Source: Malacoraja senta
Lineage: Eukaryota
Assembly (NCBI GenBank): GCA_038087875.1
Contig: CM075994.1
Location: 8,248,001-8,312,000 of the forward strand
DNA length: 64,000 bases
Reading direction: 5' to 3'
Of this stretch, positions 1 to 64,000 are shown piece by piece (position 1 is the stretch's first letter; each line of letters opens with the position of its first letter). The translations under genes and the position numbers were made by a program. The notes under the pieces were generated by a model, which had not been told where the DNA came from, ran no database searches, and was given only the letters and a program-made list of their open reading frames with translations.

Positions 1-2649
1 AATGTACCTAGTGTCTATAGGTAGTTGATACCTTATAACTGAAGAATTGGCAACTCATGCAATCCCATCCGCCTCCATAACTAGAGATGGTATTAGTAAT
101 TTTCCATCTTTGAGCAATAGCATCAGTTTGTAATTAACTGAAGATTTACTGCTGAAAAGTTAGTGGAGCAATGCTGAATACTGTTCGTCTACCATGGTGA
201 CTTTGATACTTTCAGCTGGAATAGCATAGGTCTGGTAACAATGACCTACGTGGTACTTGAGAGCTTGCTCTTTTGCATGTTGTATACTGATAATGCAAAG
301 GCCAAATAGCACAGCTGAAAGCCAATATATTGCCAATTACAATTGATGAATAGAAGGCTGCTTGATAACAACAACAAGGTTGTTACAGGCTTCAATTAAT
401 TCCAATCTCTTGCCTCAGGGCAGAGTCCCAGACAATTTAATAGAGTTAAAGGTAAATCCCAATAATCAATAATTTCAGTTGGTATCAACTTAAATGTAAC
501 TGGATGGGTGAGAAACCCAATTTCTCAAATATAGTTTGGTGGCTGATAAAGCTAATTTAGCAAAATACAGCGTTTAGTATATCATCCTGGCTGTAAAGGC
601 CAGTCGATAGGTCATAACAATTTGTTTTTTAGCTCTGAGCAGTCGAAGCACTGGTTTTAGTAATTTGGTAAATAACCTGGGAGCTGAAGTTAGCCCATTT
701 TGCAACGCTTTTAACTGTATTATTGCCCCATCCAGCTAAATTTCAAATACCTCCAGTGCCCTGTGAATGGAAACTGATCCCATGGAAGTTAAACAGTCAC
801 AAAGTTTCTTATTCAGAAATGTCTATACTGCACATGTGAGTTGAACCTGTTGACAATGAACAGGCCACATCTAGCATAATTGCGAGCCTGCCTTGAAAGG
901 CAACTCCAGCCATATTTCCGAGAACTCTGGCCAAATTCTGTGCCTGTCTCGCTTGTATACTGTGCAGTATAAACTAATCTCATGTTATCATTTTAATTAT
1001 AAACAGAACTGAATCTTATGTTATCATTGTCATCTGTACAAAAAACAGTAAATATTACCCACTTGTAAATGGTCCACATACCCCATGTTTCGGAAAGAAC
1101 CAGACCCACCTACCTTCATGGTTATCGGTGGTTTTATGGTAAGCCCAAAGGCCGCTGATGCAGGTTCTATTTCCGTCCATGATTTGGAGAGTAGGACTGC
1201 TGGGGTACGTGGATCCCATATTTTCCCTTAGGGCTGGTTTTGGGCATTGGCCTAAAAGACATGCACTCAGCTTTCAACCTGCCACCAGCTTCAGTGAACG
1301 GCTTCCTGCCGATGAAGGCGTGGGGTGTGTTGTCGCCGACACAATGAAGCTTTGCTTGTCGTTGGTACTTTGATTAGTCCGACAGCTTTTGTTTCCTCAT
1401 CCCGGTCTTACCTGTTTGAACAGGTTTTTCCCGTGAAGAGAAGATTCGGCGGCTGGACATTACTGGGTTCATGCTGCCACCAATATCACCCCAGATAGCG
1501 CTGTTCACTGCTGGCACTTTCAGGAACCCTTTCACCTGTTCCTATAATGATGTGATGTGAGGTAGCTGCTGCTCCGCGAGGGGAACTCTGGCCCCTCCGG
1601 GTTTTCTGCCAATGGCTAGAAGTCAACTTTTCCAGCAGGAGCTTCTTCGTTTGCGAGGATATCGCAACCCTTGATGCCATGACATAAAGTTCTGGAACCT
1701 CACGTATGTACTCCAGTATGTTCCCCTGACATACTTCTGAGTTTGGAGCCAGTTACCAACTGACCCCTCGCACTCACCTTTACAGATAGGGAGATTTCCA
1801 TGGACCATATGAGGATGGAGCATTATCTTAGTGGGATGAACGCCCTGTGGACGCTATCCAAGCTCCATCTGCGTAAAAACATCCGAGGACGTACCTATGT
1901 CGGAGGGGAACCCTCCTGGCCTGACTCCAGTCTAGGCCTTTCAGACTCTTAGGCTCTTACCCTCTGCGGGCTGCCGGAGTCTGAAGTCGCCGCCGGCTAC
2001 CCGCACTTCCGTGATCCGTAGCCGTGTTTTCCCACGGGTCCCTGTAGCCGAGGTCTCTTCCCCCGAGCCGGGTTACCCGCGGTCTTCCCACGGTCCCCAA
2101 AGCCGGGTTCCGCGGTCCCCACAGTCGGGCTACCCGAGCCCGGTATCCCCACGGTTGTTGCAGCTGGCATTCTGTCGGGTTTCCCCAAGCCTATTATACC
2201 TGCTGTTTTCGCAGCCGGGATTTCCTCGCGGTCCCTGAAGAAGGGCTTCCCCGCGATGTCTGGTCGGGCTTCACCCGAGCCGGATATCCCCGCATTTCTC
2301 GTAGCCGGGAGTCCCTCGTGGTCCCTGAAGAAGGGCTTCCCCGCGAAGTCTGCGGTTGGGCTTTCCCTGACGATATCCCCACGATTTTGCAGTCGGGAAT
2401 CCCCCTCGGTCGGTCCCTGTAGAATAGAGTCGGGTGGAGCCAGGATTTCGACCCCGGAATGTCTCCAGAAGGAACTCTAAAGAGCTTCCTGCAAGGAGAA
2501 AACAGACCTGGAATTTAAAAAAAAAAAACTTACCTTCAGGTTTGACCGCTGGTGGATCAGAGCTCCCCCAGCCCGTCGTTGCGCAATGCGTTAGACGATA
2601 TGACACGCATGCGTGCTGGCGGGTCACTCACGTGACTCCGAAGTAAAAT
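1..2649 (-). mobile_element. DIRS1-like tyrosine-recombinase retrotransposon, degenerate; 5' end, gag-like, RT and part of RNase H (runs off the window's left edge)
   Basis: Colinear similarity to the DIRS copy at 36749-40731, including the RT segment near 660-790 and the near-identical terminus gtcactcacgtgactccgaagtaaaat. Many stops and frameshifts. Confidence 0.85.
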
Positions 2650-3889
2650 CTGTCTATCTCTGCCTTAAAAACATCCACTGACTTGACCTCCACAGCCCTC
2701 TGTGGCAATGTGTTCCACAGATTCACCACCCTCTGACTGAAGAAATTCCTCCTCCAGTACTCTCCAATAAAAATACCATTAGACATAGTAGCAGAATTAG
2801 GCCATTCGGCCCATCAAGTCTACTGCGCCGTTCAATCATGGCTGATCTATCTCTCCCTCCCAACCCCACTCTCCTGCCTTCTCCGCCTTCTGTTGTCTCT
2901 GGGATCTCCGGTTTCCTCCCACACTCCAAAGACGTGCAGGTTTGTAGGTTAATTGGCTTCGGTGTAATCGTAAATTGTCCCCAGAATGTGTATAGGATAG
3001 CGTTAGTGTGCCGGGATCGCTGGTCGGCGTGGACTCGGTGGGCCGAAGGGCCTGTTTCCGCGCTATATCTCTAAACCACACTGCGCTAAAGTTGCGAATC
3101 GTGAAGGAATGTAGATGGGGGTACAGGTGATAGATGGGGGCGGGGGGGAAGGGGGTGGAGAAAGGGGGGGTCAGGGATGATGGGGGGAGGGGGCAGGTTT
3201 ACATTCAGTTATGGATAGAGAATAAACACAAGTAAAGTTTAAAAATCTGGTATTAATTACGAACGAAATATTGACCACGAGGGACGGTTTCAACCAGCGT
3301 AGTTAACGTTCATACCCGATAAGAACTGAATCAGGCCATTCGGCCCATCAGGTCTACTCCGCCATTCAATCATGGTTGATCTATCTCTCCCTCTCAACCC
3401 CATTCTCCTGCCTTCTCCCCATAACCCCTGACGCCCGTACTAATCAAATATCTATCAATCTCTGCCTCAAAAATATCCACTGACTTGGCCTCCACAGCCT
3501 TCTGTGGCAAAGAATTCTACAGATTCACCACCCTCTGGCTAACGAAATTCCTCCTCATCTTCCTGAAGGAACGCCCTTTAATTCTGAGGCTGTGCCCTCA
3601 GCACAGCGGGTTGGGCTGCTATTTAGTGGTTCGATCACTTTAGACTTCACAATGGACTTTAGAGATGCAGCGTGGAAAAAAATCTCGTAAATGCTGTAGC
3701 AGGCAACAAAAAGGCTTCTCACTCATCCCACCTGCCCATATCCCTCCAACCCAGCCCTATCCATGTACCTGATCATTAGACGTTATGATAGTACCTGCCC
3801 CAACTACCTCCTCTGGCAGCTCGTTCCATTCTTGTTGAATCTTTCCCCTCTCACATTGAACCCATGTCCTCTGGTCCTCGATTCACCTA

Positions 3890-4620
3890 TCCATCCATAT
3901 TTCCGCAGAGATCGCTCCCTCCGTAACTCCCTGGTCAATTTGTCCCTTCCCACCCAAACCACCCCCTCTCCTGGTACTTTCCCTTGCAACCGCAGGAAAT
4001 GCTACACTTGTCACTTTACCTCCCCCCTTGACTCCATCCAAGGACTCAAGCAGTCTTTCCAGGTGAGGCAGAGGTTCACCTGCACCTCCTCCAACCTCAT
4101 CTATTGCATCCGCTGCTCTAGGTGTCAGCTGCTCTACATCGGTGAGACCAAGCGCAGGCTTGGCGATTGCTTCGCCCAACACCTCCGCTCAGTTCGCATA
4201 AACCAACCTGATCTCCCGGTGGCTCAGCACTTCAACTCCCCCTCCCATTCCAAATCCGACCTTTCTGTCCTGGGCCTCCTCAATGGCCAGTGAGTCCCAC
4301 TGCAAATTGGAGGAGCAGCACCTCATATTTTGCTTGGGTAGTTTACACCCAGCGATATGAACATTGATTTCTCCAATTTCAGGTAGTCCTTGCTTTCTGC
4401 CTCCTTCCCCTCCCCTTCCCAGCTCTCCCACAGCCCACTGTCCCCGCCTCTACCTTTCTTCTTCTCGCCCCCACCCCCCACCCCCACATCAGTCTGAAGA
4501 AGGGTCTCGACCTGAAACGTCAACTATTCCTTCGCTCCACAGATGCTGCCTCAGGTGCTGAGTTACTCCAGCTTTTTAAGTCTATCTTTAGTTTAAAACA
4601 GCATCTGCAGTTCCTTCCTA
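3890..4620 (+). mobile_element. Penelope-like element 3' fragment (GIY-YIG endonuclease plus pseudo-LTR)
   Basis: ORF 3763-4293 contains CNRRKCYTC...NLIYCIRC...LYIGET...VAQHF, typical of the PLE GIY-YIG domain. Followed by a ctgaaga...gaaacgtc hammerhead-like motif. Confidence 0.85.
4494..4521 (+). ncRNA. Minimal hammerhead ribozyme-like motif of the Penelope pseudo-LTR (representative copy)
   Basis: CTGAAGA core, stem II gggtc-tc-gacct, then GAAAC-GTC. Helix I is weak. Confidence 0.55.
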
Positions 4621-4629
4621 TCCTATTTA

Positions 4630-4935
4630 ATTCAGTTTAGTTTAGAGATACAGCGCGGAAACAGAAACTCCGGCCCACCGAGTCCGCACCGACCAGCGAT
4701 CCCCGCACACTAACACTATCCTACACGCACTAGGGACAATTTACAATTATACCGAGCCAATTAACCTACAAACCTGTACGTCTTTGGAGTGTGGGAGGAA
4801 ACCGAAGATCTCAGAGAAATCCCACACAGGTCACGGGGAGAACGTGCAAACTCCGTACAGACAGCACCCGTAGACAGGATCGTACCGGGTCTCTGGCGCT
4901 GTGAGGCAGCAACTCTACCGCTGTGCCACCGTGCC
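4630..4935 (-). mobile_element. tRNA-derived V-SINE (HE1-like)
   Basis: Reverse complement of the SINE at 8017-8315. Confidence 0.85.
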
Positions 4936-5295
4936 ACCTATAGCTCAGCCTCTCAGGTCATGGCAACATTCTCTTAAATCTAATTGCCTCAACTACCCCC
5001 TCCGCCAGCTTTTCCATACACTCACCACCCATTGTGTGAAAAGGTTACCCCTCAGATTCCTATTAAATATTTTTCCCCTTCACCATGAACCTGTGTCCTC
5101 TGGTCCTCGATTCCCCTACACTGGTCAAGAGACTCTGTGCGTCTACCTGATCTATTCCTCTCATGATTTTATACACCTCTATAAGATCACCCCTCATCCT
5201 CCTGCGCTCCTGACTCTTGGCTCTTGTGTTGTTAGTTCTTTCGTTGCCGGTGCTACTTGTGTTGACTTGTTGGCTGGTTTACCCTTGTTATACAG

Positions 5296-5366
5296 TGAAG
5301 TACAGGATCTACACTCTGGATAACTACATGAGGCCTGCGACTGAGAGCGTCAAGGTCACCATTTAT
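5296..5366 (+). CDS. c4: Complement C4-like, coding exon A: (V)KYRIYTLDNYMRPATESVKVTIY
   Basis: tacag| ... |gtgagt; 71 nt, phase 1 to 0. Resembles the C4 MG2 segment VRYRVFALDQKMRP. Confidence 0.85.
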
Positions 5367-6788
5367 GTGAGTACAGTGTCCACTCCGTCACCCTGATCTA
5401 ATGTTCCATCCCACAAAGATTCTGTTCAATATGAAAGGAATAGGTCGGGTAGACGCACAGAGTCTCTTGCCCAGAGCAGGGGAATCGAGGACCAGAGGAC
5501 ACAGGTTCAAGATGAGGGGGGATAGATTTAATAGGAATCTGAGGGGTAACTTTTTCACACAAAGGGTGGTGGGTGTATGGAACAAGCTGCCAGGGGAAGC
5601 AGTTGAGGCTGGGACGTGTGTGGAATTCTCTGCCTCAGAGGGCAGTGGAGGATGGTTCTCTGGATGCTTTCAAGAGAGAGTTAGATAGAGCTCTTAGGAT
5701 AGCGGAGTTAAGGCATATGGAGAGAAGGCAGGAATGGGGTACTGATTGTGGATGGTCAGCCATGATCACATTGAATGGTGGTGCTGGCTCGAAGGGCCGA
5801 ATGGCCTACTCCTGCACCTATTGTCCATGTACCTGTCTACAGTTAGACAGGTACATGGATAGGACAGGTTTGGAGGGATATGGGCCAAACGCAGACAGGT
5901 GGGACTAGTTAGATGGGGTATGTTGGCCGGTGTGGGCAACCTGAGCCGAAGGGCCTGTTTCCATGCTGTATTACTCTATGACTATGACTAACAGCCTGAT
6001 TCCTGTCCATAGGATTCAGTTTCCAACCTTCAGCCTGCCCAGGCGTCATCACTATTCAAGAGCCATAACAATTTAGTTTAGTTTAGTTTAGTTGAAAGAT
6101 ACAGAGCAGAAACAGGCCCTTCGGCCCACCGAGTCCGTGCCAACCAGCAATCACCCATACACTAGACTTTAGACTTTAGAGATACAGCGTGAAAAAAAGG
6201 CTCTTCGGCCCACCGAGTCTGTGCCGACCAGCAATCACCCATACACTAGACTTTAGACTTTAGAGATACATAGCAGAAATAGGCCCTTCGGCCCACCGAG
6301 TCCGTGCCATCCAATGATCACCCATACACTAGACTTTATAGGTACAGCGTGGAAAAAAGGCCCTTCGGCCCAACGAGTCCGTGCCAACCAGCGATCACCT
6401 TCACACACTAGGCACAATTTACAGAAGCCAATTAACCTATAAACCTGCACCTAAACACAAACAAACACACAGACACACACACACACAGACGCACACACAC
6501 ACACACACGCGCACACACACACACACGCGCACACACACACACACACTCACACACACACACACAGACAGCACCCACACAGACAGCACCCGTGGTCAGGATG
6601 GAACCCGGGTCTTTGGCGCTGTGAGGCAGCAACTCTACCGCTGCGCCACCGCGCCTCCTCTTTGTGATGATGGTGTTGGTCGCGTGTTATCGAGAATAGC
6701 ATTACCTTCAGTGTCCTGGTGCTGACCATATTGTTCGAACAATTCTTGTTCCATTCTAAAATTAAAACCCATTCCATTCTGTTGGCAG

Positions 6789-6874
6789 AATTCCAAGAAT
6801 ATCCAGTTCCACCAAACCTTGCGGAAATGCGAGAAGGTATTAGCCCGACTCTTCAATATCCCAGACATCGCAGA
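6789..6874 (+). CDS. c4: Complement C4-like, exon B: NSKNIQFHQTLRKCEKVLARLFNIPDIA(E)
   Basis: ggcag| ... |gtaagt; 86 nt, phase 0 to 2. FNIPDIAE matches C4 FVIPDISE. Confidence 0.85.
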
Positions 6875-6914
6875 GTAAGTCAGTCTTGCAAACAGAATTC
6901 TTCTGTAGTTTTGA

Positions 6915-7292
6915 AATCTCTCCCTCCCTCTCTCTCTTTTCCCTCTCTCCCTCTCTCTCTTCTTCATCTATCTTTCCCTCTCCCTCTCCCTCTATCCCTC
7001 CCTGGCTCTCCCTCTCTCCACCCCCTCTCCCTCTACCTCTCCCTCTCTTCTTCATCTCTCTCCCTCTCTCCCTCCCTGCCACTCCCTTTCCCTCTCTCTC
7101 TCTCTCTCTCCCTCTTTCCCTCTCCCTCTTTCCCCTCTCTCTCTTTCCCTCTCCCTCTATCTCTCCCTGCCTCTCCCTCTCCCTCTCTCCCCCTCCCTCT
7201 CCCTCTTTCCCCCTTTCCCCCTCTCCCTCTCTCCCTCTCTCCCTCCCCCTATCCCCCTCTCCCTCTCTCCCTCTCCCTCCTCTCTGTCTCTC
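6915..7292. repeat. Polypyrimidine (CT/CCT-rich) low-complexity tract
   Basis: About 380 nt, almost entirely C and T. Confidence 0.95.
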
Positions 7293-8016
7293 TAACTGGT
7301 TTACACATTTATTCAAAATTGGCAGCTTATAAGCCGACAGTATGTACATTGAATTCTCCATTTCTAAATGAACCACCTTGTCTCTCTTCTTGAGCTCCTA
7401 ACTTCCCAAACCGGTGCACACCCATTTGTCCCACGATCCCGCCACAGTTACCCTACTCCTTATCTCCCCCCCCCATACTCCCATCTATCTCTGCCTTAAA
7501 AATATCCACTGACCAGCCTTCTGTGGTCACAGATTCAGCCCACCGGGTCCGCGCCGACCAGCGATCCCTGCACACTAACACCATCCTACACACACTAGGG
7601 ACAATTTACACTTATACCAAGCCAATTAACCTACAAACCTGAAAGTCTTTGGAGTGTGGGAGGAAACCGAAGCATCTGGAGAAAACCCACGCAGGTCACG
7701 GGGAGAACGTGCAAACTCCGTACAGACAGCACCCATAGTCGGGATCGAACCCGGGTCTCTGTGCCCGTGAGGCAGCAACTCTACCACTGCGCCACTGTGC
7801 CCCCTTGAGCAAATAGAGGAACCCCAGCCCCACCCCACCCACCACCATTTCAAGGAGAACGCGCCAACTCCACACAGACAGCACCAGAGGTCAGGATCAA
7901 ACTCAGTGCCAATGTGTCGTTGTTTCTCCAATTGAAAGACAACTGCGGCGCAGTGAATATCAGGCAGGGGGCAGCGATAGAGTCTACTTTGACCCAAAGG
8001 AAACCCCACCCCACAA

Positions 8017-8315
8017 GCGGCACGGTGGCGCAGCGGTAGAGTCGCTGCCTCACAGCACCCGAGACCCGGGTTCGATCCCGACTACAGGTGCTGTCTGTAC
8101 GGAGTTTGTACGTTCTCCCCGTGACCTGCGTGGGTTTTCTCCGAGATCTCCGATTTCCTCCTACACTCCAAAGACGTACAGGTTTGTAGGTTAATTGGCT
8201 TGGGTATAAATGTAAATTGTCCCTAGTGTGTGTAGGATAGTGTTAGTGTGCGGGGATCGCTGGTCGTCACGGACTCGGTGGGCCGAAGGGCCTGTTTCCC
8301 CGCTGTATCTCTAAA
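8017..8315 (+). mobile_element. tRNA-derived V-SINE (HE1-like), full-length representative. Other copies near 7537-7800(-), 13057-13355(+), 26150-26460(+), 29287-29585(+), 61110-61415(+)
   Basis: A box tggcgcagcgg, B box ggttcgatcc, V-domain (gtgctgtctgtacggagtttgtacgttctcccc) and a 3' tail shared with the CR1/HER1 fragments (gggccgaagggcctgtttcc). Confidence 0.85.
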
Positions 8316-9048
8316 CCTAAAAACACTTTCTGCAATCTCGATCAATATGATTTATCAACTAGATATTAATAGACACAAAAAGATGGAGTAACTCAGTGGG
8401 ACTGGCAGTATCTCTGGAGAGAAGGAATGGGTGATGTTTTGGGTCGAGACCCTTCTTCAGACTGAGGGTCAGGGGAGAGGGAAACGAGAGATATAGATGA
8501 TTCATTGGACAAATGAATGAAAGATATGCAAACAGCGGCAATAAAAATCAAGGACATGTGGAGCCCACAATGGTCCATTGTGGGCTGTGGGATAGGTGAT
8601 AGCGAGTTATACAGACATTGAAACTCAACAGGATGACAGTGAAACTAGTACAACGACGGGTGCTGGAGGGGATGGAGAGGGAGAGAAAGCAAGGGTTACT
8701 TGAAGTTAGAGAAGTCAATGTTCATACCGCTGGGGTGTAAGCTGCTCAAGCGAAATATGAGATGCTGTTCCTCCAATTAGCGCTGGGCCTCACTCACAGT
8801 AGAGGAGGCCCAGGACAGAAAGGTCAGTGTGGGAATGGGAGGGGGAGTTAAAGTGTTTGGCAACCGGGAGATCAGGTAGGCCCGAAACGTCACCCATTCC
8901 TTCTCTCCAGCAATGCTGCCTGTCCCGCTGAGTTAATCCAGCGTTGCGTGTCCATCTTCAGTGTAAACCAGCATCTGCAGTTTCTTCTTACAGAGCAAGA
9001 TATTACCATTGTGGGTGAAGTCTAATCTTGCTTCTCTCTTCCAAACAG

Positions 9049-9131
9049 GCCAGGGAACTGGAGGATTGATGCAGAGTTTAACGATTTTCCAATGTCCCGT
9101 GTTTCCGCTGAATTTGAAGTCAAGGAATTTG
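9049..9131 (+). CDS. c4: Complement C4-like, exon C: (E)PGNWRIDAEFNDFPMSRVSAEFEVKEF
   Basis: aacag| ... |gtaact; 83 nt, phase 2 to 1. Matches PGTWKI...FEVKKY. Confidence 0.9.
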
Positions 9132-9359
9132 GTAACTATCTGCTTGATTGAAAAGATAAAGCGCAGAAATACGTCCACTCCGACCAGCGATCACCCGTTC
9201 ACACATTAGTTCTACGTTATCCCACTTTCTCATCCACTCCCTACACACCAGGATGTAATTTTCAGAGGGGTCGATGAATCTACAAACCCACACGTCTTTG
9301 GAGTGTGGGAGGAAACCGGAGCACCCGAGGAAACCCACAGAGAGAAGGTGCAAACTAAT

Positions 9360-9369
9360 CTCTCACACA

Positions 9370-9408
<39 letters not shown>

Positions 9409-9503
9409 AATCTCTCACACACACTCACATGCACACGCTCACACACACTTTCTCACACACTCACATGCACACGCTCTCACACTTCCATGCATTCTCTCAC
9501 ACT

Positions 9504-9534
<31 letters not shown>

Positions 9535-9917
9535 TCGCACACACACTCTCTCACACACACAGTCTCTCACACACTCACACACACACTCTCCCTCACACAC
9601 ACACTCTCCGTCACACACACACACACACACACACTCACACACACTCACACACACACTCACACACACACACACACTCACACACACTCTCACACACACACTC
9701 TCTCACACACACACTCACACACACACACACACACTCATACACACACACACTCTCACACACACTCACACACTCTCACACACACTCACACACACACTCACAC
9801 ACACACTCACACACACACACTCACACACACACACACTCATACACACACACTCATACACACACTCACACACACACACATTCATACACACACTCTCACACAT
9901 ACACACACACACACACT

Positions 9918-9960
<43 letters not shown>

Positions 9961-10020
9961 ACACTCTCACACACACACTCTCGCACACACTCTCTCACAC
10001 ACAATCTCATAGACACATAC
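9360..10020. repeat. Degenerate (CA)n/(CT)n microsatellite interrupting a minus-strand SINE
   Basis: Seen directly; source of the His/Thr-rich spurious ORFs. Confidence 0.95.
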
Positions 10021-11215
10021 AGACAGCACCCGTGGTCAGGATCGAACCCGGATCTCTGGTGCTGTGAGGCAGCAGCTCTACCCGCTGTGCCGCCCTCATT
10101 ATGTTAGAGAGAATTATGCAAATATTTTCACCTGCGCCTCCCGTCAGCTTGGCAGATTTTTTAAGATCTGCAGTATCTTAACAGTCAAGGAATTTTGACA
10201 TTTTATTTTATGACCATTATGTTAAAGACAACACATTTGATCCAAGTTAAGAGATTGGGTTATACTAACCTGCAACAATACACAAGGATTATGATAACTA
10301 AAGTAATCTCCTGACAGACACAAAATGCTGGAGTAACTCAGCGGGACAGGCAGCATCTCTGGAGAGAAGGAATGGGTGACGTTTCGGGTCGAGACCCTTC
10401 TTCAGATTGAGAGTCAGGGGAGAGGGAAACGAGAGATATACGAGCGATTTAGTTAGGTTTAGTTTTCGAGATACAGCGCGGAAACAGGCCCTTCATCCCA
10501 CCGGGTCCGCGGTGACCAGCGATCCCCACACCCTAACACTATCCTACACACACTAGCACCAATATTTACATTTACCAAGCCATTTAATCTACAAACCTGC
10601 ACGTCTTTGGAGTGTGGGAGATATAGAGAGATATAGAACAAATGAATGAATGGTGCAAAAAAAGTAGCGATGATCAAGGAAAGGTGGAGCCCACAATGGT
10701 CCATTGTTGGCTGTGGGCCAGGTGATAATGAGTGAAACTCAACAGGAAGAAAGTGAAACTATACAATGACTGGGGTGGGGGAGGGATGGAGAGAGAGGAG
10801 ATGCAAGGGTTACTTGAAGTTAGAGATATCAAAAATCTTGCCGGTGGGTTGTAAGCTGCTCAAGCGAAATACTGAGCGAAGGTGTTCAGATTTAACTCCC
10901 CCTCCCATTCCCACACTGACCTTTCTGTCCTGGGCCTCCTCCACTGTCAGAGTGAGGCCCAGCGCAAGTTGGAGGAGCAGCACCTCATATTTCGCTTGGG
11001 GCAGTTTACACCCCAGCGGTATGAACATTGACTTCTCTAACTTCAAGTAGCCCTTGCTCCACTGTCGTATCTGCTTCCACCACCACCCTTGGCAGCGCGT
11101 TCCAGGCCCCCACCACCCTCTGTGTAAAAAAACGTGCCCCGCACATCTTTAAACGTTGCCCCACACATCTCTAAATGTTGCCCCTCTCACCATAAAGCCA
11201 TGCCCTCTAGCATTA

Positions 11216-11496
11216 AGGACCTGTCCCACTTATGCGACCTTTACAGGCGACAGCCGGCACCCGCGATTAGTCGCCAAAATTTTCAACATGTTGATAATTC
11301 ATCAGCCACCAGAAAGACGCTACAACTCTTTGGAGATATCTCACGACCATAGGAGACCTCTCACGACCATACAGGCGACCCCTGGCGACATGTCGCGGGT
11401 GACCTCTCACAACCATTTCAACATGTTGAAAATTTCGCCGACCTATCACGGGTGCCGGCAGTCACCTGTAAAGGTCATGTAAGTGGGACAGGCTCT
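11216..11496. mobile_element. PIF/Harbinger-type MITE, largely palindromic
   Basis: TIR aggacctgtcccactta / taagtgggacaggctct, flanked by tta on both sides (11213-11215 and 11497-11499). Splits a CR1-type fragment. Confidence 0.8.
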
Positions 11497-11719
11497 TTAG
11501 ACATTTCCACCCTGGGGAAAAAGGTTCTGACTGTCCATCCTATCTATGCCTCTCATTATTTTACACACTTCTATCAGGACTCCCTCAACCTCTGGTGTTC
11601 CAGAAATAACAATCCAGGTCTATCCAATCTCTCCATATAGATAATATTATAATAATTTTCTATCTTTCTTTGATAACATGAATGATTTTCATTGCCATTT
11701 CCAATTCCTATAGTCATAG

Positions 11720-12410
11720 TCATTTTTTTTAAATCAAAAAAATTATTCAATTATTAAAAAGCATATTTACAATACAATAAAATAAACCAGAACCCAGCAC
11801 CATAATACGACAAACCAATATCCTAAATAAACTACTATACAACTATGTTACACTCCTTGTCAAGGATGCATTCCACCCCCTGCGGTGCCCAGCGGTGTTT
11901 AAGAAGGAATTGCAGATGCTGGAAAATCGAAGGTAGACAAAAATGCTGGAGAAACTCAGCGGTTGCAGCAGCATCTATGGAGCGAAGGAATTAGGCAATG
12001 TTTATGCCGCTAGGGTGCAAATTGCCCAAGCGGAATATGAGGTGCTGCTCCTCCAATTTCCGGTGGTGCTCACTCTGGCCATGGAGGAGGCCCAGGACAG
12101 AAAGGTCGGTTTCGGAATGGGAGGGGGAGTCCCTCTCTAACCCCACACGGGCGCGGACGTAACCCCGGAAAAGGGGCAGGCAGCCGGCTCGGGCAGAGCC
12201 CTCTTCTGCCTGGCGCCGTGACTCGCGGATGGCCAGCTTGGCCAGGCCCAGGAGCAACCTAACCACGACATCCTCGGCCCGACTCTCTCCCCTAAGCACA
12301 GGGTGTCCAAAGATGAGGATGGTGGGTGTGAAGTGCAGCCAGAAGGCAAAGGAGCAGCCCCTTTAGATATTGGAACAGGGGCTGCAACCTCACACACTTC
12401 CAGCTTGCAA
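11720..12410 (-). mobile_element. Tx1-like LINE 3' fragment, interrupted by a Penelope fragment (about 11900-12135)
   Basis: LLLGLAKLAIRESRR C-terminal motif; T-rich (antisense A-rich) tail at about 11722. Confidence 0.6.
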
Positions 12411-12886
12411 CAGTGGCTGGCGGCTGGCGCATCTGTGAACCACGTGAGTCATAGTCATAGAGTGATACAGTGTGGAATTAGGCCCTTCGGCCCAACTTGC
12501 CCACACTAGCCAACATGCCCCAGCTACACTAGTCCCACCTGCCTGCGTTTAGTCGATATCCCTCCAAACCTGTTCAGTTCCCTATCTCTAAACTAAACTA
12601 AACTAAAGTACTGTCTATACCTCTTGTTCCACTGACTCTCAGTCTGAAGAAACGTCACCCATTCCTTCACTCCAGAGATGCTGCCTGATTCAGCTTCCTG
12701 TGTCTATCTTCGGTTTAAACCAGCATCTGCAGTTCCTTCCTGCACTATCCATGTACCTGCCTAGTTGCTTCATAAACCCTGCGATAGTCCCTGCCTCAAC
12801 CACTTCCTTATAGTTACCAACAAGAAATTCTGTTATCTATAAATACCATCAATAAATGTTTTATTTAATCAAATTTTGTTTCAAAG

Positions 12887-12974
12887 TTTTGCCCAGTTTC
12901 AAAGTCGAGCTGAGGTCTGAGGAAATGTATTATCTGATCTCAAGAGAGGAATTTCGATTCAAAATCTCGGCAAG
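12887..12974 (+). CDS. c4: Complement C4-like, exon D: (V)LPSFKVELRSEEMYYLISREEFRFKISA(S)
   Basis: caaag| ... |gtcagt; 88 nt, phase 1 to 2. VLPSF is the hallmark of the A2M/C3/C4 family. Confidence 0.9.
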
Positions 12975-13589
12975 GTCAGTGAAGACAGGATTCATCTGCT
13001 ATTTTTATACCTCTTATAAGTTCATCAGTTATAAGTAGTTATAATTAGTTCAGTGGGGTGGCACGGTGGCGCAGTTGCTGCCTCACAGCACCAGAGACCC
13101 GGGTTCAATCCTGACTACGGGTGCTGTCTGTACAGAGTTTGTACGTTCTCCTCGTGATCTGCGTGGGTTTTCTCTGGGTGCTCTGGTTTCCTCCCACACT
13201 GCGAAGATGTGCAGGTTTGTAGGTTCATTGGCTTCGGTAAAAATTGTAAACTGTGCCTGGTGTGTGTAGAATAGTGTTAGTGTGTGGGGATCGCTGGTCG
13301 GCACCGACCCGGTGGGCCGAAGGGCCTGTTTCCGCGCTGTATCTCCAAACTAAAGTTCATAAGTTCACACCAGACCCATCCTACACAATAGGGACTATTT
13401 TATCGAAGCCAATTAACATACAAACCTGCACGTCTTTGCTGTGTGGGAGGAAACCGGAGCACCCGGAGAAAACCCACGCGGGTCACAGGGAGAACGTACA
13501 AACTCCGTACAGACAGCACCCGTGGTTGGGATCGAACCCGGATCTCCATCGCTGCGAGGCAGCAACTCAAGGTTGCTGGGATGCAGCGT

Positions 13590-13995
13590 AGGTTTACAAG
13601 GTTAATTCCCTAGATGGCGGGACTGTCATATGCTGAGAGAATGGAGCGGCTGGGCTTGAAGACTGGAGTTTAGAAGGATGACGGGATCTGATTGAAATAT
13701 ATAAGATTATTAAGGGTTTGGTCACGCTAGAGGCAGGACACATGTTCCCGATGTTGGGGGAGTCCAGAACCAGGGGCCACAGTTCAGGAATAAGGGGTAA
13801 GCCATTTAGAACGGAGACGAGGAAACACTTTTTCACCTAGAGAGTTGTGAGTCTGGAATTCTCTGCCTCAGAGGGCGATGGAGGCCGGTTCTCTGGATAC
13901 TTTCAAGAGAGAGCTAGATAGGGCTCTTAAAGATAGCGGAGTCAGGGGATATGGAGAAAAGGCAGGAACGGGGTACTGATTTGGGATGATCAGCC
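13590..13995 (+). mobile_element. CR1/HER1-like LINE 3' fragment
   Basis: Decayed LEFRRM...GESRTRGHS...LWNSLP motifs plus the family 3' tail. Confidence 0.8.
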
Positions 13996-14100
13996 TGAAT
14001 TTCTATGACGTGAGGTTTCTGTGGAGGGCGCTTAATGTGTCACAGCGGTACCCCCACCTGGTTGGTATATGTGCCCTCACCTGTGGTCTGTCTGTTGTAG

Positions 14101-14206
14101 CCACACGTTTGGGAAGAAAGTGACGGGGATGGCATACGTGAGGTTCGCCATCATGGACGATGAAAAGAAAAAAATCTATCTCCGGGGGCTGGAGCAACAA
14201 CTCGAG
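14101..14206 (+). CDS. c4: Complement C4-like, exon E: HTFGKKVTGMAYVRFAIMDDEKKKIYLRGLEQQLE
   Basis: tgtag| ... |gtgcgt; 106 nt, phase 2 to 0. Matches C4 YGKPVQGVAYVRFG...FRGLESQ. Confidence 0.92.
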
Positions 14207-15419
14207 GTGCGTAGATATCCTGCCGCCTACTGCCATCCCTATCTGTAACAAGTTCACAAGTTATAGGAGTAGAATTAGGCCATTCGGCCCATCGGGTCCA
14301 CTCTGCCATTCAATCATGGCTGATCTCTGCCTCCTAATCCCAATTTCCTGCCTTCTCGCCATAACCCTTGACACCCGTTCTAATCAAGAACTTGTCTATC
14401 TCTGCCTTAAAAATATCCACTAACTTGGCCTCCACAGCCCTCTGTGGCAATGAGTTCCACAGATTAACTGCCCTCTGACTAAAGAAGTTCCTCCTCACCT
14501 CCTTTCTAAAAGAGTGAAATTTCGGAAAAAACCCGCGCAGTTCGCGGGGAGAATGTACAAATGCCGTACAGACATAGGGTTGCCAACTGTCCCGTATTAG
14601 CCAGGACATCCCGTATATTGGGCTAAATTAGTTTGTCCCGTACGTGACTGCTACTACTCCCGCCCTTGTCCCGTATTTGACTGCTACTACTTGGGTCGAG
14701 GGGACTGTCGGGTCGGAGCGCCGTGTCCGGCCCCACCTCACCCGTCCCTACGTAGTGCAGCCCATGGAGGCTGGTGGGACTAGTGTAGATGTGCGGGGAT
14801 CGCTGGTCGGCGCGGTCTCGGTGGGCCGAAGGGCCTGTTTCCATGCTGTATCTCCAAACTAAACTGAACCAATCTAAAGCAAATAATACCACAGAAACAG
14901 ACAGATATTTTTTCTTAAATTAGACACAAAAAGCTTGAGTCAGCAGGACAGGCAGCATCTCCTAGGTCTCCTCCATTGTCAGAGTGAGGCTAAACGCGAA
15001 TTGGAGGAACAGCATCTCATATTTCACTTGGGCAGCTTTCAGCCCAGTGGTATGAACATTGACCTCTCACTTCAGGTAGCCCCGACATTCCCTCTCTTTC
15101 TCTATCCCTCCCCCACCCAAGTCGCACCAGCTTCTCGTTTTCACCCAACAAACAGCTAACAATGGCCTGTTTCCTTTATCATCGTTACTTTTACGCATAA
15201 CTTTCATTCATTGTTCTTTATCTCTCCACATCATCGTCTATATCTCTCGTTTCCCTTATCCCTGACCAGTCTGAAGAAGAGACTCGACCCGAAACATCAC
15301 CCGTTCCTTCTCTCCACAGATGCCGCATGATCCGCTGAGTGGCCGCAGCTTTTTGTGTCTATCTTCGGTGTAAACCAGCGTCTGCATGTCCCTTCCTAGA
15401 TATTTGTTCTTGTTTTTAG

Positions 15420-15543
15420 ATGAATAGCGGAGAGGCAGTATCGTCCGTAAAGAGCTGGAATATATCGGAAAGTTCATCAAAAAGTTTGAGTGAGCTTGTG
15501 GGTCATCGCCTCTACATAGCCGTAACCGTCTTTGAAATATCCA
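15420..15543 (+). CDS. c4: Complement C4-like, exon F: MNSGEAVSSVKSWNISESSSKSLSELVGHRLYIAVTVFEIS
   Basis: tttag| ... |gtaagt; 124 nt, phase 0 to 1. LVGHRLYIAV matches LQGLRLYVAA. Confidence 0.88.
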
Positions 15544-16659
15544 GTAAGTGAGATCTCTAATGCCCTTTAAACAGTCGCTCATCGATTGAGAGCAAAGTCT
15601 TCAATTCTTCGGACGTAGGAGCAGAATCACAGGCAGCTAATTCCAGATGTTACACCCCAGCGGTATGAATATTGAAGATGGAAACAAAAAGCTGGAGTAG
15701 CTCAGCGGGACAGGCAGCATTTCTCGTTGACAAGGGATGGGTAACGTCACCATTCTTTCTCTCCAGAGACGCTGCCTGTCCCGTTGAGCTACTCAAGCTT
15801 TTTGAGCCTATCTTCAGCTTAAACCAGCTTCTGCAGTTCCTTCCTACTCTTTCTGTCCTGGACCTCCTCCACTGTCAGAGTGAGGCCCAGCGCTAATTGG
15901 AGGAACAGCACCTCATATGTCGCTTGGGCAGCTTACACCCCAGCGGTATGAACATTGACTTCTCTAACTTCAAGTAACCCTTGCTTTACCCTCTCTCTCC
16001 ATCGCTCCCCCTTCCCAGTTCTCCGACTTTTCTGATTGTCTCCCTGATTAAATTGTATCTCTGTTGAGGAAGGAACTGCAGATGCTGGAACAATTGAAGG
16101 TAGACAAAAATGCTGGAGAAACTCAGCGGGTGAGGCAGCATCTATGGAGTGAAGGAATGGGTGATGTTTCGGGTCGAAACACTTCTTCAGACTGATGTGC
16201 TTTGGTTGTCACCTTACCCTTCCTTATCTCTGTGTCTCCCTGTATCTCTCCACATCATCGTCTATATCTCTCGTTTCCCTCTCCCCTGACACTCAGTCTG
16301 AAGAAGGGTTCCAACCCGAAACGTCACCCATTCCTTCTCTCCAGAGATGCTGCCTGGCCCGCTGAGTGACTCCAGCATTTCGTGTCTATCTACTGCTTTG
16401 ACCTGTGGAGGTTCGATAGAGTATTTCTCAACACGCAAAACTCAAACTTCTGCGGAAGTAGGTGTTGGTGAGTTTTCCTTATGAGTGTATCGATGTGCCC
16501 AGTAGCCCAGCACAGATCAGTGGAACAACATACAACAAATGCGGCCTCACCAACTTCTTATACAACCGCAACATGACCTCCCTGTTTCAGTTTAGTTTAT
16601 TGTCACGTGTACCCAAAATTATTGTTTTTTGCACAATACATGTGACTCAAACTGTTGTG

Positions 16660-17212
16660 AATATTTAGTTTAAAAATAATGATCATAGAGAATAACACAA
16701 AATATAGATAATTTAGATGGCTTATGACATGATTGTCCAAAGAAAATGGGCATTTTAATCATCTTGCTTCTGGAACGCGATCGATTGGAATGTTGCATTT
16801 GCGGTGAATTTGAACCCCATATCGGCAGGAAAGACACTGGCGGTTTGTATGGGGCCCAAATCACATTTTCGCAACGTAAAATTAGATTAAAGCCATCCCA
16901 AGAAGCAAGATTATATGTAAAATATACGACTTACCCTTTGTTTTGTCCCGTTCTTGCGATCCGTCACGTTGTAGGCATTGAGGGCGTAGGAAGCCGTTTT
17001 TTATTTTAATCCAATTATTACATTTTTAAATATACCGGAAACGGAAGTCCGATCGATTTTTCTTCATCAGCTAGCAGCCCGAGGAAATCCGCCTCCGACA
17101 GGCAGTACAAAACTGGATTTTAATCACCCCCCCCCCCCAAGGCGCTAAAGTCGTGCACACGGCCAGTGGCAGAACTGCAGTGCCGCTGAAGGTAGGTATT
17201 GTAACATCGCTA
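16660..17212. mobile_element. Partial copy (one end) of the DNA-transposon-like family at 23516-24555
   Basis: Shares ggccagtggcagaa...gaaggtag/a...tgtaacat terminus with that element. Confidence 0.6.
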
Positions 17213-17237
17213 TTCGATGCTGGTCTAGTCATTGCAG

Positions 17238-17856
17238 GCTGAAGATAGAAACAAAAAGCTGGAGTAACTCAGCTGGACAGGCAGCATCCCTGGAGAGAAG
17301 GAATGGGTGACGTTTCGGGTCGAGACCCTTCTTCAGACTGAGAGTCTGGGGAGAGGGAAACGAGAGAGAAAGCCGGTGATGTAGAGAGATAAAGAACAAT
17401 GAATGAAAGATATGTAAAAAAGTAACGATGATAAAGGAAACAGGCCATTGTTCGCTGTTTGCTGGGTGAGAACGAGAAGCTGGGGTGACTTGAGTGGGAA
17501 GGGGTGGGGAGGGATGGAGAGAGAGGGAATGCCGGGGTTATATGAAGTTAGAGAAATCAGTATTCATATCGCTGGGCTGTAAGCTGCCCAAGCCCACTCA
17601 AGTCTCACCAGCTTCCCGTTCTCACCCAGCAAACAGCTAACAATGGCCTGTTTCTTTTATCAGCGTTACTTTTTTGCATATCTTTCATTCATTGTTCTGT
17701 ATCTCTCTACATCACCGTATAAATCTCCCATTTCCCTTTCCCCTGTGTCTCTCAGCCTGAAGAAGGGTGTCGACCCGAAACGTTACCCATTCCTTCTCTC
17801 CACAAGATGCTGCCTGTCCCGCTAAGTTGCTCCAGCTCTTTGTGTTTATCTTCAGT
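17238..17856. mobile_element. Penelope-like pseudo-LTRs in inverted arrangement
   Basis: 17238-17498 is the reverse complement of 17593-17856; each arm carries a hammerhead-like motif. Confidence 0.8.
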
Positions 17857-17920
17857 GTAAACCAGCATCTGTGGATCCTACCCACACATTTAGTCACTGC
17901 TTGCTCCTGTTTTGCTGCAG

Positions 17921-18036
17921 GTGGGCTCATGGAGGAACTGGAGGTTAGCAAGATCCAGTTCGTTTCCTCCCCGTACGTCATCGACCTATCGAGGACAATC
18001 AGCTACTTCACCCCTGAGCTCCCGTTCAACGTTCTG
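17921..18036 (+). CDS. c4: Complement C4-like, exon G: (S)GLMEELEVSKIQFVSSPYVIDLSRTISYFTPELPFNVL
   Basis: tgcag| ... |gtgcgt; 116 nt, phase 1 to 0. Matches C4 GGEMEEAE...FVSSPFSLDLS. Confidence 0.92.
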
Positions 18037-19619
18037 GTGCGTATTACCTCACCCAGCTGCAACTAAGTGTATCGTGCCCCATGAAATGTAAACACTGGAA
18101 TTTAGAAGGATGAGAGGAGAGCTTATCGAAACATAGAAGATTATTGATGGATTGGACATCCTAGAGGCAGGAAACATGTTCCAGAACCAGGGGCCACAGT
18201 TTAAGAATAAGGGGTCGGCCATTTAGAACGGAGACGAGGAAAAACGTTTTCACCCAGAGAGTTGTGAATCTGTGAAATTCTCGGCCTCAGAAGGCAGTGG
18301 AGGCCGATTCTCTGGATGCTTTCAAGAGAGAGTTAGAGCTGTTAAAGACAGTAGAGTTGTGGGATATGGGGAGGGCAGGAACGGGGTACTGAATGTGGAT
18401 GATCAGCCATGATCACAGTGAATGGCAGTGCTGGCTCGAAGGGCTGAATAGCCTACTCCTGCACCTATTGTCTATTGTCTATTGAAATGTTCATTCATAA
18501 AATCATAAGTTCATAAATTCGGAAGTTCTGAGATGCACAATAAAGAACTATCCGCTCCCGTCAGGCAGATGGTATAGAAGCTTCACAAGTTCACATCATA
18601 GAAGCAAAATTAGGCCATTCGGCCCATCGTCTGCCATTCAATCATGGCTGATCTATCTCTCCCTCCCAACCCCATTCTCCTGCCTTCTCCCCATAACCTC
18701 TGACACCGTACTGATCAAGAATCTATCTCTGCCTTAAAAATATCCACTGACTTGTGGCCTCCACAGCCGTCTGTGGCAATGAATCCTGCAGATTCACCAT
18801 CCCCTGACTAAATATATTCCTCTTCATCTTTCTAAAGGAACGTCCTTTTATTCTGAGGCTATGACGTGTAGACAGTCACAGGTTTGTCTAGGAATCATGT
18901 TGTGGGCCGAAGGGCCTGTGCCTGCACTGTGCACAATTCTACAAAACTTAAGTTGATGGAAAATCTCAATGAAAATGGAATAGAAAGGAACTGCAGATGC
19001 CAGTCTATACCAAAGATAGGCCCAAAGTGCTGGAGTAACTCAGAGGGTCAGGCCGCATTTCTGGATAACATAGAACTTTTTAGACATTTTTTTTAGTTTA
19101 GAAAATGATTTTTGGGAAACTAAAATGGCGATCCATTTCCTACAGATATGCTGCCGGAGTTATTCCAGCACTCTGTGTCTCTCTTTAAAAATCGCAAACA
19201 CTCCATCAGCACTGAGTTCAGTTTAGTTTAGTTTACATTTCCCGTCCACAATTCGCTGCAATCAAGCCATCCACAGTGTACAGATACACGATAAATGGAA
19301 TAACGTTTGTTGTCAGCTAAAGATAGTCCGACGGTCTCCAATGAGGTAGATGGGTGGTCAGGACCGCTCTCTAATTGGTGGTAGGATGGTTCACCTGCCT
19401 GATAACAGCTGGGAAGAAACTGTCCCTGAATCTGGAGGTGTGCGTTTTCACACCTGTGCCTCTTGCCCGATGGGAGAGGGGAAAAGAGAGATTGATCGGG
19501 GTGCGAATGGTCCTTAATTATGCTGCTGGTCTTGCCGAGGCAACGTCAGGTATAAATGGAGTCAATGAAAGGGAGGTTGGTTTGCGTGATGGTCTGGGCT
19601 GCGTCCACAATTCACAATT

Positions 19620-21555
19620 CACTGCAATGACATTGACATGTCGCTAGTTAAGATGGTCATTGAGGGGATCTCCAAACCTTTAACATTCATCTGTAATTTA
19701 TCCTTCCAGACCGGTACTTTTCCAATTCAAATGAAAATAGCAAAAATAATACCAATATACAAAACAGGGAACAAGCATCATTTTACAAACTATAGACCTG
19801 TTTCCTTACTCCCACAATTTTCCAAAATATTAGAAAAAATGTTTAATAATAGACTAGACAAATTTGTAGAAAATAATAAATTATTAACAGAAAGTCAATA
19901 TGGATTCAGAACAAATAGATCAACATCACTTGCAATACTAGAATTAATTGAAGACATCACAAACGCCATTGATAAGAAATTATATGCAGCTGGGATATTC
20001 ATTGACATAAAAAAAGCATTTGATACAATTAATCATGATATTTTATTTAAAAAAATGGAGAGGTATGGAATTAGAGGAATAGTACTGGACTGGATTAAAA
20101 GCTACTTAAGTAACAGGCAACAGTTTGTAAATCTGGGTAGTCATAATTCTACATGTTTGGACATTGTGTGTGGTGTACCACAGGGGTCAGTGCTGGGCCC
20201 AAAATTATTTATCATGTACATAAATGATATTTGTAATGTGTCCAATGTCTTGAGGCTGGTTTTGTTTGCAGATGATACAACTTTTTTTTGTTCTGGGGAA
20301 AATTTAAAAAGGCTATTGGATAAAATAATAAAAGAAATGGGTAAATTGAAAATATGGTTTGATAGTAATAAAATTTCATTAAATCTGAGTAAAACTAAAA
20401 TAATGTTATTTGGTAATTGTAGAATAAGTCCCCTAGTAAGTATAAAGATAAATGGGGTGGAAGTTGAAAGAGTGCATGAAAATAAATTTCTTGGGGTTAT
20501 AATTGACGATAAAATAAGCTGGAAATCACATATTAAACATGTAAAATTAAAATTATCAAAAAGTATCTCTGTATTATACAAAGCCAAGCAAGCTCTGGAT
20601 TACAAATCACTCCGTATTCTTTATTGTACATTAATTTTACCCTACTTAAATTATTGTACAGAAGTCTGGGGAAATAATTATAAAAATTCGATACACTCAT
20701 TAACCATGATGCAAAAAAGAGCAATTCGTATTATCCATAATGCTAAGTATCTGGGTCATACGAATCCATTATTTTTAGAGTCAAAATTATTAAAATTAGA
20801 AGATTTGGTCACATTCAAAACAGCTCAGATAATGTTCAGGGCCAAAAATAAAAATTTACCTGGAAACATTCAAAAATTATTTAACGAGCGTGTGGGGGGT
20901 TACAATTTAAGAGGAATATTTAACTTTAAGAAACAAAAAGTCCGTACGACTAGAAAAACCTTTTGTATTTCGGTTTGTGTAGGAGTGTGGAATAAATTGA
21001 ACGGCGAATTGAAGCAATGCACAAACATGAATCATTTTAAAATGATATATAAAAAAATAATGCTCAAGGGGTACAGGGATGGAGGGGATGGTTGACAAGT
21101 GGGGGTTGATGTTTATCTTGTTTACAATCGTTGATGTTTATCTTGTTACTATTGTTGATGTTTATCTTGTTTACTATTGTTCACTGATGTTGGGTACTTC
21201 AAATATGAAGATTGTATGTACATAATAGTTGTATGTATATATGTGTCTGTATGTATTATGGGAAATTGCCTAGGGCAGTACTATTATTAGTAAGGAATTG
21301 ATTTTTAAATACGATAGAAGTGTTGGGGAAAAGGGGTGAGATTTAATAAGTTATTCTTCTTCTCCTTTTCGAGCTTGTACAGACTCTGAGTTGGACATTG
21401 GAACCTTGATTTTGTTCTTCTCATTTGTAAATGTTGATTGCAATGTTCAATTGTTTGATAATTTCGATTTTGTTAATATCAATGTCTTTAATGTCTTTAC
21501 TTGTTCGGAATAAATAAATAAAAATAAAAAAATAAAAAAATAAAAATAAATAAAT
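19620..21555 (+). mobile_element. 5'-truncated CR1/L2-group (Crack/Daphne-like) LINE with 3' UTR and (AAAT)-type tail
   Basis: RT ORF 19638-21095, 3' UTR with short tandem repeats, A-rich tail at about 21509-21555. Confidence 0.85.
19638..21095 (+). CDS. Non-LTR retrotransposon reverse transcriptase, 485 aa uninterrupted, endonuclease missing
   Basis: NYRPVSLL, QYGFR, FIDIKKAFD, GVPQGSVLGP, FADD and FLG motifs. Confidence 0.92.
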   Translation: MSLVKMVIEGISKPLTFICNLSFQTGTFPIQMKIAKIIPIYKTGNKHHFTNYRPVSLLPQFSKILEKMFNNRLDKFVENNKLLTESQYGFRTNRSTSLAILELIEDITNAIDKKLYAAGIFIDIKKAFDTINHDILFKKMERYGIRGIVLDWIKSYLSNRQQFVNLGSHNSTCLDIVCGVPQGSVLGPKLFIMYINDICNVSNVLRLVLFADDTTFFCSGENLKRLLDKIIKEMGKLKIWFDSNKISLNLSKTKIMLFGNCRISPLVSIKINGVEVERVHENKFLGVIIDDKISWKSHIKHVKLKLSKSISVLYKAKQALDYKSLRILYCTLILPYLNYCTEVWGNNYKNSIHSLTMMQKRAIRIIHNAKYLGHTNPLFLESKLLKLEDLVTFKTAQIMFRAKNKNLPGNIQKLFNERVGGYNLRGIFNFKKQKVRTTRKTFCISVCVGVWNKLNGELKQCTNMNHFKMIYKKIMLKGYRDGGDG

Positions 21556-22072
21556 GAACCCCTCCATAATGTACAGATACAGGATAAAGGGAATAACGTT
21601 TAGTACAAGATAAAGTCCAATGAAAGATAGTCCGAGGTTCTCCATTGAGGTAGATGGGAGGTCAGGACTGCTCTCTAGTTGTGGTAGGATGGTTCAGTTT
21701 GTTGGGAGAAGGATAGTGAGAGAATGTTCACCCAGAGAGTTGTGAATCTGTGGAATTCTCTGCCGCAGAAGGCAGTGGAGGCCAATTCACTGGATGTTTT
21801 CAAGAGAGATTTAGGTTTAGCTCTCAGGGCTAACGGAATCAAGGGATATGGGGAGAAAGCAGGAACGGGGTACTGATTTTGTAGTGATGAGCCATGATCA
21901 TATAAAATGGCGGTGCTGGCTCGAAGGGCCACCTATTTTCTCTGCTTCTATGAGAAGACGGAGTGAAACTGGTTCTGCTGGCGGCCTTGCTGAGGCAGCG
22001 TGAGGTGTATCTGGAGATCCTGGCGACTCGACTAGAAGCTTTGCTGACGTCCGCTGTGGGTTTATGTCGCAG

Positions 22073-22216
22073 GTCCGGGTAACTTATCCTGATGGGTCCC
22101 CTGCTACCAACGTCCCGGTCCGGCTAGAGGGATACGACAGTTTCAAAACAAAAGGGAATGGAATGGTTTTGTTATCAATGTCACCACCATCTGACACAGA
22201 GGCATTTGACATCAAG
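22073..22216 (+). CDS. c4: Complement C4-like, exon H: VRVTYPDGSPATNVPVRLEGYDSFKTKGNGMVLLSMSPPSDTEAFDIK
   Basis: cgcag| ... |gtaaga; 144 nt, phase 0 to 0. VTxPDGSPA..VPV is the MG4 motif. Confidence 0.92.
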
Positions 22217-22399
22217 GTAAGAAAATAATGTGGGCAATAGTGGTCAAAAATGCTTTCAGCACATTGGCCTTCATCAGAGTATTGAGACGAGAAGTTGGGA
22301 GGTCATGTTGAAGTTGTATAAGACGTTGGTGAGTCCGCATTTAGATTATTGTGTTAAATTCTGGCCACTGTGTTAAGTGAAAGATGTTGTCCCACCAGC

Positions 22400-22975
22400 C
22401 ACATTCAAGAGTGTTTTATTGTCACATGTCGCGGACGGGACAATGGAATTCTGCAGCACAACAGAATATGTGAATATGTAAATATTGTATATAACGGGGG
22501 GAAAAAAGAAAAAGTTCAATAAATACCAAATATAGTGCAAATAACAAATAATAATATAGTCTTTTGCAGTTCAGAGCTCATAGCTTATTCTTGTGTTTAA
22601 TAGCCTGATGGCTGTGGGGAAGTAGCTGTTCCTGAACCTGGACGTTACAATCTTCAGGCTCCTTCCTGTACCTTCTTCCTGGTGGCAGTAGTGAGATAAG
22701 TGTGTGACCAGGATGGTGTGGGTCCTTGATGATTTTGGCTGCCTTTTTGAGGCAGCGACTACGATAGATCCCTTCGACGGTGGGGACGTCAAAGCCGGCG
22801 ATGGACTGGGCAGTGGTCACAACTTTTTGTAGTCTTTTTGGACGTTCAAGTTGCCACCAGGCCACGATGCAACCAGTCAGAATGCTCTCTACCGTGCACC
22901 TGTAGAGGTTTAGGAGAATCCTCTTCAACATGCCGAATCACGGTAATCTTATCAGGAAGTAGAGTCGCTGATAGT
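22400..22975 (-). mobile_element. Rex1/Babar-like LINE 3' fragment inserted in a CR1 fragment
   Basis: YRCTVESILTGCIVAW...IIKDPHHPGH C-terminal motif. Similar fragments near 31005-31480, 46430-46640 and 61920-62400. Confidence 0.7.
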
Positions 22976-23515
22976 GATACAGCACCAAAACAGGTCATTC
23001 CACCCAACCGGCCAACATTTAAAGCTGGAAAAGGTTCAGAGAAGATTTACGAGGATGTTGCCAGGAATCAAGCATCTGAGCTATAGGGAGAGGTTGGGTA
23101 GGTTGGGACTCTATCCCTTGGAGAGCAGGAGGATGAGCGGTGATCTTATACAGGTGTACAAAATCATGAGAGGAACAGATCGGGTAGATACTCAGAGTCT
23201 CTTGCCCAGAGTAGGGGAATCGTGGACCTGAGGACATAGGTTCAAGGTAAAGGGGGAAAGATTTAATTGGAATCTGAGGGTAACTTTGTTCAAGCAAAAG
23301 TTGGTGGGTGTATGGAACGAGCTGCTAGAAAAGGTAGTTGGGGCAGGGACTAGGGCATCATTTAAGAAACAGTCAGAGATATATGGATAGGTTAAGTTTG
23401 GAGGGATATGGGCCAATCACAGACAGGTGGGACTAATGTAGCTGGGACATGTTGGCTGGTGTCGGCAAGTTAGGCCAAAGGGCCTGTTTCCGCATCATTT
23501 GACTATGACTAAATG

Positions 23516-24555
23516 TAGCAATGTTACAAAATTTTGAGATTAAAAAAATAAAGTCTGCAATTTATCCCATCAGATAAAGCATAAAAAGAAGTTTAATTTG
23601 ACACTTAATTCACTTTCATATCGTCAGTATTAAAAAAGTTATGGCCATTATCATACTCAGAAATTAGCATCTAGTTCCCTATTGCTTTTCCATTGACTTA
23701 ACACAAAAGCTGTGATCGAGGATAGTTAAAAGCCCATAACTTTCTTAAAAATTATGATAACTGAAAGAAATTTTCAGTTATTATAGATTGAAGCATTCCG
23801 AAACAAATATGAAACAATCTTACTTCGAAGACATGAAAGTAAAGCATATAATTAGTTAGTTACCTAATTGTAGCTAATTACAAAATTCAATTACTAGATC
23901 TAAACATCTATCAATTTCTTAAGAATAGATTAACATTTTTAAATAGCCTAAGTGTCCAAATAACATTCACACAATAATTCACAATATAACATAATTTTTA
24001 AATCTAATTTTCATGAATTTACAGGCCAAATGGAAGGAATTGAATGTTTAATACCTGTAAATTAATGGGGATTTAATTCATCTTGCGAGTGAGGATTTCT
24101 GGAATGCGATCTTTTGGAACGTTCATTTGCGGTGAATTTAACCCCGTATTGGCATGAAAAATACTGCCGTTAATTCAGGGAATAAAATCACCGTGTCGCA
24201 TGAAAAAAATTGAATTAAAGACTTCTTAAGAAGCACTTTTATACATTTAAAGAAACCACTTTCGTTTACCTGTCCCGTGTGTGAAATCCGTCCCCGTTAT
24301 CGGCGTTGACGCTTCAGGAGCTGCTTTTAAAATTACCGTAGCGCTGACATTGACGATTTAATTTTTTTTAAAAATTCACAAAACGCCGGTAGGAACGATT
24401 TGTCTGCCAAGGCTTGTACTCCAACAAAATATTAACCAGGACCAGGGAGGAGAAACCGCGTTTTAACCCCGCCCCCCTTTAAAGGCGCCAAAATCGCACA
24501 CACGGCCAGTGGCAGAATTACAGCGCGACTGAAGGTAAGTTTTGTAACATACCTA
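23516..24555. mobile_element. Non-autonomous DNA transposon, possibly hAT
   Basis: Imperfect TIR tagcaatgttacaaaa / ttttgtaacataccta and a flanking 7-8 bp direct repeat (a)ctaaatg. AT-rich, no ORF. Confidence 0.6.
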
Positions 24556-24769
24556 CTAAATGGGGTGGCTGGTAGGACAACTTCCTGACACAGAGTGGTG
24601 TGGTCTGGAACGAGCTACCAGTGGTGGTGGTGGAGGCAGATAACCCTAACCCAATCCAACCCAACTTAAGAAGGGTCTCAACCCAAAACATCACTCATTC
24701 CTTCTCTCCAGAGATGCTGCCTGACCCGCTGAGTTACTCCAGCTTTTTGTGTCTACCTTCAACCCAATT

Positions 24770-25290
24770 CAATCCATCTTAACCCAACCCAACCAAACCC
24801 AACTTAACTCACCCCAACCAAACTCAACCCAACCCAAACCAACCCAACCCAACCCAACCCAACCTAACCCAACTTAACTCAACCCAACCCAACCTAACTC
24901 AACCCAATCTAACTCAAACCAACCGAACTCATCCCAACACATATCAAACCAACCCAATCAAACGCAGCCCACCCAACCTAACCCAACCCAACCTAACACA
25001 ACCTAACCCAACACAACTCAACCCATCCCAACCCAACCCATCCTAACCCAACCCAACCTAACCAAACCCACTTAACCCAACACAACCCCTCAACCCAAAC
25101 CAACCCAACTCATCCCCACTCAACTCAACCCAACCTAACCCAACCCCACTCAATCCAACCCAACACAACCCACAACCCAACTCAACTCATTCAACCCAAC
25201 CAAACCCAACCCAACCCAACCCAATGCTACTCAACCCACTCAACTGAACCCAACCCAACTCAACTCAACCCAAAACCAAAAACCAAAAAA
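24770..25290. repeat. Degenerate (AACCC)n pentanucleotide repeat
   Basis: Seen directly. Confidence 0.95.
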
Positions 25291-25302
25291 ACTCTCTGCC
25301 AG

Positions 25303-25497
25303 GTATTCGCTGGAGATGAGACGGACGGGGAGATCAGTGAAGCACGGAAGAAAATGCACAAGTACCAGTCGGAGAACAAGAACTATCTCCACATTTCGTT
25401 GCCACCGAATGTGGTTGATCCTGATGGATCGCTGTCTGCTGATATCAGAGTCATTACAGCAGCGAATGCTGGGGCAGTCAAGTGCTATTACTATCTG
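25303..25497 (+). CDS. c4: Complement C4-like, exon I: VFAGDETDGEISEARKKMHKYQSENKNYLHISLPPNVVDPDGSLSADIRVITAANAGAVKCYYYL
   Basis: gccag| ... |gtgagt; 195 nt, phase 0 to 0. YxS...NYLHIS...YYYL are MG5 motifs. Confidence 0.9.
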
Positions 25498-26485
25498 GTG
25501 AGTGCCAATATTCTCATTGCCTTCTGCATTCAAAGTCGACAACAAGCTTCATACCAATGTACAGTGACAATAGTGCTTTATTTCTCACATGTGGGCGCCA
25601 CCGTTTTTGGCGCCGTTATTCCAAGTCCAAAGTCCGGTCAGCCTGCGCGCTCGATGTTGTGGAGCAGTTCCTGCGAACCGACGTCCCTCTCCTCTCTTGG
25701 CTATCTCTGTGTCCCATTGGGCGCCTCCTGCAGCCGACCCTGAAGGCGCTGGTGGCGTTACCCCGGTTCATCCACCCACCCGCCCTTGCTCCTAGCGTCT
25801 GGCGTCTCCAGCTGCCTCCCGGTTACGCTGTGCACGTGTGTATGTGTTTGTGTACTTGTTAATGTGTGTGTGTGTGCGCGCGCGCACGCGTGTGTATACA
25901 TGACAATGTGTGCGTGTGACTGCATGTTTGTGAGTGTGTGTGTATATGTGCGTGTTTGTGTGAATATGTGCATGTTTATGAGTGCGTGTGTTTGTGAGTG
26001 GGTGTGAATGTATGTGTGTGTGAACACATACGCTCAGGCATGGAAACGCATACAAAAGTGAACGTACACATGTGACATGCGCACCGGTACGCTGAATCCC
26101 TGGGGACACATATGGTGAGATGGCTGCTGTGGCAATACAAGGGTGGCAGGTGCCGCAGCGGTAGAGTTGCTGCCTTACAGCCTTGCAGCACCAGAGACCC
26201 GGGTTCCATCCTGACTACGGGTGCTGCCTGTACGAAGTTTGTACCTTCTCCCAGTGACCTGCTTGGGTTTTCCGCGAGATCTCCGGTTTCCTCCCACACT
26301 CCAAAGAGGTACAGGTTTGTAGGTTAATTGGCTGGGTATAAGTGTCAAATATCCCGAGTGCGTGCAGGATAGTGTTAGTGTGTGGGGATCGCTGGTCGGC
26401 ACGGACTCGGTTGGCCGAAGGGCCCGTTTCCACGCTGTATCTCTGAACTAGACTGAACTGGACTAAAGTGCTGCTCTCTCCGTAG

Positions 26486-26680
26486 ATCATCAGCAAGGGC
26501 AAGGTTGTGAAGATGGGCTACGTGCACAAGTCGGAGCTGACCAAACTCACTGTGCCACTGAGCTTGGAGATGGTCCCTTCCTTCCGCCTCATCCTCTACT
26601 ATTTCATCAGTGTCGGCGGCAAGACTGAGATGGTCGCAAACTCCGCCTGGATTGATGTGAAAGATGTCTGCGAGGCGGAG
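26486..26680 (+). CDS. c4: Complement C4-like, exon J: IISKGKVVKMGYVHKSELTKLTVPLSLEMVPSFRLILYYFISVGGKTEMVANSAWIDVKDVCEAE
   Basis: cgtag| ... |gtacga; 195 nt, phase 0 to 0. PSFRL..YY and VANS.W.DV.D.C motifs. Confidence 0.93.
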
Positions 26681-27178
26681 GTACGATTAGAAGCATAAAA
26701 TTGTCCCAATGTGTGTGTGTAGGTGGGTGTGTAGGGTAGTGTGAGTGTGCGGGGATCGCTGGTCGGCACAGACTCGGCGGGCCGAACGGCCTGGTTCCTT
26801 GCTGTATCTTCACATAGAAACATAGAAAACAGGTGCAAGAGTCGGCCATTCGTCCCTTCGAGCCAGCACTGCCATTGAGTATGATCATGGCTGATCATCC
26901 ACAATCAGTACCCCATTCCTGCTTTCTCCCCATACCCATTGATTCCGTTCGCCCTAAGAGCTAAATCTAACTCTCTCTTGAAAACATCCAGTGAATTGGC
27001 CTCCACTGCCTTCTGTGGCAGAGAATTCCACAGATTCACAACTCTCTGGGTGAAAAAGTTTTTCCTCATCTCAGTCCTAAATGGCCTTACTGTGACCCTG
27101 GTTCTGGACCCCCCAACATCGGGAACATTTTTCCTGCATCTAACCTGTCTAATCCCTTAAGAATTTTATGTTTCTATA

Positions 27179-28092
27179 AAGATGGCGGATGTGCAGGAGT
27201 GGGCACCGTCTGTGTATGGCAGCCTGCCCGCAGTCCGTCTCTTCACCTTTTTTTATTTTAATTTCTTAGTCCTGTCAAAAAAAATTTAGTTGGAGGTCTT
27301 TTATGTGGTGGGTTGGGGAGGGGAAGGGGGAAACTTTATTTCCCAGTCCCCTACCTGGTCGGAGAGGCGGCTTGCCTCCGAGCTGCTTCTTCGCCCCCTT
27401 CAAGACTGGAGCTGCTTCTTCGCCTACCATCAAGACTGGAGCGGCGTTTTCCTGTCGGGGCTGGCCGGGACTACATCTTCAGCGGCGTTACAGCGCTGGG
27501 ACACCATCAGGGAGCGGGCGATGCCTTACCGGGTCGCTGGGCGGTAAGCTACGGAGTGCTGTGGCTGCAACATCAAGGAGCTGTGGCTGCGGGCGTCCGG
27601 CTGCAGGCGGCGCTGGATTTGGAGCGTCGCGGAGCCTGGGATCGAGTTCGCTGGGGTCGGAGCTCCAATCCGACGCGGCCTGAGGACTTCGGGTGCCCCG
27701 GTCTCCGGTCTCCGGGAAGGAGGCGGCCGCTCCAGACTTTCCAAGCCGCTGAGGAATGTTTCACCCGACGCCGGAGTTCCATCTTCACGGCAAGAGGGCC
27801 CTGAAAATCATCGGATTGGCTGCAAGGCCACAAATGGGCCCCGACCTCGGGTGTTTCACAGAGGAAGAGGACTTAACTTTCTGGTGCCTTTCCCCACAGT
27901 GGAAAATTTTGATTCTGCTGTGGACGTCTGTGTTGAACTCTATAATATGTTGTGTCCATTTTTTCTTTTTTAACCTTTTTCTATGGTTTGTATGGAAACT
28001 TATTATAGATTTTATGTAAAGCGCTTTGGTGTCAATGTGAGTTGACTTAAAACATGCTATATAAATAAAACTTACTTACTTACTTACTTACT
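27179..28092 (+). mobile_element. Non-autonomous retroposon with GC-rich body and L2-like 3' end with (CTTA)n tail. Related bodies at about 32640-33440(-) and 45700-46095(+)
   Basis: Starts aagatggcgg; ends gtaaagcgcttt...ctatataaataaaa(ctta)n; shared cagtccctacctggtcggaga block. Confidence 0.6.
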
Positions 28093-29769
28093 AAAATCCA
28101 TCTGTATTTCAAGAAGCATGTCGTTTGGAATTGCAGATGCTGGTTTACACCGAAGATAGACACAAAGTGCTGGAGTATCTCAACAGGTCAGGCAGCATCT
28201 CTGGAGATAGATACAAAGTGCTTGAGTAACTCAGCGGGTCAGGCAGCATCTCTGGAGAGAAGGGATGGGTGACGTTTTGGGAAGAGACCCTTCTTCAGAC
28301 TGAGGGTCAGGGGATACATAGATATGGATGGGTAAGATGTGAAAAACAAACATCAAATGGGATGGAGAGCAAATGTAGAATAGATCATTGTTAGCTAGGG
28401 GAAGGTGATAACGAGGTATACAAAGAAAAAATGTAATCTGGACCTCCAGCATTTTGTGTCTTTAACTTAGAGGTGAAGTGATCTTATGTGCAGGAAGGAA
28501 CTGCAGATGCCGGTTTAAACCAATGATAGACACAAAAAACTGCAGTAACTCAGCAGGACAGGCAGCATCTCTGGAGAGAAGGAATGGGTTACGTTTCGGG
28601 TCGGGACCCTTCTTCAGACTGGTTAGGGATAAGGGAAACAAGAGATATAGATGGTGATGTAGAGAGATAAAGTACAATGAATGAAAGATATGCAACAAAG
28701 TAACGATGATAAAGGAAACAGGCCATTGTTAGCTGTTTGTTGGGTGAAAACGAGACGCTGGTGTGACTTGGGTGGGGGAGGGATGGAGAGTGAGGGAATG
28801 CCGGGGTGATCTTATACCTGTAATAGTCCTTCTAGCAATGACCAGAACAAGAATAAACAGCATTCTGATTTTCTCAGTCATACAGCAGGAAACAGGCCCT
28901 TCGGCTCAACTTGCCCGTGCCGACCAAAATGTCCCATCTCCACTAGTCCTCCCTACTTGTGTTTGGTTCATACCAACAGGGCCTGTTTCCATGTTGTAAG
29001 ACTCTGTGAGTTGGCCAAAGGGCCTGTTCCAGAAACGTCGCCCATTCCTTCTCTCCAGAGATGCTGCCTGTCCTGCTGAGTTACTCCAGCATTTTATATC
29101 TACATTCGATTTTTACCAGCATCTGCAGTTCTTTCTAACTGTTTTCAACCCTTATGGTTCGGTGACTCTATAAAAGTGTGTTAATAGAAATAATATTCAA
29201 AAATCCCAAAATGCCTGCCCACCACTATCAAAGTCCAGAACATTCAGGATTATTGAAATATTACTGTATGTAAAATACTGTATTAGGGTGGCATGGTGGC
29301 GCAGCTGTAGAGTTGCTGCCTCACAGCGCCAGAGACCCGGGTTCGATCCTGTCTACGGGTGCTGTCTGTATGGAGTTTGTACGTTCTCCCCGTGACCTGC
29401 GTGGGCTTTCTCCGAGATCTTCGGATTCCTCCCGCGCTCCAATGATGTACAGGCTTGCAGGTTAATTGGCTTGGTGTAAATGTAAAAATTGTCCCTGGTG
29501 TGTGTATGATAGTGTTAGTGTGCAGGGATCGCTGGTCGGTGCGGACTTGGCAGGCAGATAGGGCCTGTTTCCGCGCTGTATCTCTACTTAGAAACATAGA
29601 AACATAGAAAATAGGTGCAGGAATAGGCCATTCGGCCCTTCGAGCCAGCCATTCAATATGAATAGATCGGTTAGACGCACAGAGTCTCTTGCCCAGAGTA
29701 GGGGACTCGAGGACCAGAGGACATAGGTTTAATGTGAGGGCGGGAAAGATTTAATAGGAATCTGAGGGG

Positions 29770-30548
29770 TGTAGCGGCACCAAACGTGGTGAATAAAGTT
29801 GAGACATCAGGCCGGTTCAAAGAGTCGTTTATTCAGTGGTGACACGTTAGGTTGGTGCTAACTATAATAACAATGTTGCTGTAGCTGAGCGAGGTTGTTC
29901 ACTCAGGCTCAGCTACCGGTTGAATACCTTAAGGTCTCGAGGTGAGATGACCTTAAGTACCAGGACACTCCCTCTAGCCCATGACGTCACGTGCCCGCCC
30001 TCGTACTTCCTGACGAGGGTTCGAGCATAAGTGGCCCGTGTATAGGCTGACGCCACAGGACGCCCCCCAGAACCGGAGGAAGGAATAGCATGGTCGAGGG
30101 CGGCTACTGCATCGGTCCCCTCGCACCCCTCGGTACCTCGGGATCGCCCACGCAGAGCGTTACTGCGCCCGTGGGCCCTCCGTCCCGACCCACGCCCGGG
30201 GTGTCCCAGACCCACATGCAGTAGCCGCCCTCGACCATGCTATTTCTTCCTCCGGTTCTGGGGGGGGGTCCTGTGGCATCAGCCTATACACGGGCCACTT
30301 ATGCTTGAACCCTCGTCAGGAAGTACGAGGGCGGGCACGTGACGTCATGGGCTAGAGGGAGTGTCCTGGTACTTAAGATCATCTCACCTCGTATTCAACC
30401 GGTAGCTGAGCCCGAGTGAACAACCTCGCTCAGCTACAGCAACACTGTTATTTTAGTTAGCACCAACCTAACGTGTCACCACTGAATAAACGCCTCTTTG
30501 AACCGGCCTGACGTCTCACCTTTATTCACCACTTTTGGTGCCGCTACA
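29770..30548. mobile_element. Fold-back element made of two inverted Gypsy-type PPT+LTR ends
   Basis: Arms 29770-30112 and 30216-30548 are reverse complements. Each holds a TG...CA LTR (29770-30057 on -, 30272-30548 on +) preceded by a G-run PPT. Near-perfect 4-bp TSD gggg/tggg inside a CR1 fragment. Confidence 0.85.
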
Positions 30549-30843
30549 TGGGTAACTTTTTCACACAAAGGGTGGTGGGTGTATGGAACAAGCTGCCAGA
30601 GGAGGTCGTTGAGGCTGGGACTATCCCAACGTTTAAGAAGCAGTTAGACAGGTACATGGATAGGACAGGTTTGGAGGGATATGCACCAAATGTAGGCAGG
30701 TGGGAGTACTGTAGCTGGGACATGTTGGCCGGTGTGGGCAAGTTGGGCGAATGGCCTGTTTCCACACTGTATCACTCTGACTCTATTCCAGAAAAAGGTA
30801 AAACATCAATGCTGAGATTCTGCAATTTTTCTGTCCATTGTAG

Positions 30844-30993
30844 ATTGAGATCAACGTTGAGCGGAAGGACTATCTTCCCGATAGTAGCACAGATATAACG
30901 ATTCAAATGGGAGATGCAGGACAAGCATCTCTCGCGATGGTGGACAGCGCAATCTATATCCTCAACAGCAAGAATAAACTTACAACCAAACAG
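30844..30993 (+). CDS. c4: Complement C4-like, exon K: IEINVERKDYLPDSSTDITIQMGDAGQASLAMVDSAIYILNSKNKLTTKQ
   Basis: tgtag| ... |gtacgt; 150 nt, phase 0 to 0. LA.VD.AIY.LN.KNKLT motif (MG6 to linker). Confidence 0.92.
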
Positions 30994-32264
30994 GTACGTT
31001 TAGTTTAGTTTAGTTTATTGTCACGTGTACCGAGGTACAGTGAAAAGCTTTTGTTGCGTGCTAACCAGTCAGCGGAAAGACCATACATGATTACAATTGA
31101 GTCATTTACGGTGTACAGGTTCATGGTAAAGGGAGTAACCTTTAGTGCATGGCAAAGTCCGATCAAAGATAGTCCGAGGGTCTCTAATGAGGTAGATAGT
31201 ACAGCTGGGAAGATTCTGTCCCTGAATCTGGAGGTGTGCGTTTTCACACTTCTCGATGGGAGAGGGTAGAAGAGGGAGTGGCCGGGGTGAGACTGGTCCT
31301 TGATTATGCTGCTGGCCTTGCCGAGGCAGCGTGAGGTGTAGATGGAGTCAATGGAAGGAAGGTCGGTTTGCGTGATGGTCTGAGCTGCGTTCACAATTCG
31401 CTGCAATTTCTTGCGGTCTTGGACGGAGCTGTTCCCAAACCGTGCTGTGATGCATCCCGATAAAATGCTTTCTATGGCGCGCGATTCGCCCATATCACTC
31501 TCAACGTTCCGGTCCATCAATCTGCTCAAGTGTCTTTTAAATGTTGTCGTAGTCCCAACCTCAACTACCTCCTCCGGCAGGTCAACCATACACCCATCTC
31601 CCTCATTGTGGGAAAGTTACCCTTCAGGTTCCTATTAAATCTTTCCCCCTTCACCTTAAACCTATGTCCTCTAGTCCTTGATTCCTCCACCTTAGGTAAA
31701 AGACTATCTATTCCTCTCATGATTTTATACACCTCTATAAGATCACCCCTCAGCCTCCTGCGCTCCAAGGAATAAAGTCCTAGCCTGCCCAACCTTTTAC
31801 ACGATAGTTCAGGCCCTCAAGCCCTGGTTGGATGGACATGGGGATGAGCGGACCAAGTTTTTTTAAACAAGGGGTGGTGGGTGCCTGGAACGCGCTTCCA
31901 GGGGTGGTGGTGGCAGATAAGATAGTGGCGTTTAACAGGCTTTCAGATGGATATGGAGGGAAATGAATCAAGTGCAGGCAAATATCAATAGACAATAGGT
32001 GCAGGAGTAGGCCATTCGGCCCTTCGAACCATTCACCGTGATCAAGACTGATCATCCACAATCAGTACCCCGTTCCTGCCTTCTTCCCATATTCCTTGAC
32101 TCCGCTATCTTTAAGAGCTCTATCTAATTCTCTCTTGAAAGCATCCAGAAAACCGGCCTCCACTGCCCTCTGAAGCAGAGAATTCCACAGATTCACAACT
32201 CACTGGATGAAAACATTTTTCCTCATCTCAGTTCTAAATGGCTTACCCCTTATTCTTAAACTGT

Positions 32265-35200
32265 CATAGTGGCAGCATGCTGTAAAGGTTGCAAATTCGT
32301 TTGCTCCCTTAACTTTTAACTTTCACTTACCACTCTTTCAATGTTACTTGTGACTACTTGACTTCAAGGCACGGTCTAACTTTTCATAAAGTGTTGATAA
32401 CATTTTTACACTCCTTAATCGTGAAAAGGATGGAGACAAGAAGGAAAGGAGGCTCCCCAAGGAAGGAACAGGGGAAAGCCACAGCCACAGCCACAGCATC
32501 TGACTCTAGTATCATAGAAGCAATATTGAAAATGAACGATGAATTGAAAAATGAAATGAAAACAAGATTTGGCAGTTTGGAAGAATTGGTGAAAGGAGTT
32601 TCGACCAAATTGAAGGAAGTTCAAGGAAAGCTGTATGTTACAATCCAATCCAATCCAACTTTATTTGTTAAGCACTTTAAAACAACCAATGTTGACCAGA
32701 GTGCTGTACAGAAAAATAAATAAAAAATAAAAAAAGGTAGAATAAAAAAGACACGACACACTATTAGAGATTCAACACGAACACCCCCCCACAGCAGAGT
32801 CGACACTCTCCACTGTGAGGGAAAGGCACCACAATGTCCAGTCCTCCTCCTCTAGTCCACCCGAGATCGGGGCCAGTTTGAGGGCTCCGCAGCAAGTCGC
32901 CGCAACGGCAGTCCGATGTTGTAGGCCCACCCGCCGGGAAGCTGGAACACCGGCATCGGGTGGAAAGTCCTCAGCAGCTTGGAAGTGTCTGGAGCGGCCG
33001 CTCCCTCCCCGGAGACTGCGACGCCCGTAGTCCTCAGGCCGCGCCGGTTGGAGCTTAGACTCCGACTCCGCGATGTTCTCGACCCAGCGCCGCCCGCCCT
33101 CGGCGGGACGCCCTCAGACCGCAGACCACAAACCGCAGACCACAAACCGCAGACCGCGGCTGCTTGATGTTGGTGGTTGGCGGTCACAGCACTCCGGAGC
33201 GGCGACCCGGCAAGGCATCGCCCGCTCCGTGTTGGTGTCCCAGCGCTGTGCCGCCGAAGCTGTGGTCCCGGCAGGAACGCCGCTCCAGCCCGATGGAAGG
33301 CCGCATGGGGAGAGCGAAGATGCGATTTGGAGGAAAACCGCATCTCCGACCAGGTAGGACTGGGGTTGAAACAGTTTCCCCACCCCCCACCCCCCACAGA
33401 GAAAGAATAGACCTCCAAATAAAAATGATAGACAAAAAAAAGCTTGTAACTATAATTAAAAAAAAACAAGATGAACTTTGTGAACAAAAGGAACAAATTG
33501 ATAACTTGCGAACCCTGGGCCAGGAGAGAGATTTGAAGATTGAAAAACTGGAACGGAGAATGAATGAAAATACTCGAGCACTTCAGCAATATAAGACTAA
33601 AAATATGGACCTAGAAAACAGAAGCCGTCGATTGAATTTACGAATTGTTGGTTTGCCGGAAGGTCAAGAAGGAGATAATGTTATAAAATATGCTTTTAAA
33701 ATGATAAACGAGACTTTCAACATTGAGCACAATGAAAATCTTCCGTTTTTGGATAACGCACACAGGATTGGGAAGAAATCTGGTAATAAACCGAGACACT
33801 TGATTATTCGGTTTCACTTTTTGCAAATGAAGGAGAATATTCTCCAGGCAGCAAAAATGTTGGGCGTGGTTGAATATGAAGGATGCAAGTTTCGGTTTGT
33901 TCCTGATTATAGTTACAAGCTTTTGGAAATAAGAAAGTCCTTTCATAATGTAATGTCTGATCTGTTGAAGAAAAAGCTACGCCCAGCCTTACTTTATCCA
34001 GCTGACCTGTGTATACGACTTTTCAATGGTAACACTCGAATTTTTAACAATCCTCAAGACGCTTCCAGCTTTTTGGAGAGTTACGAGGGTGAAGGGGAGT
34101 AATTGATAGCTGATTAAGTTATAATTGGAGATTTACTGTTCCTATTTTGACAACATATCGTTTGGTAATGATTAAGAATTTAACTGGACGAGTTATTTTT
34201 CTTTTATATATACTAATTTTTAAGAACTTCTTTGTTAATTTGTGTTCCCCTGTCGTTAGACAAATTAAGGGAACGCAGTTCTTGTTTTTCATATTTTGAC
34301 CTTGGATAATAATATGTAGCACTCGCTCTTCGGTTCCATTGCCAGCATGTATTTTTTTTCTCTCTTTCAAACGATAACAATGAACGTGTTATGGCTATGG
34401 AGTGGAAAAATATGATCTCTATATCGGGTGTTGTTGCTAGGAGAGATGGGGGTTGGGACGGGATTGGGTAGCTTACTGACTGTCTATTGGTCAGTTTGGG
34501 GCTTTACATGGGGGGGAGGGGTCTCTTGTTTCTTATTTAGTGTTCTTCATTTGTGCAAAATCTGAACTACAAAAATGTCTGAAATGTCGTCACTTCTGGC
34601 TCCGTCCGCCCTAGATTTTTCTTCTTCCAGTATCATGAACTATTAGGCTTTAAGAAATTAACCCTTTACATCCCAAATGATTTTTACAAGCAATATGGAT
34701 AACGTTATTAACTTCCTTTCATGGAATGTGAATGGCTTGAACCATCCCATTAAGAGGATTTTTTTTTTAATCTCTTCGCAGACTAAATGCTCAGATTATC
34801 TTTGTTCAGGAAACTCATGTAAGGCAAGATGACAATCAACAATATTTCAAGTTTTGGAGAGGACAGCGGTTTCATTCAAATTCACAGGCTAAGGTGAAAG
34901 GAGTCTCTATTTTTATTGACTTCTCAATTCCGTTTGTTCATTTAAGCGACTGAGTCCTGAAAAGCGCTATATAAATAAAATCTATTATTATTATTATTAT
35001 GAAACAATTTCTGATCCATATGGCAGATTTTTGGTGATTACTGGTGTTCTTAATAAGCAAAAAGTTGCTATGGTGAATGTTTACACACCAAATATTGATC
35101 ACCCTGAGTTTTTTTAAACAGTTAATTGCATCCTTTCCTAATTTAAATGAACACTTTTTAATAATGGGTGGAGATTTCAACTGCTGTCTGAACCCCTTGA

Positions 35201-36748
35201 TTGACAGATCTACATCTGATCATGTGCTTCCAAATAAATCAGCTAATTTTATTCATTCCTTTTAATTGACTGGAATGTTAGAAGTTTGGAGATTCTTACA
35301 CCCAAATGACAAAGAATTTTCTTTTTTCTCTCATGTATATCATAGTTATTCTAGGATAATTTGTCGTCTTTTTGGAAACATATGGTGCAAAACAGGTGTA
35401 AAAGCTAATCCGTGACTGCGGATGGTCAAGATTATAAATGATCTCCTTACTTCTATTTTCTTTTCTTCTCTTCTCTTCTTTTATTCTCTTTCTTCTATTT
35501 TCTATGTAATAAAATAAGAAAAAAAAAAAAAAAAAAAGATTGACTACTTTATAATAGATTCTCGGCTAGTTTCATTGGTCACTGCATGTGAATATGATGC
35601 AATTGCTATTTCTGATCACGCACCATTGAAACTATCAATCAAACTACCTGATTCCTGATTTAGTGCTAAACAATGGCGATTTAATGCTACTTTGCTTCAA
35701 GACAAACTTTATTAATTTTATTAAAGATCAGATTGCTTTTTACTTCATGACAAACTCTACTGAAGAAATATCCAATGGTGTAGTTTGGGATGCTTTTAAG
35801 GCATATATTCGTGGACAAATTATTTCATACTCCGTGGGATTAAAAAAACAAACTCAAAAAGAAATACGTACATTGGCTGACGAGATTAAAGAAATTGATA
35901 AAAAAATATTCAAAAGCTCCTAGTTTAGAGCTCTATAAGAATAGAGTTGAACTTCAATTGAGATATGATTTGTTATTAGTATCACCGATTAAGAACCAGC
36001 TACTTAAAACCAAAAGTCAATTTTATGTACATGGCGAAAAATCTGATAAATTACTCGCTAATCAGTTGAAAGCGTTGTCGGCCAAGCATCAGATTACTTA
36101 AGTGAGTAAATGGGATGGTACACTAACTGCAGACCATGATGAAATTAATAAATCCTTTCAGGAATTTTATACCTCCCTATACCAATCAGAAAATCCTACT
36201 GATTCCAATATAATGCATGAGTTTTTAAAGAAACTGAACTTACCAAATTTACCATACAATGAGTCTCTGTTGTTAGATGAACCCATCACGGAAGATGAAA
36301 TACAGAAAGCAATTATTTCAATGAATTTTGGTAAAGCTCCCGGTTTAGATGGGTTTACAGTAGAACTTTAAAAGTATTTTTCACATTTATTGTCTCCCTG
36401 CCTATGCAAGGTATTTAAAGAAGCCTTTTTAAGGAATAGATTACCACAATCTTTTTATGAAGCATCTATTTCTTTAATCCTTAAAAAAGATAAAGACCCT
36501 ACTGAAGTGACATCATATAGACCTATATCACTGTTAAATGTAGATTTCAAAATTCTCCAAAATATTAGCTATGAGATTGGAAAATATTTTACTGCAAATT
36601 ATCTCTGATGATCCGACAGGTTTTATTAAAAATCGTTACTCATACTTTAACGTTAGGAGATTAATGAATATTGTATATACAGCGTCAAATAAAATCCCAG
36701 AATGTGTCATTTCACTTAATGCCGAGAAGGCGTTTGATGGAGTAGAAT
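32265..36748 (+). mobile_element. L1 retrotransposon 5' portion (ORF1, ORF2 endonuclease and start of RT), decayed, with nested insertions
   Basis: ORF1 DLENRSRRLNLRIVGLPEG...LYPA. ORF2 starts at ATG 34695 with SWNVNGL, GGDFN, SDH, SYRPISLLN and AEKAFD. Stops and frameshifts throughout. Confidence 0.9.
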
Positions 36749-39700
36749 TGGAAGATTAAACGCGAACTTACCAGTTTGAAGTTTGATCTTTATTTTATGA
36801 GGAGTTACGATGAGGGATTACGTGAAGAAGCACGCCAGCCTGCATGCGCGTCAACCTTCAAAGCAGCGGTGTGAAATCGCAGAAACTGTTGTTGAACTGA
36901 TTATAGGAAGATTCGAGAAACTAGAACTACCACATGACCTTTATGAGAAGAGGGTTGGGAGCGGAGGGCACGTAACTCCTCATAATATAAAGATCAAACT
37001 TCAAACTGGTAAGTTCTCGTTTAATCTTCCTATTTTACTTCGGAGTCACGCAAAGTAGTGTTAACACAATGTTAATATCCCATACTTCCGTGTACCTGGG
37101 CTTGGGAGAATTTGCGTTAAAGATATCCTTCATAAATCTGGATATCAGAGGGTGAGACCCGACAGAGTGGGTCCCGATCCCTGCTGCAAATATGATGAGA
37201 AGGCACTTTTGGCACAGTTAATGGCACTATAACTTAATTTTTTTGTCAAAGAACCATTTGAAAATGAACTCCAAGACGTCAGTTATCCGTGCCATATTAT
37301 ATGTTATATTAGCATTTAAACAAAACACTTCCCATCTCCGGATGAGGTAATGTACTGCTTTTTGGTGCTATCCCTCCAAGCTGCAGTTATCATGACCATG
37401 GTTTGGTCTGACAACCCGAGCCCCAGGAACGGTCTTCTTATAGTCTGCAAGTCAATAAATTGATTCTATCATGCAGAGGGTGGCTTCCCGAGTCACGGGA
37501 TGAACCAGCAAATTTTTGTGTTTAGAAATAACCATATAAGGTTCTATTATCATTCCCAACATCAGCGGGAACCTGAAGCGGAATCTTGCTGGATTTTTTG
37601 CAAGACCCGACTGATGAGGCAAAATGGAGGAAAGGCATAAAAGAACATTCCTCCTCAGTGTAGCGAGAATGCATTCATCGCCACTTCCCCTGGGTGTGGC
37701 TCCCATGCCACATATTTTTGCAACTGGTGATTGAGCCTAGATGCAAACAAATCGATATTCGGTGGTCCATACCGAGCAACAATGTCATTAAATACTTTGT
37801 GATCCAACATCCATTCTGTGTTATCATTAAATTTAAGTGATGATACACCAGTGCCAAATGAGGTTAGCTAAACTATCACAGGATACTGACTTGATTCCAC
37901 CCATGTGATTAATATATGCCACCGCCGTAGTGTTATCAACTTGTAGATGAACATGCAGATTATGCATATTCCCACAATAAGCCTTTAACCCATAGAATGC
38001 CCCTAGTATCTCCAGGTAGTTGATACCATATAACTGAAGAATTGGTAACTCATGCACATCCCATTTGCCTCTGCAACTAGAGATGGTATTAGTAGTTCCC
38101 CATCCTTGAGCACTAGCATCAGTTTGTAATATAACTGAAGGTTTACTGACCAAATGTAACTGGAGCAATGTTGAATATTGGTCGTCCACCATTGTAATTC
38201 TGATAGCTTCAGCTGGTAATAGCATAGGTCTGTTAAAATGACCTAAAAGGTACTTGAGAGCTTGCTCCTTTGCACATTGTAAATTCTGATAATGCAAAGG
38301 CCTAAATTGCGCAGCAGGAAAAACAGCCACTATATTGCCAATTACACTAGCCACCTGGCAAATAGAAGGCTGCTTCATAACAACAAGGTTGTTACAGGCT
38401 TCTATTAATTATAATCTCTTGCCGCAGGGCAGATTCACAGGCATATTAATAGAGTAAAAGGTAAATCCAAAATAATCAATAACTCTAGGTGGTATCAACT
38501 TAGATTTTTAACTGGATAAATGAGAAACCCCAATTTCTCAAATATGAGTTTCGTCGCTGAAACAGCTAATTTAGCCAAATACAGTGTTGTAGGATATCAT
38601 CCAGTTAGGCCATAACACTGTGTTTTTGAACTCTGAGCAGCCCAAGCACCGGCTTTAGTAATTTAGTAAATAACCTGGGAGCTGAAGTTAGCCCATTAGG
38701 CAACGCTTTAAACTGCCATAGTTGCCTCATCCAGCTAAATTTCAAATATCTCCGGTGATCCCTGAATGGGAACTGAATAGGATGCATCTTTGAGATCGAT
38801 GCATGCCATAAAGCATCCTTTGGGAATCAGTTGTCAGGCAGTAACAAAGTTTTCCATTTTAAAATGTCTATACTGCACATGTGAGTTAAGTTGAGTTAAA
38901 TCAAGGATGATCCGACATCCTCCATCTTACTTTTCTGGAGGCGCAGGGGTGTTATCGCCGAAACGGTGAAGCTTTGCTCATCGTGGGTGCTTTAATTAAC
39001 CCAACAGCTTTTGCTTCCTCTCGATTACCCCTGTTGTGTGTAATTTATGAATTTCTGCTTGTATGTCCAAACCTTCTTGTTTGGAATGAATAAAGGCGAC
39101 TTGGTGTATGTTGTATGGGTGGCAATGAGTTAAGAGGAAATTCAATTTGGAACCCTTGTATATTGAGCAGTATAAACTGGTCTGATGTTATCCACCTCCA
39201 TTTGTGCAAAAACAAGTGTAATCTACCACCAATTTGTAACTGATCCACACATCCCATGTTCCGGAAAGAACCAGACCCATCTACCTCCATGGTTACCGGT
39301 GGTCTTATGGTAGGCCCCAAAGGCCCCTGATACGGGTTCTATTTCCGTCCTCGAGGTTTGGAGGATAGAAGTTCGGGTGTGCGGATTGCGCATTCTCCAT
39401 GAAGGCCGGCTTGGCTCTTGGCCTAAAAAAGACCTCTGCCCAGAGAAATCAGCTTTCGAGCTACCACCAGCTTCAGCGAACCACTTACTGCTAATGGAGG
39501 CGTAGGGGTGTTGTCGCCGAAATGGTGAAGCCTTGCTCATCGTTGGTGCCTTGATTAGCCCGAGAGCTTTTGGTTCCTCATCCAGGTTTTCAACCTGTTT
39601 GGGTACATCTTCCCCGAAGAGAAGATTCGGCGGCTGGACATTGCTGGCCTTACAAATTTGGGTTTTAAGGCAGGTCTGATGGCGTTCTTCCGAAAGCAGT

Positions 39701-40731
39701 TCATTTCGAAGTGTGCATTGCACATCAATGCCAGGGCATCCTGCTGGACGTCCGATAAGGGCCCACCATCCAAAGATCTGGCAAATGCCTTGATGCCTGA
39801 AGCCAGCAATTTTAAATTCTTTGGAGTTTCATTTCTTGGGCTTTGATGCCCCATTTTTCTCCAATGTACCCCCAGATAGAGCTGTTCACTGCCGGCACTT
39901 TCAGGGATGCACAATTTTCAGGTGTATGGTATTTTGCAGCCGTTTCAACCATCACCTCTTCCTGTAATTGATGCGACGTGAGGTAGTTTATGCTGGAAGC
40001 CAGCTCTTGCAGCAGCTCCCCTGTTTGCGAGGGTATCACAAGCCTTGATGCCATGGCAGGCAATTCTTGAACCTCACGCATGTCATGCATTCCAGTATGT
40101 TCCACGGACATGCCTCCGAATTCGGAGTCAGTCATATACTGACCCCGTACACTCCCCTCCTCAGAGTGGGAGATATTAAGCAGCCCTGGACCAGGCGCTG
40201 CCACAGGCTCACAAGGAGACCTGCGCTGATATGTCCCCATTTCACGGAGCATATGATGATGGAGCATCCTTTCCATAAGGTGCTCCATCAGGGATAAATG
40301 CCCGAAGACGCCATCCACGTTTGTAGGAGGAGAATCCTCCTGGCCTGACTCACCTGTACACAGGCCTCTCAGACTTGGGTTGCCAAAGTCTGAAGTCGCT
40401 GACCACACTGTCAGTGACTCAGACGGCGAAACCGATGGCCGCCGGCTACCTGCACTCCCGCGGTCCTCCGTAGCCACTTTCCCTGCGGCCCGTCTGGATT
40501 TTCGCCCTGGATTCATTATTCTTAGTAATTGGAAATTTTGTAAAGAGAAATTTCGCACAAAAAATCCGACCTCGGTATAAGTTTATAAACTTACCTACAG
40601 GATTTTAAAACTTACCGCTGGAGGAGCGACGCTCCTCCCAGCCAGTCGTACGCAATGCGTTAGACGTATTGACGCGCATGCGGGCTGGCGGGCTTCTTCA
40701 AGTAGTCACTCACGTGACTTCGAAGTAAAAT
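36749..40731 (-). mobile_element. DIRS1-like retrotransposon with both termini and ICR, internally deleted
   Basis: gag-like ORFs, RT (LPNGLTSAPRLFTK), DIRS RNase H (INYLE...DNTTAVAYIN), DLFAS methyltransferase-like segment and YR N-terminus (HPLISRFMKDIFN). ICR 36971-37050 is complementary to both ends. Confidence 0.92.
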
Positions 40732-41044
40732 GGGCTTAACTGCTAGATACAATTACCACATACAATTAGCTCATTACCTCTTGAACAAATTTGAACTCAT
40801 CCTAAAGTCAATTGCAGGCGCATCCCTGTTTGTTATCAAGTATTGAACACAAACGTAGTTTAGTCGTTGCCCCCTCTCTAATTAGGGGAAAGAGATTTGA
40901 TTCCCTTCTCTTTGTAATTCTCAAAGTCGTAATAGTAGGAAATGTATTCCTCATTGCTTCCCCCAGAACCAAGAACTTGCTTCAGCTCTAATGTTCAGCA
41001 CTCTGGAGTGACTACGTAGAACCTAGAACATAGAACAGTACAGC

Positions 41045-43594
41045 CACGGCCGGCCTTAAGCCGATTGGACCGATTGCTCCCAATTGGGCCCCGCGCCTAA
41101 GGGGGGCCCCGCACTAATGTTCCGTATTTCATACGGAAATACGAATTTGCTTTGTTAAATAAAGATTTTTTAAAAAACATTCGCCATCCGGATCTTTTTT
41201 AAAAAAGATCATGGATAACAACCGCTGCACGGCCATCAGAAACAAACGATTTGTTAACTACTACTGTTAGCACTTGTTAACAGCCAGTAGTTAACAAGTA
41301 GTTATACAATGTGTCATCAATGCATCGATCTACATTCCTCAGTAAATGTAATTGTATTTTGAACAAGTATTAATGACGCCGCGTTCCTATGAATAAAATT
41401 CACGTGGCGTCATTAATACTTGTTCAAAACACAATTACATTTACTGAGGAACGTAGATCGATGCATTGATGACACATTGAGAATTTCTTAAAACTCACCA
41501 TCATGATTGAGGGCTCCGGACCGCGAGAAGGGGCTTCTTCTTGGTGTGCAGGTTAGTCATTCACTTACTGACCGACGTTGTGTCTCTCTGTCTTTCGCTC
41601 TCTCCCTCCCTCTCTCTCTCTCTCTCTCTCAGCAGAAACTCAGCAGCCGCCTTGCCCGCTGAGTTCCTCCAGCACACTGTGTTTTTTGTTTGGCTCTGAA
41701 GTTGAAGGTGGCTCAGCGGGACGGGCATGGGTTCTGGGGAGATGGTTGCATTTCTGGTCGAGACCCTTCTTCAGACAATCACAAGTACTCTCACCGACGA
41801 GAATTCAGTTCAGTCTGAAGAAGGGTCTTCTCTCCAGAGTCGCTGCGCTGCCTGTCCTGCTGAGTTACTCCAGCTTTATGTCTATTTACAATTTCACAGA
41901 AATCACATTTCTCACATGTGCCTTATAGCGTCCACTAACCCCCCCCCCTTCCTTCCCAACCTCAGCCTCACGGACCTTAGCGTACCCCTAGTTCCTAAAA
42001 ACCCATTTCCATCACTGTTCATGTTGCACTTATAATGCAGAGACCAGGCTTGAAGTGATTCTGTGAAACAAAAGGATAAAGAGCTGGTTTCAGTCCAACA
42101 GCAGCCTGAAGCACTTCAGCCTCTTAGCCCAGTGACCAGCTGTTTCAAGTTTTCTACTGCTGTTGGACTGAAACCAGCTCTTTATCTTTTTGTTTCACCC
42201 CCTAGCCGTCCACATTCATCTCCCTCTCCCCCACCTTCCTCCCACGGTGCCTGCTGCTTTGGTGGCAGGCACACCATCACGTTTACATTGCCAGTTAACC
42301 ACTGATTTATTTTCAAGTGGTCAGTGCAAAGTATGCCTTCATAAAAACTGGTATCGTTGCCAAAAGTAACTTGCTTTGTGAAAATGGGCATTTGTAAAAT
42401 TAAACCCCAGTGTCCTCTGAGCTACTGTATTGTTCAATATTCTTGCTAATAGTATTAGCATTTCAATGCTGCGTGTGCTTCAGCATGGGCCATCCATTAG
42501 TTAGATCGCAGCGGAACATAGTATTAAATCGCAAGCGACTGCAGATGCTGCAGATTTTGAGAAAAAAAACTGCTGGAGGAATATTGAGTCACACCATTTA
42601 GTGAAGCCACCTAACAAAGGGTTGCTCTTTGGAGGCGAATAGTCACTTCCTGACTAACTGCTGACTCATTTGAACCTGCCGCAGGGTGCTATGGATACCC
42701 GTTTTCTATTGAACAAATGCATGAGTGAAGAGTCGAGTCAAGAATGTACAATTGTCATGTGTACCCACAACAGAACAAAGAAATTCTTATTTGCAGCAGC
42801 ATAACAGGCGTGTAAACACAATACTCATAGATTGTATGAGAACAAATGAGAAACGAATAGATTCAATAACTTAACCCTAATACTAGTGTAAAAAAGCTCA
42901 GGGTGCCCCATCAAATCTTATCAATCGCTTGCTAATCACATGACTGTGTCCAACTGCTGTTTGGTTCGTTGATCGTATTGCTAGATATGAACTGTTTTCG
43001 GAGAGAAAAATGCTCATGGCAGACCAAACGTGTTAAACAGAAATTGGTCAGATACTGAGCTTTACACAGTGAGAAATCATGTGAAATAATCATTGAATTT
43101 TATTTTAAATGAATGTACCAGCATGTTATACTGTTTAGTTTTGGAGATACAGCCAGATAGTCCACTGAGTTCGCACTGACCAGCGATTTTTGTTTTCCTA
43201 TTTGTCAATTATTTTGTGCCTGATTATTTGGCGGCCAATCAATCGCTGTCTCTAAGGGGGTTGCGTCCAAACACCAACAGCGTGCCTTAAAATTCCCGTG
43301 CAATCAACAAATAGGTCTCCTCCCGTCCAATCAGCTGCTGTCTCCAAGGGCATTGTGTCCAATCACATAATGCAGCTTAATGGTAATTAGCTGCTACGGT
43401 AAAGGTTGGAAGCCAGTGGAGGTACTGACAGTCAAACGGGAGTAGGAGAGATTCTGACAGTGTATAATCCATAGCACCTCAGTGTACAATTTCATAATAT
43501 ATACTAAATAACTGGGCTGACAGACCTTGGCTGGGACCTGGGGCTCACCAAAATTGTTCCCAATTGGGCCCCGCACCCCCTAAGGCCGGCCCTG
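41045..43594. mobile_element. Non-autonomous hAT transposon (2550 bp) with internal cargo
   Basis: TIR cacggccggcctta / taaggccggccctg; perfect 8-bp TSD agtacagc (41037-41044 and 43595-43602); no transposase ORF. Confidence 0.88.
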
Positions 43595-43819
43595 AGTACA
43601 GCACAGGAACGGGACCTTTGGCCCACAATTTTTGTTTTGAACATGACGCCAAGATAAACCAATCTCATCTGCCTGTTCATAATCCATATCCCTCTATTCC
43701 CTGCACTTCCATGTGCCTATCTAAGAGCCTCTTCCACACCACTATCGTATCTGTCTGCACCACCACCCCCGGCAATGCGTTCCAGGCCCCCACCAATCTC
43801 AGTGTAAACACTCAGAGTC

Positions 43820-45700
43820 ATAGAGTGATACAGCATGGAAACAGGCACTTTGGCCCATCTAGCATTTACACTAGTCCCGCCTGGCACATATCCCTCTAAA
43901 CCTGTCCTATGAACCTGTCTAAATGTTTCGTAAAGGTTGCCATAGTACCTGTGTCACTACCTCCTCCAGCAGCTCGTTCCATACACCCACCACTCTTTGT
44001 GTAATAACAGTTACCCCTCAGATTCTATATAAATCTTTCCCCCCCTCATCATAAACCTATGCCGTATGGTTCTCGATTTCCCTACACTGGGCAAAAGACT
44101 GCATTTACCCAACCTATTCTCCTCATGATATTGTATATATCTATAGGATCACGCCTCATTCTCCTGCGCTCCAGGGAATAGAGTACCAGCCTGCTCAACC
44201 TCTCCCTATAGCTCAGATCCTCTAGTCCTGGCAACATCTTCATAAATCTTTGCACATTTCCAGCTTGACAACATCTTTCCTATAATATAGTGACCAATAC
44301 TGAACACAATTCTCTAAATGTGGCTTCACCAACGTCTTATACAACTACAACATGACCTCCCAACTTCTATACTCAATAATCTGACTGCTGAAGGCCAATG
44401 TGCCAAAAGACTTTCGGACCAACCTATCTACCTATGATGCCATATTCAAGGATCTATACACCTGCATTCCTAGATCCCTGTGCTCTACAGCACTCCTCAG
44501 AGTCTGACCATTCACTTTGCAGGTCTTTCCCTTGTTAGGCTTTCCAAAATGCATCACCTAACATTTCTCTGTATTAAATTCCATCAACCATTCCTCAGCC
44601 CATCTGCCCAACCGATCACTATCCTGCTGCAACTTTTAGTCAACCATCTTCTCTATCTCTAATACCACCCAATTCAGTGTCATCTGCAATCTTGTTAAAC
44701 ATGCCTTCTTTAAATCATTGATATAGATGACAAACAGTTACAGGCCCAGTGCCAAAACCTGAAGCACACCACGAGTCACAGACCTCCAGTATTAAAAACA
44801 ACCTTCCACCATTACCCTCTGCTTCCTTCCATGAAGCCAATTTACTCCATTCAGCTATCTCTCCTTGGATCCCATGGGATGTAACCTTCCAAAGCAGCCT
44901 ACCATGCAGAACCTTGTCGAATGCCTTACTGAAATCCATGGCACAACATCTATAACTCTGCCCTCATCAACCTTTTTGGTCACATTTTCAAAAATCTCAA
45001 TCAGATTCATGAGACACAATCTCCCATGTACAAAACCATGCTGACTATCTCTAATCAGCCCTTGTCTATCTGAATACAAGTATATCTTATCCCTCAAAAT
45101 ACTCTCTGGTAGCTTTCCAACCACAGATGTTAGGCTCACTGGCCTGTAGTTCCCAGCTTTTTCCCTGCAGCCCTTCTTGAATAGAGCCACAACATTTGCC
45201 ATCTTCCGACATGTCACCAGTATTTAATGATGGCTCATAAATTTCAACCAGGACTCCCGAAATTTCCTCTCTAACTTCCACAATGTCCTTGGATATATCT
45301 GATCAGGCCCAGGAAATTTGTTTACCCTCATACACGGCAGTACCTTCAGCACCTCTTCGACCGTACATTGACTGCTCTCAACCCACTTCCATTGACTGCC
45401 CCCAGTTCCTCCGTCCTCACGTCTTTCTCCTCGGTAAATACAGAGGAGAACTATTCATTGAGGACGTTGCCCATCTCCTGTGGCTCCACACAGAGGTGAC
45501 CACTTTGATTCCTGAGGGATTTTGTTCTATCTCCGGTTACCCTTTTCCGCTCTATGTATTTAGAAAATCTTTTGGGATTATCCTTAATGTTATCTGCAAG
45601 AGCTATCTCCTGTGTCCTTTTTGTCTTCCTGATTTCCTTCTTTAGCTTGCTCCTCAGTTCCCAGAAACTCCTCTAGGGATACACCTGATCCCAGCTGGTC
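43820..45700 (-). mobile_element. CR1/HER1-like LINE, decayed RT region
   Basis: NYRPVSLTSVVGK, SQHGF and DFSKAFDKV in fragmented minus-strand ORFs. Confidence 0.85.
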
Positions 45701-48089
45701 GGTATGGGCACTGCGAGATGGCTGCCCTGCCAGCAGCGTGTTAGTCATTTCCACTTTTTTTGTTTTTTAGTATGTCCAAATGTGTGTTTTAATGTCTCTC
45801 GGTGTGTCTTGTGTGGGGGGGTGGTGAGTGGCGTTAAGGGGTGAACCGCTTTCGGTCACCTCCTCCACGGAGAGGCAACTTTTTCCATGTCGCCTTCCTC
45901 GCGGCCTAATACCAAGGATTGGTGCAGCCTTTCCCGGAGTCGGGCCTGGAACTTCAGCAGTGGGCGCAGCGCGAACTTTTCATCGTGGAGCGGGCGAGCT
46001 CTCGCCGGGGGTTGCCAGAAGGTAGTGCTCCGATCGCTGGCCCGCGGCAGCCTGAAGCTGCGGGCTGTGGTGCTTCCAGCTGGCGCGGCGTGTTGGACAT
46101 TTCCACCCTGGTATTAAGGGTCTTCCCTATCTATGCCTCTCATAATGTTATATACTTCTCCCATGTCTCCCCTCAACAAATGTTCCAGAGAAAACCATTT
46201 GATTTGATCCAACTAGTAGCTGAAACCCCCTAATCCATGCAGCATGCTGATAAATAACCTCTGCACCCACTCCAAAGCCTCTGCATCTTTCCTGTAATGT
46301 GGTGACCAGAACTGCATGCAATACTCCAAATGCAGCCTACCAAAGTCCCATAGAGCTATATCATGGGCAATCCATCTTTCCAGTAAGCTCCATATCCTTT
46401 AATATGCATATCTGTGATTTTCATCACAGGGAAGATGTTCTCGAAGAATGCTGAAACGAAGGAGGCTGCAAAATGTAGTGGACATATGTAGTCTGTCACA
46501 GGTATTGACCTCCCGACTAACAAATGGATCTATAGGAAGTGCTGCATCAAGAAGACAGCTAATATCATCAAAGACCCACACAATGCTGGCACGTTCTCAT
46601 CTCTCTGCTACCATTGAAAAGTAGTGCATGAATCTGACAACCATTAGTTCCAGGTACAATATATTTTTTTGGTGGGAGTGTCCGAGATTTCAACATCCTT
46701 CAGGATGAATTGTAGTTCCCTGCTTTCACTTCTAATTAGCCCACCCACAGTGCCAGGCACCTCAGGCATAAGCCACTGGTGATTGATCGTTTCAGAAGAA
46801 TGAGAAGAATTGGTGCACTGTGCAGCTGGCATAGGTTCAGTAGGTGGGGGAGGGGGGAATGGATGTGGGGTGGGGGGGGGGGGGCGGCAAGGGAGTATAT
46901 GCACAGAAGTCCACTGGAAGGTCAACTTAGAATCAAGAGTGTTTAACTGTTAATATACCACCTGAAATAATGCAATTCTAACTAAATGCAGCTTGACATG
47001 CCCATGAAGCACAACATAATACAAGGATATACAATAAATCGTCACTATTCTACTAAACCCGTGAGAATACAAGCCAAAGAATGTTGTGCTACCTTAGTGC
47101 AAAGTCCATAGTAGTGCAGTGCGGAGGTAAGAGTGTGGTTGGGATCGTACAGTGTGATTAAAGAGTCTGTTGGTTGATGGACTTTCATCAGAGATTGTCC
47201 TTGACACTGGAGATAACGATTCTCAGATTCATGCACTACTTTTCAACAGTAATAGAGAGATGAGAACGTGCCAGCCTGGTGTGGGTCTTTGATGATATTA
47301 GCTGTCTTCTTGTAGATCCCTTTCTGGTGGGGAGATTACCTGTGATGGACCGGGCAATGGCCACCACTTTTTGAAGCCTCCTTCGTTCTAGCATTCTTGG
47401 GGAGCACCTTCCGCCTGATTAAAGACTCAAATGCATCAATGACCAGGCCACAGGCTCCAACTGCAACAACAATAATAACTTCTGTTGACTTTGAGCCTTT
47501 ATAAATGTGGGCAAACCTGTAAAGTGTCTAGTAACATGATCCAGTATCAATATGAGTGGGATTAGATGCACTACACTGACAATGGAATGCAGTTTCATCT
47601 TTATATCTGAAACTCTGATTTCTCCCCCATTTATGACATTTTATAAACAATGATCAAAATGAAGAAGTGAGATTAAAGGCAGAGAAGATTCAGGGCCAGA
47701 AGTACAGGAATGTGAAGATATACAATAACATCGAGATGGACTCTCAGAGGGATGCTTGGCTGAAGGTAAGGAAGTCACTTTTCCTGGAGGTCAAATATTG
47801 CATCTTGAAATTCACCTGACATTCGTAGGTGTTTTTGCACTCAGGGTATGCTTAAGATATTTCTGATTAAGATTAGAGATGTCTTTACACAGTGCGGTGA
47901 AATTCTCTGTCAGAGAATCCTCCTATTTAGAATGGTTTAAGATAGATTTCCAGACAATAAATGATTCAAGGATTTCCGGGAGAGAACAGGAAAATGTATT
48001 GAGATAGAGGATCCGCCATTATCATGTGTAGTGGGCTTGGACGATGCAATGCCCTTCCTTTGATGTCTCTCTTCATTCTATGGGAGTAA

Positions 48090-48720
48090 AGAGTATACAT
48101 TCACAGGAGTAAAGAGGTTCTTCTGCAGTTGTATAGGGCGCTGATAAGACCACATCTGGAGTATTGTGTACAGTTTTGGTCTCCTAATTTGAGGAAGGAC
48201 ATCCTTGTGATTGAGGCAGTGCAGCGTAGGTTCACGAGATTGATCCCTGGGATGGCGGGACTGTCATATGAGCAAAGATTGAAAAGACTATTCTTGTATT
48301 CACTGGAGTTTAGAAGGATGAGGGGATATCTTATAGGAGCATGTAAAATTATAGAAGGACTGGACAAGCTAGATGCAGTAAAAATGTTCCCAATGTTGGG
48401 CGAGTCCAGAACCAGGGGCCACAGTCTTAGAATAAAGGGGAGGCCATTTTAGACTGAGGTGAGAAAAAACATTTTCACCCAGAGAGTTGTGAATTTGTGG
48501 AATTCCCTGCCACAGAGGGCAGTGGAGGCTAAATCACTGGATGGATTTAAGAGATAATTAGATAGAGAGCAAGGGGCTAGTGGAATCAAGGGATATGGGG
48601 AGAAGGCAGGCACGGGTTATTGATTGGGGACCATCAGCCATGATCACAATGAATGGCGGTGCTTGCTCGAAGTGCCGAATGGCCTCCTCCTGCACCTATT
48701 TTCTATGTTTCTATGTTTCT
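48090..48720 (+). mobile_element. CR1/HER1-like LINE 3' end
   Basis: LIRPHLEYCVQFWSP...VQRRFTRLIPG; (ctatgttt)n tail. Confidence 0.88.
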
Positions 48721-48825
48721 GTAAGTGTTTTCCAACAAAAAATGAACAATGGAAAACCATAATGGAGTTTGTGCAAGTTAGGATGCAGAGAGTAAAATGA
48801 AAGGAGTTCATGTTAATGTTGGATA

Positions 48826-52173
<3,348 letters not shown>

Positions 52174-52269
52174 GTTGGATAGACAATAGGAGTGCTGCCT
52201 GCAGATCTCTGGAATAGTGAAGTGTGGAGACATCTCTTGCAGGGGTGTGGTTTTCAGTAGCAGGTGAAT

Positions 52270-53500
52270 TGAGACCTAATTGGAGACAACTCCAATAAAT
52301 ATAATTTACCTAACTCACACTTTTTTAGATATTTACAAATTAGACATTTTTTGAAGGCTACTCTACCCTTTTTTCCGTTACCACATCAAACTGAAATTTA
52401 GGAAATTTATTTACATTTGAACCCTTATCAGAAAGGCTTAATAACGACTATTTCTGAGTTGATTTTGAAATTACAAATAGATACATTTGATAAAATTAAG
52501 AATGACTGGGAAAGAGAACTCCAAATTTCTCTACCTATAGAGAAATGGGAGAGGATTCTTCAATTAGTTAATACTTCCTCAATATGTGCAAGACACGCTC
52601 TGATACAATTCAAGGTGGTTCACAGAGTTCATATGTCAAAAGATAAGTTACCTCGTTTTTATGGTCATATAAATCCTACCTGTGACAGATGTAACTCTGA
52701 AGTGGCCTCACTGACCCACATGTTTTGGTCCTGCCCACTTTTGGAAAAATATTGGAAAGAAATCTTTGATACTATTTCTGTAGTTTTAGGTATTAATTTA
52801 CATCCTCATCCTATTACTGCAATTTTGGGGCTACCAATGTTAGATTCTATTCATTTGTCTGGTTCTGCCCATCGGCTGATTGCTTTTACCACATTAATTG
52901 CCAGAAGATCTATTTTATTTAAATGGAAAGACTCTAACCCTCCAACCGCACTCCATTGGTATTCTGAAATGATATCATGTTTAAATTTAGAAAAAATTAG
53001 CAGTGACATTGTTGAACCCTTGGTTAAATTTGATAGGACTGGGGGAAGATTTATTCAACATTTTCACACAACATAAATTGTCCCCTCTCCAACTGTTATA
53101 ATAATTATTTTACCTTTATACGGTGGAACGGACTCGACGACAAACAGGGCCTTAAATTGTTGAAATTCTTTGCAGCCCAGATTCTGTTTTGCTTTTTTTT
53201 TCTAGGTTAGGGAGGTTTTGTTTTATCCTTTTTTCTCTTTTTTTCTTTTTTTTCTTTTTATCTTTTTTTTTACATATAAGTTTTCTTTTAAACACTTAAC
53301 TATATTTACATAGAGACCAGGAGGTCTATATTCAATGTGTATTTTGACACTGGACTGATATTTAGGTTATACCTGTTATTAATGTAATCCTGATCCCTAT
53401 GTATCAATATCATTGTTATGTTTATCATTATTTTTTGTTGTTGTTTTGTTTTGTTTTTGAAAAAAAACAAATACAAATATTTTAAAAGAAAGAAAGAAAG
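52270..53500 (+). mobile_element. L1 ORF2 C-terminus (Cys-rich region), 3' UTR and A-rich tail
   Basis: ORF 52417-53076 with CDRC...HMFWSC zinc-knuckle motif, then a T-rich UTR. Confidence 0.85.
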
Positions 53501-53624
53501 GAGATGGAAGTGGATGGGGTTGATTGAGACTTTGAGATCATTCAAACCAACTGAAAGATAACAGAGATAGGACTCAAGGGTTGTGATGACACAACCTGAT
53601 TATAATGATAAAAAAAAAGCTTAA

Positions 53625-55471
53625 AAGGGCTGTCTCACTGTGCGAGTTGACCCACGAGTGACCCCGAGTTTAAAACAAATTTAACTCGTGGTAATCACGT
53701 ACAATTAACGTAGCGGGAACGTCGGAACTCGTGGACGCAACTTAGCGACTCTTGGCGCTAACGGGAGGTACACGTGAAACTTGTTAACTCTTGCAAAAGT
53801 TCAAACATGTTTGTACTTTTCCACGAGTAAAATGTACTCTTGAGGTTAAAATTTGAAACATTTTAAACTTGTTGTAAGCACCTAGTGGCCCGTGCGTTTA
53901 ACTTTGTGACTCGTGAGTCTACCGTGGGAACTCTTTTTAGAAACAATAATCAGGGACAGAAATATCAGCTACTTAGACTTTTTAAAGACAAATTCTGCTT
54001 AACAAAGTTAAGCAAGTTATTGATAAGGTGACAGTGGGTTGAAAAGAAAAAAATTGCTTGAAGTTTATATATAAATTTGTGTTGTGTTGTGTTGTGTTGA
54101 AAAGCTTCTTGCTGATCCGTTTGATTCTCACTGTTTGTTTACTTCATTGCACAATAAAAGAGAGTTCTTTGCTATCAAGATCAAATTGATGCCTGGAAGT
54201 CTTCATTTTAATATCACTACAAAGTCTCATGACTTGAGTGTAATATTCCTTTCATCATAAAACACAAAATAGAGGAAGGCAAAATATATTCACATCTTGA
54301 TTCTCACAATCATTTGTGAGATTTAAGGACAGCTGCCTCATATGCTGTGCTTTTTAAATGTTTAAAATTGTCACCTCTCAGTAGATCAGAAAATAAGACA
54401 AAGTCTTATGTGAAACAAATGTCTTGAATGTGAAACAAAGTCTTTATTCTTGTTCAATATAAAAAACGCTTTTTTGCGCATATTGAGAAATATGCGTAAT
54501 TTCCTGCAAACCCATATCACGGTGAAGCACCACAGCAAACAACACAGTGGTCTGAAAAAGGGCTTCTCATACATGAAAATCAACAAATGAAGCACAAATA
54601 AAAGTATTTCCACTATATACTAATTCAGCTGAGAAATGCACTAGTCTAAATTCAGGCAATAAAAGATACAATGCAATGCGCTAAATGACAAGTTTTGAGA
54701 TCTACAATCAGATAAGCAGATGCATGATAACCACGTTTTAAAGGAAAGACAGATGCAATGAAATTACTTTTACACCACAATAAAAAATAAAATCCACACT
54801 TAAAGTTAAACAAAGAAAAGTCAGCAGGATTTAAACTAAACATGAAATTAACTGGATTTTTCTGCATGTGGGCTCTCCTCATGCAGTGATGTACCTGTGG
54901 TCGGCAGCCGCTCAAAATAAGCTGTCCTGCCACGGCACACTGCCCAATTCTGAATTATAGTAGGAGCAGAGATGGTCTCTCTGCTCTTTTGCACTGTTGG
55001 TCCCCGTGTTACCTCGAAAACACTGCAGTGGCACCAAAGTCTCGTCGTTTGTACCACTCCTCCAAGCACCTAGTGTTATTCTCCCTGTTTGACTGTCCAC
55101 TAAGTCACCGTCCTGCATGGCCGTTGCTGATCCTGAAGCTGCACCTCTGATACGGATCAGGTTGTGCAGAACACATGCAGCAAACACAATAGTCTCTACG
55201 TTCTTTGGCTGGCATGACATCATTTTTTGAACATGTGATGATTTTTCAACACTTCGATATACATTGTTGCCTCAAGATTAACGGGAGAGGAACTTGGTAC
55301 ACTCGGGAGACGAACTTGGAACATCGCAGAGATGAGAAGTAAATGGGAAACGTAGACATACCCGTGGGAACTCGGTTAAACTCTGGATCATAAACTTGTA
55401 GTATCGTACGCAACCACGAGTCTTTCACTCGGGGTCACTCGTGGGTCAACTCGCACAGTGAGACAGACCTT
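53625..55471 (-). mobile_element. PIF/Harbinger DNA transposon, deletion derivative with transposase C-terminal remnant
   Basis: About 45-bp TIR aagggctgtctcactgtgcgagttgacccacgagtgacc and its complement; TAA/TTA flanks; ORF 54912-55223 IVFAACVLHNL (HARBI1-like). Confidence 0.88.
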
Positions 55472-55960
55472 TTACTTTGGAAAACTAGACCATTACTTGG
55501 AACTAGGGAGAAAGGCAATTAAGCAACTGTTCCAAGTGGTTGTGAGAAAACATTGGAAGGACTAGCAAGATGGAAGGGATTGGAATGGAAATCCAAAGCC
55601 CAGATGCAAAGCTGAGGCGTTTACATTCCTTATACCAACAGACAACTTGCTGATTGATACAATTTGCAATAATTACCCAAAGGATTTCGCACTTAACTCT
55701 TAAAATTAACAGGAAGTATCGTGTTGATTGGCTCTGATATTATTTCAAGTCATGTTGTATCCTTTTCCTCTTTGTATAATTCAGAAAGGCAGTTTTGCAC
55801 TTAACAATCAATTTAATTGTCAGAGAATACTCCCACATATACCATCACACTGGATTAATATAATTTGACAATATGACAACTATGCTTCTACAAATAAACT
55901 GCAATTCTGAGACTGTTCAGCCTTTTGCAACCCACCCTGGCTCCTCTGGTAAAGGGCATG

Positions 55961-58900
55961 AACCCTGTGGTTGGAAGCCACGCGCACGTGACTCTGGGAG
56001 GGGTCGGGTTTTCGCCCGGTTTCAGAGCTCTGCCCACCAGTCGTTCCAGGACCACCGTTGTGGTCGGTTGTGTTTTGTGACCAGTGTTATCGGTGAATGA
56101 GGAATGTGAATACATTATTTTCCAACCTACCTATTGTCATAATTCATCAGCTAAATTGGTGACCCTGTCGAGTCTAACCGTAGTTAGACCTAAGATCATG
56201 CAGGACAATTATTTTCCCGCCGGCAAGGCCGGCGCTCAACAGGACTCTGTCAGCCTTCGACTGCCTCATTTTTGGCCTGATCAGCCACAGGTTTGGTTTG
56301 CCCACCTGCACAGCTCCGTCGCGGACGAGACACGTTATTTCCACGTGGTGGGGGCCCAGCCGCAGGAGTCGACCTCATGTTTGCTGCCTTACCTGAGGGA
56401 CCCGCCAGCGACGGCCAAGTACGATGGCCTCAAGGCCCTGTTGCTGCATACCTTCGGGCTCAGCCATCGAGACCATGCAGCGAAGATTCTACACATGGAC
56501 GGTATGGGCAATCGGAGGCTCTCCAGCTTGATGGCCAGGATGTTGGCCTTGATGGATGGGCATCGGCCGTGCTTGCTTTTCGAGCAAGCCTTCTTAGAGC
56601 AGATGCCCGACGACGTACGATTAATGCTCGATGGAGCTGATTTCAGCGACCCCCAGCAGCTCGCTGAGAGGGCCGACGAACTATGGACCACGAGACGGCA
56701 GGAGGTCTGCGCCAGCACCCGTCTGGTTGCACCAGTTAGATTGCTTTTGAGGAAGCTACGCGAGGAAGGCGAGGAACGGGAGTGACATTCAAACGTACGG
56801 TACGCGGATTCTTAAACTAACCTTCGACTCCCACCCGTACAGGTGGAAGTTTATCGTTGTTAACGTCGCCCAAGCAATCTTGGGGGCTGATTTCCTGCGC
56901 GCGTTCTCCCTCCTAGTCGACATGCATGGCGGTCATATGGTCCCGTTGTCAGACCTCCGCCCCGATGAACCGCGCAACTCGCCTCCGCCCAAGCAGCAAC
57001 CCGACGACATCGCAGAGGTCGAGGAACGTCTGTTATCCGAGTTCCCGGAGCTACTGACGCCCCGTTTTGACGGGGCCACGCCTCGTCATCGTGTGGTGCA
57101 CCACATTCCCACCGAAGGCCCATTGGTGCACGCTCGCGCATGCCGCCTACCACCGGACAGGCTGCGCATTGCCCGCGATGAATTCCAGTTGATGGAAGAC
57201 ATGGGCATTGTGCGGCGGTCTGATAGCACTTGGGCTTCCCCACTCCTTATGGTTCCCAAAGCATCTGTGGGTTGGAGGCCTTGCGGTGATTACAGGCGGC
57301 TTAACGCGGTAACCACGGTGGACCGGCACCCCATATTCAGGATTTTTCGGCGCACCTCGAGGACGCTACCTTCTATTCGAAGGTCAACCTGGTTCGGGGG
57401 TTATAACCAGATCCCCGTCCACCCCGACGACGTCCCCAAGACAGCCTCGCTCGGCCTGTTCGAATGGCTCCGAATGCCATTCGCCCTAAAGAACGCTGCT
57501 CAGGCATTCTAGCGACTTATGGATCAGGTCGGGCGGGGTTTGCCTTTCATCTTCATTTATTTAGACAATATCCTGGTGACCAGCCGTTCGCAGGTGGAAC
57601 ACGTTATTCACCTTCGCCTTTTGTTCGAGCGATTACGCGAGCACGGTTTGGTGATTAACCCTGCGAACTGCCAGTTCGGCTTGCGCTCCCTTTCCTTCTT
57701 AGGGCATCGGGTTACCCCTCGTGGTGCCGAGCCACTGCCTGAGAAGGTCGACGCCATTCGCCAGTTCCCTAGGCCGCTCACTGTCAAGGGTCTACAGGAG
57801 TTTATTGGGATGGGAAATTTTTACCACCGGTTCATGCCTTCAGCCGCCGCTGTCATGCGCCCACTATCAAATCAAATCAAATCAAAAACTTTATTTGCCA
57901 TTTGTGCTTACACACATAGGAACTCTTGTGCGGTTGTTCAGAGAGTCAAGTCAAGTCAAGTTAAAAAGACACACAGAAAGACACATAATCTATAAACTAT
58001 AAACACATATACTATGATATGTTATGAGGTGGGTCAGGACATCAGTTCATTTTGTTTTGGCCAAGAGTCTCACTGTGGCAGGGAAGAAGCTCTTGAAAAA
58101 GCGTGTTCTGTTTGTGGCGATGCTGTCCGCTCGTCTGTGCCTGAGGTTGTATGTGCAGTTTTTGTGTTTGAGCAGGGAGTCAGCTGGATGTAGTGTGTCT
58201 CTGATGATTCTCTCTGCTCTTTTTTGACAGCGCTGTGTGTAGATTGTTTCCATGGAGGGAAGTTCCGTTCTGATAATCCTCTCTGCAGTCTTTATGACTC
58301 TTTGCGGAGCCTTCCTCTCTGTCTGTGTGGTGTTTCCATACCACACTGTAATATTCCAGTGCCTCGCGGGTAAGCCGTGGAACCTGGTATGGTCGGACGA
58401 GGCCGACACGGCGTTCGAAGGTGCTAAAGCCGCGCTGGCTAACGCCACCATGCTAGTGCACCCGAGGGCGTCTGCGCTCATGGTCGACTTCGGATGTCGC
58501 TGTGGGTGAAGTCCTGGAGCAGCGGGTCAGTGACCGCTGGCAGCCGCTGCCGTTTTTCAGCCGGCAGCTTCGGCCTCCGGAGTGTAAGTACAGCGCATTC
58601 GACACGGAACTCCTCGCGCTCTACCTAGCGATCAGGCATTTCCGTTACTTCCTCGAGGGCCGAGATTTCACTGCTTTCACGGACCACAATGCTCACTTTT
58701 GCATTGGGCAAAATCGCCGATCCGTGGTCTGCCAGGCAGCAGTGGCACCTCACCTACAATTCCGAGTTCACGTCTGACATTCGGCATGTAGCGGGGAAGC
58801 TTAACGTCATGGCCAACGCGTTGTCTCGTCTGGCCTTCCCGTCGGCTCCGGCTCTAGACCTGGGAGTCGACTACGCTGAGCTGGCAGCGGCCCAAATGGC

Positions 58901-60504
58901 CGTTGCCAGCATGGCGGGTTATCACACAGCTGAATCGGGCCTTGAGCTAGCCGAGGTGCCTTGAGGGGCGGCTGGGGTCAAGGTCCTCTGAGATATCTCC
59001 ATGGGTAGAGCCCGTCCGGTTATTCCAGTCAGTTGGAGACGGTGAGTTTTTGACACTGTCTACAGTTTGGCCCACCCGTCCAGTCTGCCCTGGTAGCGTC
59101 CAAATTCGTTTGGCACGGGCTGCAGAAGCAGGTGGCCGCCTGGGCCCATGCTTGCATCCCGTGCCAGACCTCCAAGGTTCAGCGACATGTACGGCCACCC
59201 ATGCAGGATTTCGCTGTGCCTGATGGCAGGTTCCTGCATATTCATGTAGATCTTGTCCGTCCCTTACCATGTTCGCGTGGTGCCACGCACCTGCTTACTA
59301 TAGTGGACAGTTCACTAGGAGGCCCGAGGCTATCCCATTATCGGATACCTCCATGGAGGCTTGCACTCAGGCTATCGTGTCCAACTGGATAACTCGTTTC
59401 GGGGTCCCATCCGACATCACCACATACCGTGGGACACAGTTTACCTCGTCTCTGTGGTCTGGCTTAGCGCAGCTTTACGGCGCCCACCTACACCAGATGA
59501 CCGCTTATCACCCAGAGGCAAATGGGTAAGTTGAGCGGTTCCATAGACACCTTAAGTCGGCGTTGAAGGCCCGGCTTACCGGCCCCGATTGGGTTGACCA
59601 GTTGCCCTGGGTTCTCCTGGGCGTCAGAACAACACCTAAGGAGGACCTGGACGTCTCCTCGGCTGAGCTCGTCTATGGCTCGGCTTTACGTGTACCAGGG
59701 GATTTCCTGCCCGCCGCCCGTGGTCAGGAGGTTTCGGCTTTGGCGGTGCTAGCGTAGCATTGTGAGCGGGTGCGCGCGTTAGTCCCCGTCCCCACTTCCA
59801 GGCATGGGTCGGCCTCTGTGCGTGTGCCGGTGTCATTACAGAATTGTGCTTATGTTTTCCTTCGCAGGGACGCTCACCGCTCGCCGCTGCAGCGGGTTTA
59901 TGAGGGGCCGTACAGGGTGCTGGGGACTGAAGTCTCCACGTTCACGTTGGACGTGGGCGGCCAGGAGGAGTTCGTCTCCGTCGGCCGCCTTAAGCCCGCA
60001 CACGTGGACGAGGACAGCACTGTGCTTGTGGCTACACCAAAGCGCAGAGGTCGTCCGACGGCCGTTCTGCTGTCCCCTGACCCTGTTGTTCCCGGCCCTG
60101 TTTCGCTGGTCCCCGTTGTTACGCCCGCCCCTTGTTCGCGTTTTTCGTGTCCCTCTGGTTATGTTCTGCCGGTCCCCGTAGTTACGCCCGTCCCATGTTT
60201 GAGGACTTCGCGTTCAGGCCATACCGTTCGGCTCCCGGTGCATTTCCGTACCTCGGTTTCTGGGGGGGGGGCATGTAGCGGAATCTATTGGTGCTCGTCG
60301 GTATCAAACCCTGCGGTCGGAAGCTGCGCGCACGTGACTCTGCGAAGGGTCGGGTTTTCGCGTGGTTTCTGAGCTCTGCCCGCCAGTTGTTCCAGGACCA
60401 CCGTTGTGGTCAATTGTGTTTTGTGACCAGTGTTATTATCGGTGAATGAGGATTGTGAATAAATTATTTTCCAACCTACCGATTGTCATAATTCATCCGC
60501 AAAA
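55961..60504 (+). mobile_element. Ty3/Gypsy LTR retrotransposon, degenerate; 5' LTR truncated
   Basis: LTRs at about 55961-56155 and 60274-60504; PBS tggtgaccc; gag (FWPDQPQVWF); RT (WASPL, GDYRRLN, YLD); RNase H; integrase (HIHVD, YHPEANG); PPT tctggggggggg. Confidence 0.93.
57867..58350 (-). mobile_element. Rex1/Babar-like LINE 3' fragment inserted in Gypsy pol
   Basis: WYGN...QRVIKTAERII...HPA; splits the pol reading MRPL|FQCL. Confidence 0.75.
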
Positions 60505-62484
60505 ATGGTAAGTTCGTTAGCATCCGGCAATGCAGACTACGCCTTTTCTTTCCATTTTCTTCATGAGCAAAAGAAACAAGGACGGGGCAGCATGGTGGCA
60601 CAGCGGTAGAGTTACTGCCAGAAACCGGGTTCGATCCCAACTATGGGTGCCCTAAACCTTTCCTATCTGTCTGCATGTCTAAGTGTACTTTACATGGCAT
60701 TATAGTAAATGCCTGAACTTCTTCCTCTGGCAGCTCATTTCATATATCCACCACCCTCTGAGTGAAAACTTTGTCTCTAAGGCTCCTACTAAATCTCACC
60801 TCTCTCACCTTAAACAAATGTCCTCTTGTTTTTGAATCCTCTTCCCTGGGTAAAAGTCATTGTTCAGTCACCCTATTTATTACGCTAATTATTTTATACC
60901 CTTCTATAAGATCACCCCTGAGCCTCCTGCGCTCCAAGGAATAATGGTCTAGCCCACCCAACCACTCCCTATAGTTCAGCCTAGCAACTTCTCAAGTGCC
61001 TGCAACATCCTCCTAAATCACCTCTGCACTCTTTCCAGCTCAATGATATCCTTCCTATGGCAGAATGACCAAACGGACCACAGTGCACCAAGTGTGGCCT
61101 CACTGTGTGGCGGTCACGAGTTACTGCTTTACAACGAATGCAGCGCCGGAGACCCGGGTTTGATCCCGACTACGGGTACTGTCTGTATGGAGTTTGTACG
61201 TTCTCCCCATGACCTGCGTGGGTTTTCTCCGAGATCTTCGGTTTCCTCCCACACTCCAAAGGTGTACGGGTTTGTAGGTTAATTGGCTTGGTAAATGTAA
61301 AAATTGGACCTAGTGGTGTAGGATAGTGTTAATGTGCGGGGATCGCTGGTCAGTACGGACCCGGTGGGCCGAAGGGCCTGTTTCCACGCTGTATCTCTAA
61401 ACTAAAATCTAAACTAAGGTTTTGTAAAACTATAACTTAGCATCCCAACAATACCTTGACCGGTGTACTAAAAGCTTTCATGACTGCCCTACCTACCTCG
61501 TGACATCACTTTCATGACCTCTATACCTATACTCCTAGATTGCTCTGATCCACAACACTCCTACCATTCACTTTGAAGGCCCTGCCCTTGTTTGACTTCC
61601 AAAAATACAACATTAAACTGAGCTGCATTAAACTCTATTAACCATTTCTCAGCCCATTTGACCAGCAAGCCTGCTGTAAATGTTGGTAACCATCTTCACC
61701 ATCTACCATATCATTCAGTGTCATCTGCAAGCTTACTAATAATGCCTTGTACATTCTCATCCAAATTGTTGATATAGACCACAAACAGCAATGGCCCCAG
61801 CACTGAACCCTGGCACCAATACCATTTGTCACAGGCCTCTAGTAAAACATCACACCCTTTCCCACCAGCTCCTGCTTCCCACCATGAAGCCAATTCTGTA
61901 TCCAGTTTGCTAGCTCTCAAGGACGAGTCTCACCCTGGACACTCCCTCTTCTCCCCTCTCACATCAGGCAAGAGGTACAGAAGTTTGAAAATGCACACCT
62001 GGGAATTCAGGGATAATTTCTTCCCAGATGTTTTCAGGCAACTGAACTATTCTATTGGGGGTACACAAAAATGCTGGCGAAACTCAGCGGGTGCAGCAGC
62101 ATCTATGGAGCGAAGGAAATAGGCAACGTTTCGGGCCGAAACCCTTCTTCAGACTGAACTATTCTATTACGGACCAGAAAGCTAACCTAACATCTACCTC
62201 TTTGGAGACCCTCTGACTAACTTTAATAGGACTTTATCAGACTTTATCTTGTACTAAACATTGTGCCTTTTATGCTTTATCTGTTCACTGTGGAGGCATG
62301 ATTGTAATCATGTATAATCCTTTCTTTGACTGGATAGCACGGAACAAAAAGTTTTTGACTCTACCTTGGTACACGTGACAATATTAAACCAAACTAAACT
62401 GTGTTCTCTATTCTATAGCTCTGGGATGTAAAGTTAGTTATTGCGTTGTACAGGTCAGCATAGTAAAGGCTGAAGTGGACCCGA

Positions 62485-63495
62485 CATGCACACATCTGTA
62501 CTAATGCATGTACATATGTGTACTAATGCATGTACACATGAGCACTAATGCATGTACATATGTGTACTAATGCATGTACACATGAGCACTAATGCATGTA
62601 CATATGTGTACTAATGCATGTACACATGAGCACTAATGCATATATACATGTGTACTAATGCATGTACACATGTGTACTAATGCATGTACACTTGAGTACT
62701 AATGCATGTACACATGTGTGCTAATGTATGTACACATGTGTACTTCTTCTTCCTCGTGTCCAGCCATCTTCTATATCACGTCTTTCCGGTCGGTCAGTGA
62801 CGGTTGGTACAGTTTCTGTCGTCAGCATTGCCCGGGATGCGCCACGTGGAGGCTTCTGCTTGCATCCCACATGTGTACTAATGCATGTACACATGTGTAC
62901 TAATGCATGTACACATGTGTACTAATGCATGTACACATGAGCACTAATGCATGTACATATGTGTACTAATGCATGTACACATGAGCACTAATGCATGTAC
63001 ATATGTGTACTAATGCATGTACACATGAGCACTAATGCATATATACATGTGTACTAATGCATGTACACATGTGTACTAATGCATGTACACTTGAGTACTA
63101 ATGCATGTACACATGTGTGCTAATGTATGTACACATGTGTACTTCTTCTTCCTCGTGTCCAGCCATCTTCTATATCACGTCTTTCCGGTCGGTCAGTGAC
63201 AGTTGGTACAGTTTCTGTCGTCAGCATTGCCCGGGATGCGCCACGTGGAGGCTTCTGCTTGCATCCCACATGTGTACTAATACATGTACACATGTGTACT
63301 AATGCAAGTACACATGTGTACTAATGCATGTACACATGTGTACTAATGCATGTACACATGTGTACTAATACATGTACACATGAGCACTAATGCATGTACA
63401 CATGAGTACTAATGCATGTACACATGAGCACTAATGCATGTACACATGTGTACTAATGCATTTACACATGAGCACTAATGCATGTACACATGTAT
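62485..63495. repeat. 20-bp minisatellite (gtactaatgcatgtacacat) with a 399-bp higher-order duplication
   Basis: The unit is seen directly; an identical-length unique block recurs at about 62745-62867 and 63144-63266. Confidence 0.95.
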
Positions 63496-63555
63496 GGTAT
63501 TTGGGCCCCATGCAACTCTTCCTTTGATTGATTGATTGATACTTTATTATCACAT

Positions 63556-63842
63556 TATAGCGACACCGGACGTGTTGAATAAAGGTGAGACGTCAGGTCG
63601 GTTCAAAGAGTCGTTTATTCAGTGCTGACACGTTAGGTTGGTGCCGACTATCATAACAGTGTTGCTGTAGCTGAGCGAGGTTGTTCCCTCGGGCTCAGCT
63701 ACCGGTTGAACACCTAAGGTCTCGAGGTGAGATGACCTTAAGTACCAGGACACTCCCTCTAGCCCATGACGTCACGTGCCCGCCCTCGTACTTCCTGACG
63801 AGGGTTCGAGCATAAGTGGCCCGTGTATAGGCTGCCGCCACA
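63556..63842 (-). mobile_element. Solo LTR of the same family as the 29770-30548 arms
   Basis: Colinear with 29770-30057; perfect 4-bp TSD acat (63552-63555 and 63843-63846). Confidence 0.9.
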
Positions 63843-64000
63843 ACATGTGACATGTCACAGTGAAATTCTTTGTGTTGCTCACCATACACAATGTACGAAA
63901 AGAGTCGCCATGTACAGTGTGCCACCTACATTACAAAATAGTCCCTGGTAGCCCCTCATTGTTCTCTCATGGCCCCCCCACTCCGGGCCCCTCTTTGTTT

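Follow-up and report, generated by a model that had tools for sequence, protein, structure and literature searches.

The locus and its host gene

The window, a 64-kb stretch of DNA analysed as a whole, contains a 779-bp insertion with two LTRs in inverted orientation, located in an intron of what looks like a C3-like gene. The features at the locus, and a related solo LTR further along the window, are the following:

26681-30843, + strand: host intron of the C3-like gene (GT...AG, phase 0), preceded by an exon that ends at 26680 and followed by one that starts at 30844
29672-29769, + strand: left part of the interrupted LINE fragment
29766-29769: left copy of the target-site duplication, 4 bp
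29770-30057, - strand: left LTR, inverted, 288 bp, U5 outward
30058-30098, - strand: inverted copy of the G-run (PPT-like) and of the internal DNA just upstream of it
30099-30112, + strand: left partner of a 14-bp inverted repeat, apparently part of the parent element and the pivot of the fold-back
30113-30215, + strand: 103-bp loop, apparently the parent's ordinary 3' internal DNA
30216-30229, + strand: right partner of the 14-bp inverted repeat
30230-30271, + strand: internal tail of the parent and its G-run (PPT-like, 30260-30268)
30272-30548, + strand: right LTR, 277 bp, with an 11-bp deletion, in the native orientation of a 3' LTR
30549-30552: right copy of the target-site duplication, with one mismatch
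30549-30785, + strand: right part of the interrupted LINE fragment
63556-63842, - strand: solo LTR of this family, flanked by an identical 4-bp duplication

A Pfam search of 150 plus-strand open frames gave six matches, two of them above the cut-off (MG4 and A2M_BRD), both upstream of the unit. When the two neighbouring exons were compared with solved structures, the best relatives were C3 chains, followed by cobra venom factor and, for one of the exons, C5; no C4 chain was present among the 23 and 14 PDB matches of the two exons. The host gene thus looks C3-like rather than C4, the identity given by an earlier reading of the sequence alone (the sequence-only reading). The 50-aa exon at 30844-30993, which begins 296 nt after the end of the unit, had no PDB match and was assigned by its position, its phase and its neighbouring exons. 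Other exons of the host gene lie at 26486-26680 and 22004-22225, all on the + strand.

Anatomy of the inverted unit

The insertion spans 29770-30548. Its arms (29770-30112 and 30216-30548) are inverted copies of each other around a loop that is 75% GC, so that the two arms of about 340 bp and the 103-bp spacer of the sequence-only reading were recovered. The content ascribed to the arms was likewise found in both: a TG...CA LTR, a G-run and some 50 bp of internal sequence. Over 332 aligned columns, the arms have 12 substitutions between them (3.6%; seven transitions and five transversions), and there is one 11-bp gap and one 1-bp gap; the longest perfect run that they share is 71 bp. Each LTR contains an internal palindromic stretch, at 29881-29916 and at 30402-30437, that is similar when read on either strand.

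On the host sense strand, an AATAAA is found at 30485, some 60 nt inside the outer end, and the CRE/E-box motifs are close to the G-run. With these motifs in the roles that we take them to have, the LTRs can be oriented, and the outer ends of the unit are therefore U5, as had been proposed. Both U5 ends abut the host LINE sequence directly, the G-run is internal to both LTRs, and the two ends of the LTR form an imperfect inverted repeat of about 10 bp. The unit has two PPT-like G-runs and no PBS, and both LTR promoters face outward, none inward. Because of the missing PBS and the two outward promoters, the unit should be a dead end for retrotransposition. Rfam gave no match over 29600-30800, and Pfam gave none in the three plus-strand frames over the loop.

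The solo LTR at 63556-63842, flanked by the perfect 4-bp duplication that had already been noted, has TA in place of its outer TG and is 94% and 90% identical to the left and right LTRs of the unit. In a three-way alignment of the two arms with the solo LTR, 13 sites pair the arms against the solo LTR, against six and four for the other groupings. The two LTRs of the unit thus group as sisters, and by this alignment both arms appear to derive from one template. There is no second copy of the inverted unit within the 64-kb window.

The target site

The LINE interrupted by the unit continues on both sides in the same orientation. Five other copies of this LINE in the window span both flanks, and in four of them the flanks overlap by exactly 4 bp, while the fifth lacks one G. 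From these copies, the duplication is 4 bp long with one mismatch, in agreement with the sequence-only reading, which had called the LINE a CR1 sequence and had described it as split with a gggg/tggg duplication. The target itself is a G-run.

A second, inverted copy of the interrupted LINE is found at 31491-31705 (- strand), just downstream of the exon at 30844-30993. It is 73-83% like 29683-29770 and 30550-30683 (+ strand), and this exon is therefore also flanked by inverted repeats.

Sequence runs from related organisms

Four runs from three related organisms (two from organism A and one each from B and D) were compared with 30082-31011, a stretch containing one full arm. They were taken from 23 listed runs, none of them an RNA run, of which the best contains 52% of the sampled words. 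Over the exon, the relatives' listed contigs differ from the window at 12 of 127, 14 of 226 and 9 of 148 letters, and run X2 has no coverage there. These differences indicate that none of the compared runs appears to be from the host itself. In all four runs, loose contig ends at 30550 carry the left-flank sequence.

Contigs of run X1 are stacked over the exon at 30844, with bin depths of 41-169 against 34.5 for one contig, and may represent several paralogues or alleles. In organism B, the match of the lone contig over the intron-exon stretch (run X3) breaks off at 30786, on the border of the LINE fragment, and 30 unmatched letters follow. The LINE, and hence the insertion within it, may be absent from organism B, or this single contig may come from a paralogue.

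The parent family

The parent LTR family is abundant in all four runs, with every loop and LTR bin covered. The summed depths of these bins range from thousands to hundreds of thousands, against 3-35 for a typical contig, and are not a copy number. At least six contigs (records 9-11 in X2 and 25-27 in X6) connect the loop with the right arm, and in two of these (records 26 and 27, X6) the match continues past the right-arm tail and the G-run into the LTR. By joining loop, right arm and LTR, these contigs indicate that the loop is the parent's ordinary 3' internal DNA, oriented as the right arm. The whole series of loop, right arm, G-run and LTR would accordingly be the normal contiguous 3' end of a high-copy LTR family. 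The spacer would then be no module of its own; it belongs to the 3' internal DNA of the parent.

The contigs also bear on the point where the inversion begins. Records 9 and 10, both from organism A, reach 14 bases into the left arm and end at 30099, with 22 and 18 unmatched letters, respectively. A joint on the same strand leads from 30250 back to 30099 over four other letters; its depth is 1550 in X1 and 242.5 in X2, compared to about 30-35 and 3-6 for a single contig in these runs. It appears that the parent in organism A contains a tandem unit of about 156 bp in its 3' internal region, starting with 30099-30112. Each of these tandem units has its own 14-bp inverted repeat.

The sequence 30099-30112 is the perfect reverse complement of 30216-30229. 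Since the left 14 bp are also parental, as judged in organism A from two records and one joint among the matches listed, the loop of the parent would already be framed by a 14-bp inverted repeat, on which the inversion appears to pivot exactly. At position 30222, in the right partner, almost the whole depth of X3 and X6 has a different letter, as does 21-39% of that of X2 and X1; many copies of the family therefore have an imperfect repeat.

Within 30099-30271, the longest perfect inverted repeat is 14 bp, and none longer than 11 bp occurred in 200 shuffles. In the predicted fold of the minus-strand DNA, the stem has pairing probabilities of 0.96-1.0 at 13 of the 14 pairs and 0.56 at the terminal pair. 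Among 46 stop positions tested, 30099 alone leaves every one of the final 8 nt paired at p ≥ 0.9; 30102 follows with 0.69. These folding controls use the window sequence, in which the stem is present by construction, and are relevant only because the repeat is parental.

The parent is probably a Ty3/Gypsy family, an assignment made from the termini and the G-run. A Gypsy-like element at about 55900-60505 was considered as the parent and rejected, as its LTRs are unrelated and its tail similarity is marginal. The sequence-only reading had likened the PPT of the unit to that of this Gypsy at 60259-60271; the tail G-run has some resemblance to the one at 60260-60271, which precedes an LTR, but its score of 42 is barely above the maximum of 41 in 300 shuffles. 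The loop-junction pattern had no exact match in viral contigs, and the LTR pattern had none in metagenome or viral contigs.

Origin of the unit

The unit is most likely a rare error of copying, unusually easy to read, and not a new mobile family; it probably goes back to a single aberrant cDNA whose priming site can be identified. Of the two origins suggested from the sequence alone, an aberrant reverse-transcription product with two U5 att ends is the better fit, and its pivot can now be located. The opening of the hairpin is an inferred step.

The account favored here, with moderate confidence, is that a nascent minus-strand cDNA primed itself at the 14-bp repeat and that the resulting DNA with two U5 ends was inserted by the integrase of the family. 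After the first strand transfer, the minus-strand DNA would copy U3, the PPT, the tail and the loop. RNase H would remove the RNA, allowing the 3' end of the minus strand to pair with the earlier copy of the repeat and to prime its own extension. The strand would then recopy the tail, PPT, U3, R and U5, producing a hairpin in which the left LTR (29770-30057) is the newly copied arm. A second primer of minus polarity, either strong-stop DNA or a tRNA on a co-packaged RNA, could open the hairpin and convert it into a linear palindrome carrying U5 at both ends, and integrase would use these tips for insertion. No precedent for this opening into a two-ended duplex was found in the literature searched.

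Self-priming of minus-strand DNA at a hairpin is known for HIV-1 in vitro, where the self-primed strong-stop products are described as dead ends, suppressed by nucleocapsid and undetected in endogenous reactions (PMC6088434). HIV-1 integrase in vitro prefers U5/U5 pairs for concerted integration and makes a normal duplication with them (PMC8742673). In the present unit, each end is a flush U5 tip, and the duplication is 4 bp long; its one mismatch counts against the cDNA model.

The main rival is a template switch in the chromosome after insertion. A normal full-length element would have inserted first. A strand undergoing replication or break repair would then have folded at the 14-bp repeat and made a second copy of the 3' end. 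With the short terminal inverted repeat of the LTR as a bridge, it would have returned at the outer edge of the 5' LTR, and all the DNA in between would have been lost. Such a strand could use the same pivot, the imperfect inverted repeats at the LTR termini would offer microhomology for its return, and the unexplained hairpin-opening step would not be required. Replication errors at short interrupted inverted repeats are also documented in yeast, where the process is called ODIRA (PMC4689423). However, two switches would be required, the second falling exactly on the first base of the 5' LTR with 8-9 of 10 matches, the duplication would have to stay intact, and the left tip reads U5, not U3. 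This course of events is considered unlikely. Two independent insertions in opposite orientation, followed by a deletion between them, would fit a family that covers all LTR and loop bins in four of four runs and has a solo copy in the same window. But the outer ends share a single duplication, the arms are sisters relative to the solo LTR (13 sites against 6 and 4), and the inner junction falls exactly on the parent's 14-bp repeat. Chance double insertion, highly improbable on these grounds, was rejected. An assembly artefact in the form of a fold-back chimeric read was also rejected as scarcely credible. None of the relatives' contigs examined spans the whole unit, the compared stretch having one full arm, but the arms differ by 12 substitutions and two gaps, and the LINE has one and the same orientation left and right of the unit, where a target duplication is also present.

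The other origin that had been suggested, a PBS-less, MITE-like family, can be weighed by depth. The bin 30082-30112 has 0.37, 0.17, 0.25 and 0.12 of the depth of the next bin in the four runs, which come from three relatives. The parent alone predicts a ratio of 14/31, or 0.45, while a dominant fold-back form would predict about the depth of the loop. Among the contigs listed for these runs, in which LINE matches dominated, none matches left of 30099, including the two family contigs that reach this position; a junction contig may be as short as 46 nt, and left-end overruns are uninformative. The depth argues against a large fold-back family in the three relatives, leaving room for a few copies. 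A propagating non-autonomous family, MITE-like or Ginger-like and moved as DNA or RNA by an integrase-type enzyme, would be consistent with the termini, which fit TGTNR with a 4-bp duplication, as in Ginger elements (PMC2836005), and the depth evidence covers only the relatives' runs and the contigs listed for them. Nevertheless, the depth of 30082-30112 never rises above the parent's 14-bp share, and the window has no second copy. The G-run target is also unlike the CCGG/CCGT of Ginger1 or the RTATAY of Ginger2 (PMC2836005). Propagation through RNA is unlikely, since there is no PBS and both promoters face outward. A mobile family of either kind is thus distinctly improbable, and the self-primed cDNA is retained as the preferred origin.

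Comparison with known systems

The unit departs from a canonical Ty3/Gypsy insertion in that its LTRs are inverted rather than direct and in that it does not have a single PBS and a single PPT. It agrees with one in its TG...CA ends and in its duplication, which is within the 4-6 bp of such elements, with one mismatch here and none at the solo LTR. TRIM and LARD elements have direct LTRs with a PBS and a PPT, and an identity with them was rejected because the LTRs of the unit are inverted. DIRS1-type retrotransposons have inverted LTRs, but they insert by a tyrosine recombinase without a target duplication and have no PPT. This identity was rejected because a 4-bp duplication and PPT-like runs are present.

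With Ty3/Gypsy insertions and defective proviruses, the unit shares TG...CA LTRs, a G-rich PPT, a 4-bp duplication and, on the account favored here, an origin in aberrant strand transfer or priming. Errors of reverse transcription give rise to defective HIV-1 proviruses, among them forms that contain inversions or whose LTRs are asymmetric (PMC9278108). Those described there have internal inversions and 3'-LTR deletions, unlike the form found here, which has inverted LTRs, U5 at both ends, two PPTs, no PBS and a length of only 779 bp. The proposed mechanism resembles HIV-1 self-priming in that the 3' end of nascent minus-strand DNA would fold on an internal inverted repeat and be extended. However, HIV-1 self-priming, as far as it is described in PMC6088434, precedes the first transfer and is a dead end, while here it would follow the copying of the PPT and the product would be inserted.

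Ginger1 and Ginger2 also have TGTNR termini in inverted repeats and a 4-bp duplication. The unit differs from them, as they are described in PMC2836005, in its target, in its lack of a transposase and in its arms of about 340 bp, compared to 40-270 bp in Ginger1. Bao et al. suggested that the TIRs of Ginger1 might derive from two oppositely oriented LTRs, and they left the path from LTR to TIR unclear (PMC2836005). Their route requires two insertions, whereas the unit described here would require a single fold-back.

Mu killer of maize is, like the present unit, an inverted duplication of one transposon end, with the same terminus twice, within a host transcription unit. Its source is a DNA transposon, and transcription running into it from a host gene yields a long hairpin that silences its own family (PMC3440606). 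The present unit has its origin in an LTR element; the likeness is one of layout only, and its hairpin is predicted. The unit shares with ODIRA an inversion junction centered on a pre-existing short interrupted inverted repeat. ODIRA is chromosomal, depends on an origin and integrates by homologous recombination (PMC4689423), while the unit has integrase-type ends. No description of a fold-back insertion with two U5 ends was found in the literature searched; Repbase, Dfam and most subscription journals lay outside this search.

Significance

What is new here is that the relatives' contigs place the loop, right arm, G-run and LTR in what appears to be the ordinary 3' end of the parent, and that the inversion appears to pivot on a parental 14-bp repeat. 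The unit would be a natural record, with a priming site readable to the base, suggesting that self-primed cDNA, usually regarded as a dead end, can be completed and enter the germ line by insertion through its two U5 ends. Taken as one dead copy, it is a curiosity, if one that is informative about mechanism. Should such products recur, they would provide a source of long dsRNA against an abundant family and a concrete mechanism by which LTRs become terminal inverted repeats, the step left unclear for Ginger1 (PMC2836005).

A bolder idea is that the 14-bp inverted repeat, which occurs in several of the tandem units, serves as a hotspot of self-priming from which the family repeatedly spawns independent fold-backs with two U5 ends. 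This would be a one-step route from an LTR retrotransposon to TIR-bounded, integrase-competent elements, and the intronic hairpins that it produced would be Mu killer-like silencers of their own family in a vertebrate. It is considered unlikely. If it were true, and if the loop were long enough to hold an integrase gene, it could explain the transition from LTR elements to Ginger1.

Possible effects on the host transcript

The RNA of the inverted unit has a predicted fold of -713 kcal/mol (z = -48, 20 shuffles), and the host pre-mRNA could form a stem of about 340 bp. The intronic hairpin about 300 nt before the exon, anticipated by the sequence-only reading, is thus upheld as a prediction, in a C3-like gene and not in C4. 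The likely residual effects of the unit, inferred from its sequence and predicted fold, would be this dsRNA stem in the host pre-mRNA and the poly(A) signal on the sense strand at 30485.

Neighboring elements

The decayed Gypsy-like element at about 55900-60505 (+ strand) is a separate element with unrelated LTRs and with matches to DUF7041 and RVT_1. It has an insertion of about 500 bp at about 57870-58360, and its 5' LTR looks truncated. Long open frames occur at 19590-21095 (+), 33059-34102 (+), 37833-38408 (-) and 39812-40582 (-), which we take to be pieces of LINE reverse transcriptase, L1 ORF1 and DIRS-type elements. The two minus-strand frames had no Pfam match, and weak Pfam matches to RVT_1 are found at 36372-36756.
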